Below are positions 1-64,000 of a DNA stretch of 64,000 nt, piece by piece (position 1 is the first letter of the stretch; each line of letters begins with the position of its first letter). The DNA lies in assembly GCA_903901225.1 (NCBI GenBank), contig CAIUQE010000003.1, positions 23,461-87,460 of the forward strand. Reading direction: 5' to 3'. The translations under genes were made by a program, and so were the position numbers. The notes under the pieces were generated by a model. That model did no database searches. It was not told the DNA's origin and was given only the letters and a program-made list of their open reading frames with translations. The DNA is from Candidatus Omnitrophota bacterium (lineage in GTDB: Bacteria; Omnitrophota; Gorgyraeia; Zapsychrales; Fredricksoniimonadaceae).

Positions 1-1510
1 TGGTCGTCACTTTCAGGCTGTCCGGGATAAACTCTTCCACATTGATCTTCGCCTCACCGATCGCATTCTCACTGCCTGGGACCTTCAAAGTGATCTTGTA
101 TTCCCCGGTCAAAGAATAATCCGGGAACTCCACCTCGACATCCGCCGTACCAAACTTATTAAGGACAGCGTTGTAATCCTTGAACTTTTTTCCGTCAGGC
201 CGCTTGATCTCAAAAATGACCGGAAAACTCTCCGGGATCTTAACGCCGGATGCCCGGACGATAGTCCTGATATTTGCCTTCTCTCCTGGGCGGTAAACAC
301 CCCGGTCGCCATAAACAAACCCTTCATAGCCGGCGCTTAAATAAGGACGGCCCTGAACATCAAAGTCCGTCTCAGTAATTGCGTTGCTGCCAACCTCAAG
401 GAACGAAAGGTCACTATCCTTAACCACCGTCACAGCAAAAGGCTCACGGTCTTTCGTAAGATCCAGATCCTTAAAGTGCATAAGCCCGTTCTCGTCAGTC
501 CGGCCTTCCGCGATAAGCAGGTTCTTCTTGGAAAAGACTTTGACCACAGCATCAGCAACCGGCATAGCGTCCTTTAACGACGCGGCCCAAACGAGCATTT
601 CCCTAGGGGCCTTCTTAAAGAGAATGCCAATGTCTGTTACCAGCACGATCTTGTCATCCGAGACACCTTCGTCACCTGCATCTTTAGCACGCAACTGGAA
701 CAGCCCCTGCTGACCGTCGGGAAGCATGGACTTCAGATCCAACACTATGTCTTTAGGGGTATTGATGTCCACTTTGACGGGAACTTCACGAGTGATGGTC
801 TCCGTGCCGATATCATCAAGAAGGCTATCCCGGCGCCAATAACTATCCTCAGCATCCAGCTGCTTATTTAGGAAATACACCACATTCGTGTCATATAAAC
901 GCTGTAGGGTGACCTCAACCTTATTGCTGACATTCACGACCTCGAAGGGAACCAGGCGATTACCCTTCAGCCCTAAATACATACCTGGAACCTTAAACCG
1001 CACCGTCGGTTCGAAATCAGGCATTACCACATCCTCATTAACTGCCTCTTTAAGGACTGCCCCTTCTTCGGTCTTGAGCCCCGCCAAGACTTCGACATGA
1101 TATGACTGGCGCGGTTTGAAATCCCCTTTAATACGCAACTCATTCCACCCAGGTTCAACGAAGAACTTAACCTGCGGCGTAATATCAACGAATCCTTTGG
1201 TATTAAGATTGCCAGGCTCACTATTTAATTTAACGACGATCTCCAGGTCTGTGCCGGATACCGACGGTTCGATCTCCTTGACGATCAGGACATTCAAGGC
1301 AGCCTTGACTGCGGACCCGACCTCCAGACTTACTTTTTGAGCGCCATGCCCAACAAAGCTCATCCTGGCAGCGATGTTCTGGAAGAAAGACGAGAATCGG
1401 CTCAAACCTCGACCATCTAAAGCGTCAACGATACTGACAAGGCCGATGATGTTGATCGTCGCGAACAACACCGTGATCCAGAACCATTTCTGCTTGAACA
1501 TGTCTTTCAT
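1..1510 (-). CDS. alpha-2-macroglobulin family protein, N-terminal ~500 aa (gene continues beyond window start)
   Basis: Minus-strand ORF starts ATG at 1510 (MKDMFKQKWFWITVLFATINIIGLV = N-terminal TM anchor) and stays open to position 1. The segment ELRIKGDFKPRQSYHVEV...PTVRFKVPGMYLGLKGNRLVPFEVVNVSNKVEVTLQRL aligns by eye to the MG-domain region of bacterial A2M (E. coli YfhM ELRLRHLEPKRDLIVTI...PSVGFASRGSLLPGKVVEGLPVMALNVNNVDVNFFRV). Not in the ORF track because it is truncated. Confidence 0.5.
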   Translation of the reverse strand, partial: MKDMFKQKWFWITVLFATINIIGLVSIVDALDGRGLSRFSSFFQNIAARMSFVGHGAQKVSLEVGSAVKAALNVLIVKEIEPSVSGTDLEIVVKLNSEPGNLNTKGFVDITPQVKFFVEPGWNELRIKGDFKPRQSYHVEVLAGLKTEEGAVLKEAVNEDVVMPDFEPTVRFKVPGMYLGLKGNRLVPFEVVNVSNKVEVTLQRLYDTNVVYFLNKQLDAEDSYWRRDSLLDDIGTETITREVPVKVDINTPKDIVLDLKSMLPDGQQGLFQLRAKDAGDEGVSDDKIVLVTDIGILFKKAPREMLVWAASLKDAMPVADAVVKVFSKKNLLIAEGRTDENGLMHFKDLDLTKDREPFAVTVVKDSDLSFLEVGSNAITETDFDVQGRPYLSAGYEGFVYGDRGVYRPGEKANIRTIVRASGVKIPESFPVIFEIKRPDGKKFKDYNAVLNKFGTADVEVEFPDYSLTGEYKITLKVPGSENAIGEAKINVEEFIPDSLKVTT

Positions 1511-1520
1511 GACATTCCCC

Positions 1521-2228
1521 TTAGATTTTAAGATCCGATATATTCGGCGCTTTACATTCCAACAAAGATTTGACCTTATCCTTTAACAAGGGATCCGATA
1601 GATTCGGAAACACAACAGAATGAAGATATTCATTAACATCTTCTTTCTCCCCAAGAAGAACAATGGAACAAAGACCATAATATGAAATAACTTCCGTCGC
1701 CCGTGATAAAACCTCAGGGAAACTGACCTTTCTAACAAGTTTAACGATTTCAGTTAAACAAGCATTCCTTTTCTCAAATGAAGAATGCGCCAATGCCAGT
1801 TCCCACAAATCCATTATTAAATCACTTTTTATCTTCGAGGACTCCGGAACAATATCCAATCCGCTCTCAAGAACAACCCGGCTGGGGGAACTCCCATTCG
1901 CTTCACGTATATTGCAAGCCACATTTAGAATCAGCTCTTCAAAATCTTTATGTCCATATCCCTTCCTCAATATCTCCAATAAATGCCCACCTACAGCTTT
2001 ATCTACATTATTCCCAAATAAGCCGTTATGTTTCCAGCCATAAAGAAGACCAAATAACAAATGTCGTTCTTCAAGCGGAACAGATTCTTTATTTTCCAAA
2101 TGATCAACTTCTTCTCCAGATAAAAAGAACGGAAGATATCCCGTAAAATCCGGCACATAAAATCGAGCGGCGAAGTTGCTTCCCTCACCACACTCCTGCC
2201 ATACAATGGTATATTTCTCTTTATCCAT
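1521..2228 (-). CDS. hypothetical protein (no recognisable domain)
   Basis: ORF 1521..2264. Likely start at internal M (MDKEKYTIVWQ...) to avoid overlap with the upstream gene. Low GC; same strand as neighbours. Confidence 0.35.
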   Translation of the reverse strand: MDKEKYTIVWQECGEGSNFAARFYVPDFTGYLPFFLSGEEVDHLENKESVPLEERHLLFGLLYGWKHNGLFGNNVDKAVGGHLLEILRKGYGHKDFEELILNVACNIREANGSSPSRVVLESGLDIVPESSKIKSDLIMDLWELALAHSSFEKRNACLTEIVKLVRKVSFPEVLSRATEVISYYGLCSIVLLGEKEDVNEYLHSVVFPNLSDPLLKDKVKSLLECKAPNISDLKI

Positions 2229-2235
2229 AGATCTT

Positions 2236-2973
2236 TTATGCTTCCTCTTCCGGGTTGTACTCATCCGTCTTTAATCCAAACGTCCACGCCACTGCCTCTT
2301 GAGCCGTCTTCATCGTCGGCGGCACACGAAGCGTGTAATAAGCTCCTGTTGATGGACACCGGACCTTGACCAAATACAGAGGTTCGTCATCCTGATGAAA
2401 AGAAATGCGCATGAGGTCGCGCTCCCCGTCTTTATCAATGATATCCGGGTTGAGCTGCTGAACAAATCGCTCGTAACCCATATCTTCGATCAGCAAGTGA
2501 CGAATTTCAGCATTACGAACCCGAACGATATTTTGGGCAGTAAGCCTTCCTTGAAGCAGCAACCCTTCTAAATACTCCAGCAGCTTGACGCCAACGAAAG
2601 TACGCCAGACCATCAATTTGACAGAAGTCACCCTCCCTTGATCATTCCACTGGCGGGCAATTCCGTAATACATTCCCATGCGATAAAAGCGCTGGCTTTC
2701 CAACATTCCATTCTTGTGCCAGGTGCTAACCGCGCCGTTTAACTTGCCATCGGTATACGGTTCCTCCATCATCTTGATACCATTTTCATGCCAAGACATA
2801 CAAATGCCATGATAACGGCCATTCTGAAGTAAACGACGCGAGCAAAGTTTGCCATCCGAATATAAAGTAACGACCTCACGCGTCTCATCGGAAGTCTCTC
2901 GATATTGCGTCCGGCCATCAAAACAGGAAAAGACTAGGTTAGTCTGCGACATTTCTCCATCCATCGGGCTCAT
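2236..2973 (-). CDS. MORN-repeat (YwqK-like) protein with C-terminal domain of unknown function
   Basis: Repeated Y/W-x-x-G-K/x motifs (YSDGKLCSRRLLQNGRYHGICMSWHENGIKMMEEPYTDGKLNGAVSTWHKNGMLES) typical of MORN/YwqK-type repeats. C-terminal part (CPSTGAYYTLRVPP...AWTFGL) unassigned. Confidence 0.4.
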   Translation of the reverse strand: MSPMDGEMSQTNLVFSCFDGRTQYRETSDETREVVTLYSDGKLCSRRLLQNGRYHGICMSWHENGIKMMEEPYTDGKLNGAVSTWHKNGMLESQRFYRMGMYYGIARQWNDQGRVTSVKLMVWRTFVGVKLLEYLEGLLLQGRLTAQNIVRVRNAEIRHLLIEDMGYERFVQQLNPDIIDKDGERDLMRISFHQDDEPLYLVKVRCPSTGAYYTLRVPPTMKTAQEAVAWTFGLKTDEYNPEEEA

Positions 2974-3238
2974 ACTCTCTCTGACGAATCACACGATAAA
3001 CCCCAGGCTTGAACGTGATCTGACCGTGCTCCTCGTGATTAAGATGGACGGTATCATCTGCCTTGAAATAAAGTATGCCGTCTTTCTCGTACACATCACC
3101 GGCATCTAATTTATGCGCATGTCCCGTAGCCTCACCTTCGGCCAAGACCCGGTCTTTCTTCCGGACGACCCCCTCTGGGATCCTATCAATCTTAATGATT
3201 AAGATGTCTCCCTGCCTTTTCATAGCCGTCTCCCACAT
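2939..3238 (-). CDS. small hypothetical protein (phage-like)
   Basis: 99-aa ORF, MKRQGDILIIKIDRIPEG...GEATGHAHKL. No assignable domain. Packed between two minus-strand genes. Confidence 0.3.
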   Translation of the reverse strand: MWETAMKRQGDILIIKIDRIPEGVVRKKDRVLAEGEATGHAHKLDAGDVYEKDGILYFKADDTVHLNHEEHGQITFKPGVYRVIRQREYEPDGWRNVAD

Positions 3239-4141
3239 TTATGTAAGATTATCGAAAAATACGCCTTCATCTCGATTAAAGCGAATGTGCGTTGATCCCG
3301 AGTAACCGTCAGGGCTCTTAATAATTCGTATTTCTGCGATTCCTAGGTTTTCAGGTTTAGGCTCATAATAGTCTTCCCGGTAAAGCTGCAAGACAACATC
3401 TGCATAGACGTCGAAACCACCTTCCTCGCGGGCGATCTGGGATAAGAGATGTAACGGCCGTGTTTTTTCGTGCTCTTCTGTACGACGGGATAGCCAACTC
3501 GTCACAAAAACTGTTACTTCATTGCGAACAGCCATTGCTTTTAACCTTCTGGTGACCATCTCGCACGCCTTATAGCGCGCTGCTCCATCCAATAAAGCGA
3601 CATCTTCAATACACTGCAATGGATCGATCACAATGAGTTTTACCTTATGTTCAGCGACATGTTTCTTTACTATGCGCTCAACATCCTGGACAGTACGCGT
3701 CATGGAATCAATGTAAATTGGCAACTCCGCGACTATCCCCACACCCGCAACAAACTTTGATCGCTCTGTTCCATCCATCATCCCACAACGCGCTTTAGAC
3801 CTATCCACTTTGCCTTGTGCGCAAATAAGCCCAAAAACAATGTTCCGCTGTGTTAATTGGCCCAACGAGAAATACAATACAGGCACCTTTTGCTTAGCCA
3901 CATGCGCTGTGATAGAAGCCGCAAAGGCAGTCTTCCCCATTGCCGGCCGAGATAAACAGGCGAGCAGTTCACCAGGATGAAGTCCAGACAACATACGGTC
4001 AAGATCATTAAATCCAGTTGTAATCCCAGTGAGGCCAGGCCCCTGCCGTTCCATCCGTTCAATCTTATGAAGGACATCGCCAACGACATCTTTTACCAGC
4101 ACTGGGCCGGGCTTCTTCTTTAGGAAATTTGTTAGTAACAT
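3239..4141 (-). CDS. DnaB-family replicative helicase, RecA-fold C-terminal domain only (phage/plasmid type)
   Basis: DnaB motifs H1/Walker A (GFNDLDRMLSGLHPGELLACLSRPAMGKTAFAASI), Walker B (KLIVIDPLQ), and C-terminal block (RRLKAMAVRNEVTVFVTSWLSRRTEEHEKTRPLHLLSQIAREEGGFDVYADVVLQLYREDYY). Lacks the N-terminal primase-binding domain. Confidence 0.6.
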   Translation of the reverse strand: MLLTNFLKKKPGPVLVKDVVGDVLHKIERMERQGPGLTGITTGFNDLDRMLSGLHPGELLACLSRPAMGKTAFAASITAHVAKQKVPVLYFSLGQLTQRNIVFGLICAQGKVDRSKARCGMMDGTERSKFVAGVGIVAELPIYIDSMTRTVQDVERIVKKHVAEHKVKLIVIDPLQCIEDVALLDGAARYKACEMVTRRLKAMAVRNEVTVFVTSWLSRRTEEHEKTRPLHLLSQIAREEGGFDVYADVVLQLYREDYYEPKPENLGIAEIRIIKSPDGYSGSTHIRFNRDEGVFFDNLT

Positions 4142-4212
4142 GACTCACCTTTCATTATTGGGGGCATGTGCTTAATATAAATCAGGCAGGCGACAGCATC
4201 ATGTCGCGCCAA

Positions 4213-4240
4213 TAAAAAAAGCGCCCTATAAAAGGCGCCC
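4213..4240 (-). terminator. rho-independent terminator closing the nine-gene ssp-like operon
   Basis: Plus strand reads aaaaaaaGCGCCctataaaaGGCGCcc. On the minus strand this is a GC hairpin followed by TTTTTTT, about 150 nt downstream of the protease gene stop (4389). Confidence 0.4.
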
Positions 4241-4388
4241 TGCTATCTTCCATTACCCCGTAATAAAAGGTAAGGTCATTCTGAAAACAGCTTATCTTCT
4301 CTGCGCAAATAATCCTCCCCTGTAAAATACGCCATTTCCACACTGCAATTTCTATAGGTAAAAAAACGGTCGATTATTTGCTCATACA

Positions 4389-5204
4389 TTAGATGATGCC
4401 ATTGTCTTTTGCGAGCTGCAGCACCCGTTCTGCTTTTGTTGCCTTAATAGGCTGTCCCTCTCTACCATTAGGATAGAAAGCTGACTGTACGCCAATGAAA
4501 TATAGATTGGGAGTCCAAAGGTTGTCCTTGCCCGATGGTAACCGAGCCCATACCCCGCAACCGCTCAGTCCATTGGGGCGAGCCGCCTCTTCATCCAACG
4601 TAAAATCCACTAAAAAATGACGTTGAGGATCAAACTCTGCGTAATCAGCTTTTGGTTCAATAACGCCAGAACCTAGAAAGTAATGAAAAACGGCAACCCC
4701 TTGTTTGTCGACCATCCGTGCCAATTCAACGGAGAAGCCAAACATATAAGTCGGCGTATTAGGCTCGGCAGGCAGGATACTGCCTTTGTTTAGATTAAAG
4801 AAAATAAGGTCTTTAATTTCTTTTGCGGACGAATCAATTTCCAAAAGAGCCAGGTCGTCGTCAGAATCAGAATAGAATCTATTGATTAACGGAAGCGTCT
4901 GCGCGTAAGACTTGGTTGAAATCTTGGACAGTATTTGTATAGGCGTATGCTTTACTCTGTCCTTATGAGCATCTATAAGCGATCCTTCTGGTCTAAAGAG
5001 GAATCGGAGGTCGGCGTTCTGGTAGGAACTTTTAACAACGTGCTTGCAGGTAAGAACAAAGAAGCGCTTGTTGATTTCAATAAGTGAACCGGTCCCCCAA
5101 CCTGATTCGTTGGCCGCGAGTGACACATCCACCGCAACCGTGAGAGAACAAACCGATTCAGTAATGGCCAATCTTGCCTTTTCTTCGAGATTGAGGTCTC
5201 CCAT
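4389..5204 (-). CDS. trypsin-like (S1/chymotrypsin-fold) serine protease
   Basis: Catalytic triad motifs in order: His (FVLTCKHVV), Asp (DDDLALLEID), Ser (GLSGCGVW, GxSGxxV type). Last gene of the operon. Confidence 0.5.
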   Translation of the reverse strand: MGDLNLEEKARLAITESVCSLTVAVDVSLAANESGWGTGSLIEINKRFFVLTCKHVVKSSYQNADLRFLFRPEGSLIDAHKDRVKHTPIQILSKISTKSYAQTLPLINRFYSDSDDDLALLEIDSSAKEIKDLIFFNLNKGSILPAEPNTPTYMFGFSVELARMVDKQGVAVFHYFLGSGVIEPKADYAEFDPQRHFLVDFTLDEEAARPNGLSGCGVWARLPSGKDNLWTPNLYFIGVQSAFYPNGREGQPIKATKAERVLQLAKDNGII

Positions 5205-5208
5205 AAGA

Positions 5209-5484
5209 TTATCTACAACCCGACCTAATCACGGCCACTATTTGACGAAACTTATTCTCTGGACTTTGCTTATAATACGATCTCACGACATCTACCACGT
5301 TACCTCTATTAAGACCTGGATTATCCCGACAAAGAGGATCATCAAGGTTATGTCGCCTTGCATATAATCCGTCTGCAATGCCTAAAATATAGCTATTTGC
5401 AACAGCAATCGAATGTGTATCGCTGTTCTCATCAAGCCAGTGACCATTAGGAACTTCACCTGTGTGAGTGTCTTCTTTCATCAA
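5209..5484 (-). CDS. hypothetical small protein
   Basis: 91-aa ORF with 4-nt gap to the protease gene and 21-nt gap to the cysteine desulfurase gene. No domain recognised. Confidence 0.3.
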   Translation of the reverse strand: MMKEDTHTGEVPNGHWLDENSDTHSIAVANSYILGIADGLYARRHNLDDPLCRDNPGLNRGNVVDVVRSYYKQSPENKFRQIVAVIRSGCR

Positions 5485-5505
5485 AATTCTCCCGGAGAAA
5501 TATGG

Positions 5506-6657
5506 CTAAGCTCTCAACTTCGCTACAGCGGCCCGAAGAATCGGAATGGCTTTAGCAATTTCGTCATCTGTGGTCATTCGTCCAAGACCAAAACGAATAG
5601 CACTGTTAACTCGTTCCGATGTTGCCCCCATTGCTTTAAGGACATAACTTCCTTCCCAATTTATACTCGTACAGGCAGATCCGCTTGATACCGCAAGGTC
5701 ATTCCAAAGATTCATCATCAATGTATCTGACTTAACTCCGAGAAAACTGATATTCAAATTATTGTAAAGCCGCTGTTCCATGCTGCCATTGACAACTATG
5801 TCCTTTATCCCTCCCGACAATCCCTTCAATAATTCATCACGCATACGCCTAATTCGAACAGCTTCAGCACTCATTTCCAGATTCGCAACTTCAAAAGCCT
5901 TGGCTAAGCCCACAATAAGCGGCACTGGAAGCGTTCCGGGGCGAAGTCCACGCTCCTGCCCCCCTCCGTATATGATTGGCTCAAGCCGGCACGAATTTCG
6001 CACATAAAGTGCTCCAACACCTTTTGGGCCATAAATTTTATGTGCTGAAATGGATAAAAGATCGACACCTAAATCATCTACATTGATAGGCAACTTCCCG
6101 GCCGCCTGTGTTGCGTCACAATGAAAAACAAGCCCATGCTGCCTTGAAAGCTCACCTATATCTTTAATAGGGTTGATGATGCCTATTTCGTTGTTCACAA
6201 ACATAAAGGACAAAAGGCCGGTATCAGGACGCAGAGCATCTCTGATAGCGTTAATCTTGAAGCATCCATCCTTATCTGGAGACAGATACGAAACATCAAT
6301 TAACTTCTGATCTTCAAGGCAAGCAAGAACGTCTAGAACAGACTTATGTTCAATCGCAGAGGAGACAACATGTGACTTCCCCTGTTTAGAAAGGACTTTT
6401 AATACCCCCTGCAAAGCTATATTGTTTGATTCTGTAGCTCCACTGGTGAAAATCACATCTGACCGAGAACCGGCACCGATCATTTTTGCTACAATTTGAC
6501 GTGATTTATCAATAGCATGAGCAGCCTTCTCCCCAAAGCCATGAGAAAGACTCCCGGCATTTCCAAAATCATCCTGAAAGAACGGGAACATCTCCTGGGA
6601 AACCCGGGGATCTACTGGCGTGGTCGCATGATAATCTAGATATATAGCGCGTTCCAT
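5506..6657 (-). CDS. sspA: cysteine desulfurase (class V aminotransferase; SspA/DndA/IscS-like)
   Basis: MERAIYLDYHATTPVDPRV..., SAHKIYGPKGVGALYVR (PLP-lysine motif), and C-terminal GSAC region. Sits in the same operon as the PAPS-reductase/DUF499/DUF4007-like genes. The symbol is tentative. Confidence 0.7.
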   Translation of the reverse strand: MERAIYLDYHATTPVDPRVSQEMFPFFQDDFGNAGSLSHGFGEKAAHAIDKSRQIVAKMIGAGSRSDVIFTSGATESNNIALQGVLKVLSKQGKSHVVSSAIEHKSVLDVLACLEDQKLIDVSYLSPDKDGCFKINAIRDALRPDTGLLSFMFVNNEIGIINPIKDIGELSRQHGLVFHCDATQAAGKLPINVDDLGVDLLSISAHKIYGPKGVGALYVRNSCRLEPIIYGGGQERGLRPGTLPVPLIVGLAKAFEVANLEMSAEAVRIRRMRDELLKGLSGGIKDIVVNGSMEQRLYNNLNISFLGVKSDTLMMNLWNDLAVSSGSACTSINWEGSYVLKAMGATSERVNSAIRFGLGRMTTDDEIAKAIPILRAAVAKLRA

Positions 6658-6667
6658 CTTATAAGAC

Positions 6668-7600
6668 CTAATTAGTTAATAAACGCACTCTTTGAGAATA
6701 CGAAGGCGTATCAATAGAGATGTACTTTACCGAATGCTTTTGGCAATAAGAAAGAAGATTGACCACGAGCTGTTTAATATCTTTCCTATAAGGACGAGGA
6801 TCGTCCTTTAACTGATTGTGAAGATTCGCCGTGATTTCTCCAAAATACATCTCTTTACTTGGCTTCCCGTCCAACATCGTAATCAGCCAACGAAAAACCT
6901 TGGAATCATTAAAAGATTTTCCGCCATCATCCTCAACGGAAAACAGAAGCTGATCATGTAACATACCTTCAACCGAAACCTGCTCCTCACTCAAATTCAC
7001 CCAAGGTAGATCATGAACCCAAAGATCAGCACTTTTAGGCACCACATTGTCCGGCCACGAGGCAAGATTAGATAAACCCGGAGCATTCTTTTGCGTCGAT
7101 GCATCTTTCAGAAAGGCGGCCATTTTAAGCAATGTCGCAGAATCTATTGGCGCTGCACTCTTCAATATCTGATCTACAAATAATAAATTCTCTTTTGAAG
7201 CTTCCGCCTCAACAACAGCCTCCAGATTCCCTTCCCCAAACAATTTCAATCCGTTAGTTGTAAAATTGGCGCTACCAACAAAGATCTTTCTTTGATCGAT
7301 CGAATAAATCTTTGCGTGTAAATTGTCAATTATTCCGACACGGAAATTGGCTTCTAAAGCCGTTCGGACGGCATCGAGCGATGAGGCTCCTGATAGGAAA
7401 TCATGCGGGGAAAGACGTGCCACTAAACGAACTTCAACGGCAGGGGATATATTTCTGACAAGCCATTCAATGGCAGGGCTAGTCACATATGCACTAATAA
7501 CAGTGATAAGTTTACTGGTCCTAAACTCTTGTTCTAGAATCGACTTTACTTCATCAGACTTTAGTAAGCGTCCAACAGACTTATCTCCAGGCAATGACAT
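6668..7600 (-). CDS. phospholipase D (HKD) family nuclease
   Basis: HxK(x)4D(x)6GSxN motif: LHAKIYSIDQRKIFVGSANFTTNG. 310 aa. 10-nt gap to the downstream cysteine desulfurase gene; 25-nt gap to the upstream GHKL ATPase gene. Confidence 0.6.
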   Translation of the reverse strand: MSLPGDKSVGRLLKSDEVKSILEQEFRTSKLITVISAYVTSPAIEWLVRNISPAVEVRLVARLSPHDFLSGASSLDAVRTALEANFRVGIIDNLHAKIYSIDQRKIFVGSANFTTNGLKLFGEGNLEAVVEAEASKENLLFVDQILKSAAPIDSATLLKMAAFLKDASTQKNAPGLSNLASWPDNVVPKSADLWVHDLPWVNLSEEQVSVEGMLHDQLLFSVEDDGGKSFNDSKVFRWLITMLDGKPSKEMYFGEITANLHNQLKDDPRPYRKDIKQLVVNLLSYCQKHSVKYISIDTPSYSQRVRLLTN

Positions 7601-7625
7601 TACTGGACTCCGATCAACAATATAC

Positions 7626-9446
7626 TTAATGTTCAGACATTTTTATAAATTCCCTGGCAATTCGTCCCCAATCCTGTCGAATATCTCCATAACGCTCTCT
7701 TGCTTCAGCCGAAGCTTCGTCCTCAAGACGCGCCCATGCCATCAACATTAACTTCATCGCTGTGTAAATTTTCGACCCCTTATCTTCTTCCTTTGATTGC
7801 TCTAAAAGTTCAAACAAATGATCACTTGCTGGGTGCTTGGCATTTATAACAATAATAAGCACCCCAGCCTTAGAACGAATGTCAAAGATTGCACTTCCTG
7901 GAATAGCTTGTTTTTCAAAAATAAATTTAATATCTGGCTTGAGTTGTATAATTTTAGCCGCAGCCTCACGCGTTTCTTCAACAGGAACATTTCCAATGGT
8001 TGCTAATTCCTGAGAGAGCTCCTCTACTCTTTCCTTTTCCGGAGCCTCCTGCGCCTGATCACTTTCTGATGTTTTTCCTAATTCAGCCCTTCTCTTTCGC
8101 ACTGCCTCAGAAGCACGAGCTTCTGCAGAACTCGGTCCTAATGTATCGTCTTCCCCACGCGGCTTGCCCATCCGCTGGACTTGAATAAAGATATCCTCTT
8201 TGGCTTTTTCAATCCTTTGGGAAAGTGTATATATGACTGCCCGAGGATCGTTACTGTCCTTTAAATGCTCTTTGTATTCGTTCTCAGTCATATCTTCATT
8301 TTTAGCATCTTCAAGAACATCCATCATTTTAAAATTTCGCGCTGATTGTTTAGTGTTATCAACACCAAAAATCTCATCTAACTCCGCTCCAAAATGAACT
8401 TCACAACCCCACCAGCGTTCTCTGGTGTCTGATTTATCAGTAAATGACTTTTCCATCTCAAGTTCTCTGCCCTCACGCATAACAGAAATACCAACATTCT
8501 TGGCAGCGTCTTTTCCGAACGGAGAATTCCCCCCAGAATCACGGGCCTCCTGCCTACAAATTGAATATCGCAATTTGATTGGATACGATTCACCTTCCAT
8601 CTCTACGTTAATTGTCTCTTCATGCTTAAAAACAAATGCCGGCTTCTTATCGGGAAGTTCGGGAGCTGTCGTACCCTCCATTAAATATAACGGATCATTA
8701 GGACGAACAAACATCTCTGACCCCACCAAGTCCATCTTCTTCCCATTCTTAATATATGCAGCAAATTTTATAGAGACCCTTTCCTCAGCTATAAAATATC
8801 TGTACATCCTACCGATTATCAATTCCGAATTCTCAAAAAGAGCTCTCGGTGTACGCCATTTTAACTTGTCCAACTTTGACCACACCACTAACGTCCCATG
8901 ACTTTCTAGTTTCTCAGAAATCATTTTCGCCCACTTCTCCGGCAGCTCAACAGGCTGTGGATTAGGAACAAACCTTACTTTATTCCTTTTGATTTCATCT
9001 AAATCAAGATAAGTGTGAAAACACTTCGATTTCTGCCACGAATAAACATCTACACGGCGCCCTTGGGAAATTGATGAATTGGGCAACCCCATCCCAAACT
9101 TTCCCATACCTTTTGTCTTACCATCCAAATGAGTTCCATTGCCAAATGACAACGCAAGCCTCATTATGTTGGAAGTCATGCCTGAGCCATTATCGTAAAC
9201 ACCAATCTCTTTGATACGTTGGACAACGCGTTCTTTAACAGGGCCTTCTTCGACCTCACACAAAATATGAACATCTGTCTTCTTTCTAACTGCCAATCCA
9301 GCCTGAATGCTGTTATCAACTAATTCAGCAATCGCATGCGCGGCATCGCGATACCCAGAACTGCGCATCGCCTCAACCGACAAACTTGGAGGATAAATTT
9401 CGTATTCATCATCACTATTTTTTGTGTTATCCATCTTCGGTGACAT
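7626..9446 (-). CDS. GHKL-superfamily ATPase (MORC/HATPase_c_3-like), 606 aa
   Basis: N-box AIAELVDNSIQAG, G1 box VYDNGSGM, G2-like GKFGMGL. Long C-terminal extension with a charged coiled region. Confidence 0.6.
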   Translation of the reverse strand: MSPKMDNTKNSDDEYEIYPPSLSVEAMRSSGYRDAAHAIAELVDNSIQAGLAVRKKTDVHILCEVEEGPVKERVVQRIKEIGVYDNGSGMTSNIMRLALSFGNGTHLDGKTKGMGKFGMGLPNSSISQGRRVDVYSWQKSKCFHTYLDLDEIKRNKVRFVPNPQPVELPEKWAKMISEKLESHGTLVVWSKLDKLKWRTPRALFENSELIIGRMYRYFIAEERVSIKFAAYIKNGKKMDLVGSEMFVRPNDPLYLMEGTTAPELPDKKPAFVFKHEETINVEMEGESYPIKLRYSICRQEARDSGGNSPFGKDAAKNVGISVMREGRELEMEKSFTDKSDTRERWWGCEVHFGAELDEIFGVDNTKQSARNFKMMDVLEDAKNEDMTENEYKEHLKDSNDPRAVIYTLSQRIEKAKEDIFIQVQRMGKPRGEDDTLGPSSAEARASEAVRKRRAELGKTSESDQAQEAPEKERVEELSQELATIGNVPVEETREAAAKIIQLKPDIKFIFEKQAIPGSAIFDIRSKAGVLIIVINAKHPASDHLFELLEQSKEEDKGSKIYTAMKLMLMAWARLEDEASAEARERYGDIRQDWGRIAREFIKMSEH

Positions 9447-9461
9447 TGTTTTCTCCCTGTT

Positions 9462-11063
9462 TTACCAGACATCTTCCCAAAAATTGAAACCATCACTAAT
9501 GCTTTTAAAACCCATCAGCTGATCCGCTACTGTGATAACTTTACATGTTTTATTCCCGTGGACCTTAGGTCCACGTATAACCCTTCCAATCATTTGACTA
9601 AATAAAACAACGGACTTAGTGGGTCGCGCGATAAAAGCAACGCTAGTGCGTGGCGCGTCAAAACCTGTTGTTAAGACCCCATAATTAGTTAGGATGTTTA
9701 AATGATCAGAATCACGAAATTTCTTAATAAGTTGACTTCTATGTTCTGACGGGGTGTGTGATGTAACAGATGCGCACTCCAGTCCTTTCAAATTTAATAA
9801 ATTGGAAAGTAACTTTGCATGCGCCACTGAACAGGCAAACACTAAAATCTTTGCCCCAGACTTAGCCTCCTGAATAATCCTAGTCAACAAAAGCAAATTT
9901 CTACGCTCATCCTGCGCCAGTTTATTCAAGACTTCATCTGGAATGTCTAATTCCTCAGCGATCTTCTTCTTTTCAGCAATAGATAATACAAAGCCGGGGG
10001 TGTACGGCATCCTAATAAACTCAGGAACAGCCAAATACCCTTCTTTCTGAAGATACTCAACGGGCGTTTTATATCCCTTAACTTTTAAAGTTACTTTCTG
10101 ACGATGAAAATACTTTGCTAACTTAATATCCTCCCCTGGGTTCAAAAAGGATCGTCCAGGCGTGGCAGATAAGCCTAAAACAGCCGTCTTTTCAGTTGGG
10201 GCCAGCAAATTAAGTAAATGTTGATATGTGGAGGCCGTTGCTTGATGAGCCTCATCCATAATCACCATATTCACACGGCGTGACATCTCAAGAAAAGATG
10301 GCATTTGCGAAAGGCTTCGTTTATACAACTTGGACAGGCCTGCAACAATAAAACCGTTCTGCGCTTTTGATAAATCAAAATCATAACCAGCATAATAACG
10401 ATAAAGATTAAGTGATTTATTACCTAAGACACTCCATGACTTCTGAAATTCTTCAGCAGCCTGATCACATAACTCCTCTGAATGCGCCAACCATATAACA
10501 AGACAATCTTCAGATTTAGTTCGAAAACAATCTGCTATAACATTCATAGCTGTGCGGGTCTTCCCAGAACCGGTCGGCATATGTAAAAGAACACGCCTGG
10601 GAGAGCTTTCAACAAGCTCAGAGACCTCTCTTACGGCATTCCGTTGATGATCAAACAGAGGATACTGACAAACAGTGCTTGCAATGGGCGGGGTATCCTC
10701 TGAACTATCTTCCGTCGGCAATTCGCAAGCAAAGAAGTTAAAAAGAAGCCTTGTTTTCTTTTGTTTAATAGAAAAGGATTGCCTCTTTAGTGCAAACCAA
10801 GGGTCATCCCCTGCCTGAATACCAAGCGCCAGCGCAAGATGCTCAGCATCCTCCTTCTTTAAAGCCGAAAACAACAACGCCCTCCTTCCAGCATCCAACA
10901 AAATAAAACTGGGCGAGAATTCTTTAAGAATTAAGTTAGAAAGCCGCGGAGCAGAACAACTCCGAACATCTAACTTTTCAAGCAAAGAAATTGCCTGAGG
11001 ACCTAGCATCCCGGACAAATCACTAATTCCTATTCTAGATAAAGCCTCTTTTAGGTCAGGCAT
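9462..11063 (-). CDS. SF2 DEAH-box helicase (ResIII/DEAD-like)
   Basis: Motif I LHMPTGSGKT, motif II MDEAH, motif III LSATP, motif V TTGFDAP, motif VI QMIGRVIRG. Confidence 0.7.
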   Translation of the reverse strand: MPDLKEALSRIGISDLSGMLGPQAISLLEKLDVRSCSAPRLSNLILKEFSPSFILLDAGRRALLFSALKKEDAEHLALALGIQAGDDPWFALKRQSFSIKQKKTRLLFNFFACELPTEDSSEDTPPIASTVCQYPLFDHQRNAVREVSELVESSPRRVLLHMPTGSGKTRTAMNVIADCFRTKSEDCLVIWLAHSEELCDQAAEEFQKSWSVLGNKSLNLYRYYAGYDFDLSKAQNGFIVAGLSKLYKRSLSQMPSFLEMSRRVNMVIMDEAHQATASTYQHLLNLLAPTEKTAVLGLSATPGRSFLNPGEDIKLAKYFHRQKVTLKVKGYKTPVEYLQKEGYLAVPEFIRMPYTPGFVLSIAEKKKIAEELDIPDEVLNKLAQDERRNLLLLTRIIQEAKSGAKILVFACSVAHAKLLSNLLNLKGLECASVTSHTPSEHRSQLIKKFRDSDHLNILTNYGVLTTGFDAPRTSVAFIARPTKSVVLFSQMIGRVIRGPKVHGNKTCKVITVADQLMGFKSISDGFNFWEDVW

Positions 11064-11081
11064 AACAAAATATCCTAGTAA

Positions 11082-11891
11082 TCAAAGATTACAAATCTGA
11101 CACGGGAGCTGGTCATCCTCATGATCTAGCACACTACTTAAAACTTCAACAAGCGGCCTATTGCTTTTGCTCTTCAATTCACGCTCTAGCTCTGTCTCAT
11201 GCTTGCGCTTAATTTCAGCCATACGCTCTGGCTGGACAAGCTCCTCTAAACTTTCACCGGCAATCCATGTGAAACGCTTGCCAGTGACAGGATCTGACTT
11301 CTCATACGCCATTGCTCTCTTAAAAAGATCTGGATGCCTTTCATAAAGGCCTACCCATTCCATGCGCCGCTGGAAGAAACAAAAGAAACAACCGGAACGA
11401 GAGCGCCACTTGTAATACTCAGGCAACCCCAACCCAGCCTCCTCGAGAATTTTCATAACCCCCTGTTTATCAATCTTGTGATCAACAAAAGGGAAAACAC
11501 TTGTAATATCCGCCTTGGGATTCTGATATCCCTTACGACCTTGCTCATCGTATCTGATACCAACATAACTTATTGCCTTATCTTTACCCACAAACTTCTC
11601 TAAGGGCTCAAGTTTAAGATTAACAGTGCACCAACGCATCCTTTGCGACGGCAGAAAGTAATTATTCCTAACCAACCACCAATCAAAGTCCTTCTCGGCG
11701 CTCAATCGCACAATCGGCTTGCCAAGATATTTCTCAAGCTTATGCAAATAGTCATAAGTTTCTTCAAGCTCGACGCCAGTATCACAAAAGAAATACTCAA
11801 TATCCTGGACCTTGTCCCTCATAAAAATAGCAAGAGCACTGCTATCCTTACCGCCGGAGATGCCTAATATATGACGAACTTTCTCTGCCAT
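11082..11891 (-). CDS. sspD: PAPS-reductase/ATP-pyrophosphatase family protein (SspD-like; BREX type 4 BrxP-like)
   Basis: PP-loop ILGISGGKDSSALAIF at the N-terminus. 269 aa, too short for DndC. Sits immediately downstream of the giant ATPase gene. Confidence 0.65.
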   Translation of the reverse strand: MAEKVRHILGISGGKDSSALAIFMRDKVQDIEYFFCDTGVELEETYDYLHKLEKYLGKPIVRLSAEKDFDWWLVRNNYFLPSQRMRWCTVNLKLEPLEKFVGKDKAISYVGIRYDEQGRKGYQNPKADITSVFPFVDHKIDKQGVMKILEEAGLGLPEYYKWRSRSGCFFCFFQRRMEWVGLYERHPDLFKRAMAYEKSDPVTGKRFTWIAGESLEELVQPERMAEIKRKHETELERELKSKSNRPLVEVLSSVLDHEDDQLPCQICNL

Positions 11892-11899
11892 AAAATCCT

Positions 11900-14800
11900 C
11901 TATTTAGACTCTTTAACGAGCATTTTTCTCAAAACTTCGGAAAGTGCCGATAAGAAGATCTCGGGTTTATCAGACAAACCCCGTTCATCAATAAAATCAA
12001 CCAAGCTTTGCTCTAATTGCGAAATCCGCTCTTGGTATTCATCCTGAATGTGAAAAACCTTGGCCATTTCACCATGCTTAGACGAAGTAACCGATATCTG
12101 AGCAATCTCCCCTTTTATGTCGCCAGAAATCCTTCCCCGCTCTAAAGCTATCTGTTCATATTTCTTAATTTTGTGATGGAAAGCTGCCATCTCATGCTCA
12201 TACTTTAATAAATCAGCATCCGTCCATTCCAAAGGGGGGCGACCAGTGACAACTGTAGCAATCGATTCAAGCCAGGACTTATTAGGCAAATGATCCGCCA
12301 CCCGAACCAAAAACCCCTTAAATGAAGGATCCAGAGTTACATCAATGACCAATTTAGACCTTTCCGAGATATTCGACCGCGCGTCAGAAGCTCGAGGATC
12401 AACATTAAAGGCTCGATAAAGAATCTCTTGAATGTCGTTAAAGAGCTTATTCTCCTCTTTCTGTAACTCGGCAATGCTTTCTCTGAGCTTCTCAACAAAA
12501 GCCTTAACCTCAGATTCCTGTTCCCCATCGATATTCTGAAAAGGCTTAAACCCGCAAGCAATCGGTAAATCACGGTACAAAAGCCCCGCAGGTTCTTTGG
12601 CTTCTAAGAGACACGCCCTTACTAAGCGAGTTCTTTCAGAAACATTGCGAGTCTTTTTAACATAAGTAGGAAGCCTGTTTGCAAACTCACAAAAGATTTT
12701 AACAATCTGAAGGATCGAGCCTTTTTCCTTAAACTTCTTTTGCCCCGCTTGATCCAAGAATGTCGCTATTAAATTGTCAAAAACAACTGCGCGCACTCCT
12801 TCTATCAAACAAAGCTGAACTTCGTAGTTCTTAGGGACCCTCGCCATCAATTCAAAATCCAACGCCGTTGGTTTAGGCAAAAATGTTCCCTGGTCAAACA
12901 AGGCAAATTCATTCTCATAAGCCATATAAAACGCAAGCAATACGACCGGAATAACTCCTTCACGAACACCAAAAGGCGGTTGCATTAAAAACTGATACAA
13001 TTCTAAAAGGGGGATTTTCCTTTCTCCGTTTTCTTTCAAATAAGATAAAAGACCTTTCAAGACGCCGCGCCAATGTGGGGCAACCTTTTCAGGTTCGCGA
13101 ACAAACTCCCAATAGCCATCGCCTGACTTTTGGTGCAGCTGCCCTTCAAAACACACAGCCATATACATGCTATATTCGGCAGGATATCCCTCGATCCCTA
13201 GACGCTCCTTCATATGCGAACTCATCATCCCATCCATCAACAATCGCCGACCCTGCGTCGCTGAGGAAGATATTCTCCGACGATTCAAAATTTCGTTCTT
13301 AATAATCGGCGCTTTAGAATAAATCTTATCGCAGATGTCCGAAACCCACTTGCTCAGAAGCTTTTCAGAAACCCCCTTCCGAGCCCCTTCTAAATCAAGC
13401 CAAACGACTGATTCCCCCAGTTCCCGGTCAGGTGCAAAGAATGTTTCATACGCGAGAGAAAGGACTTGTTTCTCAACCTCCAATAAGCGCGAATCAAGCT
13501 CACGCCGGGCGATTGCGTCACCCTGTAAAGCTGGGGTTTCTTTTCTAATCAACTGAAGCGCTACTAATTCAACAAAAGCATCTAACAAACGAATCGCATC
13601 ATTCGGCCGACTTATAATTGTCGCTCTTTGTACTTGCTTAGACGCACCTTCCAATAACGATTGAAGCTCCTTTGATGATCGCCGAACCGAATCTGTTGAT
13701 AAACAAAACAAGATTTGTCCGTCTACTCCTTCGATTGGCTTCTTCAACTCTTCCATTAAATCTTTATCAAGAACATACTTCTTCTTAAAGAACCGCAGAG
13801 TGCCAGATGTGAATAAATGCCTTTTGGCAACCTGAGGTCGTAACGGGAACTGCTCATTAAGCCTAGCAACCAAATCTTTGTGTGAAAACCCAGCAGCTTT
13901 CTTCTCAGATAACAACTGCTCGATATCTATATCACTGCCCCCCCAAATTGCGTATGACCCAGAATAACGGCGAAAAACAACAACCGATCTTCTCATAAGA
14001 GCACTGACACCCTCTTTAAGCCTCTTACGTTCAGCCGGGCCTCTGAGATCCAGCGCACAAATCAGTGCTTCTTCATTGACGGATATTCCTAGCGTATCCG
14101 CCATAATGTTCAACATTCCTATCGTCTTGAGCAAAGACCTCTCAAACGCATCTGAAGTCCTCGCCAAGGCGTGCTCAATCTCAGCCCAACGCTTTCCATC
14201 ATGCTGCACGAAAAGCTTCCCACCAAAATTTACAACAAAATAATCGTAGAGATTCGCAAGGGTAAAAAACTGCACCTTCGCCATATCATGAGGCAATTCA
14301 TTCTGAGCAAGAAAGTCCAAGAAGCCTTTGCTTTCAGATGATGTAAGAAAAGCAAACAAGCTGCGCTCATTCTGCAAAAAGCGGCTTCTAAAGAGTGGCG
14401 CCAAAGAGATGGCCGTCAAGGGGTGCAAAGGAAGACACTTTTCGAGAATCTTTATGACTTTCTCAGAAGACAATGAGGAGGGACTTGAAAACACTTCACG
14501 GTAAGCTTTAAATAATGGCTCGACCGTTATATCAATAACCTTTTTCTCTGTTGATGACCCAATATAATCTATGGCAGATGAAATGAGCTTAACAGTCTGA
14601 TCACTGGGGTCGACAAAAGATATCTCTTCGAACCTCCCTTGGATTTTAGCCCACTCATTACGTTTGTTGGATTCAAGTTTGGAAGCATAGCGATCAAAAG
14701 ACTGATGCAGAACGGTAAAGAAAAGAATCGGAAAGTCGCTAGACCTAGACGAAAACTCGGCGAGTCTTTGAAGAATGAAAATATCATTCTCCGAATTAAG

Positions 14801-15424
14801 CGCAGCAGATTCCAACGACTTTCCTAACTCATCAATTACCAGCAATAGGCCAGGAACATGATCCTTTCTCAAATACTCGCAAACATCTCTAAAAACACTC
14901 AGAACATCATCACTCGTGACAACCTTCCCCTGCTCTCCACGCTTTAAAAGAAGCGCGATGTCAGCGAAGACCTGGGGTCTCCTTCCCCTCGCCCCTTCTA
15001 AATGTTCAACTAAGCCGCGCATCACACCCTTGAGAATGGCAAGTTCTAGAGGTTCACGACTAGCTGAAATAATCGATCGAAAGAACCCACTACCTTTCTT
15101 GCCGATCGTCAAACTGGAAAAAAGCTTCTCCGAAAGTTTACTGCTGGCGCTAGTTAACAAATCCCTACTTAAAGAAGCTGCCCTGCACCCCTTACCACCG
15201 AGCAGATTCTTTAAATAAACGATGAAAGCTGACTTCCCTGTCCCATAAGGACCAATGATAGACCACGCCCTTGTCGAAACCGGTGAAGACAAACTCTTCG
15301 TGATACTATCAAGAACCTTCAGCCCAGATTCAGTTAAGACATACCCGTCGACATGATCGTCCATCTCCACTTGAACGGAACGATGGAAACGCGCCCGGAC
15401 TGTAAATAATTCATTAAATTTCAT
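11900..15424 (-). CDS. sspC: large P-loop ATPase, 1174 aa (DUF499/BrxC-like; SspC-like)
   Basis: Walker A IIGPYGTGKSAFIVYL near the N-terminus. The size and position between a DUF4007-like gene and a PAPS-reductase gene match SspC/BrxC architecture. Start overlaps the upstream gene stop (15424). Confidence 0.5.
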   Translation of the reverse strand: MKFNELFTVRARFHRSVQVEMDDHVDGYVLTESGLKVLDSITKSLSSPVSTRAWSIIGPYGTGKSAFIVYLKNLLGGKGCRAASLSRDLLTSASSKLSEKLFSSLTIGKKGSGFFRSIISASREPLELAILKGVMRGLVEHLEGARGRRPQVFADIALLLKRGEQGKVVTSDDVLSVFRDVCEYLRKDHVPGLLLVIDELGKSLESAALNSENDIFILQRLAEFSSRSSDFPILFFTVLHQSFDRYASKLESNKRNEWAKIQGRFEEISFVDPSDQTVKLISSAIDYIGSSTEKKVIDITVEPLFKAYREVFSSPSSLSSEKVIKILEKCLPLHPLTAISLAPLFRSRFLQNERSLFAFLTSSESKGFLDFLAQNELPHDMAKVQFFTLANLYDYFVVNFGGKLFVQHDGKRWAEIEHALARTSDAFERSLLKTIGMLNIMADTLGISVNEEALICALDLRGPAERKRLKEGVSALMRRSVVVFRRYSGSYAIWGGSDIDIEQLLSEKKAAGFSHKDLVARLNEQFPLRPQVAKRHLFTSGTLRFFKKKYVLDKDLMEELKKPIEGVDGQILFCLSTDSVRRSSKELQSLLEGASKQVQRATIISRPNDAIRLLDAFVELVALQLIRKETPALQGDAIARRELDSRLLEVEKQVLSLAYETFFAPDRELGESVVWLDLEGARKGVSEKLLSKWVSDICDKIYSKAPIIKNEILNRRRISSSATQGRRLLMDGMMSSHMKERLGIEGYPAEYSMYMAVCFEGQLHQKSGDGYWEFVREPEKVAPHWRGVLKGLLSYLKENGERKIPLLELYQFLMQPPFGVREGVIPVVLLAFYMAYENEFALFDQGTFLPKPTALDFELMARVPKNYEVQLCLIEGVRAVVFDNLIATFLDQAGQKKFKEKGSILQIVKIFCEFANRLPTYVKKTRNVSERTRLVRACLLEAKEPAGLLYRDLPIACGFKPFQNIDGEQESEVKAFVEKLRESIAELQKEENKLFNDIQEILYRAFNVDPRASDARSNISERSKLVIDVTLDPSFKGFLVRVADHLPNKSWLESIATVVTGRPPLEWTDADLLKYEHEMAAFHHKIKKYEQIALERGRISGDIKGEIAQISVTSSKHGEMAKVFHIQDEYQERISQLEQSLVDFIDERGLSDKPEIFLSALSEVLRKMLVKESK

Positions 15425-16362
15425 TATGCCTTCCGCTCGAAATACTTCTTTAGGTATTCCATTGGCTCCGGTGTTGGCGACCTGCGATAAAGCTGCCTTA
15501 ACCCAGACGTCTCATCAAAAGTAATTTGCCCATTTGTTAAACGTTCAATCTTCTCAAACCTACGTATCAAAGAATCCTCGTCAATCTTAAAAATAAGCCC
15601 TGGCGACGCCTCACCATAAGCAAGCTCCTCCAAGGAAAGAACATCTCCTTGCCCCTTTACTTTATGCCAGTAATCAAGCACAGCAAAAACTAAAAGCTCA
15701 TCGGGAAGACCCTTCTTGTCCCCACGTGAAAAAACAAATAATCCCTTCTGGCCAGCTTCAAACACTAGCTCCAACTCCACCAAAGGGCAGTCTAATGAAT
15801 CCTCTAAAAGCGTCGCGACAGAAACATTCTTTGACGGAACATAAGACCTGACAAAACAATCAATATCACGGGTTAAAGTATTGGGCGTCAATCTCGAATT
15901 ATTCTGACGAGCAAACTCCATCAGCTCCGCGAACAGATGCTCCTTAGTAAACTCAACCGAAGAAAGCTTATTAAATGCATAAAACCACGTCGAAGCTCCG
16001 CTCTTTTCCGAGGCCAAGAACCAGTGAAGAAGCCATAAAGTTGCCCCGTCTTCTAAATATGGATCCCAGCCATTATCAAAAAACAATTTCTTACCTAATG
16101 AAGTGACCTGAACTCCAGAAGCCTCTCCATTCTCTGCAGGAAGATCCTCGATCACCTTTAGTATCGTGGCCCAGTACTTAATAGCATCCACCATATTCTT
16201 ACCGACACCTAGACACACTAATGCGTCATCCTTTCTAAACAAGAAAGAATCAGAAGAAACAGCATCGACCACCTTTTTTAACCAGGTATAGCGAAAAGGG
16301 AAAGTGCCATGACCGGAGAAATTAAGCTTAAAAGAAGATTTTTCCAATGTTGAAACGCTCAT
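15424..16362 (-). CDS. sspB: DUF4007-like protein (SspB-like), first gene of operon
   Basis: N-terminal FSGHGTFPFRYTWLKK motif, which I recall as typical of DUF4007. No DGQHR (DndB) motif. 312 aa. This call is from memory of the family, not a search. Confidence 0.4.
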   Translation of the reverse strand: MSVSTLEKSSFKLNFSGHGTFPFRYTWLKKVVDAVSSDSFLFRKDDALVCLGVGKNMVDAIKYWATILKVIEDLPAENGEASGVQVTSLGKKLFFDNGWDPYLEDGATLWLLHWFLASEKSGASTWFYAFNKLSSVEFTKEHLFAELMEFARQNNSRLTPNTLTRDIDCFVRSYVPSKNVSVATLLEDSLDCPLVELELVFEAGQKGLFVFSRGDKKGLPDELLVFAVLDYWHKVKGQGDVLSLEELAYGEASPGLIFKIDEDSLIRRFEKIERLTNGQITFDETSGLRQLYRRSPTPEPMEYLKKYFERKA

Positions 16363-16656
16363 TCGAACGACTTTCTATGTTCTTTTTCTTAGTTGTTAAT
16401 AAAAGATACTATTTAAAAAAACAAATAATCTGCACTTCTGTGCCAGCAACTAACGTAAAAGGCACCGATTCTCATCAAATCCTTGATTTTTTAACTTATA
16501 ACATATTAACATTATTCTTTTAACTTTCTACTGCTTAATAGGTCTTACACAATCCTAGTAAATCTTTTAAATTAAATCCTCTCTAATTTCGACCTATTTA
16601 TGCTTCTAGATAAGCCCAAAACTGATGCCCCCCATCACTGACCACCAATCACTTCA
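16363..16656 (-). promoter_or_regulatory. AT-rich intergenic region upstream of the ssp-like operon (presumed promoter/operator)
   Basis: About 290 bp AT-rich spacer between two minus-strand genes. The operon ATG lies at 16362. No confident -35/-10 assignment. Confidence 0.3.
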
Positions 16657-16989
16657 CTAAGCAATCTTAATTATGCGATCACCGTTAGGATTGCTCGGAT
16701 CTTCCATCGGCACATGATACTCAACTGAGAACTTATCGCCGACCTCTACCTTTAATTTCTTTGCTAAAACAATCCCAGAATCATTCCATTCTTGCCAATT
16801 AAATACCGGCTGGTCATAGTGCCGTTCAAAATCAATAACCCACTCTGCAAACAACTTTTCAAGCTCTTTGGAAATCCCATATTCTTCAGGAAAGCCACAA
16901 ACAGAATCAGCAATGTTCCCGCCACATTTATATGGAGGTTCATCAGGATACCGAAGCCAAGCGTACGGCCCCATCCCAAAATCGGCCAT
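16657..16989 (-). CDS. hypothetical protein
   Basis: ORF 16657..17019, likely starting at MADFGMGPYAWLRY. No domain recognised. Confidence 0.3.
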   Translation of the reverse strand: MADFGMGPYAWLRYPDEPPYKCGGNIADSVCGFPEEYGISKELEKLFAEWVIDFERHYDQPVFNWQEWNDSGIVLAKKLKVEVGDKFSVEYHVPMEDPSNPNGDRIIKIA

Positions 16990-17015
16990 AATAACAAGGG
17001 TTAACGTATGATCCC

Positions 17016-17165
17016 TCACTTAATCTTTTCCCCGCACCCAGGACAGTCAACTTCGTCGTCAAACAAAATACTTTTGTCAACTGAAGTGCCACATTTCGGA
17101 CACTTGATCGTGTCCGCACCGACAACAGCATCGTAAATAACAAATTCATCGAATAAGTCATCCAT
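17016..17165 (-). CDS. small zinc-ribbon protein (~49 aa)
   Basis: MDDLFDEFVIYDAVVGADTIKCPKCGTSVDKSILFDDEVDCPGCGEKIK carries two CxxC pairs. Confidence 0.35.
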   Translation of the reverse strand: MDDLFDEFVIYDAVVGADTIKCPKCGTSVDKSILFDDEVDCPGCGEKIK

Positions 17166-17285
17166 GTTATCTCCCTTACTGAATAGAACTATAAAACACA
17201 CCTGCGACAACGTTATGTCGCGTAGAATAAAAAAGCCTCGCCTTTAAGCGAAGCTCGCAAAATTACACCCTTATCGTAGGCCCAT

Positions 17286-18116
17286 CTAAATCTTTGAGGC
17301 ATCCATGACAGAATCTAGCTTTAACAATGTATGTTCGTTGTATTCCAAAACTCGCCACTCATGAATTTTATTCCAGAAAACAATTAAGCTTTTCAAACAA
17401 TAAGATTTATCGTCGAGAATGTTTTTAAGCACTGAATGCGTCTTCCGATCTTCTGGGGACGGCAAGGTCCAATTAGTACAAACAGGGTGATTGTGATACT
17501 GCCGCACTTCGTCACAGCTATTTGCTTTTATATATTCTCGCCAATTACGCGGATCGTCCGCAGGTTTACACCTACGGGCGCTGCCGATTCTAGCTGTAAC
17601 TTTTATAACAATCCCATTTCGGCAAAAGGCGGTTAACCAAACCTCTTTCTTTTCCTTTGACATGCCAACACATAAACTCTCTTCAAAGTCAGCAACTTTC
17701 TTCCCTACCCCACCAAAAGCGCTTTTGAAAGTTTGCCCTTTTTCTCGATCCTTGTACTTCGCGAAAACATCCAAAACTTTCTTTGAAAGAAATCTGATCC
17801 TTTCTTCCAGACCATGAATCTCCTGTGTGATTTTCTTAAAAGGAGAAATCAGTTTGTTCAGAAGCCAATAAAAGAAACCGACCGAAACTATACCTGCCAA
17901 CGGAACAAGGTACATCCAAGCCATCACCATGCCCGCGTCGGCCTTTACATGGCTTAAATATGAAACAAGACATACAACGACTAAGGTCACCGGTATACCG
18001 ACGATAAAGTTACGAATTCTCAACAATGATGTTAAACGAACGCTTAGATTGTCATACTCCGACTTGTTCGCTTGTACTAAAGCTATATGGTTAGGTTCGT
18101 ATGATTTCAAATACAT
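17286..18116 (-). CDS. membrane-anchored protein with possible JAB/RadC-like metalloprotease motif
   Basis: Two predicted TM helices (IVGIPVTLVVVCLVSYL, MAWMYLVPLAGIVSVGFFYWLL). C-terminal YHNHPVCTNWTLPSPEDR resembles the RadC/JAMM HNHPSG...PS..D motif, but the spacing is atypical. Confidence 0.3.
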   Translation of the reverse strand: MYLKSYEPNHIALVQANKSEYDNLSVRLTSLLRIRNFIVGIPVTLVVVCLVSYLSHVKADAGMVMAWMYLVPLAGIVSVGFFYWLLNKLISPFKKITQEIHGLEERIRFLSKKVLDVFAKYKDREKGQTFKSAFGGVGKKVADFEESLCVGMSKEKKEVWLTAFCRNGIVIKVTARIGSARRCKPADDPRNWREYIKANSCDEVRQYHNHPVCTNWTLPSPEDRKTHSVLKNILDDKSYCLKSLIVFWNKIHEWRVLEYNEHTLLKLDSVMDASKI

Positions 18117-18140
18117 ATAATTTCAATCAACAACGTATAA

Positions 18141-19127
18141 TCACTGAATGGATGCTAAGTAATCGGTCACTGTCTTCTTAATCTGCTGCCTAAAATTCTC
18201 GGGCTCAACAACACGAAGGCAGGGAATCCAATTCATAATTATATGAGAAACCTCCTCAGGATGCCCTGGGACGGTCTCTATAAGCATCGAGCCATCCGCT
18301 TCTTCTTTAACAATCTTCTGTAACGGAAAGTATTTACGTTCTTTGAAATACTGCACCGCTTCAGGCGCTACTTTAATCAACACTCGCTCTCCACGAACTT
18401 CATCAAACCAAACATTCACGCTGTCCTCAAGAATCTTGTCGATGTTAACTGACGGCGCAAACGACTCCTCCAAAATCTGCACATCCTGCACACGATCTAC
18501 CCGGTATTTCTGGATCTGCTTCTCACCTTTCTTAATCGCTATCAGATACCAAAACCCGTCAAAGAACGCGATCTTGAGCGGCTCAAGACAATACTCTTTC
18601 TCGATCTGGGCTGCGGAAACATATTTAATTGCGATGCGATTGCTTTCAAGAATGGCGGCTTCAAGATACTTGACCTGAGATGTTACAGGAAGAGGACTCC
18701 GCTTCGCTGGGACCTTAGCGTAATATGGCGTATAAAGATCTTTCGCCATTATCCGCTTAAATAAACTCCGGAAGGATTCCTCGAAAGTCCCTCCCAATCC
18801 ACAGGCTACTTCAAACATAAAAGACAGAAGCGAAGCCTGCTCTTCTGACAACGAGACCTTGCGTAATGAAAACCCTTCCATAAATTGATGGCGCCCGTTC
18901 TCCAAAGTCTCGATCGGATACCCGGCATCATGCAGGATCTTCAGATCTCTTTGAACAGTACGCTGGGTAACATCAAGAGTCTCAGCAACCTCCTTTGATG
19001 ATATGGACTTTCCTTTGTCCAAGATCGAAAGCATGGTAATCAGCCGTTCCACTGCCTTCTTATGCCCGTCGGCCTTCTTGCCTTTGCCTGTCCGTTTGAA
19101 TGTCACGATCTTCTTTTTCGCCGGCAT
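18141..19127 (-). CDS. WYL-domain transcriptional regulator (HTH-WYL-WCX; BrxR/CapW-like)
   Basis: HTH region ISSKEVAETLDVTQRTVQRDLKILHDAG, WYL motif FFDGFWYLIAI. Start ATG at 19127 with SD AAGGA. It overlaps the stop of the upstream nuclease gene by 4 nt. Confidence 0.6.
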   Translation of the reverse strand: MPAKKKIVTFKRTGKGKKADGHKKAVERLITMLSILDKGKSISSKEVAETLDVTQRTVQRDLKILHDAGYPIETLENGRHQFMEGFSLRKVSLSEEQASLLSFMFEVACGLGGTFEESFRSLFKRIMAKDLYTPYYAKVPAKRSPLPVTSQVKYLEAAILESNRIAIKYVSAAQIEKEYCLEPLKIAFFDGFWYLIAIKKGEKQIQKYRVDRVQDVQILEESFAPSVNIDKILEDSVNVWFDEVRGERVLIKVAPEAVQYFKERKYFPLQKIVKEEADGSMLIETVPGHPEEVSHIIMNWIPCLRVVEPENFRQQIKKTVTDYLASIQ

Positions 19128-19129
19128 AA

Positions 19130-20698
19130 TTATCCTTTCTGGAGTGCTTCTAAAGCCGCCAGTATGTCCACCATAGCTATGGTATCTAGCGCGCAATAAT
19201 CCTCAAGATCAGTGTACACTTTTTGTCTATCCGCAGGATCAACTTGATCTCCATAAGTCACGCGGGAATACTCCGTCGTAGCCTGTCCCCCGTCAGAGAT
19301 TGCCATGTCCTTGTAACTCTTTCCGCCTAAGACCGGTAGCACCTTCTTGATCGAGGCAGAACCACGCTGATCGGGATGATAATACAAGAAACTCCGAAAA
19401 ACATCTAAGAGGTCAGCCATTCTCGAACAAATATCAGCAATCCGAGACTCGTACTCCGGGAAAGAGTCCTTCATCTTATTAAGGACGTGCGATTCTTCAA
19501 ATGTGCGGTTGTAGACAACAACATTCCCCTGAATGCCAGTACACGCGCACAAGGAATCCAAGAAATCCTTCCTGGGATCGGCAGGGCTCTTTTGCAAGAA
19601 TGAATAGTGCTTCAATTCTCCACCGGGGATCTCTTGGACATGCACAGAGAACTGAATCGGGATTTGCTGGTATGGCGACGTTCCATTGAATCTTGGGATC
19701 GCCTCAAAGATCGTCTCAAAATCAATAAAATATAACGGGTACTTCATCCCCTTAACAAATGCCACGATGGCTGGCAAATCAACATGAGGTTTCCCCGCCA
19801 AGGCACACTGGTATTGAATGGCCCTAGTATCAGACAACTTGGCATTCTTAGGAATATCTTTCAAAAGCACTATCCCCTGATCCAGCATTTGAAAAGCCTT
19901 GTCCTTATTGCCCCTAAGCTCCAATACATTGCCCGGCGGAAGAAATGCCCAGCATGATAGCTTCATCTGGCACTCATAAGGTTTATTGCAATGCTTTCCT
20001 ATGGAAATCCCCGGACAGGTAGGCATATCAACGATTGCCAAAAAGCCATCAATCGTCTTTTTAATTTCGCCGGACAACAACGCAACCTTGTCGGTCACAT
20101 CAACCAATGCAAAGAACTCCTGCACATCAATATCGCCATCGCGAACATAATCACTATTGATGTGCATCAGAAAGCAGCGCCCAATCTTCAAGCCGGCCAG
20201 TTCGTAACAGTATCTTTGAAAAGCAATGTCCTGAAGGTATACATCTTTAAGATCGGTGCCGCACTTTACTTCGACAATATCCCAATACCCTATTCCTAAA
20301 CTTGATGGGACCAAGATATCGGCGCGTGAAAAGAGCCGCCCAGCCATCACCCCCGCCTCGTAGATCGGTTTCGGATTTGCCGCCGCCAACAAAGTCTTGG
20401 TTTCCTCTATATTCCGCAAGAAATCATCTTCCTGGATGCGAGCACCTCCGGGGAATCGAGTCATCGCGAGCTCGCCAACCTTATGACCGACATCAAATAC
20501 CTGCTGAAGCCTATCAGATGGTAGCGGGATCGCCTCAGGGGCATTGCATCGCATCCAAAGCAACTTTGGACACTGCAAACCATTCAAGAACTTCGACTTT
20601 GTGAGAACTTTCGGATCCTTGACTACTTTCCTGTCTCGGACAAAATCGTAAACAGCATCGTTCTTCAGCTTTTGTGACTCGAAATTTTCGTCATCCAT
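19130..20698 (-). CDS. PD-(D/E)xK (Cas4/RecB-like) nuclease fused to DEDD 3'-5' exonuclease (DUF2779-like)
   Basis: PD-(D/E)xK core GYWDIVEVKCGT in the N-terminal half. DnaQ-like Exo I motif YFIDFETI in the C-terminal half. ATG at 20698 preceded by SD AGGGG. Confidence 0.5.
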   Translation of the reverse strand: MDDENFESQKLKNDAVYDFVRDRKVVKDPKVLTKSKFLNGLQCPKLLWMRCNAPEAIPLPSDRLQQVFDVGHKVGELAMTRFPGGARIQEDDFLRNIEETKTLLAAANPKPIYEAGVMAGRLFSRADILVPSSLGIGYWDIVEVKCGTDLKDVYLQDIAFQRYCYELAGLKIGRCFLMHINSDYVRDGDIDVQEFFALVDVTDKVALLSGEIKKTIDGFLAIVDMPTCPGISIGKHCNKPYECQMKLSCWAFLPPGNVLELRGNKDKAFQMLDQGIVLLKDIPKNAKLSDTRAIQYQCALAGKPHVDLPAIVAFVKGMKYPLYFIDFETIFEAIPRFNGTSPYQQIPIQFSVHVQEIPGGELKHYSFLQKSPADPRKDFLDSLCACTGIQGNVVVYNRTFEESHVLNKMKDSFPEYESRIADICSRMADLLDVFRSFLYYHPDQRGSASIKKVLPVLGGKSYKDMAISDGGQATTEYSRVTYGDQVDPADRQKVYTDLEDYCALDTIAMVDILAALEALQKG

Positions 20699-20815
20699 AA
20701 TTTCACCCCTAACCCCACAATAGCTCCTAGCAAGACTTCTAATGATACCATGCGACAAGAATATGTCGCTGACAATTTGGTGGGCGTATCGAGTTAGAAC
20801 AGCTCTTCCGCTATA

Positions 20816-21196
20816 TTATTGATTGCAGTCAGAAATTCTCTTGAGCACCACAACGCTTGACGACGGGCGCATTGGCGTCCTGTCCTTGTCACAATATAGA
20901 GATGCTTTTATTGCCTCGATCAGATCAATATCTACATAAGGGAAACAAACCTCAACCTGCCAAGTATCACTCACCCTCACATCACCCTTTTCAAACACCG
21001 GATCATCAATAAAGAATGCCGGGCACTTGAATGCCACGGCAGGCATCGAATCATCCACTTCAAACTGGCGACCGCAGGTAACCACAATGGCAGACTGCTC
21101 AAGATATGCCCGTAAAGCGCCATTAGATGCCCCTTTTAAGGCTTCCCATGAACGCCGGCACTCATCCAACTCCATTCTAAAGTTATCCCAAGTCAT
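20816..21196 (-). CDS. hypothetical protein
   Basis: ORF with internal ATG at 21196 preceded by SD AAGAGGG. No domain recognised. Confidence 0.3.
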   Translation of the reverse strand: MTWDNFRMELDECRRSWEALKGASNGALRAYLEQSAIVVTCGRQFEVDDSMPAVAFKCPAFFIDDPVFEKGDVRVSDTWQVEVCFPYVDIDLIEAIKASLYCDKDRTPMRPSSSVVVLKRISDCNQ

Positions 21197-21297
21197 AATC
21201 ACACCCTCTTGGGACAAGAATAAAGCACCCTTACGACAACGTGAGGTCGTTCCATAAATCAAATCCTATAAAAGCCTAACGAATAGACGCGACAGCG

Positions 21298-21834
21298 TCA
21301 TGTCGCAACTTGGTCATAAGACCCACTCTTTTCTGTATATCTCAAGAAATAACCAGATTTCCTTCGCGCCTTCGTATCCTTGCTACCAGGCGGACGACCA
21401 AGCACCTTGCCTTCCTTCTTAGCACGCTCAAGTCCCAAAAATGTTCTCTCCTGTATGATGGATCTTTCAAATTCCGCCAGAGCCGAGAAAACGTGAAACA
21501 TTAACACTCCCGACGGTGTAGCCAAGTCTATGTTGTCTCGAAGCGATACGAACACAATCCCCTTGTCCGTCAACTCTTTGACCGAAAGAATCATCTCGCT
21601 TAAACTCCTGCCCCACCTGTCAAGCCGCCAAACCAAAACACCTGCAAACTCCTTTCTCCTAAGGCGATTCATCAATCCGGCCTGTATCGGTCGCGAGTTT
21701 CTTGTCGATTCGACCTCCTCAAATACTTCATAGGAATAGCCCATCCTTTCGGCAAAAGCAACAAGCTCAAGACGCTGGTTCTCCGGGCGCTGATCTCGTG
21801 TTGACACTCTGCAATAAATAGCTCGATCCTTCAT
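21298..21834 (-). CDS. serine recombinase (resolvase/invertase family, small)
   Basis: N-terminal catalytic motif AIYCRVSTRDQ (Ser nucleophile) followed by the resolvase core (GVLVWRLDRWGRS). 178 aa with a basic C-terminal tail. Confidence 0.7.
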   Translation of the reverse strand: MKDRAIYCRVSTRDQRPENQRLELVAFAERMGYSYEVFEEVESTRNSRPIQAGLMNRLRRKEFAGVLVWRLDRWGRSLSEMILSVKELTDKGIVFVSLRDNIDLATPSGVLMFHVFSALAEFERSIIQERTFLGLERAKKEGKVLGRPPGSKDTKARRKSGYFLRYTEKSGSYDQVAT

Positions 21835-21836
21835 TG

Positions 21837-22448
21837 TTATTCTCCTATCGCTTGCTTTGCTTGAGTCTCACCTTTTAACAACGAACTGATCTGCTGCATT
21901 ATTTTAGGGCTTATTTGATATGCCTTTTCCGGACAAATTTCGGAAACCGTAAGAACTTCCTTAATTAACGCTGGGGAGGAACCTGAAAAATACAACAGGT
22001 TCTTGAACCTTTCAGCAACCGAATTGTTTATATCGAGAATCCGAATTATCTGTTCTGCACAGTACCCATATGGGCGCGGCTGATTAAGCCTGGAGAAAAT
22101 CAGAAAGAGCATGACCCGTTTCTCAAAGAAATCCAACCTATGCAGCGTAGCAATCTTTTCAACAAAGAACTCCTTGCCGTTCTGTTTACACCGTTCGATC
22201 GACAACCAAAAGTCTCCCTCGAATCGGCAAATCTCACGATCAATCTGATCTAATTCAATGCTCAATTCCTGGGTAAAGACTTTGGGATTCTCCAGCGCAT
22301 GCGGGACACCATACAAAACTTGCGCCCGCAAACAGAAGAGCTGATAAACCTGCTGGTAAGTCTGCAAATAAATTTCATCATCTGTCATGGATTGTGCGTC
22401 TGGCAATTTGAACATAGCGATATCACCTTTTGAGATATCAATCTTCAC
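21837..22448 (-). CDS. hypothetical protein
   Basis: 203-aa ORF immediately upstream of the recombinase gene. No domain recognised. Confidence 0.3.
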   Translation of the reverse strand: MKIDISKGDIAMFKLPDAQSMTDDEIYLQTYQQVYQLFCLRAQVLYGVPHALENPKVFTQELSIELDQIDREICRFEGDFWLSIERCKQNGKEFFVEKIATLHRLDFFEKRVMLFLIFSRLNQPRPYGYCAEQIIRILDINNSVAERFKNLLYFSGSSPALIKEVLTVSEICPEKAYQISPKIMQQISSLLKGETQAKQAIGE

Positions 22449-22785
22449 TTGGCAAGAATAAAACAGCGTCCTGAAGATAACAAGTGAACGGAAGAAGGTG
22501 TTCCGGAAAATCTGAAAATCCGATCACCTGCCGGACCAGAACCTTGTCATCCCGATCCCGGCATTCGGCGCAGTATTTCCCATCCTCGATCTTCAAGGTC
22601 CAGTACTGCCGCTCGTCGCACAAAAGCTGATAGGAAGCAATCAAATCAACCAGCCAATACGCCCCCGCTTGCTCCGCCAAGTACTGTACGCCGTCGGTGT
22701 ACACGATCTTTCTAGTCCAGTGTTTGAAATATGTACTGGTCCCGGTGAACTGCGCCAAATCCGTTGCTGTGATCTGCCTTTCCAT
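22438..22785 (-). CDS. hypothetical protein (plasmid/phage-like)
   Basis: 115-aa ORF overlapping the next gene by 11 nt. No domain recognised. Confidence 0.3.
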   Translation of the reverse strand: MERQITATDLAQFTGTSTYFKHWTRKIVYTDGVQYLAEQAGAYWLVDLIASYQLLCDERQYWTLKIEDGKYCAECRDRDDKVLVRQVIGFSDFPEHLLPFTCYLQDAVLFLPSED

Positions 22786-22803
22786 TCCTAACCGCTTTCC
22801 TTT

Positions 22804-23187
22804 TCACCAGTCAATTAAAGTAACCATAATTCGCCCAGCATAGTCGCAGCCCGCCGTCAGAACACACCGGCCCATATTGCCAACCATGATCACATCGCCC
22901 CGGACCTTCCTGGGCAGCAGGGCAAAAAACACGCTGGGGCACGCGGAGAAGTTCCCGCCAACCTTCCGGAACCGCACATATTTGCGAAGCAGGACAAGAT
23001 CCAGATCACCGGCCCTGAACAACTCATCCTGGGACAGTTCCAGGTCGCCGAAAACGTCAAAGCTTCCGTCGCTGTTCCGGCGAACATCCGGCCGGGACTC
23101 AAAAGCAAGAACCCACTGCTTCAGGATATCCTCATCCCGAAGCTTTAGACTCGCCGCTGATGCTGGCTTAAACGCGGTCTTAGGCAC
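22804..23187 (-). CDS. hypothetical protein
   Basis: 127-aa ORF. The overlapping plus-strand ORF 22877..23515 is judged spurious. Confidence 0.3.
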   Translation of the reverse strand: MPKTAFKPASAASLKLRDEDILKQWVLAFESRPDVRRNSDGSFDVFGDLELSQDELFRAGDLDLVLLRKYVRFRKVGGNFSACPSVFFALLPRKVRGDVIMVGNMGRCVLTAGCDYAGRIMVTLIDW

Positions 23188-23190
23188 AAC

Positions 23191-23516
23191 TCACCCCCTG
23201 GTCTCGATTTCCCTGACGGGACACCCCAACGCCTGCCCCCGCCCCTCTGTCCTCGCTGGAGCCGGCTTTTTGTCAAAAAGAGGGGCATCTATGCCTGCTC
23301 TAGTGGCTGACCCGCCCTCTCCAGCGACGGGACAGGCCATTTTAGTTACCACTACGGCAAGTTTAACGCGCACACGCCTGACTTGCCAGCGACGGGGCAA
23401 CTCTAGTTGGCACTCCGCACCGCACTTCCTTGCAAAGACATGGATGACTTTAGACAGGCCAAATCCATACATATGCATGGAACCATTGGATTTAGAAATC
23501 ATAAATTTGCCTTAAT
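23191..23516. repeat. GC-rich non-coding block with direct repeats and a palindrome (iteron/oriT/ncRNA candidate)
   Basis: CCAGCGACGGGRCA occurs twice (23321 and 23386, 65-bp period), each followed by a TAGTTRSCACT-like box. CTCTAGTKG is repeated. Palindrome CTTTTTGtCAAAAAG at 23266-23280. GC content is clearly above the island average. Confidence 0.4.
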
Positions 23517-24266
23517 TCATAACCTTTCGTACATCGATTGAATACTCTTGAAGTCAAGCGGCGGGATCAGGTAAGCATCAATGTCTGCCATTCCATTGCC
23601 GAACTTTCGGATGATCCTATTGTGAGCATCAATAGCGAGCTTTATTTCATCAACATAAACACGGCATCTTTCAGGGTACTTTTCGTACATAAAAATGTTA
23701 AATCCCATCATCTTGTTCACAACTTTTACCGTGTTAACCTCCTCGATAAAATTCCGAGCATCCTCCGCCACAACAGGAACGATCCGTCGTATAAACTCAA
23801 ATGTGTCTTTTAAGACTGGATGGCCCGTTAGATCTGTCCCCACTGCTTGCATGAATCCAACGAGCTTCAATGCTTCTGCCCGCGGTCCCGCATCAATAAA
23901 GTTGTCTTTGATCAAAACTTCTAAACGGCTAACAACCGGCGATAAATTCAACAGCACATGAGCTTTCTTTAACACCTCCAACGAGTATTTGAGGCTGTAA
24001 TACGACTCGGCAATCCCAGAAACAAGTCCCGGCGCAAGTCTGTAAAACTGCCAGATCTCCTCAAAGGCTTTCTTCGTTTTAGGATCAGGAATATCTCTGA
24101 GCGCTTGCTTCTCTTCAGCATTCAGAAATCCTTCCTTATTCCCAAATTCCTTTTCGTAAATATCCTTAATGATCAACCTCGCCCGGTCTTCTCCGCTCAA
24201 CCGACGGGCATCCTTTGTTAGGTTCCAATATCCACGCGCCATTTTGTCATTCCTCCACATTCCCAC
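23517..24266 (-). CDS. hypothetical protein
   Basis: 249-aa ORF. No domain recognised. Confidence 0.3.
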   Translation of the reverse strand: MGMWRNDKMARGYWNLTKDARRLSGEDRARLIIKDIYEKEFGNKEGFLNAEEKQALRDIPDPKTKKAFEEIWQFYRLAPGLVSGIAESYYSLKYSLEVLKKAHVLLNLSPVVSRLEVLIKDNFIDAGPRAEALKLVGFMQAVGTDLTGHPVLKDTFEFIRRIVPVVAEDARNFIEEVNTVKVVNKMMGFNIFMYEKYPERCRVYVDEIKLAIDAHNRIIRKFGNGMADIDAYLIPPLDFKSIQSMYERL

Positions 24267-24654
24267 GATTCGACAGAACCGTGTGTACTTCTGAAAGTTT
24301 CTTGTGAATTTCGCCCACTTCCATAGCCCTTAAAAGCTGGTTTGTCAAAAACCCGACAGTATAAGCAACACGCTGATCCATTTTGCCAGCCCTGACCTCC
24401 GCTATCGTGGAACTCAAAAGACTCGCCACATCCTGCGGCGTTTTGGTGGGCATCACTTCCAACGGGGCGGACACCTTCTTTTGTCTCCCCCGACCACCCT
24501 TACTCCCGGCAGTACGCCTTTCCTGACTGCTGCTCGGATCGTGGCCAAAACAGAAGGTCTTACCCGTTCTGGCCCACCCCCGGCATCTACTTCCGTCAGT
24601 TGAAACATATCCACACCGTCTATCATCTGACATAGGTAAGCTATGGGGGTGCAC
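24247..24654 (-). CDS. hypothetical protein with N-terminal Cys/His cluster
   Basis: CGYVSTDGSRCRGWARTGKTFCFGHDP is a possible zinc-binding motif. 135 aa. Confidence 0.3.
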   Translation of the reverse strand: MHPHSLPMSDDRRCGYVSTDGSRCRGWARTGKTFCFGHDPSSSQERRTAGSKGGRGRQKKVSAPLEVMPTKTPQDVASLLSSTIAEVRAGKMDQRVAYTVGFLTNQLLRAMEVGEIHKKLSEVHTVLSNRGNVEE

Positions 24655-24673
24655 CCCCCATCCTCCAAAAGTT

Positions 24674-25858
24674 TTATGATTTGTGCGTCTTTCTCAAGAT
24701 CCCCAGCTCTTCCGGGGACAACGATGCAATAATTTCCACGCTTGAAGCCCCTTTTGATTCAAATTCTGCGACTTTACCAAATACAGCGGATACCTTACGG
24801 TATCTTTCCGAGGATGCTTCATCATAGGTTTGTATTTGCTCCCGCATCCCTTGAGGAAACAGTTCACGGTAGCTTTTCCTCATCTCCGCATCATCCCAAT
24901 CGAGAAGATGCGTCTCACCATACTTCTCAAAAAGTCCAGCCCTTACGGTTTCATAATCTCTTGGACCGTCTTCTTCCCCGGCCGGATTCTCACAAACATC
25001 CTCAGCCAGCCTGCACAGGTAATACTGCACAAAATGACTCCTGAAGACATTTCCCTTATCAATACTATTGCGACGGTCGAACAGCTCCTGTGCCACCGTA
25101 GACTCCCGTTCGTGCGCGACATCCGCAACGATCTCGCGCGTAACCCACAATAAGGCGCCCTTTACTTCAAACGGGATATCTTTATCCATCACCGCCGTGT
25201 AATTATGATTGAGAAGTTCGATCAATTCGTTCAGCCTTTCTGACCGGGGAATCACCTTCTCTTTATCTATCCACTCCCAGACATACAACTTGCTGCTGGC
25301 GATCTCCCAAGACTTTTGCGGCGTTTTCATTTCATCCCGAAACCTTTCCTCAATGAATAAATCGCCCAGCTTGCGAGCATCGTCATACTTACGCTCACTC
25401 CACAGCATAAACGCCTGACGGAATACATTCCCTTCAGGAACGCGCTTGTGCATCATTTCCGAATACTCTGCCCAAAAACGCTTTTGTTGATCAGAGCCAT
25501 TCTCATCAAGATCAAAATACAAAAACATTACCTTCATAAGCCATGCCATTTCCAGGCTGAAGCTTTTAACCACAGCTGGTGGAAGTTTTTTCGCCATATC
25601 CCATGCCCGCTGGGCTGAAAGCAGCGTTTCGCGAAGGATACCTAGCGGAAAATCCTCTTTGGAATACATATTAAAATAATTTCTATACAAGGATATTCTG
25701 ATCTCGCCGATCAGGCATATTTCACGCCAGGACTGATAAGGCGTCTCCGGGAATCTGCGCCTGCTACTCATAAAGAGGGCGTTCCCCCACCCGTCGCTGC
25801 AAAGTAGTAAATCCTGCTCTTTCTTCGTTCTTTTAAGAAAGTCGTCTATATTTTCCAT
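24674..25858 (-). CDS. hypothetical protein, 394 aa
   Basis: Long ORF with consistent codon usage. No domain recognised. Confidence 0.35.
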   Translation of the reverse strand: MENIDDFLKRTKKEQDLLLCSDGWGNALFMSSRRRFPETPYQSWREICLIGEIRISLYRNYFNMYSKEDFPLGILRETLLSAQRAWDMAKKLPPAVVKSFSLEMAWLMKVMFLYFDLDENGSDQQKRFWAEYSEMMHKRVPEGNVFRQAFMLWSERKYDDARKLGDLFIEERFRDEMKTPQKSWEIASSKLYVWEWIDKEKVIPRSERLNELIELLNHNYTAVMDKDIPFEVKGALLWVTREIVADVAHERESTVAQELFDRRNSIDKGNVFRSHFVQYYLCRLAEDVCENPAGEEDGPRDYETVRAGLFEKYGETHLLDWDDAEMRKSYRELFPQGMREQIQTYDEASSERYRKVSAVFGKVAEFESKGASSVEIIASLSPEELGILRKTHKS

Positions 25859-25866
25859 CTCTCACC

Positions 25867-26268
25867 TCAATCCTGGGTTAACTCGATAATGATCCTGCGA
25901 CCGACCATCTTGACCTTTCCCGCTGATTCCATCTGAACCAGCTGCAGTTCTCTTCTAACAGGCCCGCTATCGAACGATTGACCTTCAGCCATATCCAACC
26001 CTTCCCGAGTGCCAATCCCCCGGGAAATGCCTGTTAAGTCGTTCTTTTTAACACCAGGATCGGCCTTTATGATGCGTCCTGGTCCAATCTTTGCCCTTGC
26101 CGGATTGTGACCCATTCTATAACGGTGCAACTTGCAATCTATAGACCGGCACTCACGCACCTCGCTCGGCCGACCAGCACACGCAAGGCAGTGGCGGCGG
26201 ATGGCTCGCAAAGGCGACAGCGGCTTCTCTTCTGTTTCATTCTGATCGGAAACACCAGCTTCCTTCAC
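25867..26268 (-). CDS. small zinc-finger protein common in phages/plasmids
   Basis: LRAIRRHCLACAGRPSEVRECRSIDCKLHRYRMGHNP matches the widespread mobile-element motif (IRxKCLDC...EVRxC....CPLWPYRMG). Confidence 0.4.
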   Translation of the reverse strand: MKEAGVSDQNETEEKPLSPLRAIRRHCLACAGRPSEVRECRSIDCKLHRYRMGHNPARAKIGPGRIIKADPGVKKNDLTGISRGIGTREGLDMAEGQSFDSGPVRRELQLVQMESAGKVKMVGRRIIIELTQD

Positions 26269-26582
26269 AATACGATCCTCCTAAAATCGGTTTAATCCGC
26301 GCTCAAAGATTTAGTCTGCGTAATTCCATGTGAACAAAAGAGATACTGTCGTTAATCTAGAAATCTAAAAATCTATCCCAGTAGCAGGGATTACTTATTG
26401 TGAATGAATCCTCTTCTTTCCGAATGCAATCACATGCCGCAAATGCTTCCTCTTACTCTCTCTCAATTATTTTCTAACTTTAATCCAAATTCACATAAGA
26501 TATTCAATTCCAACACATTCCGATGGCTATAATTCGGCTAGAATCATGCTGAAAGCTAAAATCACCATCCAATAGCACCGGC

Positions 26583-29300
26583 CTATTGACCTCCCGGCCG
26601 GACATACCTTTCCCAGAGATCCTGAAATTTGGCCAAGTCAATTTGGTAAGTCGGCTGCTTTCTGCCGCCAACCGTCCCCTGCTTTGAAACAACACCAACT
26701 TTCTTTAACTTCTTCGTAAGCGCATTGGACGTCTCCAGCGATTCAAAAGATTCCTGCTTCTGAAAATAACTCAGCACCTCAGGAACCATAAATATCTGAA
26801 CGGCGCCTTTGACATCGCTAGGGCGAATATCTTCATCATCAAACATCGCCTTCAAAACGGTCAGAACCTTGTAGGTTTCATTCTCCGTGACGCTATCTGC
26901 GTGCTTTTCCTCAAACGCCATCTCACTCCAAGCAGACATGGTAGCAGTCACCTTTAAGGTCGGATCTTCATCGTCTACCTGGTTGGCTATCAATAAAATC
27001 GGCCTCCATATGTCAAGTTCCCGGTTATTAAGATGCGCCATCCCTTGAATGCCATCAGCCCCGCTCTTCTGATAACGGTCTGACAATGCCTTGGCGTAGG
27101 TCAGGGCAAAGACATATAGATCATCCCTAATGCTCTGCTGATACTTGCCGTTCTCCTCTGTATCCATATATGTATCGACATCTTCATCCTCTTTCTTACG
27201 CAATAAATTGATCCGAACGGTGCGATCCTGAAGGACATTATCAATATCACTAATCCCCGCGAACATCTTCGGAGAGTATGCGCTATATGATTTGACAACA
27301 AATTTACCATCACCGGTTGACTCACACCGCTTCACGACGCCGCTCTTACAGAACCCGGCTTTCAGAATGCTTCCAAGAGCCGCCTGGACGCTCTTATCTT
27401 TCTCTGTAACCTTCTCAAATTCATCGATGAACATCGATGTCAGATTGTTTTCTATGTCCCTGTAAAGCACCGCCTCTGTCGGGCTGGTAATAACATCACC
27501 ATTAAAAGCCAGGCCCGCGATTATTTCCATCGTCAGTGACTTGCCGGATCCTTTTTCAGCGTTGATCCACACATATGGAAAATAGCGAAACAGCATAAAG
27601 ACATAAGTCCCCATGACCCACAAGACGATATATTGCAAGTGCGCGCCTGCCGGGAACTTGATAAACCGTTTAACATAATTGTAAATCTTCTTATAAATGT
27701 CCGCCGCCTTAACCTGATACCGACCGCTCACAAAATCATCGATACCTTTTCCAGAGAACCGAACCGTGTCGACAGTGTCGTGCTTAAGAATAAGCCCTTG
27801 GCTCTTGGCATCATCAAATGTAAATATATCTCGGTCGGACGTAATAAGGCACAAAGTACCCTGCGCCTTTACGGTAAAAACCATCCTGCCATCAGCGTAG
27901 TCCTGCGCCGGATGAACCATAGCATGGTCCTGTTCTTCCCGCACTCTCTCGAGTAGCTCTTCCTTACTGATGGATTTCGGCGCATCGGACTGCTTGTCCT
28001 GCTTATCCTCTTTGCGATAACCGTTCAAAACTTTCTCGTAGCTCTTCAACTCGTTTTCTTTAAGCCCAAAATGATCTTTAATAACATGCCGCAAGATTGC
28101 ATCGCCCTGTGCGATATTGTGACCAGCGATCGCTTGGAGTATTGGGTCAAGTACTCCCGGAAGCAGAATTTTGTCTGTATCAGCCGCTATCGTCTGAATT
28201 AGCGCTTTGAGTTCGTTTAATTCATTATCAGAAAGGGCCTCGCCTACCTGGCCTGAAGCCCTCATCGTTACCTTTGACCTGGCCTTCTTAATAGAATAAT
28301 CCAAGTACGCATCACCCTGCTCGCGGTACTTAGCTCCGATTGCGTATTCCTTGAAGATCTTCCTGATGTCTTCATCCATCAAGCCAACTTTTACAAGCTC
28401 ACGCAGGACATAGAAGTCTGCTTCGCTCCTTGAGTCAAAATGATCTTCAGCTGTCTTGCCTACCCTGATCAAGTGTTTAGCGCTTTCGGGTATCTTCAAG
28501 TCCTCTATCTTGAACGCGCGGGAACCCTTTTCATCGGAATCGTCCTTTGTTTTTTGCGCACCTTCTTGCCCGTTTTGGGAAGATGTCCCCGACGTAAACT
28601 GTGTGTTCTGTCCTGCTTGAAGTAGTTGTATATTCCTGCTAACCTCTTCAGGAAGAATCAGCTCAAAATCATCCAGGCAGTATCGTCTATTAGGCTCAAA
28701 CCTCAGCATCACAACATCTTTCACCGCATCCTTAATTTTATAGTTCTTTGTTCCAGGCGGCCGAAGGATTCTGGGCAAATCAGAAACCGTATCTCCTCCG
28801 ATATGAACTTCGATAGCCTTCAGAATCTTCTTCACGTAAGCCGGATCTTTTATCTCAAGCGGCTCCTTTAACAGCCAAATCGGGTACACTCCATGTCCTG
28901 ATGAAACAATAATCGACGGCTTTAACGGGAACGCCTCTATTGCTGCGAGGGCCTCTTCCAGAGTCTTATGTTTCGGTTTCTTCTTGTGGCCAACCTCTCC
29001 ATAATCAACGTCGCTCCATAAGCACACCAGATATTTGATGCTTTCTACGGTTCCGACTCCGTGTATCTCCCGTGGACACATACCAACATAAAAGTTACTT
29101 GCTGACCTGTAATTGATAACACTGTCGATATCTTTGTGAAACTTTGGCTTTACGCTCCCGCCGCTAAAGATCTCCCGCGTCTCAATATATCCACCATGAA
29201 CATCAAGATAATCGGCAAACATTGCGTGCAGAAAATCTTTCCTTATTGACTTTGCTTCTTCAGAATTATCATCCATTCGTACTCCCACGCTTTTACGCAT
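26583..29300 (-). CDS. replication primase-helicase (Prim-Pol-like N-terminal domain plus D5/P4-type SF3 helicase)
   Basis: N-terminal DxD (LVCLWSDVDYGE) and SSGHGVYPIWLL, which is primase-polymerase-like. Central Walker A NAEKGSGKSLT and Walker B TSMFIDEFEKV, which are P4/D5 helicase-like. The start could be the ATG at 29300 or at 29276 (SD GGGAG). Confidence 0.5.
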   Translation of the reverse strand: MRKSVGVRMDDNSEEAKSIRKDFLHAMFADYLDVHGGYIETREIFSGGSVKPKFHKDIDSVINYRSASNFYVGMCPREIHGVGTVESIKYLVCLWSDVDYGEVGHKKKPKHKTLEEALAAIEAFPLKPSIIVSSGHGVYPIWLLKEPLEIKDPAYVKKILKAIEVHIGGDTVSDLPRILRPPGTKNYKIKDAVKDVVMLRFEPNRRYCLDDFELILPEEVSRNIQLLQAGQNTQFTSGTSSQNGQEGAQKTKDDSDEKGSRAFKIEDLKIPESAKHLIRVGKTAEDHFDSRSEADFYVLRELVKVGLMDEDIRKIFKEYAIGAKYREQGDAYLDYSIKKARSKVTMRASGQVGEALSDNELNELKALIQTIAADTDKILLPGVLDPILQAIAGHNIAQGDAILRHVIKDHFGLKENELKSYEKVLNGYRKEDKQDKQSDAPKSISKEELLERVREEQDHAMVHPAQDYADGRMVFTVKAQGTLCLITSDRDIFTFDDAKSQGLILKHDTVDTVRFSGKGIDDFVSGRYQVKAADIYKKIYNYVKRFIKFPAGAHLQYIVLWVMGTYVFMLFRYFPYVWINAEKGSGKSLTMEIIAGLAFNGDVITSPTEAVLYRDIENNLTSMFIDEFEKVTEKDKSVQAALGSILKAGFCKSGVVKRCESTGDGKFVVKSYSAYSPKMFAGISDIDNVLQDRTVRINLLRKKEDEDVDTYMDTEENGKYQQSIRDDLYVFALTYAKALSDRYQKSGADGIQGMAHLNNRELDIWRPILLIANQVDDEDPTLKVTATMSAWSEMAFEEKHADSVTENETYKVLTVLKAMFDDEDIRPSDVKGAVQIFMVPEVLSYFQKQESFESLETSNALTKKLKKVGVVSKQGTVGGRKQPTYQIDLAKFQDLWERYVRPGGQ

Positions 29301-29388
29301 ACGTTTTTGCGATTCCGACCCCGCCTAGAAGGAAGAAATGAATCCTGTTTCCATTCCAATGCCTAGCTGATACAACTCGCCCTCATAG

Positions 29389-29619
29389 CTACGCACCCGC
29401 GGCTCTTTCACACACCACCCGTTTGATTCTGATTGCTTTGGGTCGCCCCATCCGGTCCAGACCAAGCTCAAACTCAACTATCATCCCGGTCTCCGGTGTG
29501 AATCCCTCGCAATCATTGATGTGAATGAAAATCTCGCGATTGTCTTGGTCTAAAACCAGAAACCCGAGATGTTTACCCGCGTGATACCATTTGATCGTCC
29601 CACGCATATTTTTGGTCAT
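29389..29619 (-). CDS. cold-shock domain protein (CspA family)
   Basis: RNP1-like GTIKWYHAGKHLGFLV and RNP2-like EIFIHI. About 70 aa. Confidence 0.6.
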   Translation of the reverse strand: MTKNMRGTIKWYHAGKHLGFLVLDQDNREIFIHINDCEGFTPETGMIVEFELGLDRMGRPKAIRIKRVVCERAAGA

Positions 29620-29908
29620 ACTTTCACTTCTCCTTCAACCTGGATCGCGGTCACCAAAAAGCCTTGCGATATGTCGATAAAACCCGGCATCAAAAGGACC
29701 AACCTCTTGTTTCAAGTACTTTAAAATTTTCCACTATGATTCCACTTGAGTTGTATTACGGCGGGTAAGTCGTGGGAAAGTAAGGTAAGATCAAATAAAT
29801 CCGTAAATCCTTAAAAAATATGGAGTTTACGCGTAACTTGAAGTACTATAATTCGTTGCGGGAAAAGGGTTCAAAGGAATCCCTCCTTCCGCACCATTGC
29901 CTTACCTC

Positions 29909-29958
29909 AAAAGAGCCAAGAACCTTCTACCCGTATGGGAGAAGGTTCTTGGCTTTTT
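29909..29958. terminator. strong bidirectional hairpin (terminator-like) at the island edge
   Basis: AAAAGAGCCAAGAACCTTCT - acccgtatggg - AGAAGGTTCTTGGCTTTTT: perfect ~17-bp stem flanked by A4 and T5. Confidence 0.45.
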
Positions 29959-29990
29959 ATCTGAGAAAGGCAATGGTGCCCTAACGAGGC
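29928..29990. repeat. 63-bp perfect direct repeat, copy 1 (att-like)
   Basis: TACCCGTATGGGAGAAGGTTCTTGGCTTTTTATCTGAGAAAGGCAATGGTGCCCTAACGAGGC is identical to 30079..30141. Confidence 0.6.
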
Positions 29991-30078
29991 TCCGTCCGAG
30001 TTAGGGCCAAAATAATAAAAAAACGCCCTGAGGCTCCGCCCGAACCAGAGCCAAAAAATATTTATACCTGGGATACCT

Positions 30079-30141
30079 TACCCGTATGGGAGAAGGTTCT
30101 TGGCTTTTTATCTGAGAAAGGCAATGGTGCCCTAACGAGGC
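30079..30141. repeat. 63-bp perfect direct repeat, copy 2 (att-like), coincident with the GC-content transition
   Basis: Identical to 29928..29990. Flanks diverge immediately on both sides. Confidence 0.6.
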
Positions 30142-30274
30142 ACCGCCCGCGCAAGCGCGCCAGTTAATTCGGGCCACTTCAATCCAACAAAAACCCAACA
30201 CTTTCTATCGATATTCCCGCTTCAGATGATAATATTACTGAAGCCCTAGGACGCCCGGCAACCCGAGGAACATC

Positions 30275-31771
30275 ATGCGAACCGATGAAGAATTGAATTT
30301 ATTGATCAGATCCAAATATCCGGTCATTTTCTTCGAATCAGTCGATGAAAGTTATTCTCTTGAACAATTAAAAGAGATAGCGTCAGCTCTTGGCCTCGAC
30401 TACTTCCAATGGTCCCTGACGGAAGGCCTTATAAGGATCCCCGGTGCCGGTGCGTATTATCAAACAAAAGAACCCCCCAAAATGCTGGGAACGGTCTTGG
30501 AACTCATCAAAGCCCAGGCAACAGGCGACATCAAACCCGCCTTGCTCGTGTTAAAAGATTTCCACAAATACCTCGACGACGCCCTCACGCTGCGCTTGTT
30601 CAAGGATACGATCAACACGGCAAGGAATACAAGGACCACCCTGATCATCCTCTCCGCCGAATGCAAGATCCCCAAAGACATCGAGCAGGACTGCGCTCAT
30701 TTGCTCGGCGGATACCCCGGGGACAATGAGATCGAGAAATTAATACGGGCGACCATCGCGGACAGCTGGCAAACCAGATCAGAGATCGCGTTCAACCTCG
30801 ACCGCGATGACATGAAGAAAGTCGTGGCGGCATTGCGGGGATTAACGGCCCAGCAAATACGCAACGTCATCAACCAGTGCGTGATCAATGACAATATCCT
30901 GAGCATCCAGGACCTTGAGATCATCGAAGCCTTCAAGAAAAAGGTTTTTGACCAGGACGGGCTGCTTGAATTCTATATCACGGAAGACAAGAACAATATC
31001 GCCGGCTTTGAGAACCTGAAACTCTGGCTCTCCGAAAGAAAAACCTGCTTCAACCGGGCGGCTACGCCTTCTCTGCCCGCGCCCAAAGGTGTCCTGCTCA
31101 TGGGCATCCAGGGATGCGGCAAAAGCCTGGCTGTCAAAGCCATCGCCCGGGAACTTGGCCTCCCCTTATACCGGCTGGACCTGTCCAAACTTTACAGTAA
31201 ATATATCGGAGAATCTGAAGAGAACCTGCGGAAAGCACTCCTGACCGTTGAGAAACTGAGTCCTGCCTGTTTATGGATCGATGAGATCGAGAAAGGCTTT
31301 GCTTCTTCGGGCGGCGATATCGATGGCGGCGTCTCCCAAAGGATCCTCGGCACGTTCCTCACCTGGATGCAGGAGCATAACACGAGCAGCTTCCTTGCTG
31401 CGACGGCCAACAATGTGTACCAGCTGCCGCCTGAACTGCTGCGCAAAGGGCGATTCGATGAAGTCTTCTTTGTGGACCTCCCGGACAACCGGTCAAGAGA
31501 ACAACTGTTCAAGATCCATCTTCAAAAACGCAACCTTGATCCGGCGCATTTCGATATCAACCTGCTCGCGGGATCGACCCATGATTTTAGCGGCGCGGAA
31601 ATTGAACAGGCGGTCATATCCGCCCTTTACAGAGCTTCAAGCCATAACGAACCCCTTAACACGGATCATATCCTGGAACAGATCCGGACCACAAAACCAC
31701 TTGCAGTATTGAAATCAGAGGAAATAAACGGATTGCGGGCCTGGGCCAAAGACCGCACAAGGCGCGCCTGA
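30275..31771 (+). CDS. AAA-family ATPase with ~270-aa N-terminal domain of unknown function
   Basis: Classic AAA module: Walker A GVLLMGIQGCGKS, Walker B CLWIDEIEK, second region of homology (ATANNVYQLPPELLRKGRFD). SD GAGGAA 5 nt upstream of the ATG. Confidence 0.6.
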   Translation: MRTDEELNLLIRSKYPVIFFESVDESYSLEQLKEIASALGLDYFQWSLTEGLIRIPGAGAYYQTKEPPKMLGTVLELIKAQATGDIKPALLVLKDFHKYLDDALTLRLFKDTINTARNTRTTLIILSAECKIPKDIEQDCAHLLGGYPGDNEIEKLIRATIADSWQTRSEIAFNLDRDDMKKVVAALRGLTAQQIRNVINQCVINDNILSIQDLEIIEAFKKKVFDQDGLLEFYITEDKNNIAGFENLKLWLSERKTCFNRAATPSLPAPKGVLLMGIQGCGKSLAVKAIARELGLPLYRLDLSKLYSKYIGESEENLRKALLTVEKLSPACLWIDEIEKGFASSGGDIDGGVSQRILGTFLTWMQEHNTSSFLAATANNVYQLPPELLRKGRFDEVFFVDLPDNRSREQLFKIHLQKRNLDPAHFDINLLAGSTHDFSGAEIEQAVISALYRASSHNEPLNTDHILEQIRTTKPLAVLKSEEINGLRAWAKDRTRRA

Positions 31772-31804
31772 GATCCATTGACCCGCCGTTGAATGCCCGC
31801 GTCG

Positions 31805-33145
31805 CTACCCGATAACGATCTGATCTTTTCCCATGGCTTTGGCGCGGTAAAGCGCTTTATCAGCGGCCTCCATGAAGCGCGCCTGGTCCATTCCGTCTGT
31901 CCAATTGATTGCGCCACCTGACAGGGTTACCTTTTTCTTGAATTCTCCCCCGGCAATGATGGCTTTTAAACGATGCGCGACGATCTGAAGGCCGTCAGGT
32001 CCGGTTTCCGGCAGGAGGATAATGAATTCATCGCCGCCGAAACGGCACACGACATCTGATACGCGCACGGAACTCTTGAGGAGAATGGCCAGTTGTTGCA
32101 GCAAAATGTTGCCTGCAATATGGCCAAAAGTATCATTAAAAGATTTATAATCATCCACATCAAGGACCAGCAGCGCCAATTGCCTGCCATACCGTTTTAA
32201 GAGGTGGACCTCATAATCCAGGATCGTCATAAAATGACGGTAGTTGAACAAGCCGGTCAACGGATCAATATTGGCCTTGAATTTAAGGTCCTCTCTCTCA
32301 ATGACGCCAGCTATTTGGATAGCGATATTATTCACCAGGGTAACGTCGTCATCCTGGAGAGGCTCATCAATTATCCTGGAGCAGATGATGATACCGCCAA
32401 GGACATTCTCGTTGATAACAAGAGGGGCAAAGACCGCCGGCGATTGAAGGAACCGGAAGGCTTGTGTTATCTCGGGTGAAAAAGAGGTCAGCAATACCGC
32501 TTTCTTTACCCCCGGCAAAACACCAAGGGCTTCAAGGTTAACAGGGTAGCTTTTGTCCACATACAATGCCGGGTCGATCCCGCTCACGGCTTTAACGCTG
32601 ATCTGCCCCGAAACCTTATCAACCAGAACGATCACGCCGACCCGGGAAAATAAAGCGTCAGTCAACGTTTCCAGAATGTGCTGCAGAAGGCTGTCCAGCG
32701 AACGGTTCGCGGTAACTTCCTGGCTCACCTTATTCAGCACGGAGTGCAGGGTCCGCTTGGTCAACGCCAGACGTTCGACATCATTTTCGAGCTTCAACTT
32801 GATATTAGCGAATGTCTTTTTTAGGAGAAGGACCTCGTTATCTTCCAATAAATCTTTTTTATCCGGATCAGTGCGTATCAACGCCCCGATGTCTTCACGG
32901 CTCCTCATGATCGTGTTAATGAAAGAACTGAAAATGCCGCGAATAGACAAATAACCGGCACCAACACCGATGACAATAAGCGCTATGGCCGTTTGCAGAT
33001 TGTTGATACTGATCTCAACGTTCCCGATATCCGATATTTGGGCATACAGGAAGAACAGCAAAAGGAGGGGCGCAATGGAGACGATCAGGAAAATAATCGA
33101 GAATTTACGGATGACCGAGGAGCCTTCTAACGATTGATATTTCAT
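31805..33145 (-). CDS. membrane-anchored GAF-GGDEF diguanylate cyclase
   Basis: N-terminal TM helices. GGDEF active site RFGGDEFIILL and I-site-like region. C-terminal YRAKAMGKDQIV. Confidence 0.7.
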   Translation of the reverse strand: MKYQSLEGSSVIRKFSIIFLIVSIAPLLLLFFLYAQISDIGNVEISINNLQTAIALIVIGVGAGYLSIRGIFSSFINTIMRSREDIGALIRTDPDKKDLLEDNEVLLLKKTFANIKLKLENDVERLALTKRTLHSVLNKVSQEVTANRSLDSLLQHILETLTDALFSRVGVIVLVDKVSGQISVKAVSGIDPALYVDKSYPVNLEALGVLPGVKKAVLLTSFSPEITQAFRFLQSPAVFAPLVINENVLGGIIICSRIIDEPLQDDDVTLVNNIAIQIAGVIEREDLKFKANIDPLTGLFNYRHFMTILDYEVHLLKRYGRQLALLVLDVDDYKSFNDTFGHIAGNILLQQLAILLKSSVRVSDVVCRFGGDEFIILLPETGPDGLQIVAHRLKAIIAGGEFKKKVTLSGGAINWTDGMDQARFMEAADKALYRAKAMGKDQIVIG

Positions 33146-33177
33146 TCGGACCCTATCAAATAGAAGTTAGTGTTTTT

Positions 33178-33588
33178 TTATTTTCGGGACTGATCCCATG
33201 AGCAGGCCCGTTCCCTGAACACGATGAACTTGTACGCCAGGAACCTTAACGGGAATAAAGCCATGGCCGTCAACACGACGGCGAACAAATAATGCACACC
33301 CCAGCCAACGATCCCCCTGAAAACCAGGCTGCCGAGGCTGATAAAACAGCCGATATGGCATCCGAATTTCAGCACCGTCATCCAGGAATGATCGACCTTG
33401 AACAGATACTTCAAATTAAGGCAATATTCCGCCACATACGCCAGCGCGTAAACGATCACGAACGCGACCGTTTTGGGGATCCTCAGGAGATCCACGCCGA
33501 CATACATCAGTGCCAGGATAGATAAATATCCGCCGGCACTTATCAAACCATACTTGAACAACTGGATCACGCCCGTGCCTGATATCAT
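33178..33588 (-). CDS. GtrA-family membrane protein
   Basis: About 135 aa with 4 TM helices; MISGTGVIQLFKYGLISAGGYLSILAL is typical of the GtrA N-terminus. ORF trimmed to an internal ATG that abuts the upstream gene stop. Confidence 0.5.
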   Translation of the reverse strand: MISGTGVIQLFKYGLISAGGYLSILALMYVGVDLLRIPKTVAFVIVYALAYVAEYCLNLKYLFKVDHSWMTVLKFGCHIGCFISLGSLVFRGIVGWGVHYLFAVVLTAMALFPLRFLAYKFIVFRERACSWDQSRK

Positions 33589-33589
33589 G

Positions 33590-34105
33590 CTATTTCTCTT
33601 CAGCTCCGGACGGGCCCTGCGTTCCAGGCGATGCGATACGCCCGATGACCCGGGCAGGGACGCCGCCCGCGATGACGCCTTGCGGGATATCATGCACGAC
33701 CACGGATCCCGCCGCTATGACGGCGCCAGCGCCGATCCGGACAGGCTTGACGATCAACACGTTCATGCCGATAAAAACACCATCCTCGATATGCACATCA
33801 CCTTTTACATAATCCTGGTTCCCGTTCCCGGGGACAATAAAATGGTTCATGATCTTGGCGCCACTCGTTATCGTGACCCGCGCGCCGACATATGTCCTGG
33901 CGTGACGGATATTGTCAAAAAGAACATCGGCGCCTATAAAAACGGTCCCGGGGTCTTTGAACCTGTGCCCGCACCAGCCGAGCAGGACCGGCCTGGCCTG
34001 TGGCAGGACGAACCACATCCTGGTCATATGCACCAGGATGTATTTGAACCCGATAATGAAAAAATCAAATGAAAACCTGTTCCAGCTGGAATATGGTTTC
34101 GTCAA
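33590..34105 (-). CDS. hexapeptide-repeat (LbH) sugar O-acyltransferase
   Basis: Left-handed beta-helix repeats: VFIGMNVLIVKPVRIGAGAVIAAGSVVVHDIPQGVIAGGVPARVIG. Confidence 0.55.
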   Translation of the reverse strand: MTKPYSSWNRFSFDFFIIGFKYILVHMTRMWFVLPQARPVLLGWCGHRFKDPGTVFIGADVLFDNIRHARTYVGARVTITSGAKIMNHFIVPGNGNQDYVKGDVHIEDGVFIGMNVLIVKPVRIGAGAVIAAGSVVVHDIPQGVIAGGVPARVIGRIASPGTQGPSGAEEK

Positions 34106-34145
34106 TGTTCCATCCTTTCATCGGGCACGCAAATGATCGCGGCCA

Positions 34146-36068
34146 TCAAGCAAGTTTAGGGATATGTTCTATGGCCACCAGGGCTTCATCAAGGCTGAAT
34201 CCGACCAGATTGGCGTATTCCTGCATCGCGGCATAACGCGGCCTGTTCTCCTGCGCCACTAACGCCAGCGCGGCCTCCCGGGTGATCAAACCGGCCCGGA
34301 CCTGATTGCTGCGGAAGGTGTCGTGCTCCGAGAACCCGGCGACCGTATGGTAAATATAATTATAAAATGCCGCCGTGCCGTCGCCGATCCGCCATGTGCT
34401 GGCCGCGCCCGCGGAGCTTTCCCACCCGTAAAAGCCGGCCAGGGTCTTGTGAATGACCTCCTCATTCCAGTCGATATAACGGTACAGGTAAACAAAATCC
34501 TGCCTGTTAACATAAGTCGCGTAATAGGCGAACAACGTATCGAGCACGGAACGGTTCAAATAACGCGGATTAAGGATAAAATTCCTGGCGTAATAAGCCA
34601 AAAGCTGCAACTTGCCTTTCAGGTCAAGCCCCACCATGGTGTTATGGCTGCGGTCCTGGATACCGCAAAATCCTGTCTTGAACCGCGTGGTCTCCAGATT
34701 GTTGCCGCCGCAAAAGATCACAAGGGGCACGTTCGTCTGGCGGCTGACCTGGGATGCGTAATAAAAGAACTGCTTGTCCCCGGCCATGAACAAAGGGATC
34801 ATCCCCAGGTCGGGGCGATGAAGCCAGGCATCGATGTTCGCGCGGATATTGCGCCGCTTGGAAAGGATATCCGCCGAGCGGACAATATGCTCAACACCCA
34901 GTTCGGCGCAAACGCGGGAACAATTACGCCGGGCCTCGTCAGTGACCATGGCCCAGTCGTAGGTATAGGCGATGGGATTAAGCCCGAGTTCGCGCTTGAC
35001 CACGTGCAACCCGTAACAGCTGTCGCGCCCGCCGCTAAGAGCGACAATGCAATCAGGGCTGCCGTCCCGGCTGCGATATTGCCCGATCCGTTCTTCCAGC
35101 GACGCCTTATTATCCGTTTTCGCGGGGGCCGCCTCACGGCAGAAATTACAAACACCCTGTTCATCAAAACTGATGAACGGGAAAGTGTGCGGCAGGATAC
35201 AGCGCGCGCAACGGCGAAGTTCACCCTGCTTTGCCGAAACGTCGCATATGCCGCGGGCTCTGGAAAGCCTTGTTTCCGGCGCCCGATGGCCAGGGCCGTC
35301 TTTAAGGTTATAACGGTCCAGCGCGAGCGTTCCCGCGGCCACAACAAGCCCCTCCCCCGCCTTCAGCTGTTCGATCCTCTCCGGCGCGACACCGTCAAAG
35401 ACGCGGCTCTTTAAAACAAGCTCCAAAAGAAAATGTTTTTCAGAAGCGAACACGAATATTCCCGGCTTTTCGGCAAGGATGAAATACAGGGAACCGACAT
35501 TCGTCGCGAGGCCCAGCGCGGGCAGATCATCGCGCACGAACGCGATGTTCGCCTCTCCCAGCAACTGGCCATAGGTGCGCCGGACCGCAGCCTGGATGCC
35601 GGCGCCATCCGCATAGAATTTGTCGATCAGCCGGCAGATCACTTCAGAATCAACATGCGTCCTGCGTTCGATATCCGTGTGGGCCCGCCACAACTCCTGG
35701 TCATTGACAATGATCCCGTTATGCACCCCGACGACATGCCCGCCCTGCACCGGCTGGTTATTCTCCTGCATGCCCTGGATGCCGTTGGTAACCAGGCGGG
35801 AATGCCCGATCAGCGTGACCCCCGCGGCAACTGTTTTGGCCGTCAGTGTCCGGCTGATATAGTCCCTGAAGGAGGGATGGGCGGTCATTTTTGATGCGGA
35901 TTCGGCGCGCTTGTAAATTTCAATGGCATTATCGCCCGCGATCGCCAGGCCCGCGGCTTCGCTACCCCGGCTTTCCGAGAGGCGGAACAGCATGCTCATC
36001 ACAGACTTAACATGCTCTTCGCCCAAAGCCGTGCCGGGCTTTACCACAAATCCGAAGATCCCGCACAT
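34146..36068 (-). CDS. asparagine synthase (glutamine-hydrolysing) family amidotransferase
   Basis: N-terminal MCGIFGF (Ntn class II GATase) and PP-loop ALSGGRDSCYGL. 640 aa. Confidence 0.7.
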   Translation of the reverse strand: MCGIFGFVVKPGTALGEEHVKSVMSMLFRLSESRGSEAAGLAIAGDNAIEIYKRAESASKMTAHPSFRDYISRTLTAKTVAAGVTLIGHSRLVTNGIQGMQENNQPVQGGHVVGVHNGIIVNDQELWRAHTDIERRTHVDSEVICRLIDKFYADGAGIQAAVRRTYGQLLGEANIAFVRDDLPALGLATNVGSLYFILAEKPGIFVFASEKHFLLELVLKSRVFDGVAPERIEQLKAGEGLVVAAGTLALDRYNLKDGPGHRAPETRLSRARGICDVSAKQGELRRCARCILPHTFPFISFDEQGVCNFCREAAPAKTDNKASLEERIGQYRSRDGSPDCIVALSGGRDSCYGLHVVKRELGLNPIAYTYDWAMVTDEARRNCSRVCAELGVEHIVRSADILSKRRNIRANIDAWLHRPDLGMIPLFMAGDKQFFYYASQVSRQTNVPLVIFCGGNNLETTRFKTGFCGIQDRSHNTMVGLDLKGKLQLLAYYARNFILNPRYLNRSVLDTLFAYYATYVNRQDFVYLYRYIDWNEEVIHKTLAGFYGWESSAGAASTWRIGDGTAAFYNYIYHTVAGFSEHDTFRSNQVRAGLITREAALALVAQENRPRYAAMQEYANLVGFSLDEALVAIEHIPKLA

Positions 36069-36086
36069 ACGGACACCCTTGAAAGT

Positions 36087-37055
36087 TCAATTGCCTTTTT
36101 TTAACAAATACAGGATGCGCTCCTGATTCGAACGGATGCGGTCCAGCATATCAGCCACGATGCCGATCACCAGAAAGACCGTCGCCATGCCCAGCAGGAA
36201 CGCGGCGCCGAACCCCGCGAACAAATACCCCGAAAAGGCCCCCGTCATGATGAAATGCGCCAGGAACAAACCCGCCAGCAAAAGACCCGGGAACGCGAAT
36301 ACCCCGGCGATACCCCAGAAAAACCGCAGGGGGAAATAATCCCGATAGCCGCGCAGGATGATCTTGGAAGCGTTGACCGCGTAATTAAAAATACTGCCGG
36401 CTACGCGCGACTTGCGGTCTTTGAAATATTCAACCCTGACGGACACCTCCATGATCGAAAGGCGCTTGACGGCGAAATCAAGGAAAGTTTCCTGGGTGTA
36501 CGTGAAGGCGCCATGAAGGTTCAGGCGCAACAACGCCTCCCGGCTGTAGCAGCGGAACCCGCACGAAACATCGGAATACCTCCTGCGGACCATGCGGCTG
36601 ATCAGCGCTGACATCATATGGTTGCCCACAAGTTTGACGCGTGGTATGCCCACGGTGGTGGCAGGGTCCAGGAACCTTGACGCTGTTGCCATGGCCGCCT
36701 GGCCGCTGACGACGGGCATGACCAGTTTGGGGATATCCCGCGGATCGAACTGGCGGTCACCGTCGATATTTACCATCAGGTCGTATTTATGTTCGACGGC
36801 ATAATTCACCGCCGACTGGAACGCCGCACCGACGCCGCAATTCACGGGATGCCGCAGGACCGTGGCGCCCGCTTTGGCCGCCTCGACTGATGTCGCGTCA
36901 CCGGAACCGTCATCAACGACCAGGATATCCACGCAACTCACGTCAGCGATCGCGCGCGGCACGCCGCGGATCACGGCAGCAATGGTCGGCGCCTCGTTTA
37001 GGCATGGTATGGCCACCAAAAGCCGGCCCTTATTCACGGGAAGATTTTGCGTCAT
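36087..37055 (-). CDS. family 2 glycosyltransferase (polyprenyl-phosphate sugar synthase, GtrB-like) with C-terminal TM
   Basis: VAIPCLNEAPTI, VVDDGSGDATS, IDGDRQFDP (DxD). C-terminal hydrophobic helices. Confidence 0.65.
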   Translation of the reverse strand: MTQNLPVNKGRLLVAIPCLNEAPTIAAVIRGVPRAIADVSCVDILVVDDGSGDATSVEAAKAGATVLRHPVNCGVGAAFQSAVNYAVEHKYDLMVNIDGDRQFDPRDIPKLVMPVVSGQAAMATASRFLDPATTVGIPRVKLVGNHMMSALISRMVRRRYSDVSCGFRCYSREALLRLNLHGAFTYTQETFLDFAVKRLSIMEVSVRVEYFKDRKSRVAGSIFNYAVNASKIILRGYRDYFPLRFFWGIAGVFAFPGLLLAGLFLAHFIMTGAFSGYLFAGFGAAFLLGMATVFLVIGIVADMLDRIRSNQERILYLLKKGN

Positions 37056-37070
37056 AAGCGGGATCCATTA

Positions 37071-37712
37071 TCATTTTTGTTTGGGCCGGCAATGCACCAC
37101 GATCCAGGGCAACGGCAATTTCACGGAAACGATCTCGGCATGCTCTGACAGGAACGCCACAAACTGCCTTGGCGACCAATGCTGAAGATGGCCCGGTGTA
37201 TTGCCCCATGCCGTCAGGTATTTGCCACGCATCATATTCAGGATCCGCCAGACCGGCTCCCGGGGAACGCTGACGATCAGGTCCTTTTTCGCCACCTCGA
37301 CCAGCTTCCTGAGGCCCGCGGCAGGGTCGGTCAGATGTTCCAGGACCTCACAACAGATCACGGTATCACTGGCATCTTCCGCGTTCAGCTCATAAATGTT
37401 CTTTTCAGCCAGCTGAAGGTCAAGCCCTCTTTTTTTCGACTCGACCCGCGCAGTGTCCAGCGATGCTGTTGATATATCACCCCCGCGCACCTTAAACCCG
37501 CGGGCCGCCAAAAGGCCAAGGATATGGCCCTCGCCGCAGCCGATCTCATGGACATCACGCGATCCGGCTTCCGTAACAGCCAGAACAACGGCGGTCATAA
37601 AACCATTGACGAGCTTTCTGGCGATCCAGTTGCCGGAATGGTACTTTTCGGCATGCGCCACTCCCGTGAAAAGTTCATCTGTTCTCACACATGCGCCTGA
37701 ATTTTTACCCAT
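37071..37712 (-). CDS. class I SAM-dependent methyltransferase
   Basis: Motif I VHEIGCGEGHIL, post-I GGDIS, and VLEHL region. Confidence 0.6.
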   Translation of the reverse strand: MGKNSGACVRTDELFTGVAHAEKYHSGNWIARKLVNGFMTAVVLAVTEAGSRDVHEIGCGEGHILGLLAARGFKVRGGDISTASLDTARVESKKRGLDLQLAEKNIYELNAEDASDTVICCEVLEHLTDPAAGLRKLVEVAKKDLIVSVPREPVWRILNMMRGKYLTAWGNTPGHLQHWSPRQFVAFLSEHAEIVSVKLPLPWIVVHCRPKQK

Positions 37713-37922
37713 GATCTTTGCGTATTAATATGTTTTATGAGAACAAGGCCTGTAACAGCATTTGCCAGACACGGGAATGCCGTATAATTTTTATAATATA
37801 GCAAACAATATCGCCGATAGGGAGCAAAACTTCTCTATTGCAGAACATTCCTGATTTATATACACTGACTGCGTTCCGTGATCCCGGATTTTGAACGCTT
37901 CTCAAAATAATATCGAGACCCT

Positions 37923-39458
37923 TTGATGAGAACCCTCACGGCCATTTTCTTCCTCGCGCTGTTCCTGCTCCTTCGGCCGTCGGCGCTGGGTTCAGGGGGG
38001 TTCTGGTATTCGGATGACGACCAGGACTATTTCGCGCACGCGTCGTCCATCGCCTACGGCCAATTCCCTCATTATGAAAAAGAATTCTTCAATAACAAAG
38101 GGCTTCCCCTGGCCGCGGTTGGCCCGGGGATACTCGCGGCCCCTTTCGTTTTTGTGTTTTCCCTGATCGACCGGATCACCCAGGCCCCTGTCATTCAAGC
38201 ACGCACGCGTGAAACCATCCTCCACAGCTGGTCGCTCTACGGCTTTATGGTCGCGACGATCTTTTATTTCTGGCTGGGTTGCGCCTTGCTTCACCAAGGG
38301 CTGCGCCGCCACTTTTCTTCAGCCGCCGCCACCTGGGCTGTCATTTTAATGATCTTATGCCAGGGACTTCCTCTTTTCGCTTTCCGAAGGCCTGTTTTTT
38401 CGCACATCTTTGAATTCTTCCTCCAAAGCAGCATGGTTTGTTTGTTCCTGATGTCAACCAGGAAAAATTGGACCTGGAAAAACTTCTCCCTCTCCAACAA
38501 CATGGCCATTGGCCTGCTGTGCGGATTGATCGTCCTTGTCCGGTATAACAATCTGCTGATAGCCCTGGCCTGGCCGATCATCCTCGCCCGGGCCAGTTGG
38601 CCTGACCTGAGAAACCACAAATTCTGGATCTGCGCGGGGACCATGTTCACAACAGCCGCCGCCATGATCCTGTTCTTCAAAATATGGCCGGGAACGCTTG
38701 TCCCGGAGGTCCCTTCTTACCTGACCAACAGCATCGTCATCCAGAAACTGGGGCATATCCAGTCGCCCCTGTTTTATACCCAAAGAACTATTACCATCCT
38801 TATTGGCCTGGATTGGGGACTGATATTTTCAGCGCCTTTCGCCTGCATCGCTCTTGTTACCATGATCAAACCCAGATCTTCGATCGACAAAAGTTTCCTT
38901 TGGTTGCTGGCTCCTTTAATTGTCAATGTGTACTGCGTCCTTAATTGGGGAACCCAGGGCGGCTGGTACGGCTACCGCTATCTCATTGCCTCCCTTTTTC
39001 CCTTGCTGGTCTACCCCTTCGCCAGGCAACTTGAGAATATGAAGAAACTTTCACAACGATCATGGGCCCATGGCATCATCCCGGCCATCGCGAGCCTTCC
39101 CTTGTTGTCCATGATCTGCTTTGAAGCCAGCGGCGGCCATTTCAATTTGTCGGTCCAGGGCGACCTCGGGTGGAGCAACGTTTCTTTCCAGCATCAGGTC
39201 TGGAAGACCTTCCTTTTTAAACCGGGCACGATGCTCGAGATTATCCTGGCCGCCGGGCCCACATATATCGCTTACCTGGCCCAGCACATCCTCTTCTGGC
39301 TTCATCTTTCCGTAAAACCATACTTTGACAAATATCCCGACCTTGAACCTGTGACCTTGATCAAAACAATTTTCCTGTACGCCCTGCCCTTCCTGCTGCA
39401 TTTTATCTGGCGGCGAGTCCAACAGCCAGGAGCCAAGGAGCTTCAGTCCAATGGTTGA
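37923..39458 (+). CDS. GT-C fold membrane glycosyltransferase (ArnT/PMT-like), ~13 TM
   Basis: Polytopic membrane protein. An acidic DD-QDY motif (YSDDDQDYFAHAS) in the first loop resembles the DExxY catalytic motif of GT-C enzymes. Confidence 0.45.
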   Translation: MMRTLTAIFFLALFLLLRPSALGSGGFWYSDDDQDYFAHASSIAYGQFPHYEKEFFNNKGLPLAAVGPGILAAPFVFVFSLIDRITQAPVIQARTRETILHSWSLYGFMVATIFYFWLGCALLHQGLRRHFSSAAATWAVILMILCQGLPLFAFRRPVFSHIFEFFLQSSMVCLFLMSTRKNWTWKNFSLSNNMAIGLLCGLIVLVRYNNLLIALAWPIILARASWPDLRNHKFWICAGTMFTTAAAMILFFKIWPGTLVPEVPSYLTNSIVIQKLGHIQSPLFYTQRTITILIGLDWGLIFSAPFACIALVTMIKPRSSIDKSFLWLLAPLIVNVYCVLNWGTQGGWYGYRYLIASLFPLLVYPFARQLENMKKLSQRSWAHGIIPAIASLPLLSMICFEASGGHFNLSVQGDLGWSNVSFQHQVWKTFLFKPGTMLEIILAAGPTYIAYLAQHILFWLHLSVKPYFDKYPDLEPVTLIKTIFLYALPFLLHFIWRRVQQPGAKELQSNG

Positions 39459-40167
39459 TCCCACCAGCAGAGCACCCCTTCATTTCTTGATACGCGCGGG
39501 AACATTCTGCCTGCTGACCTACATTCTCATCCTGGGCCTGTTCCTGGCCAGCCAGCCTTTTGTCCCCGCAACAGACATCTCAAAAGCCAGATTCAGCACA
39601 CTCGACAGCCTCCGCCCGGAAAACTGGACTTACCTGTTGTCCGTGGTCAATGAAAAAAAACCTTATGACCAAAGGTTATTAAAAGATTTCCTGCGGTATT
39701 TCAACGCCGTCGACCAGGAGATCCCCGACCAGCCCGAGATCCTCGGCCTTCTGGGGTTCATTCATTTTCATTTGCACAAGGACGACCAGGCGATCGCTTT
39801 CTATAAAAAAGCGATCGAAAAAGAGCCGGATTGCTTCTGGTTCTATCACAATCTGGCTCTGATCTACTTCAAGAACGGGCGAAAGAACGAAGCCCTCACG
39901 GTCGGTATCCAGGCCATAAAACTGGACCCCAAAGCAACATTCCAATATATGCAAAGGCCTTCGGCCATCCACCCGCCGCTGCAAACTTATGCCATGCCTT
40001 CGTCTTACAATAATAATACCGCCGCTTTCGTCAGGGGCGGTTACGCGGATATGCTTTTTTTGATCAGGTCGATCCTTGACGATCAGGGCAAAGAATCCAA
40101 CTTTGAATCGGCAGGTTTTAAAGATAACGAGCTCCCGCGGGCTGAACCTTCTCTGGCCGTTTATTAA
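39451..40167 (+). CDS. TPR-repeat protein with N-terminal TM helix
   Basis: TPR-like AIAFYKKAIEKEPDCFWFYHNLALIYFKNGRKNEAL. Start overlaps the upstream stop (ATGGTTGA). Confidence 0.45.
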   Translation: MVDPTSRAPLHFLIRAGTFCLLTYILILGLFLASQPFVPATDISKARFSTLDSLRPENWTYLLSVVNEKKPYDQRLLKDFLRYFNAVDQEIPDQPEILGLLGFIHFHLHKDDQAIAFYKKAIEKEPDCFWFYHNLALIYFKNGRKNEALTVGIQAIKLDPKATFQYMQRPSAIHPPLQTYAMPSSYNNNTAAFVRGGYADMLFLIRSILDDQGKESNFESAGFKDNELPRAEPSLAVY

Positions 40168-40246
40168 CGCGGGCGCCCCTCCTTGACCGTCCGCATAATT
40201 CTGCTATAGTTTCCCTTACTCAATAAATTTCTACGAAGGACGTATT

Positions 40247-41656
40247 ATGCCATCCACACAACTTGCCATCATCGGCGCCGGCCCCGGCGGTTACACGGCG
40301 GCATTCCGCGCCGCGGACCTGGGCCTCACGGTCACGCTCATTGACGAAAACCCGTCGCTGGGGGGCACTTGCCTCAACCGCGGCTGCATCCCGTCCAAAG
40401 CCCTCCTGCATGCCGCGATGGTCATCCGCGAAGCTGCCGACGCGAAAGCCATGGGCCTTGAATTCGCCGCGCCGTCCCTTGACGTCGACAAACTCCGCGC
40501 GTGGAAAGACGGCATCGTGACGCGCCTTACCACGGGGCTTGCCCAGCTGGCCAAAGCGCGCAATGTCACGCTCATCCGGGGCCGGGCAAAGTTCCTGAAT
40601 CCGAAACAGCTGGAGATCAGAAATCCCGACGGTACCATGCAGCTTCTGGCAACGGACAAAGTGATCATCGCCACCGGCGCGCGCCCCGCGGCACTCCCTT
40701 TCCTGCCGCCATCACCCCTTGTCTGGGATTCGACCACGGCCCTTTCCCTGCCCTGTGTCCCCGCGTCCCTGCTGATCATCGGCGGCGGTTACATCGGGCT
40801 GGAACTCGGAACGGTTTACGCCGCGCTGGGCAGCAAGGTGACAGTCGTCGAAGCCCTTCCCTCGCTCTTGTCTTCCGCGGACAAAGACCTCGCAGATATC
40901 GTGACGCGGCGGCTGCGAAGAACTTTTTCCAAGATCCTGTGCGGGACACGCGTGAATGCCGCCGAAGAATGCGCAGAAGGCATCCGGGTCACCTTCCAGG
41001 ACGACAAGGGCCAGACATCGCAGGAAACCTTCGCCAACATCCTTTCATGCGTCGGGCGCGTTCCCGACACCACCGGCCTGGGGCTTGAAACAACCTCGAT
41101 CGTCGTGACGGATAAAGGGACCATCGACGTGGACGCCCAACGCCGCACGCGAGAACATGATATTTTCGCCATCGGCGACATCACCGCGGGCCCCATGCTG
41201 GCGCATAAAGCTTCTTCCGAGGCCAAGGTCGCGGCGGACGCGGCGGCCGACTACGGCACCAGCTTTGAACCAAAGGCCATTCCCTGTGTCGTGTTCACGG
41301 ACCCGGAGCTGGCGTGGTGCGGTGTAACCGAGCAGGAAGCCCGCGCGAAAGGCCTCGACATCACGGTATCAAAATTCCCATGGGGAGCCTCAGGCCGCGC
41401 CATGACACTGGGACGTGCGGACGGAATGACCAAGGTTATCGCGGATACGCGCACGGGGCGCATCCTGGGGGTTGGCATTGCGGGGATCCACGCGGGAGAG
41501 CTGATCGCGCAGGGCGCTCTCGCGATCGAGACGGGCATGAAAGCACAGGACCTGGAGCTGACCATCCAGCCCCATCCCACGCTTTCCGAAACATTGATGG
41601 AAACAGCCGAAGGTTTGTTCAGCCACCCCATCCATATCATCAAAGAAAAAAGCTAA
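40247..41656 (+). CDS. lpdA: dihydrolipoyl dehydrogenase
   Basis: FAD motif AIIGAGPGGY, redox-active disulfide GGTCLNRGCIPSK, NAD motif IIGGGYIGLE, and C-terminal HPT interface motif. Confidence 0.85.
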   Translation: MPSTQLAIIGAGPGGYTAAFRAADLGLTVTLIDENPSLGGTCLNRGCIPSKALLHAAMVIREAADAKAMGLEFAAPSLDVDKLRAWKDGIVTRLTTGLAQLAKARNVTLIRGRAKFLNPKQLEIRNPDGTMQLLATDKVIIATGARPAALPFLPPSPLVWDSTTALSLPCVPASLLIIGGGYIGLELGTVYAALGSKVTVVEALPSLLSSADKDLADIVTRRLRRTFSKILCGTRVNAAEECAEGIRVTFQDDKGQTSQETFANILSCVGRVPDTTGLGLETTSIVVTDKGTIDVDAQRRTREHDIFAIGDITAGPMLAHKASSEAKVAADAAADYGTSFEPKAIPCVVFTDPELAWCGVTEQEARAKGLDITVSKFPWGASGRAMTLGRADGMTKVIADTRTGRILGVGIAGIHAGELIAQGALAIETGMKAQDLELTIQPHPTLSETLMETAEGLFSHPIHIIKEKS

Positions 41657-42087
41657 CGCCGCGCGCTATCGCCGACACGGATGCCGCTCCTTGCCGCGGC
41701 GCCCGCCGGGATCTCGAGGACACAGAGGGCTTTGACCGCGGGTGTGTAAACGGGGCATTCTTCCGCGCGGCACGGGGGGACATTGGGCCGGATAAAAACG
41801 ACCCGTTGCTCTTTGTCCAGCCAGAGCATGTCGATGGCAAATGACATGTTCTTCATCCAGAAAGGATAAATGTCCTCCTGGTCAAAAACAAAGAACATCC
41901 CCCGCCCTTCGGCCAGCTCCGGGCGGAACATCAGCCCCCGGGCGCGCTCTTCATCCGTACGCATAGTCTCGACGGAAAAACATGTTCTTCCAAAACAAAT
42001 ATTATCCTGCGCGTGAGAACACCCGCAGGCCGCGAACACCCACGCGGCCAGCATCAGAACGAAACGCTCACGGCGCATGGTCTTCAC
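41653..42087 (-). CDS. DUF192 (COG1430) secreted protein
   Basis: Signal peptide/lipobox AACGCS, and MFFVF...PFWMKNM...IDMLWLD, typical of DUF192. Confidence 0.5.
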   Translation of the reverse strand: MKTMRRERFVLMLAAWVFAACGCSHAQDNICFGRTCFSVETMRTDEERARGLMFRPELAEGRGMFFVFDQEDIYPFWMKNMSFAIDMLWLDKEQRVVFIRPNVPPCRAEECPVYTPAVKALCVLEIPAGAAARSGIRVGDSARR

Positions 42088-43444
42088 CCGTCATGCGGAC
42101 ATAATCGCGGAAACTCAATTCTCCCTTGATGATCCTGTCGGCCGCGGCGATGCGCTGGTAGGTATAAGGATGCGTGCGGCCGTACATTTTCGGGCGGATC
42201 GGCTGCTTGCGGTCATACGCCTGGAGGTTCTCAAGCATGGCCACCATGCCCGTGGGAACGAACCCGGCGGCTTTCATGTATTTGACGCCGAGCGCGTCGG
42301 CCTGCAGTTCGTCATCCTGAGAATACGCCACGAACATCGCGTCCATCACCGCGGCAAGCCCGCCCGCCGCCATGCTGCGCGTGGTGACCGCCGCGAGGAC
42401 GAGCGCCAGATTTCCGTAAGACGCCTCGAGGCGCTTGATGCTGTGGCGCGCGGCGATATGGGCCATCTCATGGGCCATCACCGCCGCCAGCTGGTCGTCA
42501 TCCTTGATATAGTCCATCAGCCCTTTAAAAACGTAAATATAACCGCCCGGCAGGGAGACCGCGTTCACCATGGGCTCCTCGCCTTTCAGCTTCTTTTCCT
42601 CCACGACTTTCGCGACATAGACCAGTTCCTTGCGGTCCGATACCTTCGCCAGCCGCGCCATGATATTGTCGACGCGCGCGTTGAGCCCCGCGTCCTCGAC
42701 CACCTTGAATTCCTTTTCCAGTTCCTGGGAGACCGCCGCGCCGATCTGCTGTTCACGGTCGGTCGAATACGCCGTCATCTCCTGCGCCCCCGTGGCGGTA
42801 TTGAAGCTTGTGCTCAGGCCCCCGCACCCCGAAAGGCCGGCCGCGGCCGTGGCCATCACAAGGAGCATCAAGGCGCGCACGCCGAATTTCTTCAGCATCG
42901 CCGCCAGCTTCGCCAGCGGAAGGCCGACAACATTGAAATAACAACCTTCAATGCGCGGGATAAAAAGCCCGCCGCGGCCTTCGATGTCAAAACCGCCGGC
43001 CTTGTCCATGGGCGGGACTTCCCGGTGATAGCGGTCGATCTCGGCGTCATCCAGGGGGTTCATGAAAACCCGGGTCCGCTCATACTCCACCAGGCTTTTC
43101 CCCGTCGAGGTGTCGATGAGCGCCAGGCCCGTATAGACCCAGTGCGGTTCTTCCATCAACAACTTCAGGTGCTTTTTCGCGTCCGGCAGGTCTTTGGGTT
43201 TAAGGACAAGCTTGCCGCGGGCGTAAACGACCGTGTCGGCCCCGATCACGATGGCCGGCCCCCGGGTCTCCTCGGCAACATCCAGGGCCTTGATGAACGC
43301 GTTCTCTTTCACAAGATCAGCGACATTGGTCCGGATCGTGTCGATCTCAACGGCCTTTGAGCGGCGCACGACGAAAGGGATCTTCAGGAGCTTCATGAGG
43401 TTCTTGCGCTGCGCGGAAGCGGAGGCGAGGATCAGTTTTTTCAT
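42068..43444 (-). CDS. in-frame fusion of Maf nucleotide pyrophosphatase and M48 (BepA/YcaL-like) lipoprotein metalloprotease
   Basis: Maf: ILASASAQRKNLM, GADTVV, NVVGLPL. Then a lipoprotein signal with lipobox (MLKKFGVRALMLLVMATAAAGLSGC). Then M48: HEMAHIAARH, DELQADALG. No stop codon between the two halves. Confidence 0.55.
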   Translation of the reverse strand: MKKLILASASAQRKNLMKLLKIPFVVRRSKAVEIDTIRTNVADLVKENAFIKALDVAEETRGPAIVIGADTVVYARGKLVLKPKDLPDAKKHLKLLMEEPHWVYTGLALIDTSTGKSLVEYERTRVFMNPLDDAEIDRYHREVPPMDKAGGFDIEGRGGLFIPRIEGCYFNVVGLPLAKLAAMLKKFGVRALMLLVMATAAAGLSGCGGLSTSFNTATGAQEMTAYSTDREQQIGAAVSQELEKEFKVVEDAGLNARVDNIMARLAKVSDRKELVYVAKVVEEKKLKGEEPMVNAVSLPGGYIYVFKGLMDYIKDDDQLAAVMAHEMAHIAARHSIKRLEASYGNLALVLAAVTTRSMAAGGLAAVMDAMFVAYSQDDELQADALGVKYMKAAGFVPTGMVAMLENLQAYDRKQPIRPKMYGRTHPYTYQRIAAADRIIKGELSFRDYVRMTGEDHAP

Positions 43445-43461
43445 GGCCGGGATCTTTCGTG

Positions 43462-44043
43462 TCAGTCCTTGAGGAATTCCTGGGCAGTAAAGAGAGACAA
43501 AAGTTCCACCCCGCGGGCCGCCAGTATTTCTTTGGCCCCGTCCTGGCGGTCGATGATGCAGGCGCAGGCCGCGGGCTTGAGCCCGTCGGCGGCAAGCGCG
43601 TCAATGGAATGGATGAACGCTTTGCCGGTCGTGGCCACGTCATCAATGAGGACAATGCGGTCCGCCTCGGAAAGCGCGGGCCCCTCGACCATGCGGCCCT
43701 TGCCATGGCCCTTGGGTTCCTTGCGGATGATGAACGTCTTCACCGGCCGCCCTTCAAGAAAGCTCACCGCGCCCACCGCGCCCACCATGGGATCAGCACC
43801 CAATGTCGGCCCGCCGATCGCGGTCGGCGATTTGTCCTTGACGAGGTCGCGGATCAGTTTGCCGCAAAGGAACGCCCCCTCGGCGGATAATGTGACCAGG
43901 CGCGCGTCAAGGTAGTAATTGCTGGTCTTGCCTGAAGAAAGGGTGAATTCCCCCCGGAAAAAAGCCTGGTTCTTGAGGATCACGAACAGTCGTTTTTTGC
44001 AATCGGCGATCGATGTGTTCAGCATGGAAATGACCTTTCTCAA
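43462..44043 (-). CDS. pyrE: orotate phosphoribosyltransferase
   Basis: PRPP-binding VLIDDVATTGKA and N-terminal SSGKTSNYYLD. Confidence 0.8.
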   Translation of the reverse strand: MRKVISMLNTSIADCKKRLFVILKNQAFFRGEFTLSSGKTSNYYLDARLVTLSAEGAFLCGKLIRDLVKDKSPTAIGGPTLGADPMVGAVGAVSFLEGRPVKTFIIRKEPKGHGKGRMVEGPALSEADRIVLIDDVATTGKAFIHSIDALAADGLKPAACACIIDRQDGAKEILAARGVELLSLFTAQEFLKD

Positions 44044-44411
44044 TTGGATGACGTTGGAACGTCAAGCTTCCGGCGGCGCGCCTCGAAAAGGAGCTGGACC
44101 CGGTATTTCAACAGCGCCTTGTACCTTTTGTATTCTTTCGGCGTGAACCCGCTGGTCACGTGGAACGTCTTGGTGGCTTCGATCTCGACGGCCGTGTCAA
44201 TATAAGCATCCACCAGCTTGTCATCGCTGGCCAGTGAAATATCCCGGGAACCCAGGATCTTGACCTCATCCGCCGGAGCTTCTTTCTCGATGGTATAACT
44301 CCCGTCCCCGGCATCGCTCAACGTCCGTTGCGGAGCCGTCAATGGTTCGGCGAAAGCCTGCGCCCCGCCCCAACACACGACCACCACAATGACCATCCAT
44401 GTACGCTTCAT
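44040..44411 (-). CDS. secreted hypothetical protein
   Basis: Signal peptide MKRTWMVIVVVVCWGGAQAFA. 123 aa. Confidence 0.35.
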   Translation of the reverse strand: MKRTWMVIVVVVCWGGAQAFAEPLTAPQRTLSDAGDGSYTIEKEAPADEVKILGSRDISLASDDKLVDAYIDTAVEIEATKTFHVTSGFTPKEYKRYKALLKYRVQLLFEARRRKLDVPTSSN

Positions 44412-44562
44412 GATCTGCCTCCTTGCGTGTGGCCTCTATTGACCGATACCGTCGACCCCGCGGCCTTGTCCATCGATAAAAATATTGTAGATTATTCAAA
44501 ATCATGCACAAGAAGAATGTGAATTTTTTGACACCTCCGGAAGCGTCCTATATAATGCGGCC

Positions 44563-45312
44563 GTGATCAACAGCATCTGGACAGGCCTGGTCGATATTGT
44601 TTTCCCGCGCAACTGCGTGCTGTGCCGGGCCTGGCATCCTGCCACCGCCCGTGACCCGCTCTGTCCCGCCTGCCGCGCGAGCCTCGCCTGGAACACGCCG
44701 CCCTTTTGTGTCCGCTGCTCGCGGCATCTCGATACGGTGAGCGAAGAAAGCCTGTGCCCGTCGTGCCGGGCCCACCCGCCGCATTTTGACGAAGGCTGGG
44801 CCATCACGCGTTACGAAGGGCCGGCGCGGGAGATCCTGCACAAGTTCAAATTCCAGGACAAGACTTCGCTGCGGCGCACGTTCACGACCCTTCTGAACCA
44901 GTTCATCACCCGTTACGACCTTCGTTTCCCGGGAGATCCCTGGGTCATCCCGGTCCCGCTGCACGGGACGCGGCTGAGGGAGCGCGGTTACAACCAGGCC
45001 GCGCTGCTCGCCGCCGGCGTGGCTGAGGAACTTTCCTTAACGTTAAGGGAGGACATCCTGGAACGCGCCCGTTCCACCCCGCGCCAGAGCGAACTTGGCG
45101 CAAAAGAGCGCTGGACAAACGTCAAGGGCGCTTTTAGAATAAAAAACCCCGCGGCCATCGCCGGGCGCGCGGTCATCCTCGTGGATGATGTCCTGACAAC
45201 AGCAGCGACGGCCTCCGAAGCCGCGAAAACCCTCAAAGACGCGGGAGCGTCGAGGGTCACCCTTATCACATTGGCCATAGCCCCATGCGGATCCTGCGCA
45301 ATTACATCCTGA
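44563..45312 (+). CDS. comF: ComF family protein (double zinc ribbon plus phosphoribosyltransferase)
   Basis: Cys pairs CVLCRA...CPACRA...CVRCSR...CPSCRA, and PRTase motif ILVDDVLTTAATA. Confidence 0.65.
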   Translation: MINSIWTGLVDIVFPRNCVLCRAWHPATARDPLCPACRASLAWNTPPFCVRCSRHLDTVSEESLCPSCRAHPPHFDEGWAITRYEGPAREILHKFKFQDKTSLRRTFTTLLNQFITRYDLRFPGDPWVIPVPLHGTRLRERGYNQAALLAAGVAEELSLTLREDILERARSTPRQSELGAKERWTNVKGAFRIKNPAAIAGRAVILVDDVLTTAATASEAAKTLKDAGASRVTLITLAIAPCGSCAITS

Positions 45313-46385
45313 AAGAATGCGTCACCCCCTTCGCCATCTGCCTGGGAGTGCTGACGTTCGTTTTCCTCCTGGGCTATCTGCCGCAACTGGCCAACAAGGT
45401 CATCAACCAGGGCGTCGGCATGGGGCCGGTCACAATGGCGTTCCTTTACAACATTCCCGTGCTGCTCGGCTATACGTTGCCCATTGCCGCGCTGGCCACG
45501 GTCATCCTGACCTTCGGGCGCTTTTCCTCCGACAACGAGATCATCGCCATCCGCGCGAGCGGGATATCCCTCGGCAGCCTGCTGGCCCCTTTGATCGCGA
45601 CGGGGATCGTCCTGTCGCTGATACTCCTTATTCTCAACGACCGCGTCATCCCGCGCGCCTACGATGCCCAGCGACGCATCCTGCAGGAAACAGGGGCCAA
45701 GAACCCCGCCGCCCTGCTGGAACCGGGGACTTTCGTGGACGCGTTCGACGGCAACATCATCTTCATTTACAGGATCGACCGCAACCGGATGTACAATGTC
45801 CGCATCTGGCAACCCCAGCCCGACGGGCATCCGACCCGCACGATCTCGGCGCAGGAAGGGGAATTCACGCCCGTGCCCGGCGAACAGCAGGTCCTGCTCA
45901 AGCTCATGAACGGCACCTCGGACGAGCCTGATTTCAACAATCCCGACAATTTTTACAAGCTTAACTTCAAAACTTCGTTCATGAAGCTCGACATGGCCCG
46001 CAAAAATACCAAGGTCGAAAAAAAACCCAAAGGCATGACGCTCAATGAGCTCCAGGAGGAAATGCGCAAATTCGGGAAGCTGGGCATTGACACACGGCCT
46101 CTCACGGCGGAATACCAGCGCAAGGTCTCCTGGGCCCTGTCGCCGCTCATCTTCATCCTTCTCGGATTTCCGGTCGCGGTCATCACGCACCGCCGGCAAA
46201 AGACCGCCAACCTTCTGCTTGCCGTCGTCTTTGCCGCGCCCTACTATCTGATATCCATCGGCTGCCAGGCCCTGGCCACGCAAGGCGCGCAGAACATCGC
46301 GCGGCCCGACCTGCTCATGTGGGTCCCCAACATCATCGGCGGCATCATTGTCGTCATACTCAATTACAAACTATGCGCATCATAG
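45285..46385 (+). CDS. LptF/LptG-family LPS export permease (first paralogue)
   Basis: N-terminal MRILRNYILKECVTPF and six TM helices (YjgP/YjgQ family). Confidence 0.6.
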   Translation: MRILRNYILKECVTPFAICLGVLTFVFLLGYLPQLANKVINQGVGMGPVTMAFLYNIPVLLGYTLPIAALATVILTFGRFSSDNEIIAIRASGISLGSLLAPLIATGIVLSLILLILNDRVIPRAYDAQRRILQETGAKNPAALLEPGTFVDAFDGNIIFIYRIDRNRMYNVRIWQPQPDGHPTRTISAQEGEFTPVPGEQQVLLKLMNGTSDEPDFNNPDNFYKLNFKTSFMKLDMARKNTKVEKKPKGMTLNELQEEMRKFGKLGIDTRPLTAEYQRKVSWALSPLIFILLGFPVAVITHRRQKTANLLLAVVFAAPYYLISIGCQALATQGAQNIARPDLLMWVPNIIGGIIVVILNYKLCAS

Positions 46386-47479
46386 ACCGTTACATCCTGT
46401 TATCGATCATCAGGATCTTCATCTCCGCGATCCTGGTCTTCACGTTCCTCTACATCCTCATCGATGTGGCGACCCACCTTGATGACTTCATGGCCAACAA
46501 GGTCCCCACGGCCACGATCATCAACTATTACCTTTCCTTCTTTCCCGTCATGTTCGTCCAGACCTCTCCCATCGCCTGTCTCCTGTCAGTGCTCTTCACT
46601 TACAGCGGCCTGAACAACAACAACGAGATCATCGCCCTGCGCGCGAGCGGTTTCAACTTCATCAAGATCACCCGGCCCGCGATCTTTTTCGGCCTCATGG
46701 CCACGGCCCTTGTGTTCCTGGTGAATGAACGCTTCGCCCCGCAGGCGGCCATGCTCGCCCAGGAGATCAAGAAAACCAAGATCGAGGTCAATGTGAAAGA
46801 ACGCGGCAATAAACCGCCGCCCATCAAATACCTCTTTTTCTACGGGGTTGACAACAAGCTTTTCTTCATCGACGAGTTCGATCCCGCGGACAAGACGCTC
46901 TCGGGTCTCACGGTCATCGGGCAGGACGAAAAACAACGCATGACCGAGAAGATCACGGCGTTCAAGGGGGTATGGACGGGGCACAACTGGAAACTCTCGA
47001 ACTGCCAGCTCGCGCGCTACAACCCGCTCGATCCGACCTTGACCAGCGACGTCCAATTCTTCAAGGAAAAAACATTCGAGCTCAACGAATCACCGGATGA
47101 CCTGCTCAAGCAGCGCATGAGCGTGTCTTCCATGAACATCCGCCAGCTCAAGGAATACATCCACCGGTTCAAGGCGAGCGGCGCCATCGCGGCGATCAAC
47201 AGCCTGCGGGTGGACCTGCACCAGAAGATCGCCTATCCTTTTGCCTGCATCGTCATCATCTTCGTGGGGCTCCCCTTCGCGCTCATCACCGGGCGGCGCA
47301 AGGGGCTGACCTTCGCTTCCGTCGGCATCGCGCTGGCGATCGGCTTCCTGTTCTACGTGGTCAATGCCGTGGGGCTCGCGCTGGGGAAAGGGAATGTCCT
47401 GCCGCCCGCTGTCGCGGCGTGGTTCGCGCCCGTGCTTTTTGTCGCCGCGGGTTTCTACCTCGTCCGGAAATTATTTTAA
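46373..47479 (+). CDS. LptF/LptG-family LPS export permease (second paralogue)
   Basis: MRIIDRYILLSIIRIF... starts at an internal ATG of ORF 46319..47479 and overlaps the upstream gene by 13 nt. Confidence 0.6.
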   Translation: MRIIDRYILLSIIRIFISAILVFTFLYILIDVATHLDDFMANKVPTATIINYYLSFFPVMFVQTSPIACLLSVLFTYSGLNNNNEIIALRASGFNFIKITRPAIFFGLMATALVFLVNERFAPQAAMLAQEIKKTKIEVNVKERGNKPPPIKYLFFYGVDNKLFFIDEFDPADKTLSGLTVIGQDEKQRMTEKITAFKGVWTGHNWKLSNCQLARYNPLDPTLTSDVQFFKEKTFELNESPDDLLKQRMSVSSMNIRQLKEYIHRFKASGAIAAINSLRVDLHQKIAYPFACIVIIFVGLPFALITGRRKGLTFASVGIALAIGFLFYVVNAVGLALGKGNVLPPAVAAWFAPVLFVAAGFYLVRKLF

Positions 47480-47483
47480 ACCC

Positions 47484-48164
47484 CTAACGGGCCCGCTTGC
47501 GCAGGAGAGACCCGAGGATACCTTCGATCCCCGCCGGAGCGACTGTCTGGACCAGGAACGCGGAACCAAATTGGGAGAAGGAGGTGACATCGCGTATCTC
47601 CATGTCCTTCTGGTGCAGCTCAACGACCATGGTACGGGGCTTGTCCCTGCCTGAAGAATAATCTTCCATGGTGACCTTGCCGATATTCAGTGAAACAAGG
47701 TCAAATCTTATCTGCCACGCCTTGCCGCCGGACGTCACTGCCGGATGCTCCTGACGCGGTTGTGCTCCGGCCCCCGCTGCGGCTGCCGGCACAAGTTTGG
47801 TCATATTAACATTATACTGTTTGTCCCGTCCTCTGATGACCCGGGCTTCCCTGACCACCAGGCGCATGTAGGGAACATGCAGGGTGTTGCTGAATAAGGC
47901 GGGAACATCGACCTTGAATTCCGCCAGCGGGATATCAGCCATGACCTCGCCCGCGGCGAGTCCCGGCGGATTCAGAAGTTTCATGTTCCTGACCGTAAGC
48001 GACTGGTTGAAAATGTTCGTGGAGAGATACCCTATCTTCGCGTCCACCCCGGTGTTCGACCGGATCGCGCTGACGAGCGCGGACTGAATGAGCAGGTCCT
48101 TGATCGGGCCAAAAACCAGAAGGACCGCGAGAACGGCCGCGGCGATGCTGTAAAATCTGTTCAT
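47484..48164 (-). CDS. membrane-anchored hypothetical protein
   Basis: Start at MNRFYSIAAAVLAVLLVF (single N-terminal TM). No domain recognised. Confidence 0.35.
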   Translation of the reverse strand: MNRFYSIAAAVLAVLLVFGPIKDLLIQSALVSAIRSNTGVDAKIGYLSTNIFNQSLTVRNMKLLNPPGLAAGEVMADIPLAEFKVDVPALFSNTLHVPYMRLVVREARVIRGRDKQYNVNMTKLVPAAAAGAGAQPRQEHPAVTSGGKAWQIRFDLVSLNIGKVTMEDYSSGRDKPRTMVVELHQKDMEIRDVTSFSQFGSAFLVQTVAPAGIEGILGSLLRKRAR

Positions 48165-49330
48165 CGATATCTCCTCGGCAAACGGTTGCCCAGATTGCAA
48201 ACGATCTCATAATTGATAGTGTCCGCCCACAAGGCCAGTTCATCCGCCGAAATGACGGACTTGCCCTGGCGCCCCAGGACGACCGCCTCATCCCCCACCG
48301 CCACATCCCCCGCGCACAAGGCCAGCGATATGTCAACGATGACCTGGTCCATGGTCACCCGCCCCAGCACGGGGCAGGGCACGCCGTTGATCAGCACGTG
48401 CGCCTTGTTCGAGAACGCCCGCAGGTAACCGTCGCTGTAACCGATGGCGATAACAGCCGCCGGGATATCCTTCAACGCCTTGAACGTATGGCCGTAACTC
48501 ACGCCCGCGCCCCGATGGATCGTCTTTACAAAAAGGACCCTGGCCTTGACCGACATGGCGGGCTTGAGGGCGACCACGGATCGCATGCTCTGGGCCGGAT
48601 AAAGCCCGTAGAGGGAAACACCGGGCCGCGCGATGTTGAATATCCTGTTCTTGTACCCCAACCCCATGCTGTTGGCCGCGTGCAGGTACGTGAAGGATAT
48701 CCCCTCACGGATAAGGTCGGCCACCACGTTGGAAAAATCATCGATCTGACGGCAGGTGAACGTGTCATCCGTATCCGCGACGGGAAAATGCGTGAACAAC
48801 CCTTCAACTTTGAGGTTCTTCATGCGGGCGACGCTGCGGATGAACCCTACGGCCGCTTTATGCCAAACCCCCAGGCGCCCCATGCCCGTATCAACCTTGA
48901 TATGCACCGCGACGCGTTTACCTGCCCGGCGGGCCGCGGCATCAAGGCGGCGCGCGAAAGCCAGCGTGCACACCGCGGGGGTAAGGTCATGCGCGACAAG
49001 GAACGGCACGATCTCGGGCAGGGTCGTCTCAAACAGCACGATCCGGTCATCGGGACGCAGATGCCCGCTGCGGCGCAGCGCGATGGCCTCACCCACATTG
49101 GAAACGGCAAAGAAATGACCCCCTTCGCCGGCAATGGCCCGCGCGGCCTCAAGCATGCCGTGGCCATAAGCATCGGCTTTCACGACGGAAAGGATATCAA
49201 CGGCCCGGCCCTTGCGGGGATCCAGCTGAAGCCTGGCCAGCTTCCTGAGCGCGCGGAAATTATGGCGAATGGCGCCAAGGTCGATCTCGGCCCATGCCGC
49301 CAAAGGTATCCCGGCGGGAACGCGAGACAT
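48161..49330 (-). CDS. alr: alanine racemase
   Basis: PLP-lysine motif SVVKADAYGHG. N-terminal AEIDLGAIRHN. ATG at 49330 overlaps the tsaB stop (TGATG). Confidence 0.75.
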   Translation of the reverse strand: MSRVPAGIPLAAWAEIDLGAIRHNFRALRKLARLQLDPRKGRAVDILSVVKADAYGHGMLEAARAIAGEGGHFFAVSNVGEAIALRRSGHLRPDDRIVLFETTLPEIVPFLVAHDLTPAVCTLAFARRLDAAARRAGKRVAVHIKVDTGMGRLGVWHKAAVGFIRSVARMKNLKVEGLFTHFPVADTDDTFTCRQIDDFSNVVADLIREGISFTYLHAANSMGLGYKNRIFNIARPGVSLYGLYPAQSMRSVVALKPAMSVKARVLFVKTIHRGAGVSYGHTFKALKDIPAAVIAIGYSDGYLRAFSNKAHVLINGVPCPVLGRVTMDQVIVDISLALCAGDVAVGDEAVVLGRQGKSVISADELALWADTINYEIVCNLGNRLPRRYR

Positions 49331-50058
49331 CAGGCGTGGCCCCGTTTCGGCGCGTCCTGGGCCGTCCCGACCTGGCAATCTTCGGGGTAAAGGTACAGCG
49401 GCGCGAGGGCATCGACCTTGTCCACCTCGCCCTTGAGCAGGCGCTGATACCCGATGCGGGCCAGTTCCTGCGCCTTGGGAAGCCAGCGCTTCTCCACCTC
49501 GAAGACCGGCTTGAAATCTTTGGCAAGGAGCATGATCTTCTCGCGGTACAACGGGATAGCGTCGCCGATGAAAATAACCTCGCCCGCCAGGCCGTCGAGC
49601 ACTTTCTCAAGCGGCTCAAGCTGGTATTCCCGGTGGCGCACCAGCGCGTCGCCTTTCTTGTCATACAGCGAACTGTAGACCATGCCGCGGCGCGCGTCAT
49701 TGATCACGCACACCTGCGCCCCTGCCCCGTGGCGAACCCGCGAAACCCTGACATTCATGGCCACGGCGTCGAGACTTGAAACGCCCACGACCGGCCTTCC
49801 GGTCACAAGCACAAAAGCCTTGAGCATCGACAGCCCCACGCGCAGGCTCGTGAAGGAGCCCGGCCCCAACCCGACGACAAACCCGTCAAGGTCGGACAGG
49901 CGCGTGTTCGCTTTCGTGAGGACCCTTTCAATATCAAAGGTGATGGTCATGGAAAGGTCCTTGCGGGGACGGGTATTGCGGGAAGCAAGGGTCTTGTCGC
50001 CGTCGCTGACGGCAAGGCTCAGGTGCCTGGTGGATGTGTCAATGGCGAGGATCTTCAT
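49330..50058 (-). CDS. tsaB: tRNA t6A biosynthesis protein TsaB
   Basis: MKILAIDTSTRHLSLAV (inactive Kae1/YeaZ-like fold). 242 aa. Confidence 0.65.
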   Translation of the reverse strand: MKILAIDTSTRHLSLAVSDGDKTLASRNTRPRKDLSMTITFDIERVLTKANTRLSDLDGFVVGLGPGSFTSLRVGLSMLKAFVLVTGRPVVGVSSLDAVAMNVRVSRVRHGAGAQVCVINDARRGMVYSSLYDKKGDALVRHREYQLEPLEKVLDGLAGEVIFIGDAIPLYREKIMLLAKDFKPVFEVEKRWLPKAQELARIGYQRLLKGEVDKVDALAPLYLYPEDCQVGTAQDAPKRGHA

Positions 50059-50516
50059 AATTTGATCTTGGCCAGCCTTTCCTTTAAATTTTTCCCACGG
50101 GCGGTAATGGTGATCGCGCGGCGGTCGGCGCCCGCGTGCCGCAGCGTCACATGCCAGTGCTCAGGCGGCAAAAAACCTTCCAGCCGCTCTGACCATTCTA
50201 CCGCGCAGATGCCGTTACCGTAAAAAAACTCTTCATACCCCATTCCCGGCAGGTCGCCGGCCGTGATGCGATAAAGGTCGAAGTGATACAAAGGGACCTT
50301 GCCTTCGTAAATGTTCATCAGCGTGAACGTCGGGCTGTGCACGCCTAGCGGGGGTATCTTCAACCCTTTGGCCAGGCCCTTGACGAACGCCGTCTTCCCG
50401 CTGCCCAGTTCGCCGAAAAGGCATACCATGTCCCCCCGCCGCAGGGCCAGCGCGAACGCGGCGCCCAGCGCGAGTGTTGCCTCATAGGCCTGTGTGACAC
50501 GACGGATCGCTGGCAT
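50055..50516 (-). CDS. tsaE: tRNA t6A biosynthesis ATPase TsaE
   Basis: Walker A LFGELGSGKTAFVKG. 153 aa. Overlaps tsaB by 4 nt. Confidence 0.65.
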   Translation of the reverse strand: MPAIRRVTQAYEATLALGAAFALALRRGDMVCLFGELGSGKTAFVKGLAKGLKIPPLGVHSPTFTLMNIYEGKVPLYHFDLYRITAGDLPGMGYEEFFYGNGICAVEWSERLEGFLPPEHWHVTLRHAGADRRAITITARGKNLKERLAKIKL

Positions 50517-51424
50517 CAGAAATGCCGGAACCCTTTGGCCGTTACCGGTTCGATCCCGCCTTTGGCCCTGACGATACGGAACCCCTCACGCCGGGGCCTG
50601 ATCACGCCCACGGGATAAAAACGATACCCTTCGGACCCCTGGTACTCCAGCAATTTCCTGGCCCGGCCAGAAGGCATGGTCAGCAACAATTCAAAATCCT
50701 CACCGTCGGTCAGCGCCCGCATGGGGCTGACGCCCCGGTGACAGGGGATCAGCTTCTCCTCGATCAAAGCCCCCACGCAACTGGCCTTGAGGATATGTCC
50801 CAGGTCGCCGGCCAGGCCGTCGGAAAGGTCCATCATGGCCGAAGGCTTGAACTTCTTGACCAGGAACCTGGCTTCCCGGACGCGGGGCGTAAAACTCAAA
50901 TGGCGGCCCGAACGCAGCGACCCGCCCAGGGGGCCCGACACAAAGATCCAGTCGCCGGTACGGGCGCCCTGCCGGCGGACAAGCTTCGTCTTTTCCACTT
51001 CGCCGAGAAGGGCGACATTGACAATGATCTTGTCACAGCGGACGGTATCACCCCCGACAATGCTCACGCCGAAATCACGCGCGACGGCCCACATCCCGGC
51101 ATAAAGGTCCTTGACGTAACGGGCCCGGATATTGCCGGGAACGCCGAGCGACACGACCGCGAAAACAGGTTCACCGCCCATGGCCGCGATATCGCTCACA
51201 TTGCACGCGAGGGCCTTGTGCCCCACGGCCCTGGCATTCATCCGCCGCAGGAAATGAACTCCCTCGACCATCATATCCGTCGTAAAAAGCAGCTGCCGCC
51301 CCCCCTTGACCTTGAGGACCGCCGCGTCATCGCCGATCCCTTTCACCACCCGCGGCAAAAGGTTCTGGAACTTCTTGAGCGACTCGATGAGCCCGAACTC
51401 GCCGAGATGCGACAATTTTGTCAC
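50516..51424 (-). CDS. thiL: thiamine-monophosphate kinase
   Basis: LSHLGEFGLIESL...GIGDDAAVL...TTDMMVEGVHF. Start is a GTG at 51424 overlapping the mtnA stop (GTGA). The Arg-rich 133-aa N-terminal extension of ORF 50516..51823 is discarded. Confidence 0.65.
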   Translation of the reverse strand: MTKLSHLGEFGLIESLKKFQNLLPRVVKGIGDDAAVLKVKGGRQLLFTTDMMVEGVHFLRRMNARAVGHKALACNVSDIAAMGGEPVFAVVSLGVPGNIRARYVKDLYAGMWAVARDFGVSIVGGDTVRCDKIIVNVALLGEVEKTKLVRRQGARTGDWIFVSGPLGGSLRSGRHLSFTPRVREARFLVKKFKPSAMMDLSDGLAGDLGHILKASCVGALIEEKLIPCHRGVSPMRALTDGEDFELLLTMPSGRARKLLEYQGSEGYRFYPVGVIRPRREGFRIVRAKGGIEPVTAKGFRHF

Positions 51425-52467
51425 GCGCGGCCTCCCAGCACCCTGGCAATATTGCGCCCGAAAGGTTTGCGGATCACGCCATACTCGGTCACGATGCCGC
51501 TGATCAGCGCGTTGTCCGCCACGTCGAACGCGGGGTTGAACACGGCAACGCCTCGGGGAGCCGTGAGGCGCCCTCCGAAATTCCTGACCTCGTCCGCGGA
51601 ACGCTCCTCGATGGGGATGCCCCGGCCCGTCGGGGTCTTCAGGTCGAACGTCGTCTTCGGCGCGACAACATAGAACGGCACGCCATGATGCTTCGCGAGG
51701 ACGGCAAGCATGTACGTCCCGATCTTGTTCGCCGAGTCCCCGTTGGCCGCGATGCGGTCGGCGCCCGTAAAAATAATATCCACGCCCTTGTTCTTCATGA
51801 CGGTCGCGGCCATATTGTCGCAAATGAGCGTCACGGGGATCTTGTTCTTCATCAGTTCCCAGGCGGTAAGCCGCGCGCCCTGCAAGAGCGGGCGCGTTTC
51901 AAGGGCATAGACCTTGAACTCTTTCCCAGCCGCCTTCGCCGCGTACATCACGCCCAGCGCCGTGCCGTAATCCGCGGTCGCCAGCCCTCCGGCATTGCAC
52001 ACGGTCATAACCGTGTCACCATTACGGATGAGCCCGGCCCCGTGAGCGCCCATGGCGCGGCAGACAGCGCGGTCCTCCTCATAAATGGCCAGGGCTTCCG
52101 AGGTGAGCACGGCTTTCAGGGCCGCCACGGATAATTGAGGATTGTTGCGCGCGAGGGCACGCATCTGGTTGAGCGCGTGGAAAAGATTGACCGCTGTCGG
52201 ACGGGACGTGCCGATATGGTCACAAAGTTTTTCAACGAAACGGATGAATGAACGCGTGTCGGCGCCCTTGAATGTCCGGATCCCCAGAAGGACGCCGAAC
52301 GCGGCGGCAATGCCCAGGGCCGGCGCGCCGCGGACCTTCAGCTGTTTGATGGCGTCCCACAACGCAGCCACATCGCGGCAATCAAGATAAACAAGCTTTC
52401 CGGGAAGCAACGTCTGATCGATGATGCGGACCGAATTCCCCTTCCAGACGATCGTATTCACGGGCAT
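51421..52467 (-). CDS. mtnA: S-methyl-5-thioribose-1-phosphate isomerase (eIF-2B alpha/beta/delta family)
   Basis: MPVNTIVWKGNSVRIIDQTLLP...VRGAPALGIAAAFG. Start at an internal ATG (52467). Confidence 0.6.
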   Translation of the reverse strand: MPVNTIVWKGNSVRIIDQTLLPGKLVYLDCRDVAALWDAIKQLKVRGAPALGIAAAFGVLLGIRTFKGADTRSFIRFVEKLCDHIGTSRPTAVNLFHALNQMRALARNNPQLSVAALKAVLTSEALAIYEEDRAVCRAMGAHGAGLIRNGDTVMTVCNAGGLATADYGTALGVMYAAKAAGKEFKVYALETRPLLQGARLTAWELMKNKIPVTLICDNMAATVMKNKGVDIIFTGADRIAANGDSANKIGTYMLAVLAKHHGVPFYVVAPKTTFDLKTPTGRGIPIEERSADEVRNFGGRLTAPRGVAVFNPAFDVADNALISGIVTEYGVIRKPFGRNIARVLGGRA

Positions 52468-52474
52468 GGCAACC

Positions 52475-53995
52475 TCACTGTTTTTTTTCAGTTTCGATCC
52501 TTGGAAAAAGAGGCGGATGGGCCTGGAGTTTTGTCCCTGCCGCAAGCCCGCCCCACGCCAGGCCTGTCCCCGCGGCCCCCAGGATCTCCAGCAATTGCTG
52601 TGCCTTCCCGGGCATGACCGCCCGCAACAGGACCGCGGCCAGGCGCAACGCTTCCGTCGCCACATAAAGGACGCGCCCCGCCGCCGCAAGATCGGTCTTC
52701 GCGAGCTTCCACGGCGCCTGGACTTCCATGTATTTGTTGACGGCGCGGATAAGGTTCATGATCTCGTTAATGGCCGCGTCCACCTTGTATTGCAACAGCA
52801 GCGCTTCCACCTTTTCTCCCAAAGCGGCCCCCTGCGACGATATCTCCAGGTCCGGGGGCGTCAACGTTCCCGGGGCAGGCACATTCCCTTCAAAATACCG
52901 GCCGATCAGGCCCGACACGCGGTTAAGGAGGTTGCCGAAATCATTCGCCAGGTCACTGTTGTAACGCTTGATGAAATTCTCCGGCGTAAAGTTGCTGTCG
53001 GCGCCCAGGGTCATTTCAGCCATGAGGTAATACCGCAGCGCGTCCACGCCGTAAAGTTCAATAAGGTCCAGCGGGTTCACGACATTGCCCAGCGACTTCG
53101 ACATCTTGTGGCCTTCGCCATCACCCACCAGCCACCAGCCGTGGGCAAAGATCGTCCGCGGCAGATCGAGCCCGAGCGAAAAAAGCATCGTCGTCCAGTA
53201 TACGCAATGCGTGGTCAGGATATCCTTGCCGATGAGCTGCACTGAGGCCGGCCACCAGCGGGCAAACTTCTCTCCGTCGGAAAGGTACCCCGGCGCGGTG
53301 ATATAGTTGATGAGAGCGTCGAACCAGACATACGTCACGTAATCCCGGTCGAAGGGGATCTCGATCCCCCATGCCAGGCGGGATTTGGGGCGTGAAATGC
53401 AAAGGTCACCCAGAGGCTGGCGCAGGAATCCCAGCATTTCATTGCGGCGGTGTTCGGGGCGGATAAGGTCGGGGTTCGCCTCGATGTAGCTGACCAGCTG
53501 CTCCTGGTAACGGCTCATCTTGAAGAACCAGTTCTTTTCCTTGAGAGGCTTGACCTCACGGAACTGGCCTGACGCCGCCTCTTTCTCCGTGATGAACCTT
53601 TCCTCCGCGACGGAATAAAGCCCTTCGTATTCCTTCTGGTAAATGTCACCCTTGTCGTAGACCGCCTGCAGGACGCCCTGCACCACCTTCACATGGCGAG
53701 GTTCGGTCGTGCGGATGAAATCATCGTGGCTGATCTCAAGTTTGGCCCAAAGGTCCTGGAAACGGGGCGCCAGATCGTCGCAATGCGCTTTGGGCGCCAG
53801 GCCGCGTTTCTCCGCCGCCTGCTGGACCTTCTGCCCGTGCTCGTCCAGGCCGGTCAGGAAAAAAACATCATCCCCGAGGGCGCGGTGGAACCGTGCCAGC
53901 ACGTCGGCGAGTATCGTTGTGTACGCGTGGCCGATATGCGGCGCGTCATTCACGTAATAGATCGGCGTTGTTACGAAGAATTTACGCTTTGTCAT
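52475..53995 (-). CDS. metG: methionyl-tRNA synthetase (short form)
   Basis: HIGH motif PIYYVNDAPHIGHAYT and KMSKS motif KMSKSLGNVV. Confidence 0.85.
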   Translation of the reverse strand: MTKRKFFVTTPIYYVNDAPHIGHAYTTILADVLARFHRALGDDVFFLTGLDEHGQKVQQAAEKRGLAPKAHCDDLAPRFQDLWAKLEISHDDFIRTTEPRHVKVVQGVLQAVYDKGDIYQKEYEGLYSVAEERFITEKEAASGQFREVKPLKEKNWFFKMSRYQEQLVSYIEANPDLIRPEHRRNEMLGFLRQPLGDLCISRPKSRLAWGIEIPFDRDYVTYVWFDALINYITAPGYLSDGEKFARWWPASVQLIGKDILTTHCVYWTTMLFSLGLDLPRTIFAHGWWLVGDGEGHKMSKSLGNVVNPLDLIELYGVDALRYYLMAEMTLGADSNFTPENFIKRYNSDLANDFGNLLNRVSGLIGRYFEGNVPAPGTLTPPDLEISSQGAALGEKVEALLLQYKVDAAINEIMNLIRAVNKYMEVQAPWKLAKTDLAAAGRVLYVATEALRLAAVLLRAVMPGKAQQLLEILGAAGTGLAWGGLAAGTKLQAHPPLFPRIETEKKQ

Positions 53996-54797
53996 CCGCG
54001 GCGCCTTCAGGTTTTGGGATCGTCATTTTAATGATCTTGCCGTCACCCATGTCCACGTGGACCAGGCGTTTGAGGATATCAAGGTTGATGACCTTGCCCT
54101 TGCCGTCGGCCGTCTGGATCTTGCCGCCCATCTTGGGAAGGCCCTTGTTAAGTTCCTTGTAAACGTTGAACTCGTAGGCCATGCAGCACTTGATGCGCCC
54201 GCAAACGCCCGAGATCTTCGAGGGGTTGAGCGGCAGGGCCTGCTCTTTGGCCATCTTGATCGACAGCTGGCTGAAATCCTTGATAAAAGAAGCGCAGCAC
54301 AAACGCTGGCCGCACACGCCATAGCCGTCGATCATCTTGGCGCGGTCGCGGACGCCGATCTGCTTGAGCTCGATGCGCACGCGGAACTGCCGCGCCATAT
54401 CCTTCACGAGGTCGCGAAAATCGACCCGGCCTTCCGCCGTGAAATAAAAAACGATCTTGGACCCGTCAAAGGCGTACTCACAGGTGAGCAGGTTCATGTC
54501 AAGCTTCAGCTCGGTGATCTTGCCGATGCACACATGCAAGGCGTCCTTGGCCTTGGTGCGGTTGTTCTCGATCTGGCGCATATCCCCGTCGGTCGCCTTG
54601 CGCAGGATCTTGCCGGACGAAAAAAATTTCTTCTCCGACTCGTTCTTGGGGACGCAACAGGAGGACACCCGCGCGAAATCCGTGCTCCGGTCCACTTCCA
54701 CGATAATATGATCGCCGCGGCGGCACTCGATATCGCGGTTATCCACATAGATGACCGGACGGTGCTCGCCCAGGCGCACCTGGATGATCTTTCCCAT
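53982..54797 (-). CDS. PSP1 C-terminal domain protein (RicT/YaaT-like)
   Basis: Cys-rich PSP1 core (VCGQRLCCASFI, GVCGRIKCCMAYE). Conserved position upstream of holB/tmk. Confidence 0.55.
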   Translation of the reverse strand: MGKIIQVRLGEHRPVIYVDNRDIECRRGDHIIVEVDRSTDFARVSSCCVPKNESEKKFFSSGKILRKATDGDMRQIENNRTKAKDALHVCIGKITELKLDMNLLTCEYAFDGSKIVFYFTAEGRVDFRDLVKDMARQFRVRIELKQIGVRDRAKMIDGYGVCGQRLCCASFIKDFSQLSIKMAKEQALPLNPSKISGVCGRIKCCMAYEFNVYKELNKGLPKMGGKIQTADGKGKVINLDILKRLVHVDMGDGKIIKMTIPKPEGAADDKA

Positions 54798-54855
54798 GCT
54801 TGGCTCCTTCATTTGATCAAATGGATAATACCAGACCCTTGCGCCCCAACGGGAC

Positions 54856-55797
54856 TCAGGATAAGGTCATTTCTCTCACAACGGTCAATACGACTTTCAC
54901 GTTCTGGTTGCCGTCCAGGCGCCGCATCGCGTCGACCACGCGGTCGGCATGCGCGCCCAGCTCCTGCGGCGTGTACCGCTGGGCAAACCGCCGCAATTCC
55001 ACCAGCCGGTCACGGTTGACCGGCGCGCGCGCCGGTTCCGTCCTGATCCACAAAGCATCGCGCAATGCCATCAGGATAACGCCGAGTGCTTCACGCGCCG
55101 CAACACGGTCAGCGCCCGCGACCTTGAGGAATGCTTCCGTGTCGCCCAACCCGAAGAAAGCGTCAAGCACGATCCTGCGACGCTCTAAAAAATCCTGCCC
55201 CAGCTCCATGGCGCGGCCCGGGCTTCCCTGGCCGAACGCCGCCAAAATGGCGGCATCATCGGCAGGCACATCATAACCGGCTTTCAAGGCCCGCGCAAGC
55301 GCCGCCGGCGGCAGGGCCGGAAAACGCACCATCTGGCAGCGCGAACGGATCGTGCCCAGCAAAGAATCCGGCGCCGACGTCGCCAGGATCAGGACCGTCC
55401 CGGGCCGGGGTTCCTCAAGTGTTTTCAGGAACGCGTTAGCCCCTTCCGCGCTGATGCATTCCGCGTCCTTGATCAGCGCAAACTTGACCCTGGCCTCCAG
55501 CGAGCGATACTCGAAACGCTCGATCATCCCCCTGATCTGGTCGATGCTGATGACCGTCTTGTCCTCAAGCCTCGCCACCACCAGGACATCGGGGTGGTTT
55601 CCCGCCGCGATCTTGCGGCAGGAAGGACAATCGCACGCCAGCGGGTCCGGGTTGTTCTTCAGGCAATTGACCGCCTGCGCCAGGGCCAGCGCGGTCGCCG
55701 CTTTACCGATACCTTTCGGGCCGGCGAACACATACGCGTGCGCCAGGCGGCCCGCCGCGTTCAGCCCAAGGAGCCGCGCGAGGATATCCTTGTTCAC
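54856..55797 (-). CDS. holB: DNA polymerase III delta-prime subunit
   Basis: AYVFAGPKGIGKAATA (degenerate P-loop) and zinc module CLKNNPDPLACDCPSCRK. Confidence 0.7.
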   Translation of the reverse strand: MNKDILARLLGLNAAGRLAHAYVFAGPKGIGKAATALALAQAVNCLKNNPDPLACDCPSCRKIAAGNHPDVLVVARLEDKTVISIDQIRGMIERFEYRSLEARVKFALIKDAECISAEGANAFLKTLEEPRPGTVLILATSAPDSLLGTIRSRCQMVRFPALPPAALARALKAGYDVPADDAAILAAFGQGSPGRAMELGQDFLERRRIVLDAFFGLGDTEAFLKVAGADRVAAREALGVILMALRDALWIRTEPARAPVNRDRLVELRRFAQRYTPQELGAHADRVVDAMRRLDGNQNVKVVLTVVREMTLS

Positions 55798-56411
55798 AAT
55801 ATTTTCTCCACCGCCCCGCGGATAGCCTCGAAATTCTCCGCGATGCTGCGCCTGGCATCAATGACCACGACACGCCCGGGTTCGCTCCTGGCGATGGCGT
55901 GATACCCCTCACGCACGCGCGCGTGATATTCCAGTGAACGCAACTCGATGCGGTCGCGCTCGGTCCCGCGGCGAGCCAACCCCTCTTCAGCGGAGAGGTC
56001 CAGAAAGAATGTCAGGTCCGGCCCCAGGCCCTTCGTCGCAAAAAGCCCAATGCCTTTGATCGCGTCCACCGGGACCCCGCAACCGTATCCCTGGTACGCC
56101 ACCGTCGAGTCCAGGAAACGGTCGCAGACGAGGATCGTCCCCGCGGCCAGTTCCGGTCTGATCACTTCCTCAACAAGCTGAGCGCGCGCGGCCATGTAAA
56201 GCAAGGTCTCGCATTCCTTGTTCATCGCCGTATTTTTACGGTCGAGCAGGATCGCGCGGACTTTCTCGCTGATCGCCACGCCGCCCGGCTCCCGGATAAG
56301 TTTGGCCGCGACACCTTTCGCCGTCAAATGGTCCAGTAAAAGCTTGGACTGTGTGCTCTTGCCGCACCCCTCGGATCCCTCAAATGTGATGAACTTACCC
56401 TTGTAGGCCAT
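55794..56411 (-). CDS. tmk: thymidylate kinase
   Basis: GKFITFEGSEGCGKSTQ P-loop and DRF motif (LVCDRFLDS). Confidence 0.85.
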   Translation of the reverse strand: MAYKGKFITFEGSEGCGKSTQSKLLLDHLTAKGVAAKLIREPGGVAISEKVRAILLDRKNTAMNKECETLLYMAARAQLVEEVIRPELAAGTILVCDRFLDSTVAYQGYGCGVPVDAIKGIGLFATKGLGPDLTFFLDLSAEEGLARRGTERDRIELRSLEYHARVREGYHAIARSEPGRVVVIDARRSIAENFEAIRGAVEKIL

Positions 56412-56417
56412 TGTTTT

Positions 56418-57815
<1,398 letters not shown>

Positions 57816-57866
57816 AAGCCTCAAATTGTGTGGTTATTCAGTGAAAAAATGATCTCATCGAGCGTA

Positions 57867-57936
57867 GGGGCGGGTCTGTGACCCGCCCACTTGACCCGGT
57901 TCACGCACTCACGTGGGCGGGTCACAGACCCGCCCC
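57867..57936. repeat. pair of inverted GC-rich palindromic elements between cysE and cysS
   Basis: GGGGCGGGTCTGTGACCCGCCCAC (57867-57890) and its exact reverse complement (57913-57936), 22 nt apart. Each arm is itself a 9-bp/3-nt hairpin. An A6 run (T6 on the minus strand) lies about 17 nt away. Confidence 0.5.
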
Positions 57937-57995
57937 TGCGTCAAACTCAAGTCTTCTCGCAGCTACAATGTGCCGCAGGCCGATAGCACGGCAAG

Positions 57996-58661
<666 letters not shown>

Positions 58662-58669
58662 AAGAACTC

Positions 58670-59176
58670 CTATGCTTTTCTCAGCGACGCGGTCGCGTAC
58701 GCGGCCATGCCCTGTCCGGCCCCGACAAAGCCCAACCCCTCGTTGGTCGTGGCCTTAACGTTAACGCGCGCGCCGTCGATCCCCAAAGCGCCCGCGATAT
58801 TAACCACCATCTGTTTCTTGTAAGGCGTGATCTTCGGCGCCTCCGCCAGGAGCGTAACGTCCACATTGACCACCGTGAACCCCGCTTTGGCGGCCATTCC
58901 GGTGACATGCTTGAGCAGGAGGATACTGGAAGCCCCCTTGTACTTGCGGCTCTTGTCCGGAAAATGCTCACCGATATCGCCAAGGCCCGCCGCACCAAGG
59001 ATCGCGTCCATGATCGCGTGGACCAGCACATCCGCGTCGGAATGGCCCTTGAGCCCCTTGTCATAAGGGACCGTAACGCCCCCCAGGACCAGTTTGCGCT
59101 CCGCCGTCAGAACATGCACGTCATAACCGATGCCGGCATGGCATTCCGGCGCGTGATACCATGTTGGTAAAGACAT
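58670..59176 (-). CDS. ispF: 2-C-methyl-D-erythritol 2,4-cyclodiphosphate synthase
   Basis: IGYDVHVL...[19 protein letters not shown]. The true start may be a few codons downstream of 59176. Confidence 0.75.
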
Positions 59177-59215
59177 TCACATCTCCTCTCCCTCCCCTGC
59201 CGGGAGGACGATTTC

Positions 59216-59896
59216 CTATTTTAACAATGCCCCGGCCACGACCATGTCATCCGGTGTCGTGACCTTGATATTCGTATACGCCCCCTCGAACATCTGCACG
59301 CGCACACCGAGGCGCTCCACAAGCGCGGCATCATCGGTCGCCACAGCGCCATCCGCGCCCTGCGCGGCGTAAGCCTTCTCCAAAAGTTCGCGATCAAAGA
59401 CCTGCGGCGTCTGCGCTTCCCATAAAAGCTCACGGTCCAGCGTGGCAATGGCCATGCGCGTGCGCGGGTCAACAGACTTGATCGTCGGCTTCACGGGGAC
59501 CCCCGCGACAGCCGCTCCCGTGGCCTGGACCGCCCGCAACCCCTCGGCGATCATCGCGTGCGTCACGAATGGCCTCACCCCGTCATGGACCATGACCACG
59601 CTCACGCCTTTGTCAAGGGCCGCAAGGCCGGCGCGCACCGACGCTGTGCGCGTGGCGCCACCCGCGACAACCGCCCTGACCTTGCCGAATGATCCGTCGG
59701 CAACGACCTTTTCATAATCACCGCGCCAGTCGCGGTGCACGAGCAGGACAATCCCATCGACCAGCGGGCATTGCTCGAAAACAGCCAGCGTGCGCGCGAT
59801 CAACGGCCGCCCCGCGAGATCTGCCAGGGGTTTGGGCCGGTCGCCGCCAAACCTTGCGCCGGTGCCGGCCGCAGGGATGATCACCCAAACTCTCAA
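59216..59896 (-). CDS. ispD: 2-C-methyl-D-erythritol 4-phosphate cytidylyltransferase
   Basis: N-terminal VIIPAAGTGARFG, GT-A nucleotidyltransferase fold. Confidence 0.75.
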   Translation of the reverse strand: MRVWVIIPAAGTGARFGGDRPKPLADLAGRPLIARTLAVFEQCPLVDGIVLLVHRDWRGDYEKVVADGSFGKVRAVVAGGATRTASVRAGLAALDKGVSVVMVHDGVRPFVTHAMIAEGLRAVQATGAAVAGVPVKPTIKSVDPRTRMAIATLDRELLWEAQTPQVFDRELLEKAYAAQGADGAVATDDAALVERLGVRVQMFEGAYTNIKVTTPDDMVVAGALLK

Positions 59897-60879
59897 TGGG
59901 CCACCATTCTCGCGAAGATCATGCGCCCCGCCTGCGTCTGCAGGACGGATGTGACCGCGATCTTCACCTTCTGCCCGATATGGCGGCGGCCTTCAGTAAC
60001 AACGACCATGGTACCGTCATCAAGGTACCCGATCCCCTGAGTCTCTTCCTTGCCTTCCTTGACGATCTGGATGTCGAGCTCTTCGCCCGCGAAGACAACA
60101 GGCTTGACCGCGGTGACCAGGTCATTGACATTGACGACATCGACCCCCTGCAGGGCCGCCATGCGGCTGAGGTTAAAATCCGTTGTGCACAAGCGGGCGT
60201 CGAGGATCTTCGCGAGCTTGACCAGTTTCAGGTCGACACCACCGGGTTCTCCCTGAAGGTCATCCTCATGGATGTGCAGCTCCATATCCGGGTTCTTCTG
60301 CATGACCCGGAGGATCTCCATCCCCCGGCGTCCACGCTGGCGCTTGAGATCATCCGCGGAATCCGCCAGGCGCTGGAGCTCATGCAGGACGAACCTCGGG
60401 ACAATAAGCCTGCCGGCAAGAAAATGCGCCTTGTGCACATCGAACGCGCGGCCGTCAATGATGGCGCTCGTGTCGAGCACGACAACACCGTCCTTCAGGT
60501 CCGTGCGGCGGAACCTCACGTAAGGGATCACCAGATTGAATTCATCCTTGCCGCGCAGGGCGATCACCGCGCCAAGATAGGCAAAGATCAGCGTCAGGAC
60601 CACACGGGTGCTGGCCAGGATGCTGACGTTCAACGGCACCAGCGCGATCGTGTCCGCGACAAGCTTGGCCATGATGACGCCGAACAACAGGCCGAAAACG
60701 ATGGATGAAAGCCCCCGCACGGACACGCGCTTCATGCTGACCTCAAGAAGGATCAGCAAAGCGCCTCCGGCGACGGCGATCAGTATCCCCGGCAGTTCGC
60801 GGTCATAAATATTGCCGACCAGAAAGCCCACCGCCCCGCTGAGGACCAGGAAAAAAATACGGATGAACAATAACGACAT
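59893..60879 (-). CDS. PIN and TRAM domain membrane protein (YacL-like)
   Basis: N-terminal TM helices. PIN VVLDTSAIIDGR...HELQRLAD. C-terminal TRAM (KIAVTSVLQTQAGRMIFARM). Overlaps ispD by 4 nt. Confidence 0.6.
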   Translation of the reverse strand: MSLLFIRIFFLVLSGAVGFLVGNIYDRELPGILIAVAGGALLILLEVSMKRVSVRGLSSIVFGLLFGVIMAKLVADTIALVPLNVSILASTRVVLTLIFAYLGAVIALRGKDEFNLVIPYVRFRRTDLKDGVVVLDTSAIIDGRAFDVHKAHFLAGRLIVPRFVLHELQRLADSADDLKRQRGRRGMEILRVMQKNPDMELHIHEDDLQGEPGGVDLKLVKLAKILDARLCTTDFNLSRMAALQGVDVVNVNDLVTAVKPVVFAGEELDIQIVKEGKEETQGIGYLDDGTMVVVTEGRRHIGQKVKIAVTSVLQTQAGRMIFARMVAH

Positions 60880-60900
60880 GAACCCTCCTTGATTTAGCCC

Positions 60901-62295
60901 TCAAAAAGCATCGAGCGCTTCGCGCACATGGGACACGGGAACAAGTTGCAATGTCTTGAGGCGGATATCGCTCCTGGGCTTTAAATTGTTCTTCGGCACG
61001 ATGCAGCGCTTGAACCCGAGTTTTTCGGCCTCATTAAGGCGCGTGACAATATGCGACACGCTCCTCACCTCCGCCGAAAGGCCCACTTCCCCGAGCACCG
61101 CGACATCGGAAGGCACAGGCTTGTCACGGAACGACGACGCGACAGCCAGCGCGACAGCCAGGTCCGCCGCGGGGTCCTCGACGCGCACCCCCCCGACGAT
61201 ATTCAAAAAAATGTCCTGGTCCTCCAGGCGCAGCCCCACGCGCTTTTCGAGGACGGCCACCAACAGCGACAACCGGTTGGCGTCAAAGCCCTGTGCCTTG
61301 TGCCGCACCATGCCAAAGGCGCTGCGCGCCACCAGCCCCTGCACCTCGACCAGGAAAGGCCGGGTCCCTTCAAGAATAGGGACGATGACCGAGCCTGAAA
61401 CTTCTTTCGAGCGCTCCTGCAGGAATATCTCCGACGGGTTCGTGACCTCGGCCAGCCCCCCGGAGGTCATTTCAAAGACCCCCAGCTCATTGGTCGACCC
61501 GAACCGGTTCTTCACCGCGCGCAGGACGCGGTACGCCGAATAACGCTCCCCTTCAAAATAAAGCACCGTGTCAACGATATGCTCCAGCACCCGCGGCCCC
61601 GCGATGGCCCCGTCCTTGGTCACGTGCCCGATCAGGAACATCGCCATGCCGCGCGCCTTGGCCAGTTGGGTCAGGACCGAGGCGCTTTCCCGCACCTGCG
61701 TCACGCTGCCGGGCGATGAGCCCAATCCCGACTGGTACACCACCTGGATGGAATCAACGACCACGACATCGGGTTCAAGTTTGTTGATGAACTCGATGAT
61801 CACGTTGACATCGATCTGGTTGACCAGGAACAGCGATGGCGACGGTTTTTTCAATATCCGGTCCGCGCGCATTTTGGTCTGGGCCGTGGATTCTTCGCCC
61901 GACACATAAAGGACCTTCAGCCCGGCGGCGCTCAAAAGGCAGGCCGCCTGCAGCGCGAGCGTGGATTTGCCGATCCCCGGATCACCGGCGATCAGCGACA
62001 CCGATCCCGCGACAAGGCCTCCGCCCAGGACACGGTCAAGCTCCGGCATGCCCGTCAAATGACGCTGCTCCCGGCCCGCGGCGATATCATCCAGGAGGAC
62101 CGGCGCCTGAGTATTGGCCACGAGCCCCCGCAGCGAACCATCCGCGGGACGAACGGCGATGGCCTCCTCGACCAGCGTGTTCCAGCCCTGGCATCCGGGG
62201 CATTTCCCGATCCAGCGGGGCGATTCCTGCCCGCATGACTGGCAGACAAAAACTGTTTTTGCCTTCATTTTTTGGGCCTGTAAAAAAGTTTCCAC
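60901..62295 (-). CDS. radA: DNA repair protein RadA (Sms)
   Basis: Zinc finger CQSCGQESPRWIGKCPGCQGWNT, Walker A GDPGIGKSTL, KNRFG motif, C-terminal Lon-like domain. Confidence 0.85.
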   Translation of the reverse strand: METFLQAQKMKAKTVFVCQSCGQESPRWIGKCPGCQGWNTLVEEAIAVRPADGSLRGLVANTQAPVLLDDIAAGREQRHLTGMPELDRVLGGGLVAGSVSLIAGDPGIGKSTLALQAACLLSAAGLKVLYVSGEESTAQTKMRADRILKKPSPSLFLVNQIDVNVIIEFINKLEPDVVVVDSIQVVYQSGLGSSPGSVTQVRESASVLTQLAKARGMAMFLIGHVTKDGAIAGPRVLEHIVDTVLYFEGERYSAYRVLRAVKNRFGSTNELGVFEMTSGGLAEVTNPSEIFLQERSKEVSGSVIVPILEGTRPFLVEVQGLVARSAFGMVRHKAQGFDANRLSLLVAVLEKRVGLRLEDQDIFLNIVGGVRVEDPAADLAVALAVASSFRDKPVPSDVAVLGEVGLSAEVRSVSHIVTRLNEAEKLGFKRCIVPKNNLKPRSDIRLKTLQLVPVSHVREALDAF

Positions 62296-62966
62296 GGGTT
62301 CGACTTCAGGTCCGCCGAAAGCTCATCAAGGTTCGCGCTCACCGCGGCCATATTGGCCATCGTCGCCGACAAGGCGCCTTTGTTCGCTTCGGAAAGAACG
62401 CCTTTATTAAGGCTCTCGCTGACCGCGGCCACGCTCACCAGGATCGCGGCCAGGGATCGCCTGTTCGCCTCGGAAAGAATGCCGTTGTTCACGCCGTCCA
62501 GCACCAGCTCAACCTTCTTCCCCAGGACCCCGAAGGACTGCGTGATCGCCTCCATGGAAACAGGGTCTTCTCCGGTAACACGGGCGCCGGCCACCAGGCT
62601 ATCCGCTCTTTTCCCGGGAAGCACCTCAAGATATTTCTCGCCGAGGATCCCCAGCTGGTTGATCAGGAACCTCGAATCCACCGGAATGCGGGAGTCTCCC
62701 TCCATCCAGATGTCAACGACAACATCCGCGGGCCTTTCGGCCGCCGGAACAACCTTGATCCGCTTGACATGCCCCGCGTCCACGCCGGCCAGTCGCACAG
62801 GCGCGCCTTTCTTCAGGCCATTGGCATACTGAAAAGTCACCTGGTAAATTACGCCTTGCCTGAACACCGAAAAGTCGCTGATCGAAAATATGAACACCAC
62901 CAGGCAGACAATGGCCGCGACCACGAAGGCGCCGACCTTGACCTCGAGATTCGTTTCTTTAGGCAT
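62265..62966 (-). CDS. mlaD: MCE-domain protein (MlaD-like)
   Basis: N-terminal TM (VGAFVVAAIVCLVVFI) then MCE core (VTFQYANGLKKGAPVRLAGVDAGHV). Confidence 0.55.
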   Translation of the reverse strand: MPKETNLEVKVGAFVVAAIVCLVVFIFSISDFSVFRQGVIYQVTFQYANGLKKGAPVRLAGVDAGHVKRIKVVPAAERPADVVVDIWMEGDSRIPVDSRFLINQLGILGEKYLEVLPGKRADSLVAGARVTGEDPVSMEAITQSFGVLGKKVELVLDGVNNGILSEANRRSLAAILVSVAAVSESLNKGVLSEANKGALSATMANMAAVSANLDELSADLKSNPWKLFYRPKK

Positions 62967-62984
62967 AACCCTCTCCTGTGAACC

Positions 62985-63758
62985 TTATTTAACGTGCCCG
63001 AAGCGCATGCTCTCATCATCCGTGACAGGGCCCAGCGCGTCACCGTTGATGAACTGCCGCACGACCGGATGCGTCGAGCGGCGGATCTCATCGGGCGTTC
63101 CGTCGGCAATGACCTGGCCGAGGTAGATCATGGCGATCGAATCCGCGATCTTGTACGCCGCGTTCATGTCGTGCATGACAACAATGGACGTCACCTTGAG
63201 CCGGTCACGCATGGCCACGATAAGCCGCTGGATCGCGTCCGAGGTAATGGGATCCACCTCGCTCGTCGGCTCATCGTAAAGGATGATCCGGGGCCCCATG
63301 CACAACACCCGCGCGAGGCTGACGCGCTTGCGCATCCCGCCGGAAAGTTCCGAGGGCAGCATCTCCTCGATGCCGCCCAGTCCGACCAGCGACAGCGCGT
63401 GCGCCACGCGCTGGCGTTTCTCGTCGGCCGGAAGCTTCGTGAACTCGTCGAGCACAAAGCCGACATTCTCGCCGACGTTCAAAGAATCGAACAAAGCGCC
63501 TCCCTGGAAGACCAGCCCCATGTCCCGGCGCACGGCATCGTAGGCGCGCTCCGGCAGCGTCGTCACTTCCGTGCCGCCGATCCGGATCGACCCGCCGTCG
63601 GGCCTGACGATCCCCATGATATTCTTCAAAAGCACGCTTTTACCCGCGCCCGAACGCCCAATGACGACCTTGGTCTCACCGGCGCGCACGCGCAGGGTCA
63701 GCCCGTTGAGGACCCGCGCTCTGTTGAATGTCTTGTGAAGATTCTCAATTTCTATCAT
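62985..63758 (-). CDS. mlaF: ABC transporter ATP-binding protein (MlaF-like)
   Basis: Walker A GRSGAGKS, signature LSGGMRKRVSLAR, Walker B ILYDEPTS. Confidence 0.7.
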   Translation of the reverse strand: MIEIENLHKTFNRARVLNGLTLRVRAGETKVVIGRSGAGKSVLLKNIMGIVRPDGGSIRIGGTEVTTLPERAYDAVRRDMGLVFQGGALFDSLNVGENVGFVLDEFTKLPADEKRQRVAHALSLVGLGGIEEMLPSELSGGMRKRVSLARVLCMGPRIILYDEPTSEVDPITSDAIQRLIVAMRDRLKVTSIVVMHDMNAAYKIADSIAMIYLGQVIADGTPDEIRRSTHPVVRQFINGDALGPVTDDESMRFGHVK

Positions 63759-64000
63759 CAGGCATTGAACAAAAAGTAAAAGATGAACGTGAACAGGCAG
63801 TCAAACGCGATGATCAGGATGAACGAACGCACGACCGACAATGTCGTGGCCCGGCCCACGCCATCCGCCCCGCCCTTGACATTCAACCCTTCATAACAAC
63901 CGACCGTCGCGATGATCATGCCAAAGAACGCCGTCTTGACGAGGCCGGTGACAATGTCTTTCATGACCAGCGCCTCCGACACCATGCTCCAGTACATATG
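63758..64000 (-). CDS. mlaE: ABC permease MlaE-like, C-terminal fragment (gene starts beyond window end)
   Basis: C-terminal TM segment GLVKTAFFGMIIATVGCYEGLNVKGGADGVGRATTLSVVRSFILII. Confidence 0.5.
   Translation of the reverse strand, partial: HMYWSMVSEALVMKDIVTGLVKTAFFGMIIATVGCYEGLNVKGGADGVGRATTLSVVRSFILIIAFDCLFTFIFYFLFNA

Follow-up and report, generated by a model that had tools for sequence, protein, structure and literature searches.

We wondered why a helicase, a GHKL ATPase and a phospholipase D (PLD)-fold nuclease should be encoded between sspD and sspA, in the middle of an apparent DNA phosphorothioation (PT) operon. The locus lies in a stretch of 64,000 nucleotides from a Candidatus Omnitrophota bacterium, referred to here as the window, and an earlier note on this DNA had regarded the three genes as unrelated, foreign insertions. 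Our analysis led to a different reading. With a probability of roughly 0.65, the locus represents a horizontally acquired Ssp-type PT restriction-modification system whose writer and effector modules share one transcription unit.

Locus architecture and the writer genes

Positions 4389-16362 of the window carry nine ORFs on the minus strand, on which all features described below are located, terminators included. The encoded proteins comprise 312, 1174, 269, 533, 606, 310, 383, 91 and 271 aa, and the genes are spaced, in this order, by -1, 8, 18, 15, 25, 10, 21 and 4 nt. The ORF coordinates match exactly the nine genes with gaps or overlaps of at most 25 nt that had been noted before. The AT-rich leader was also confirmed: the leader/promoter region 5' of sspB (16363..16656) has a GC content of 31.6%, and a simple scan of it detected no sigma-70 consensus promoter. 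Further upstream, an intrinsic-terminator-like hairpin with a T run (17233..17256; 10-bp stem with 5 GC pairs, TTTTATTCT tail) closes the transcription unit upstream and sets the outer limit of the ssp unit. Transcription of the latter ends at an intrinsic terminator (AGGGCGCC-TTTTAT-AGGGCGCT, then TTTTTTT). It has a 10-bp stem and, as described, a tail of seven T residues, but it is positioned at 4218..4241 (read from 4241 to 4218 on the minus strand) rather than at 4213-4240.

The base composition had to be revised. GC content is 43.2% in the operon, not approximately 47%, and 46% in its immediate flanks. DNA of about 60% GC, previously placed in the neighbouring chromosome, starts only near 40 kb of the window. 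The low-GC island covers 30 kb or more, extending past the left end of the window, so that 60% GC DNA does not adjoin the operon. What stood of the original claim is that the operon belongs to a low-GC, mobile-element-like island.

SspB, SspC, SspD and a cysteine desulfurase, the components that define an Ssp modification module, were all found by HMM searches, as the earlier note had proposed. sspB (15424..16362) encodes the 312-aa DUF4007 DNA-binding component of the modification complex (PADLOC SspB 1.8e-95; Pfam DUF4007 5.9e-84, full length). sspC (11900..15424) encodes a large P-loop ATPase of 1174 aa with intact Walker A (GPYGTGKS) and Walker B (LLVIDE) motifs. This protein had been likened to DUF499, an assignment that was not confirmed, as it had no Pfam match in the HMM search. 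It matched PADLOC SspC at 1e-280, with the BrxC model second at 2.8e-147. The product of sspD (11082..11891) is a PAPS-reductase-fold PP-loop enzyme of 269 aa that carries the SGGKDS motif and the cysteine pairs CFFC and CQIC (PADLOC SspD 2.9e-113, full length; Pfam PAPS_reduct 4.3e-11), and it scored 4.6e-11 with BrxP and 6e-07 with DndC. sspA (5506..6657) encodes an IscS/DndA-type cysteine desulfurase of 383 aa (PADLOC SspA 2.8e-148, DndA 2.5e-147; Pfam Aminotran_5 6.4e-76) with the PLP lysine K207 in SAHK and the catalytic cysteine C329 in SGSAC. The earlier DUF4007, PAPS_reduct and Aminotran_5 calls thus all held. Judged by its gene content, the locus is a complete Ssp-type phosphorothioation gene set.

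The same genes had been considered an equally good match to BREX type 4. Indeed, SspC is homologous to BrxC, and DUF4007 and PAPS reductase are common to BREX type 4 (PMC12839542). Yet both SspC and SspD scored far better with the Ssp models than with BrxC and BrxP, and the BrxP-type PAPS reductase of BREX type 4 is approximately 780 aa long and usually fused to DUF4007, whereas that of the window is a stand-alone protein of 269 aa. PglZ is kept in all 457 type 4 BREX taxa analysed and BrxL in 96% of them (PMC12839542). Neither was found among the ORFs of the island; for PglZ this covered the operon and the ORFs of at least 120 aa at 1.5-4.1 kb and 16.6-31.8 kb. Without these two genes a BREX type 4 system is refuted, and we attach next to no probability to it. 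A Dnd system was rejected as well, with only short, weak DndC matches (6e-07, approximately 35 residues). In agreement with the earlier note, the DndB, DndD and DndE models matched none of the operon proteins.

Downstream of sspA lie two further genes. The 91-aa ORF (5209..5484, TTG start) has a sub-threshold Rap1a match (23.6 bits vs a cutoff of 27.7); it was seen only in identical contigs and remained uncalled in one assembly. The last gene (4389..5204) encodes a candidate cytoplasmic trypsin-like serine protease of 271 aa. For this assignment Pfam Trypsin_2 stayed below threshold (E 0.0084), while the motifs TCKH and GLSG and a match to the PADLOC LmuA model (6.4e-10), which we take to be of protease type, speak in its favour. 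Homologues of the protease occur in other mobile-element contexts that lack Ssp genes, and the gene was not found after sspA in the closest relatives examined. Both genes fall outside the conserved cassette and are lineage-specific passengers, of which the protease is possibly co-transcribed. Judging solely by the spacing, the trio may be transcribed together with sspA and the two terminal genes. The functional unit, first thought to comprise nine genes, is reduced to seven when defined by conservation, as relatives lack the 91-aa ORF and the protease.

The helicase-GHKL-nuclease module

The first gene of the trio (9462..11063) encodes a 533-aa SF2 helicase of the Rad25/XPB/RadD clade (Pfam ResIII 1.7e-26, Helicase_C 2.9e-14) with the motifs I (GSGKT), II (DEAH), III (SAT) and VI (QMIGRVIR), in line with the initial DEAH helicase call. 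Its N-terminal 130 or so residues form an uncharacterised region. Sequence matches in the PDB were RadD (6e-25) and SauUSI (7.6e-15), and the enzyme is a RadD/XPB/SauUSI-like SF2 helicase. The PADLOC PbeA model (1.4e-32) was matched only at positions 243-618, its helicase part, and TIGR04095 at 1e-20. Wherever it was detected (76 of 83 loci), the helicase gene lay directly upstream of the GHKL gene. The latter (7626..9446) encodes a MORC/SMCHD1-like GHKL ATPase of 606 aa with an S5 transducer domain, a helical C-terminal region and the motifs ELVDN, DNGSG and GKFGMG. HATPase_c_3 matched at 1e-17, bearing out the GHKL assignment, and a structural comparison placed SMCHD1, MORC and MutL nearest.

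The third gene (6668..7600) encodes the predicted effector, a single-HKD PLD-fold nuclease of 310 aa with a C-terminal winged-helix domain. The PLD call is upheld by PLDc_2 (1.6e-08) and an intact HxKx4Dx6GSxN motif. By structural comparison the PLD fold is nearest to the restriction nucleases SauUSI (top match), Nuc, NgoAVII and BfiI, with the winged helix added. SauUSI is a modification-dependent enzyme. What occupies the third position varies: an HMM identified PLD in 38 loci, an HNH_4 protein is present at least in L069, a Nostoc locus that was examined, and a protein termed 'X360', with an N-terminal match to the PADLOC model of an effector endonuclease (1.8e-15), was found in 17 loci. 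In about a quarter of the loci no third gene was identified, many of these being short contigs. The exchange among PLD, HNH and another endonuclease marks this position as an effector slot.

How tightly is this set tied to the Ssp genes? Among 80 species-representative loci, 63 carried sspB, sspC or sspD within 10 kb of the GHKL homologue, and when only loci with 8 kb or more of flanking sequence on either side were counted, the proportion rose to 44 of 47 (approximately 94%). Two of the three exceptions have SspFGH next door. The third, L085, encodes the helicase-GHKL pair with no Ssp gene within 10 kb, implying that the pair can stand alone or act at a distance. Loci with the pair were found in Planctomycetota, Alpha-, Beta- and Gammaproteobacteria, Cyanobacteria, Chloroflexota, Actinomycetota, Armatimonadota, Elusimicrobia and further groups. 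In the closest relatives, among them those whose GHKL proteins are 77% and 64% identical, and on Trichormus variabilis plasmid A, the order sspBCD-helicase-GHKL-PLD-sspA is seen again. Given this recurrence, the seven-gene arrangement exceeds chance, and the desulfurase in last place, taken earlier as a non-canonical layout, is a shared one. Likewise, the helicase, the MORC-like ATPase and the nuclease are a conserved set and not the foreign insertions they had been held to be.

One could argue that the trio is an independent, PT-agnostic MORC-helicase-nuclease defence of the kind predicted in 2008, which ends up near sspBCD merely via defence islands. MORC and SFII helicase operons elsewhere do occur with methylases and other nucleases (PMC2292703), and L085 would fit this idea. 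Co-evolution across the modules was also weak. Pairwise identities correlated closely among SspB, SspC and SspD (rho = 0.70-0.85) and at 0.55 between helicase and GHKL protein, but the cross-module correlation, though significant, reached only 0.19-0.26 (Mantel p<=0.004). This suggests that the modules are separable and shuffle against each other. Nevertheless, adjacency in 44 of 47 loci over many phyla, often within the same operon at gaps of at most 25 nt, far exceeds ordinary island co-localisation. Moreover, sspA follows the trio in the window, in the closest relatives and on the T. variabilis plasmid, which puts the trio inside the ssp operon. We consider a PT-agnostic defence unlikely.

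Alternatively, the trio might serve modification or DNA maintenance, for example by unwinding and clamping DNA for single-strand PT insertion or by processing and repairing nicks associated with PT. PT insertion entails nicking and ATP-driven DNA handling, and both MutL-like GHKL proteins and RadD-like helicases belong to DNA repair. However, in E. coli IscS and SspBCD alone are enough to produce PT-modified DNA (PMC8092258), so the trio is dispensable for writing. Most sspBCD loci do without it, as the trio is present on only about 13 of 67 SspD-bearing plasmids, and the free exchange of the nuclease suits an effector and not a dedicated repair step. A role in writing or upkeep is thus very improbable.

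How the two modules might work together

The preferred reading, a writer joined to a restriction effector, can be phrased as follows. SspA would draw sulfur from cysteine, and the PP-loop enzyme SspD, the P-loop ATPase SspC and the DNA binder SspB would place it in the backbone at a short motif of the host DNA, by homology to characterised systems. In the effector module, the helicase would move along DNA and the MORC-like ATPase may dimerise upon ATP binding to clamp it. The PLD protein is expected to dimerise into one HKD active site, like Nuc and BfiI. The dimer would then nick or cut DNA that lacks the host PT marks and thereby block phage replication. PT status might be sensed by the winged helix or via contact with SspB/SspC.

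Cleavage of non-PT DNA is not the only conceivable direction, since SauUSI, to which the PLD domain is structurally closest, depends on modification. The trio could also be activated by PT: host PT marks would stimulate the ATPase or nuclease, which would then attack invading DNA, and in cells without PT the module would be harmless. SspE, the best-studied Ssp partner, is activated in this way (PMC8092258), and restriction genes upstream of sspA in the operon would be tolerable if the effector were inert without PT. On the other hand, a DUF262-type sensor is missing, and in combining a motor and a nuclease in several subunits the module is like DndFGH, SspFGH and Pbe, by which non-PT DNA is targeted or excluded. 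We regard activation by PT as a less probable alternative.

Comparison with known systems

SauUSI is a single polypeptide with its own modified-cytosine reader, and BfiI and NgoAVII use B3-like DNA-binding domains. The window differs from these enzymes in its winged-helix nuclease, its motor encoded by a gene of its own and an additional MORC-like ATPase.

Among PT systems, the writer genes sspB, sspC, sspD and sspA are common to the window and to SspABCD-SspE/SspFGH (Wang et al. 2021, PMC8092258), and in both a modular, exchangeable restriction partner adjoins sspBCD. The partners differ. SspE is a DUF262/DUF1524 protein, and none of its domains (DUF262/GmrSD_N, DUF1524/HNH) was detected in the large ORFs of the island, although they are present in Devosia Leaf420. 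SspFGH consists of SspF (approximately 610 aa, Walker A), SspG (approximately 510 aa) and SspH (approximately 1740 aa, FtsK/SpoIIIE C-terminus), sizes unlike those of the window genes. The bona fide SspF, SspG and SspH of pSWIT01 (L090; entered as 'existing' in Table S2 of PMC8092258) gave no tblastn match in the window, and BLASTP of SspF against the GHKL protein and the helicase of the window gave E>0.2. Genomes that carry the module, for example Devosia Leaf420, A. variabilis plasmid A, Geminocystis pGM3709_04 and Pleomorphomonas pSM30-2, were scored by Wang et al. as being without SspFGH (PMC8092258). Ssp restriction partners can reportedly be combined, SspE with SspFGH being the case described (PMC8092258, also summarising Xiong et al. 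2020). Similarly, the module occurs together with SspE in Devosia Leaf420 and on T. variabilis plasmid A, and together with SspFGH in some loci.

The closest named analogue of the module is the Dnd-linked PbeABCD (Xiong et al. 2019, PMC6459918). Both are PT-linked effector modules in which an SF2 helicase is combined with a PLD-fold domain and a large ATPase that manipulates DNA, and the helicase of the window has its homologue in the helicase part of PbeA. Both also co-evolve only weakly with their writer genes (rho 0.107 for PbeAC vs DndCD; PMC6459918). In contrast, Pbe is partnered with Dnd and the module of the window with Ssp. PbeA is a fusion of PLD and SF2 helicase (PMC6459918), whereas the PLD nuclease of the window is a separate winged-helix protein that was not matched by the PADLOC PbeA models. 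PbeC is an SMC-like ABC ATPase, in place of which the window encodes the MORC-like GHKL ATPase; no SMC-like or AAA_23 protein was found in the operon. Nothing in the window corresponds to the small PbeB and PbeD. No more than 42% of PbeAC pairs are located in the vicinity of dndCD (PMC6459918), compared with the approximately 94% Ssp linkage found here.

Iyer, Abhiman and Aravind (2008, PMC2292703) predicted that operons which combine MORC with an SFII helicase and a nuclease are akin to restriction-modification systems. The locus has the hallmarks of this class, as a MORC-type GHKL ATPase with S5 domain adjoins a Rad25-like SFII helicase and a nuclease, and HKD/PLD is among the nuclease options given by these authors (RE-fold, HNH, HKD; PMC2292703). 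PAPS reductase, Dnd and phosphorothioation are not mentioned there, and we found no description of or experimental work on the partner module in the searchable literature. The 2008 systems are tied to DNA methylases, whereas the modification partner in the window is a backbone-sulfur writer. Taken together with SspE and SspFGH, the helicase-MORC-nuclease set probably makes up a third type of restriction partner for Ssp.

The ssp operon and its low-GC surroundings

Nine co-directional ORFs of 312, 1174, 269, 533, 606, 310, 383, 91 and 271 aa occupy the minus strand at 4389-16362. Their junctions measure, in order, -1, 8, 18, 15, 25, 10, 21 and 4 nt, which reproduces the genes and the maximal spacing of 25 nt described in the earlier note. 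The hairpin-T7 terminator proposed downstream was likewise found, as a clean intrinsic terminator at 4241-4218 (minus strand), its 10-bp stem followed by a T7 tail. The first gene, sspB (15424-16362), is preceded by a leader of 294 nt with 31.6% GC, in which a simple sigma-70 scan located no promoter for the operon.

Matches to PADLOC models support the proposed SspB-SspC-SspD-SspA set for phosphorothioate (PT) modification: SspB with 1.8e-95, SspC (11900-15424) with 1e-280, SspD (11082-11891) with 2.9e-113 and SspA (5506-6657) with 2.8e-148. Second models were BrxC for SspC (2.8e-147) and DndA for SspA (2.5e-147), while SspD reached only 4.6e-11 with BrxP and 6e-07 with DndC. Pfam concurred (DUF4007, PAPS_reduct and Aminotran_5), and a Pfam search of the 1174-aa SspC returned no match. 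The Walker A and Walker B motifs of SspC, the SGGKDS motif and two cysteine pairs of SspD as well as the PLP lysine and active-site cysteine of SspA are intact. The locus had been thought to fit BREX type 4 equally well. PglZ is reported in every type 4 BREX system analysed (PMC12839542), and no homologue of PglZ or BrxL, nor of SspE, SspF, SspG or SspH, turned up among those ORFs of the low-GC stretch that we scanned. Together with the far stronger SspD than BrxP match, the absence of PglZ and BrxL from these ORFs rules out BREX type 4; the locus is Ssp, and its PT writer is an ordinary one.

The two last genes did not hold up as parts of a nine-gene functional unit. One is a 91-aa ORF (5209-5484) with a TTG start and a sub-threshold Rap1a match; the other encodes a 271-aa trypsin-like protein (4389-5204) with TCKH and GLSG motifs and a PADLOC LmuA match of 6.4e-10. 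No related locus carries a counterpart of either after sspA. The protease family is small, with only 15 homologues in a word-index search, and these adjoin genes for primase-polymerase, integrase, resolvase and phage replication in neighbourhoods that lack Ssp genes. We therefore reject both as system components and read them as passengers using the same terminator.

Upstream, a terminator search revealed a second strong terminator (17256-17233, minus strand), where the preceding unit ends. Two small ORFs overlapping by 4 nt (16657-17165) lie between this terminator and the sspB leader, one encoding a 49-aa zinc ribbon (CxxC...CxxC) and the other a 120-aa protein for which no family match was found. 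They may be a separate mini-operon or the beginning of the ssp transcript. Further upstream on the same strand, a regulator with HTH_11, WYL and WCX domains, matched by PADLOC WYL models, overlaps a gene for a DUF2779 protein (18141-20758). Since WYL regulators commonly govern defence systems, it may control the ssp operon.

The GC contrast noticed earlier is real, but the operon itself has 43.2% GC, the island extends over no less than 30 kb and separates the operon from the 60% DNA: GC is about 45% from the start of the window to about 30 kb, 53% at 30-40 kb and 60% past 40 kb, the host lineage having about 60%. Exactly at the step from about 45% to about 53% lies an 80-nt direct repeat (copies at 29928-30007 and 30079-30158, 93% identical), accompanied at 29910-29958 by a 22-nt hairpin. 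The repeat probably marks the right-hand end of the low-GC island or duplicates its attachment site. The operon is flanked by genes for a serine recombinase (resolvase, 21298-21834), a 905-aa protein with a C-terminal DUF3631 domain (26583-29300) and a 300-aa DnaB_C-like protein (3239-4141), which are hallmarks of a mobile-element backbone. The window contains no integrase gene, no tRNA gene and no Rfam family.

A helicase-GHKL-nuclease module linked to ssp genes

Between sspD and sspA lie genes for an SF2 helicase (9462-11063), a MORC-like GHKL ATPase (7626-9446) and a PLD nuclease (6668-7600). The 533-aa helicase carries GSGKT, DEAH, SAT and QxxGRxxR motifs; it is closest to RadD, to XPB and to the SauUSI helicase domain, and it also matches the helicase part of PbeA (1.4e-32). 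Neither the GHKL nor the PLD protein is captured by PADLOC v2 models. Residues 104-111 of the GHKL protein (GTHLDGKT) happen to fit the Walker A pattern GxxxxGK[ST] and sit in a low-confidence loop of the structure model, so simple motif scans could mislabel it as a P-loop ATPase.

The GHKL family is large: a word index gave more than 3,800 matches, and among 1.84 billion representatives 512 clusters reached E<=1e-30. The closest GTDB homologue of the window's GHKL protein is only 49% identical. We confirmed 538 GHKL loci in GTDB species representatives, fetched 80 and detected neighbours by tblastn with the window proteins as queries. Wherever a helicase gene was detected, it lay directly upstream of the GHKL gene. 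Of the 80 loci, 63 have sspB, sspC or sspD no more than 10 kb away, as do 44 of the 47 in which each flank spans 8 kb or more; two of the three fully flanked loci without these genes nearby adjoin SspFGH. The hosts belong to Planctomycetota, Alpha-, Beta- and Gammaproteobacteria, Cyanobacteria, Chloroflexota, Actinomycetota, Armatimonadota, Elusimicrobia, Gemmatimonadota and others. Contrary to the earlier assumption, the trio is thus not foreign to Ssp. Nor is the layout non-canonical: metagenomic relatives with GHKL identities of 77% and 64% share the order sspBCD-helicase-GHKL-PLD-sspA, which recurs on plasmid A of Trichormus variabilis ATCC 29413 with an SspE-like gene inserted after sspD. 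Mesorhizobium pOM4 shows another arrangement, with the trio convergent with sspDCB.

Two loci deserve separate mention. On T. variabilis plasmid A, a gene annotated 'DNA phosphorothioation-associated putative methyltransferase' (1-1769 of the fetched locus) diverges from sspB; with the SspE-like gene and the trio, three candidate partners therefore surround one writer. Locus L085, with 10 kb on each flank, is the one fully flanked locus whose helicase-GHKL pair has neither a nearby Ssp gene nor a recognised third gene, possibly a solitary or otherwise partnered version.

The third gene varies. Of the 80 genome loci, 38 have a PLD gene directly after GHKL, as detected with a PLD profile. The PLD gene is absent from the Nostoc sp. 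XA010 locus (L069, 7780-12979), where genes for a 383-aa HNH_4 protein and then a shorter helicase of 364 aa precede GHKL and sspA follows directly; five further loci (L063, L081-L084) have a similar cyanobacterial variant, likewise without PLD. A 360-aa protein, X360, takes the third position in 17 Burkholderiales, Rhizobiales and related loci. We considered X360 as a diverged PLD protein and rejected this (hhalign probability 0.3%); its N-terminus instead fits a PADLOC effector endonuclease model (1.8e-15). A conserved motor pair with a swappable nuclease has the appearance of an effector module.

Relation to SspFGH and exchange among Ssp backbones

Identity of the trio with SspFGH looked possible because the source paper gives few domain details and gene sizes in Burkholderiales loci agreed with those tabulated (SspF ~1.8 kb, SspG ~1.5 kb, SspH ~5.3 kb; Table S2, Wang et al., 2021, PMC8092258). 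As reference we used the proteins of Sphingomonas wittichii pSWIT01, scored 'existing' in that table: SspF (613 aa, Walker A GTAGDGKS), SspG (510 aa) and SspH (1736 aa, FtsK/SpoIIIE domain). BLASTP found SspF unrelated to the window helicase and GHKL protein, and tblastn of all three against the whole window gave no match. As these bona fide proteins share no sequence similarity with the trio, we exclude that it is SspFGH. The same table scores carriers of the module as lacking SspFGH (Devosia sp. Leaf420, A. variabilis plasmid A, Geminocystis pGM3709_04 and Pleomorphomonas pSM30-2).

The Burkholderiales loci with agreeing gene sizes turned out to hold SspFGH side by side with a variant of the new module. 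Altogether, SspF-SspG-SspH adjoin a set of diverged helicase, GHKL ATPase and X360 on one strand in eleven Burkholderiales/Rhizobiales loci (L019, L021-L023, L026, L027, L031, L034, L036, L039, L051), either before or after it, and sspDCB lies near this six-gene block in nine. The two modules are therefore distinct and combinable.

Pairwise identities were compared across 49 loci. Those of SspB, SspC and SspD correlate strongly with one another (Spearman 0.70-0.85) and those of helicase and GHKL at 0.55; GHKL correlates with SspB, SspC or SspD at only 0.19-0.26 (Mantel p<=0.004). This weak cross-module correlation argues that the partner module is exchanged among Ssp backbones; PbeAC and DndCD are reported to behave similarly (PMC6459918).

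Among PLSDB plasmids, an SspD homologue occurs in 67 records and the GHKL protein in 13, of which at least 11 are also in the SspD list, about 18% of SspD-bearing plasmids. The 2021 census gave ~7% each for SspE and SspFGH and left ~84% of 2,678 sspBCD loci without either nearby (PMC8092258), which leaves most Ssp systems without an assigned restriction partner. The new module adjoins several such orphan loci and, given a plasmid rate above those of SspE and SspFGH, may explain a sizeable share of them.

Proposed role and comparison with known systems

Homology, and the report that PT in E. coli needs no more than IscS and SspBCD (PMC8092258), suggest that SspD, SspC and SspB would put PT into host DNA, with SspA as the source of persulfide sulfur. 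The helicase would translocate, the MORC-like ATPase would dimerise upon ATP binding and clamp DNA, and a dimer of the PLD-winged-helix protein would form a single HKD site that nicks or cuts DNA without host PT marks. We tentatively propose, with a probability of roughly 0.3, that the trio represents a third class of Ssp-coupled restriction modules, widespread and not yet named, in which a MORC-type clamp and a translocating helicase scan long DNA for sparse backbone-sulfur marks and then license a swappable nuclease. Known effectors offer precedents for either sign of the response: DndFGH and SspFGH are blocked by PT, whereas SspE is stimulated by it. By compositional analogy with the former we favour an effector that PT would block; stimulation, as for SspE, is the main rival.

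PT systems have long posed a self/non-self puzzle, as only ~10-15% of sites are modified. If true, scanning by the clamp and helicase would provide a concrete mechanism for discrimination with such sparse PT. Eukaryotic MORC and SMCHD1 have roles in epigenetic silencing, and a bacterial MORC would then be a parallel reader-effector of an epigenetic mark. Recognising the module would improve defence-system annotation where PADLOC v2 misses two of its proteins, bring a MORC-type ATPase into PT biology and offer a compact seven-gene cassette to test the reading of sparse backbone marks.

The introduction of the BREX type 4 PT study names dnd, ssp and tdp as the known PT systems. In the openly searchable full-text literature we came across no account of an Ssp partner made of helicase, GHKL and PLD proteins; among the sources in which we found none are a comparative-genomic PT reappraisal (PMC10853773), a BREX-diversity study (PMC12839542), the BREX type 4 PT study, the PADLOC paper and the PT-origin study. 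The restriction partner in the window seems to belong to a widespread third class that has gone unrecognised. Prokaryotic MORC proteins with an SFII helicase and a nuclease were predicted to be restriction-modification-like in 2008, with methylases as partners and no link to PT (PMC2292703). The closest named analogue is the Dnd-linked PbeABCD, in which PLD and helicase are fused and accompanied by an SMC-like ATPase and two small proteins (PMC6459918).

Follow-up and report, generated by a model that had tools for sequence, protein, structure and literature searches.

Three tightly packed genes encoding a helicase, a GHKL ATPase and a phospholipase D (PLD) nuclease lie inside the ssp gene cluster of a 64-kb window, the whole stretch of DNA analysed here. 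Based on sequence comparisons, we propose that this triad is an ATP-dependent restriction or effector module that works with the surrounding SspABCD writer of DNA phosphorothioation (PT), a reading to which we give a probability of about 70%. The helicase-GHKL module is found with Ssp genes across many bacterial phyla and so probably represents a third "restriction arm" of Ssp phage defence, as yet without a name. Known restriction partners are present in only about 15% of sspBCD clusters (SspFGH 7.3%, SspE 7.4%; PMC8092258), and the triad module could explain a substantial share of the remaining clusters. We found no paper describing a helicase-GHKL-nuclease module coupled to Ssp. The copies of PADLOC v2 and NCBIfam used here assign names to SspABCD at these loci but to none of the three effector candidates, which means that defence-annotation tools probably miss an effector.

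A gene triad within a complete ssp cluster

All genes of the block are encoded on the minus strand. The helicase gene (9462..11063; 533 aa) is followed by the GHKL ATPase gene (7626..9446; 606 aa) and the PLD nuclease gene (6668..7600; 310 aa), with gaps of 15 nt (9447-9461) and 25 nt (7601-7625). On the helicase side, sspD (11082..11891; a PAPS-reductase-family sulfurtransferase, PADLOC SspD 2.9e-113, Pfam PAPS_reduct) lies directly upstream across 18 nt, preceded by sspC (11900..15424; BrxC-like ATPase, PADLOC SspC 1e-280) and sspB (15424..16362; Pfam DUF4007 5.9e-84, PADLOC SspB 1.8e-95). On the PLD side, a gap of 10 nt leads into the sspA/IscS-like cysteine desulfurase gene (5506..6657; PADLOC SspA 2.8e-148, Aminotran_5 6.4e-76). 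The SspABCD modification module is thus complete in one cluster around the triad, by full-length PADLOC matches with which Pfam agrees. A preliminary description of this DNA had reported three packed genes between sspD and the cysteine desulfurase, and the exact coordinates from the open reading frame listing bear this out. [quoted passage not shown]

The only strong minus-strand terminator-like hairpins, each a 10-pair stem followed by a T-run, flank the whole block. The first (17256-17233) ends the upstream gene and probably delimits the ssp-triad transcription unit on its 5' side; the second (4241-4218) probably forms the 3' end of the unit. Our minus-strand hairpin scan found no strong internal terminator in the block. 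Weaker terminator consensus matches within it do not exceed their frequency in shuffled sequence, and the sole other 10-11-pair stem between the flanking hairpins (6944-6916, within the PLD gene) has three G-C pairs and a weak T-tail. The block is located on a low-GC mobile island, and a gene for a WYL-domain HTH regulator (18141..19196, minus strand; PADLOC WYL 6.3e-36) lies upstream of it. The L001 gene identical to this regulator carries HTH_11, WYL and WCX domains. WYL-type regulators are commonly found beside defence islands.

Conserved catalytic motifs in the three proteins

The identities and motifs given in the preliminary description are confirmed by Pfam and by the translations. The helicase matches ResIII (1.7e-26), DEAD (1.4e-15) and Helicase_C (2.9e-14) and contains LHMPTGSGKT (Walker A lysine K168), MDEAH (DEAH at D270-H273) and QMIGRVIRG. 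Conservation across 59 homologues is 90% or higher in motifs I, Ia, II, III, V and VI, and the N-terminal region of about 130 aa is variable. Among solved structures, it resembles RadD (6e-25), SauUSI (7.5e-15) and also XPB in sequence. The 533-aa protein is, as predicted from these matches, an SF2 DEAH helicase/translocase of the RadD/XPB/SauUSI-like type. It is not the DNA-repair helicase RadD itself, as the likeness is limited to the helicase core (135 bits against an equivalog cutoff of 720), and its score against the dnd-related model TIGR04095 is 74 bits (cutoff 600).

The GHKL ATPase matches HATPase_c_3 (1e-17). It contains ELVDNSIQAG and DNGSGM, with ATP-site residues E41, N45, D85, G89 and the G115-G120 loop (full-length numbering), and has a conserved C-terminal domain (about residues 505-605). 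Its predicted structure has a fold that resembles SMCHD1, MORC3 and MutL, and on this model the 606-aa protein is a MORC/SMCHD1/MutL-like GHKL+S5 ATPase. The match to MzaB of the MZA system covers the N-terminal GHKL domain only (55.4 bits against an equivalog cutoff of 850).

The third protein matches PLDc_2 (1.6e-08) and RE_NgoFVII (4.6e-06). It consists of a single-HKD phospholipase-D-fold domain (residues 1-170), similar in fold to SauUSI, Nuc and BfiI, and a C-terminal winged helix (about 230-310). The HKD motif LHAKIYSIDQRKIFVGSANF is present in the translation, and the HxK(x)4D(x)6GSxN pattern of the Nuc/BfiI/SauUSI type is intact, with catalytic motif residues H95, K97, D102, G109, S110, N112 and E127.

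The triad differs from known restriction partners

The preliminary description had left open whether the triad is SspFGH. This is now excluded: at E<=0.01 the PADLOC SspF, SspG and SspH models have no match to the triad (for the helicase, Ssp negatives apply to the best 25 of 32 matches, those listed). The same models recovered positive controls at two other loci, L025 and L126 (SspF 1.5e-245, SspG 8e-218, SspH E=0). SspFGH of Vibrio anguillarum FF-93 is a restriction module of three genes adjoining sspBCD (PMC8092258), an arrangement that the triad shows as well, and it often shares loci with a variant form of the triad. However, the two have no sequence relationship: SspFGH comprises SspF (Walker A motif only), SspG and a ~1770-aa SspH (HerA/FtsK-like, with an FtsK-like C-terminus; PMC8092258), whereas the triad comprises an SF2 helicase, a GHKL ATPase and a PLD nuclease. 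SspFGH is ATP-dependent and damages non-PT DNA (PMC8092258), and we propose the same for the triad.

As previously suggested, the triad also lacks an SspE of the DUF262 type. Neither Pfam nor PADLOC finds the DUF262/GmrSD_N NTPase or DUF1524/GmrSD_C nuclease of SspE in it, and the PADLOC SspE model gave E=0 on its positive control, an L056 gene. SspE is likewise an Ssp-associated effector encoded straight after sspD, but it is a single polypeptide of another fold family and in some loci accompanies the triad instead of replacing it. A tblastn search of the full 64 kb found no SspE, SspF, SspG or SspH, which leaves the triad as the sole candidate effector beside SspABCD here. In agreement with the earlier view that the triad does not look like DndFGH, no DndF, DndG or DndH was among the PADLOC and NCBIfam matches listed (E<=0.01), the DndFGH models of these libraries having no positive control. 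The helicase match to TIGR04095 mentioned above was the sole dnd-related one.

Comparison with the Pbe and DISARM profiles places the triad in neither system. The best PADLOC match of the helicase is PbeA (1.4e-32), in which an HKD nuclease is joined to an SF2 helicase, likewise in connection with PT. PbeABCD consists of PbeA (an HKD-SF2 fusion), PbeB (small, disordered), PbeC (a CxC ABC ATPase) and PbeD (DndE-like), and HKD-SF2 helicase fusions also lie beside Dnd systems (PMC10853773). The match covers only the helicase region of PbeA (profile positions 243-618 of 672), and in the window HKD protein and helicase are separate genes with the GHKL gene between them. The Pbe core is absent at this locus, as the neighbouring genes scanned with Pfam, PADLOC and NCBIfam include neither an ABC ATPase nor a DndE, and the modification partner is Ssp, not Dnd. 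DISARM shares a helicase and a PLD nuclease (DrmC) with the triad, which in turn lacks a DUF1998 protein (DrmB), a methylase and an SNF2 protein. The NCBIfam DrmC match reaches 27.7 bits (cutoff 133) over the HKD motif only, and no DrmA or DrmB was among the Pfam and PADLOC matches listed. The PLD domain and the helicase further resemble the corresponding parts of SauUSI (PDB 7CLG), an ATP-dependent type IV restriction enzyme. SauUSI, however, is a single chain whose C-terminal target-recognition domain is specific for modified cytosine; it acts against modified DNA and lacks a GHKL partner.

An architectural precedent is found in the MORC/paraMORC operons described by Iyer, Abhiman and Aravind in 2008, which combine a GHKL+S5 ATPase, an SF2 (Rad25/XPB-like) helicase and a nuclease, sometimes of the HKD type, and were predicted to be stand-alone restriction-like systems (PMC2292703). 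The window module has the same features: its GHKL+S5 ATPase is of the MORC/MutL type, and the neighbouring genes encode an SF2 helicase and a nuclease. For the 2008 operons, the links reported were to DNA methylases and Vsr endonucleases, and none was to phosphorothioation (PMC2292703).

The helicase-GHKL core is genomically coupled to sspBCD

The helicase-GHKL pair occurs in at least 521 species genomes, and at E<=1e-30 falls into 904 clusters (50% identity). GHKL homologues that are 45-54% identical are found on unrelated contigs in the order sspB-C-D-helicase-GHKL-~318 aa gene. The helicase gene lies directly upstream of the GHKL gene in 74 of 80 species-level loci (78 with overlaps of a few nt included), and at least two of sspB, sspC and sspD lie within 10 kb in 60 of the 80. 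Where the full 10-kb flanks are available, the same holds for 41 of 48 loci (85%); in genomes at large, sspBCD is present in only about 3% (PMC12914056). The genomic link of the module to sspBCD is well supported, and comparative genomics lends strong support to the suggested connection to PT modification.

This linkage bears on the possibility that the triad defends autonomously, as a module of the kind described by Iyer et al., sharing islands with Ssp but not reading PT. Seven of the 48 fully flanked loci have no sspBCD within 10 kb, which counts against Ssp coupling, and the mobile island that carries the window block would suit a stand-alone system. Against this, a frequency of 85% across many phyla is far above ordinary defence-island clustering, and unrelated lineages (the window, Anabaena variabilis and L127) carry the triad inside their ssp operon, with sspD on one side and sspA on the other. 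In addition, the surveyed loci contain no DNA methyltransferase or other self-marking gene beside the triad. We therefore regard autonomy as improbable.

The preliminary description treated the three genes as one unit. This holds for the helicase-GHKL core but not for the PLD nuclease: a nuclease follows in 57 loci, and it is a PLD protein with a winged helix in 42 and a Cap4-like nuclease in 15. The nuclease is thus a replaceable slot and the conserved core consists of the helicase and the GHKL protein. The use of different nuclease folds suggests that selection maintains nuclease activity itself.

In a reverse survey of 31 metagenome loci anchored on sspCD and with at least 5 kb downstream, six had the helicase-GHKL pair, three SspF(G) and two SspE. 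In this small sample, biased to SspD sequences that resemble that of the window, the module is at least as frequent as SspE or SspFGH, and most sspBCD loci lack the triad. This absence argues against a role of the triad in the PT pathway itself or in the repair of its by-products, in which a MutL-UvrD-like activity would process nicks or other intermediates left by SspABCD during PT installation. Moreover, IscS-SspBCD alone gives E. coli a PT-dependent self-mark that SspE and SspFGH can read, with the triad absent (PMC8092258). Swapping of the nuclease between unrelated folds is typical of defence effectors, and the whole block sits on a mobile island. Such a role is highly implausible.

Known effectors also occur near the module, with SspF/G(H) in 11 loci and SspE-like proteins in six; in L127, too, an SspE-like protein adjoins the triad. 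Of the earlier restriction-partner claim, the link to Ssp thus stands, but the triad is not the sole partner in every genome. As SspFGH and SspE are already sufficient, their frequent co-occurrence means that the module could be auxiliary.

Proposed mechanism and the direction of PT sensing

In our favoured model, SspABCD would place single-strand PT on host DNA, and the RadD/XPB/SauUSI-like helicase would load onto DNA and translocate. ATP binding may drive the MORC/MutL-like GHKL protein to dimerise and to clamp or loop the DNA, making it the switch of the complex. The PLD protein has a single HKD motif and therefore needs a partner copy to complete an active site, as in Nuc, BfiI and SauUSI. 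The ATPase would bring two copies together and DNA without PT would be cut, whereas PT on host DNA would abort or prevent activation, as proposed for DndFGH and SspFGH. We infer that the three proteins form a complex in which the ATPase gates the nuclease; we likewise infer the PT-sensing component and the sign of the PT effect, inhibiting versus activating. Tentatively, and with the odds somewhat against so specific a scheme, the MORC/SMCHD1-like ATPase may be the decision core of a widespread third Ssp arm, reading PT directly or via its helicase or winged-helix partners and assembling the single-HKD active site on unmarked DNA by ATP-driven dimerisation.

Alternatively, host PT could activate the module. 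The triad would then resemble SspE, the best-studied Ssp partner, which works in this way (PMC8092258): PT would switch on the ATPase and nuclease against invading DNA, and the triad would be inert without SspBCD. Its proximity to SspE-like proteins in the loci described above is consistent with this, and helicase-GHKL pairs without sspBCD within 10 kb would be tolerable if inert without PT. However, in four of the fully flanked Ssp-less loci (L061, L068, L080 and L082, from cyanobacteria and an Anaerolineae MAG) a third gene of nuclease size is missing as well; in L068 and L082, the two whose neighbours were scanned, the pair is located among housekeeping genes. Furthermore, ATP-translocating helicase-nucleases (Type I/III, DndFGH, SspFGH) generally attack unmarked DNA, and placement between sspD and sspA would be classic for a toxic restriction activity tied to a protective modification. 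Activation by PT thus seems rather unlikely, though less so than autonomy, and we favour restriction of unmarked DNA.

To our knowledge, prokaryotic MORC-like ATPases, predicted in 2008, are still essentially uncharacterised. If our model is correct, it would place them in a defined epigenetic setting and open them to study in a tractable system. The more specific scheme of a MORC-like decision core, if it holds, would for the first time explain mechanistically how a bacterial MORC acts on an epigenetic self-mark, with parallels to eukaryotic MORC/SMCHD1 silencing. The same operon is carried by a Mesorhizobium plasmid (pOM4) and by plasmid A of Anabaena variabilis ATCC 29413, where the genes follow the window order (SspC-SspD-...-helicase-ATP-binding protein-PLD-cysteine desulfurase). 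A Hymenobacter plasmid is a further cultured carrier, and all of these cultured examples are annotated in generic terms only.

Organisation of the triad within the Ssp operon

The three triad genes lie on the minus strand in the transcription order helicase (533 aa; 9462-11063), GHKL ATPase (606 aa; 7626-9446) and PLD nuclease (310 aa; 6668-7600). They are separated by gaps of 15 and 25 nt. The ORF list agrees exactly with the coordinates, strand and gaps of the preliminary description, and every helicase, GHKL and HKD motif quoted there was found in the translations. PADLOC names the flanking genes, also on the minus strand, as SspB (15424-16362), SspC (11900-15424) and SspD (11082-11891) upstream and SspA (5506-6657) downstream. 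The order of transcription is thus sspB-sspC-sspD-helicase-GHKL-PLD-sspA, which places the triad between sspD and the cysteine desulfurase gene, as had been claimed. A purine-rich ribosome-binding site precedes every triad gene, and strong minus-strand terminator-like hairpins occur only on either side of the block (17256-17233 and 4241-4218). Both features are consistent with a single transcription unit.

The Pfam domains are ResIII, DEAD and Helicase_C in the helicase and HATPase_c_3 in the GHKL protein; in the nuclease, PLDc_2 and RE_NgoFVII match the N-terminal half. Of the solved structures, RadD (6e-25), SauUSI in its helicase part (7.5e-15) and XPB are closest to the helicase by sequence, and in PADLOC its best match is to the helicase portion of PbeA (1.4e-32). 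In 59 homologues, conservation of helicase motifs I, Ia, II (DEAH), III, V and VI reaches at least 90%, and the first ~130 residues are variable. This N-terminal region has no family match in Pfam.

The helicase-GHKL pair is linked to sspBCD across many lineages

The GHKL family is large, with more than 3000 matches in a collection clustered at 90% identity and 904 representatives at E<=1e-30 in a profile search of 50%-identity clusters. Relatives are encoded in at least 521 GTDB species genomes. We surveyed the best 80 species-level loci, 48 of which have full 10-kb flanks. The helicase gene lies immediately 5' of the GHKL gene in 74 of the 80 loci, a number that rises to 78 once overlaps of a few nt are included. 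Within 10 kb, 60/80 loci have two or more of sspB, sspC and sspD. Among the fully flanked loci this number is 41/48 (85%). As sspBCD is present in ~3% of genomes (PMC12914056), the linkage is far above chance or the usual clustering in defence islands. With sspD, or sspC where sspD was undetected, taken as the nearest ssp gene, 33 of the 80 loci have it upstream and in the same orientation as the pair, and 23 have it downstream and convergent, on the opposite strand.

The gene order sspB-C-D-helicase-GHKL, followed by a gene of ~318 aa, recurs on contigs whose GHKL homologues are 49-53% identical to that of the window, one of them a Phycisphaerae MAG. In plasmid A of Anabaena (Trichormus) variabilis ATCC 29413, the order is SspC-SspD-two small genes-DndB-like-helicase-ATP-binding protein-PLD-cysteine desulfurase, so that the triad sits between sspD and sspA, as in the window; this operon spans about 323-337 kb of NC_007410.1. 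It also adjoins sspBCD on a Hymenobacter plasmid and on Mesorhizobium pOM4. The product names in these three records are generic throughout. A locus identical to that of the window was found on ENA metagenome contigs; a search for near-identical DNA in plasmids returned none.

The preliminary description had interpreted the triad as a candidate PT-linked restriction/effector module. This reading is supported: the genomic association with Ssp is well backed, and function and mechanism are inferred. The module is widespread and can be tested in cultured organisms.

A minority of loci depart from the pattern: in 7/48 with full flanks, sspBCD is missing within 10 kb. Four of these seven, from cyanobacteria and an Anaerolineae MAG (L061, L068, L080 and L082), carry the pair with neither a nuclease-sized third gene nor ssp genes within 10 kb. 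In the two that were scanned, L068 and L082, the neighbours are ordinary housekeeping genes. Such bare pairs, an example of which is found in Microcoleus vaginatus HSN003 (CP031705.1), may be decayed remnants, partners of unlinked genes or proteins with a different role.

A variable nuclease slot

In 42 loci, the gene following the GHKL gene belongs to a PLD plus winged-helix family. In 15 others, mostly from Betaproteobacteria, Pseudomonas and Rhizobiales, the slot is filled by a ~360-aa protein. It starts with GGREAIRGF..Q, and its N-terminus resembles the PADLOC 'Effector Endonuclease' model (1.8e-15, 6.4e-18), which we read as Cap4-like. This variant triad thus consists of a helicase ~24% identical to that of the window, a GHKL protein and a Cap4-like nuclease; the helicase of one such locus, L025, has a weak DinG match only. 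Since different nuclease folds fill the same slot, nuclease activity itself is probably under selection.

The third gene of L013 (11835-12788) and L014 (11833-12777), both from Planctomycetes, encodes a protein that is not a nuclease of either the PLD or the Cap4-like type. [quoted passage not shown]

Relation to known Ssp effectors

To weigh the triad against described systems, the PADLOC models for SspE, SspF, SspG and SspH served as positive controls. They recovered genuine members in three of the compared loci (L056, L025 and L126) with E=0 to 1e-245. None of them is among the matches listed for the window proteins (for the helicase, the best 25 of 32), and tblastn with genuine SspE/F/G/H proteins against all 64 kb of the window found nothing. 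The full-length match to SspE or SspF/G/H that would have removed the proposed novelty is thus absent by both routes. In their published description, SspF has a Walker A motif only and SspH an FtsK-like C-terminus (PMC8092258).

Identity with SspE, SspFGH, DndFGH, PbeABCD, DISARM, MZA, Azaca (ZacB/ZacC) or RadD was rejected, as all matches are partial or at motif level only. In NCBIfam, partial matches reach 135 bits against a cutoff of 720 for RadD, 55 against 850 for MzaB of MZA and 28 against 133 for DrmC of DISARM. TIGR04095 is likewise partial and below threshold (74 bits, cutoff 600). PbeA is described as an HKD-SF2 helicase fusion whose partners are a CxC ABC ATPase and a DndE-like protein (PMC10853773). 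Both partners are missing in the window, where the HKD domain is encoded by its own gene, whereas in PbeA it is fused to the helicase.

In some loci the module is not the only partner but comes on top of SspE or SspFGH. The variant triad directly adjoins sspF-sspG-sspH in at least 10 loci. In L018, for example, the order is sspF-G-H-helicase-GHKL-nuclease, with sspD-C-B convergent. The six genes are contiguous at about 50-12850 in L018, L020, L021, L024, L028, L031, L033 and L041, and at 8400-21800 in L025 and L035. The published three-gene SspFGH is therefore often part of a six-gene block. Functional interplay between SspFGH and the variant triad is possible; no report of it was found in the literature searched. 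SspE-like proteins lie beside the triad in six genome loci and one metagenome locus (L127). Neither SspE nor SspFGH is present in 60/80 loci and in the window.

A reverse survey anchored on SspD covered 31 metagenome loci in which sspC and sspD are present with 5 kb or more of sequence downstream. Six of these loci contain the helicase-GHKL pair, three SspF(G) and two SspE. One locus had the pair and SspE together, and 21/31 had no recognisable effector. In this small sample, biased to window-like SspD, the module is no rarer than SspE or SspFGH.

A large DndB-like protein of 770-900 aa with a DGQHR motif accompanies the triad in three loci (L034, 2051-4312; L119, 1737-3962; L065, 4593-7295) and in A. 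variabilis plasmid A (L170, 4866-7172). In some loci it lies between sspD and the helicase gene; in L065 it follows the GHKL gene, on a contig without ssp genes. Its role in Ssp systems may be regulatory, or it may be one more effector. The A. variabilis protein was also considered as SspE, which was rejected (BLASTP E 0.92; the DGQHR motif is of DndB type).

Two loci carry a distant GHKL homologue (26-27% identity) downstream of sspBCD and convergent to it (L093, 13692-15299; L117, 14504-16144). A helicase of the triad family was not detectable in either. Further GHKL-based Ssp partners may exist.

Proposed mechanism and novelty

Compared with SauUSI, a single-chain PLD-helicase restriction enzyme, and with PbeA, the triad resembles such an enzyme in split form, but with a MORC/MutL-type ATPase placed between the halves. 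Dimerisation upon ATP binding is general behaviour of GHKL ATPases. In the mechanism we envisage, the helicase would translocate along DNA and the GHKL protein would dimerise upon binding ATP. This would bring together two single-HKD nuclease subunits, which as a pair would cut the DNA. Host PT marks would block activation, as has been proposed for DndFGH and SspFGH. The opposite polarity, in which the triad would be activated by PT as SspE is, is possible but seems less likely to us. No PT-binding domain was recognisable in the triad, nor any likeness to a known sulfur-binding domain.

Both the building blocks and the general theme of MORC, helicase and nuclease have been predicted before. 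Operons of MORC/paraMORC proteins with SF2 helicases and nucleases were predicted to be restriction-like in 2008, with no link to phosphorothioation (PMC2292703). Two reappraisals of PT and BREX systems from the Aravind/Krishnan lab make no mention of a GHKL protein as a partner of Ssp (PMC10853773, PMC12839542). In the openly searchable literature, the Dedon gut-microbiome paper included, we found no helicase-GHKL-PLD module described as a partner of Ssp, and no paper that joins 'phosphorothioation' and 'GHKL'. We classify the module as a putative PT-based restriction-modification system with an undescribed effector composed of known domains.

Genomic neighbourhood of the block

Over the first ~30 kb of the window the GC content is 42-49%, compared with 57-62% beyond 40 kb. 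A serine recombinase/resolvase (21298-21834), a DUF3631 protein of 905 aa (26583-29300) and numerous small ORFs without annotation are encoded in the low-GC stretch. The Ssp-triad block thus appears to be carried by an integrated mobile element. No tRNA was found in the window.

Upstream of sspB, the genes resemble the kind of regulator set that is typical of defence islands. On the far, upstream side of the terminator are a WYL-HTH regulator (18141-19196, minus strand), a DUF2779/UU173-like protein (19130-20758, minus strand) and a 276-aa protein without a family. Between the terminator and sspB are a 120-aa ORF (16657-17019, minus strand) and a 49-aa zinc-ribbon ORF, the latter as called in locus L001. 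Downstream of sspA, the same terminator-bounded unit holds a minus-strand ORF of 271 aa (4389-5204) with weak matches to LmuA (6.4e-10) and Trypsin_2 (0.0084), preceded 5' by a 91-aa ORF (5209-5484, minus strand). Past the terminator, a DnaB_C/AAA_25-like protein of 300 aa (3239-4141) and a DUF6745 protein (2236-2973) follow, both on the minus strand.

Follow-up and report, generated by a model that had tools for sequence, protein, structure and literature searches.

The gene pair at 18141-20698 of the window (the whole stretch of 64,000 nucleotides that was analysed), which encodes a dual nuclease of the DUF2779 family and a WYL regulator, looks more like a circuit of a mobile element inducible by DNA damage or single-stranded DNA (ssDNA) than like stand-alone phage defence. 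With roughly even confidence, we assign the pair to a DriD-type ssDNA-responsive regulon carried on an integrative mobile element, of which the dual nuclease would be the signature cargo. The new elements are the conserved pairing of the nuclease with a WYL protein, 18-bp palindromes, a promoter geometry of the DriD type, and the kinship of the regulator with DriD and PafBC.

The gene pair and flanking ORFs

A check of the open reading frames placed both genes on the minus strand at the coordinates that the earlier note gave; the nuclease proposed there is present, with a length of 522 aa, not 523 aa. The genes of the region that are considered below are as follows.

20816..21196, minus strand: 126-aa ORF between the distal operator and the nuclease gene (from the ORF list)
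19130..20698, minus strand: dual nuclease gene, 522 aa, DUF2779 (ORF, stop codon included)
[quoted passage not shown]
17286..18116, minus strand: 276-aa ORF (214 aa if an internal ATG is used), beginning 24 nt past the WYL stop codon
17233..17256, minus strand: intrinsic-terminator-like hairpin followed by a T-run, closing the transcript directly ahead of the next operator
17016-17165, minus strand: Zn-ribbon ORF, 49 aa, under predicted operator 17204..17221
16657-17019, minus strand: 120-aa ORF, under predicted operator 17204..17221
3239..4141, minus strand: DnaB_C-type (replicative-helicase-like) gene, under predicted operator 4190..4207

The nuclease gene ends with TAA (19132-19130), followed by TT (19129-19128) and the ATG of the WYL gene (19127-19125), whose ribosome-binding site, AGAAAGGA, lies within the 3' end of the nuclease gene. 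The gap is 2 nt, in place of the 4-nt stop/start overlap reported before; such an overlap is present at the homologous locus L084. The tight operonic pairing itself holds, and the two genes are predicted to be co-transcribed. The transcript is probably shared with flanking ORFs, the 276-aa ORF probably being its last gene. At locus L003, a homologue of the 126-aa ORF is likewise preceded by an operator. Assignment of the 276-aa ORF as a RadC/JAB protein was not supported: the ORF has no Pfam match and only a weak match to a poxvirus primase N-terminus. A 214-aa gene that follows a WYL homologue at L092 is unrelated to this ORF.

The surrounding island is low in GC and carries an Ssp system and an LmuA-like gene nearby. 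The start of sspB is 1.8 kb downstream of the pair, in agreement with the distance of about 2 kb to the phosphorothioation operon given earlier. Inside the ssp operon is a trio of SF2 helicase, GHKL ATPase and PLD nuclease genes; the trio differs from PbeABCD, in which PbeA is an HKD-helicase fusion and PbeC is a CxC ABC ATPase, and from SspFGH, which has other features.

Domains of the dual nuclease

The nuclease ORF has 2096 homologues at E<=1e-5 and is therefore not a chance ORF. The earlier proposal of an N-terminal PD-(D/E)xK domain and a C-terminal DEDD exonuclease is borne out by the motifs WDIVEVKCGT (residues 139-148) and (L)YFIDFET(I) (residues 322-329), as well as by Pfam, residue conservation and Foldseek.

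19799..20608, minus strand: Cas4-like PD-(D/E)xK domain, about residues 31-300 (D127, E143-x-K145, Q161; C43, C237, C243, C249)
19133..19747, minus strand: DEDDy 3'-5' exonuclease domain, about residues 318-522 (D326, E328, E401, Y501, D505)

PF11074/DUF2779 matches residues 323-449 over profile positions 1-126 of 126 (E 3.8e-39; 134.3 bits versus a cut-off of 23.3), and the N-terminal half has no Pfam match. Across 79 homologues, C43, D127, E143, K145, Q161, C237, C243 and C249 are conserved (D127 at 90% or more), the DEDDy residues E401, Y501 and D505 are invariant, and D326 and E328 are conserved at 90% or more. The four cysteines are invariant, consistent with a predicted Fe-S cluster. In Foldseek searches with the AF2 model (pLDDT 93.1), the N-terminal half retrieved Cas4 (8d3l_I, E 5e-5; 4ic1), EXO5 (7lw9) and RecE (3h4r), and the C-terminal half retrieved 3'hExo (1zbh), ERI2 and TREX1. 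A profile search of PDB sequences gave a single weak match, to the exonuclease region of Pol I. The fusion of Cas4-like and DEDD domains has already been published and is functionally uncharacterised, as previously supposed (PMC3985635; PMC13621843). One member of the DUF2779 family is quasi-essential in the minimal Mycoplasma JCVI-syn3.0 (PMC13621843).

A WYL regulator related to DriD and PafBC

The HTH-WYL-WCX regulator described in the earlier note contains the motif FFDGFWYLIA and the Pfam domains HTH_11 (28-75), WYL (155-218) and WCX (247-322). A wHTH-3HB-WYL-WCX architecture is supported by Pfam, by the secondary structure of the AF2 model and by full-length Foldseek alignment to DriD (8tp8, 9pfv). 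DriD and PafBC are the nearest solved structures, and BrxR and CapW are clearly farther: Foldseek E-values are 1.2e-14 for DriD, 8e-14 for PafBC, 7e-9 for CapW and 1e-8 for BrxR, which speaks against the BrxR/CapW analogy drawn earlier, as do the DriD-like half-sites and promoter geometry described below. Phmmer retrieved DriD (9cu3, 9pfq, 8tp8) at E ~2e-8, and also PafBC.

The ssDNA-contacting residues Y168, R176, Y192, W206 and R207 of DriD align to Y169, K177, Y194, Y208 and R209 of the regulator, and within its subfamily Y169 and Y194 are invariant and R209 is nearly so. In total, five of eight DriD contact positions are kept or conservatively replaced; the other three are not kept (R178 to Y179, K202 to Q204 and R204 to Q206). 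A sequence search with the HTH alone did not retrieve DriD, so the resemblance of the operators to those of DriD lacks the backing of recognition-helix homology.

Candidate operators and promoter geometry

The exact palindrome GCGACA-N6-TGTCGC is present in four copies in the window, compared with 0.14 expected. All four are inside the low-GC island, 39-110 nt upstream of minus-strand gene starts, including that of the nuclease gene.

21289..21306, minus strand: canonical operator GCGACATGACGCTGTCGC, ahead of the 126-aa ORF and sharing bases with the resolvase stop codon
21273..21278, minus strand: -10 candidate TAGGCT (TAnnnT), exactly 10 nt past operator 21289..21306
20752..20769, minus strand: variant 'proximal' operator GCGACA-TATTCT-TGTCGC, 54-71 nt ahead of the ATG of the nuclease gene
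20742..20747, minus strand: -10-like TATCAT with TG before it, 4 nt past the variant operator
17204..17221, minus strand: canonical operator GCGACATAACGTTGTCGC, with TATAGT (17188-17193) exactly 10 nt on, heading the Zn-ribbon and 120-aa ORFs
4190..4207, minus strand: canonical operator GCGACATGATGCTGTCGC, with TATATT (4174-4179) exactly 10 nt on, heading the DnaB-C-terminal-type helicase gene

The interval 20699-20815, in which an inverted repeat had been sought, contains the variant operator, which overlaps the -35 position and the spacer of a sigma70-like promoter. In L003 and L084, too, the DUF2779 gene is preceded by this variant with its T-rich centre. The operator at 21289..21306 is likely the distal promoter of the nuclease-WYL transcript.

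Across related loci, TAnnnT occurs at an offset of exactly 10 nt at 17 of 21 sites, against one of 21 in the opposite orientation, and a -35 element is absent; the site directly before the nuclease gene (20752..20769) is an exception in geometry. The operator centre is asymmetric, with A at position 9 in 20 of the 21 sites and G at position 11 in 18.

Seven loci with a close WYL orthologue (80.6 kb) contain 17 operator sites, compared with none in 75 other, WYL-less DUF2779 loci (732 kb), and in all close loci an operator is located upstream of the nuclease-WYL pair. Related palindromes are GCGACA-N5-TGTCGC ahead of the AAA-DUF2779-WYL cassette in Rhodoferax, TAGACA-N6-TGTCTA ahead of WYL and TAGACA-N6-TGTCCA ahead of DnaB_C in Aliarcobacter, and TTGACA-N6-TGTCAC in L015. 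The arrangement of an operator followed by a DnaB_C gene recurs in L083 and on the Aliarcobacter plasmid. The co-occurrence of sites and WYL suggests that the WYL protein may bind the 18-bp motif, although the association is in part confounded by the kinship of the mobile elements from which the loci come.

Three further transcription units of the island begin with the same operator, and the transcript of the pair probably extends into flanking ORFs, which does not fit a self-contained two-gene module as first described. Nor does the WYL protein appear to regulate the ssp operon, an option raised at the same time: the operator is absent from 16363-16656 even with three mismatches allowed, and the operator search found none upstream of the helicase-ATPase-PLD trio and sspB.

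Distribution and neighbourhood

In every close relative examined, a WYL gene lies directly downstream of the DUF2779 gene. At least six distinct branches of the family tree contain DUF2779 genes with an adjacent WYL gene, some of them on proteobacterial and Campylobacterota plasmids (30-35% identity), and the contexts of the recurring pairs are always variable regions, mobile elements or plasmids. At L082, chromosomal housekeeping genes flank the pair and the element backbone is missing, but three operator sites are still present. Some relatives adjoin AbiE, YhaV or GmrSD, and neighbours in the wider DUF2779 family are of repair type (Pol III alpha, Y-family polymerase, UDG, OGG). Among the immediate neighbours of 80 family members, no other conserved partner was found. 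On a Sphingobium plasmid, a gene annotated in RefSeq as a TM0106-family nuclease is divergent with a WYL gene and adjoins a WYL-DUF2779 pair. A metagenome scan with the GHKL ATPase returned two loci only.

A model for the circuit and its alternatives

We infer the sign of regulation, ssDNA as the ligand and the biological role as follows. The WYL protein would act as a homodimeric wHTH-3HB-WYL-WCX factor on 18-bp palindromes of the consensus GCGACATAACGCTGTCGC. The canonical palindrome takes the place of the -35 element, with a TAnnnT -10 exactly 10 nt further on, in promoters devoid of a -35 element. By analogy with DriD, the ligand-bound regulator would recruit RNA polymerase and turn on the downstream units, with site 21306 serving the unit of 126-aa ORF, nuclease, WYL protein and 276-aa ORF, site 17221 heading two small ORFs, and site 4207 heading the DnaB-like helicase operon. 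The variant site 20769, directly before the nuclease gene, might provide basal or auto-repressed expression, because it overlaps a sigma70-like -35 position and spacer. In the nuclease, the Cas4-like Fe-S PD-(D/E)xK domain may process 5' ends and ssDNA, and the DEDDy domain may act as a 3'-5' exonuclease; since the two domains are combined, the induced enzyme would shorten or break down ssDNA and DNA ends with both polarities. The element could use the pair to process DNA after damage or invasion, perhaps removing the ssDNA signal as well.

An extension of this model, which we regard as quite unlikely, would close the circuit: the nuclease would make or clear the short ssDNA ligand, and the regulator would drive the replication helicase and the cassettes from promoters composed of a terminator, an operator and a -10, as the induction switch of the element.

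A stand-alone anti-phage or anti-plasmid module is an unlikely explanation. A BrxR/CapW-like WYL repressor would silence a toxic nuclease until infection-derived ssDNA appears, and invading or host DNA would then be degraded. Such a module would suit a low-GC island beside an Ssp system and an LmuA-like gene, the AbiE, YhaV and GmrSD genes beside relatives, and the plasmid AAA+-DUF2779-WYL cassettes, which resemble multi-gene defence cassettes; ssDNA is also sensed by CapW. In front of the nuclease gene, the operator coincides in part with a sigma70-like promoter. This operator is atypical and looks repressive, the WYL repressors BrxR and CapW likewise tend to have operators that overlap promoters, and the island carries defence genes (Ssp), all of which count against the DriD model. 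However, the nuclease has no PADLOC match (PADLOC-DB v2, 0 families) and no PHROG or phage match, which lends no support to the independent defence or anti-defence module suggested in the earlier note, and the WYL protein matches only generic CRISPR-associated WYL models in PADLOC-DB v2. The regulator gene is downstream of the nuclease gene, rather than being the upstream first gene as is usual for BrxR/CapW, its fold score is 5-6 orders of magnitude closer to DriD/PafBC than to CapW/BrxR, 17 of 21 operators have an activator-type geometry devoid of a -35 element, and the same operator also precedes the DnaB-like helicase and small ORFs. The repair-type neighbours of the wider family and its quasi-essential member in minimal Mycoplasma (PMC13621843) also argue against defence.

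It is very unlikely that the nuclease, its expression tuned by WYL, assists as an accessory effector the island's phosphorothioate-linked restriction module, which consists of the SF2 helicase, the GHKL ATPase and the PLD nuclease of the ssp operon. The order helicase, GHKL ATPase, DUF2779, PLD in an operon of a Planktothrix plasmid, in which the partners are orthologous to window 9462-11063, 7626-9446 and 6668-7600 (E 2.5e-145, 8e-125 and 1.5e-12), and a Rhodoferax plasmid with DUF2779-WYL followed by PLD and a DEAD helicase would favour it. Nevertheless, the trio is found near Ssp/Dnd-type genes without DUF2779 in five other cases (Mesorhizobium, Trichormus, Geminocystis, Hymenobacter and L094), most DUF2779 genes have no helicase, ATPase or PLD neighbours, and in the window sspB and the trio have no operator upstream. 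Least probable of all is that the palindromes are sites of another regulator or structural elements (terminators, recombination sites), with the WYL protein controlling other targets or its own gene only. Terminator-like hairpins were initially called at two of the four sites, one site shares bases with the end of the resolvase gene, and shared element ancestry confounds the co-occurrence with WYL. Against this, the palindrome stems are just 6 bp, the spacing of 10 nt to TAnnnT is fixed and directional (17/21 versus 1/21), and the sites usually come after real terminator T-tails and are not terminators themselves. In addition, L082 keeps three sites without the element backbone, WYL is the sole regulator common to all site-bearing loci, and the half-sites match the DriD box.

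Implications

Bacteria and archaea widely carry DUF2779 proteins, whose function is uncharacterised; the pairing suggests a testable hypothesis, namely that they are DNA-end-processing enzymes induced by DNA damage or ssDNA. DUF2779 nucleases are repeatedly wired to DriD/PafBC-type sensors, and here the predicted operators would also control a replicative-helicase operon. The DriD promoter design would extend far beyond Alphaproteobacteria, onto mobile elements. As a caution, a WYL regulator in an island is not always a marker of phage defence. If the closed circuit is correct, a mobile element would sense DNA damage or DNA entry independently of LexA and CI, and the DUF2779 family, including the quasi-essential gene of JCVI-syn3.0, would gain a first functional handle.

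Comparison with known systems

The PF11074/DUF2779 family (F.17 of Majorek et al. 2014; MMSYN1_0389 of JCVI-syn3.0; NCBIfam UU173) has the same fusion of a Cas4/DUF83-like PD-(D/E)xK domain with a DEDD(y) RNase H-fold domain, and the window nuclease shares its catalytic D/E/K and D-E-E-Y-D residues. The window nuclease has four Fe-S cysteines whereas MMSYN1_0389 has two, and its similarity to the Mollicutes UU173 subfamily is weak (E 8e-9, below the cut-off). It also differs in being on a mobile island and in its coupling to WYL, which is unreported in the literature found. TM0106/COG2251 (Majorek family F.13) has a sister architecture of PD-(D/E)xK and RNase H-fold exonuclease and belongs to another Pfam family, PF13482. 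In its N-terminal half, the window nuclease has the fold of the Cas4/EXO5/RecE type of nuclease, together with the motifs D..ExK and QxxxY and the pattern of four cysteines; it differs from that type in the fused DEDDy exonuclease and in its cysteine spacing, C-x5-C-x5-C. Among 20 window proteins scanned against PADLOC, there was no credible cas1, cas2 or other cas gene; the only matches to cas models were generic helicase-domain ones and one weak Cas12f match on the 49-aa Zn-ribbon ORF.

The genes for BrxR and CapW typically come first, ahead of the genes of a named defence system. The window regulator resembles them in its wHTH-WYL-WCX fold, palindromic operators and location in an island with defence genes, and possibly in ssDNA sensing (CapW). 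It differs from them in a weaker structural match (E ~1e-8, versus 1e-14 for DriD), a position downstream of the nuclease, the lack of an attached PADLOC system, and operators that are mostly of activator type.

The ligand of DriD, PafBC and SiwR, and of the repressor CapW as well, is ssDNA; PafBC, a mycobacterial DNA-damage activator, and SiwR are ssDNA-triggered WYL activators whose sites replace the -35 region. PafBC, the second-best structural match of the window regulator, is a heterodimer and its non-palindromic -26 motif is bound only together with RNA polymerase, whereas the island sites are palindromic, which fits the expectation for a homodimer.

DriD of Caulobacter crescentus, an ssDNA-activated WYL activator, is the best match in both sequence and fold and shares the wHTH-3HB-WYL-WCX architecture. 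Identity is ~17-21%, and the HTH cannot be aligned by sequence. The window regulator, unlike DriD, is encoded by a mobile element and would share a transcript with a nuclease; its own operon has a predicted operator, and autoregulation is absent in DriD. DriD recognises the box ATACGAC-N7-GTCGTAT, with ATACGACAGTTACTGTCGTAT as an actual site (PMC10853764); this box and the predicted operators of the island are both palindromic with CGACA/TGTCG half-sites, which are separated by N6 in the island and by N5 in DriD. DriD, whose regulon includes the recJ exonuclease gene, and, as predicted, the window regulator have multi-promoter regulons including DNA-processing genes. In promoters devoid of a -35 element, DriD binds across the -35 position, and its sites keep a constant spacing to the -10 (PMC13004042); the same design is seen at the canonical operators of the island.

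The dual nuclease gene and its WYL partner

An ORF check places both genes of the pair on the minus strand, at the positions reported in the earlier note:

19130-20698 (-): dual nuclease, ATG at 20698 to TAA at 19130-19132, 522 aa
18141-19127 (-): WYL regulator, ATG at 19127, 328 aa, with HTH_11, WYL and WCX domains (Pfam)

The nuclease is one residue shorter than the 523 aa reported there, and the motifs named are present (WDIVEVKCGT, residues 139-148; LYFIDFET, residues 322-329). A 4-nt stop/start overlap had been described; the junction actually reads TAA-TT-ATG. Coupling of the two genes is tight even so: the ribosome-binding site AGAAAGGA sits within the 3' end of the nuclease gene, before the WYL ATG, and an ATGA overlap is found in one homologous locus. 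The ORF straight after the WYL gene (17286-18116, minus strand) encodes two predicted N-terminal hydrophobic helices and an HNHP...PSPED motif; a Pfam search of it was empty, its only similarity being a weak match (E 0.002) to the N-terminus of poxvirus D5/E5 primase, and other assemblies start it at an internal ATG (214 aa).

Residues 323-449 of the nuclease match DUF2779 (PF11074; E 3.8e-39, Pfam), and by sequence the protein is filed under this family; its N-terminal half has no Pfam match. In an AlphaFold2 model built from a 79-sequence alignment (mean pLDDT 93.1), Foldseek comparison with the PDB relates the N-terminal half to Cas4 (8d3l_I, 4ic1, 4r5q), human EXO5 and RecE, and the C-terminal half to 3'hExo/ERI-type and TREX1 exonucleases. 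C43, E143, K145, Q161, C237, C243, C249, E401, Y501 and D505 are invariant, and D127, D326 and E328 at least 90% conserved, in alignments of 17 and 79 homologues. Model and alignments together show a predicted dual nuclease, Cas4-like and DEDDy, whose putative catalytic residues are intact. Homologues number 2096 at E<=1e-5. This fusion architecture is known from a 2014 paper (family F.17, PMC3985635) and from one of 2026 on the quasi-essential MMSYN1_0389 (PMC13621843), both of which term it uncharacterised, in agreement with the earlier note.

A low-GC island carries the pair

G+C content is 42-49% from the window's left edge to about 29,500 and 55-62% elsewhere in the window; the former stretch is a low-GC island that carries a mobile-element backbone together with an ssp operon:

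3239-4141: DnaB C-terminal-type (DnaB_C) helicase
5506-16362 (-): ssp operon, SspB-SspC-SspD - SF2 helicase - GHKL ATPase - PLD - SspA
21298-21834: small serine recombinase
26583-29300: primase-polymerase/DUF3631 protein, 905 aa
within the island: DUF6876 and DUF6745 genes

The left end of the island lies beyond the window, which contains no tRNA genes. Since the setting is that of a low-GC mobile element, and the identical element with unchanged gene order is found on other samples' contigs of up to 97 kb, the pair is island cargo, not the conserved core-genome gene pair that the earlier note had considered as a counter-case.

Two further genes of the window may be recorded here. A 271-aa protein (4389-5204, minus strand), whose gene closely precedes the 4190-4207 operator described below, matches PADLOC LmuA (Lamassu; E 6e-10) and, faintly, trypsin-like peptidases. 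Just past the GC boundary lies a classic AAA (PF00004) ATPase gene (30275-31771, plus strand), beside which no operator was found; similar AAA genes recur in related elements (locus L083, P0014 context) and head plasmid DUF2779-WYL cassettes.

Recurrence of the nuclease-WYL pairing

All close relatives that were inspected come from Omnitrophota-type metagenome bins (56-63% identity) and have an HTH-WYL-WCX gene directly downstream of the nuclease gene. Their flanks vary: some loci have AbiE, a YhaV toxin, a large serine recombinase or housekeeping genes there, and others share the DUF6745/DnaB_C/AAA backbone. A conserved operon thus links nuclease and regulator. Among 80 species-representative DUF2779 loci (42-61% identity), only 10 have a WYL gene within 6 kb, and the adjacency occurs in at least six separate branches of a neighbour-joining tree. 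Downstream neighbours of DUF2779 are very diverse (104 Pfam families in 70 genes); upstream neighbours are repair- or defence-flavoured (Pol III alpha, Y-family polymerase, UDG, OGG, GmrSD, AbiEii).

Of seven homologues on plasmids that were looked at (30-35% identity), four also have a neighbouring WYL gene:

Rhodoferax, Diaphorobacter: AAA+ ATPase - DUF2779 - WYL
Sphingobium: WYL - DUF2779
Aliarcobacter: DnaB_C - PD-(D/E)xK - DUF2779 - WYL

A double-AAA+ (2x PF00004) ATPase recurs with DUF2779 and WYL on the Rhodoferax, Diaphorobacter and Sphingobium plasmids (L085, L089, L091). Within 6 kb, the Diaphorobacter locus has three additional WYL genes as well as a metallophosphoesterase gene; the Sphingobium locus has a second WYL gene, oriented divergently to one that RefSeq lists as a TM0106-family RecB-like nuclease. 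At locus L093 (4834-6990), a WYL homologue of 39% identity lies 3 nt behind the gene for a solo PDDEXK_1 (Cas4/AddB-type) nuclease without a DEDD domain, suggesting that this WYL subfamily pairs more generally with RecB-like nucleases. The recurrent nuclease-WYL pairing is new; a DUF2779-WYL link was not found in published work mentioning DUF2779.

A predicted operator and its promoter geometry

A promoter/terminator scan first exposed the predicted operators, as flagged hairpins with one common sequence. The exact palindrome GCGACA-N6-TGTCGC occurs four times in the window versus 0.14 expected by shuffling, always inside the island and 39-110 nt 5' of minus-strand start codons:

21289-21306: canonical, upstream of the 126-aa ORF
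20752-20769: variant, upstream of the nuclease gene
17204-17221: canonical, upstream of the Zn-ribbon ORF
4190-4207: canonical, upstream of the DnaB_C helicase gene

The variant bears out the suggestion that an inverted repeat might lie in 20699-20815. Close WYL-linked loci (L002/L082, L003, L004, L075, L083, L084) have the operator core 5' of their DUF2779 gene and also before other genes; the relatives without WYL (L005, L006, L071) lack it. In L001, whose WYL gene is 2.7 kb upstream, DUF2779 is preceded by just a half-site, and the full site comes after the WYL gene. Seven loci with close WYL orthologues (80.6 kb) contain 17 operators, and the other 75 DUF2779 loci (732 kb) contain none; this co-occurrence is partly confounded by the common ancestry of the elements. 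Related palindromes stand at corresponding positions in more distant cassettes: GCGACA-N5-TGTCGC before the Rhodoferax cassette and, in three copies and likewise upstream, in Diaphorobacter, TAGACA-N6-TGTCTA before WYL and TAGACA-N6-TGTCCA before DnaB_C in Aliarcobacter, and TTGACA-N6-TGTCAC in L015.

Among 21 pooled sites (consensus GCGACATAACGCTGTCGC), a TAnnnT hexamer begins exactly 10 nt past the 18-mer in 17, and in the opposite orientation in one; these candidate -10 elements are consensus matches, and the sites lack a -35 hexamer. Asymmetry marks the 6-nt centre, which has A at position 9 in 20 sites and G at position 11 in 18. The directional operator/-10 module is conserved at four island promoters. 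About half of the operators follow the T-run of a preceding terminator, often directly, in the window (17233-17256/17204-17221; 4207-4232) as in L001, L003, L004 and L083. The arrangement is a modular cassette, terminator - operator - 10 nt - TAnnnT, that divides one transcription unit of the island from the next.

The variant operator has the centre TATTCT with TATCAT 4 nt downstream, so that its left half-site would serve as a -35 surrogate with a 16-nt spacer. T-rich-centre variants also precede DUF2779 in L003 and L084, downstream of a canonical site, and overlap a good TTGTCG-16-TATAAT promoter. The variant is probably a basal, auto-repressed promoter nested in the inducible unit.

Proposed regulation and alternative readings

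A WYL dimer would bind the 18-mers and, when bound to a ligand, most likely ssDNA, would recruit RNA polymerase to the canonical sites. Transcription from 21306 would cover the 126-aa ORF, the nuclease gene, the WYL gene and a 276-aa ORF, ending at a hairpin and T-run (17256-17233); that from 17221, the Zn-ribbon ORF and a 120-aa ORF; and that from 4207, the DnaB_C and DUF6745 genes and a 247-aa ORF. The nuclease could act on DNA ends or ssDNA with both polarities, and its candidate roles, judged from sequence, are repair, recombination, destruction of foreign DNA or clearance of the ssDNA signal.

A defence module of the BrxR/CapW type, named for the WYL repressors of defence islands, is a possible reading to which the island setting, the relatives' toxin and defence neighbours and the repressive appearance of the proximal operator would conform. 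However, gene order, the activator-type promoter geometry and a fold ranking that favours DriD and PafBC over CapW and BrxR argue against it, and the defence or anti-defence module of the earlier note is not supported, the nuclease matching nothing in PADLOC, PHROGs or 50,697 phage genomes.

A Planktothrix agardhii plasmid (NZ_LR882954; L087 2433-8443) hints at a connection between the nuclease and the phosphorothioate system: its helicase - GHKL ATPase - DUF2779 - PLD operon contains orthologues of the trio within the window's ssp operon, with DUF2779 placed between ATPase and PLD. DUF2779 is, however, absent at five other trio occurrences adjoining Ssp/Dnd-type genes, and sspB has no upstream operator even at up to three mismatches, so that regulation of the ssp operon by the WYL protein, as the earlier note had considered, is not supported. 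The trio itself (SF2 helicase, 9462-11063; GHKL/HATPase_c_3 ATPase, 7626-9446; PLD nuclease, 6668-7600) is an unusual insert in an ssp operon and is none of SspE, SspFGH or PbeABCD. On plasmids of Mesorhizobium, Trichormus, Geminocystis and Hymenobacter, as well as in L094, it likewise neighbours SspBCD, PAPS-reductase, DndB or cysteine-desulfurase genes, and it is a candidate uncharacterised phosphorothioate-linked restriction partner.

Comparison with known WYL regulators

Regulation by a DriD-like activator, the reading preferred here, agrees with the regulator's relatives. Its only solved sequence relatives are DriD, the ssDNA-activated activator of Caulobacter (9cu3, 9pfq, 8tp8; E ~2e-8), and PafBC, and by fold it ranks closest to DriD (1.2e-14), then PafBC (8e-14), CapW (7e-9) and BrxR (1e-8; model pLDDT 81). 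Sequence and model thus show a regulator that is DriD-like in its predicted features. ssDNA is reported as the ligand of every WYL transcription factor of this group characterised so far, the repressor CapW included. The DriD residues Y168, R176, Y192, W206 and R207, described as contacting ssDNA (PMC9186387), align with Y169, K177, Y194, Y208 and R209 of the regulator. Within the WYL subfamily, Y169 and Y194 never vary and R209 hardly does. The DriD contacts R178, K202 and R204 are not conserved.

The DriD box is ATACGAC-N7-GTCGTAT, and the site in the structure, ATACGACAGTTACTGTCGTAT, contains CGACA-N5-TGTCG (PMC10853764); the DriD regulon includes the exonuclease gene recJ (PMC10853764). 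Cryo-EM shows that the sites bound by DriD extend over the -35 position, with constant spacing to the -10 element, in promoters without a -35 (PMC13004042); PafBC and SiwR also bind in place of the -35 region. The operator, its DriD-like promoter geometry and a predicted multi-promoter regulon on a mobile element are new. Provisionally, the regulator is grouped with the DriD/PafBC-like activators, as a new and distant member. The window promoters share the DriD design and its half-sites, with spacing longer by 1 bp.
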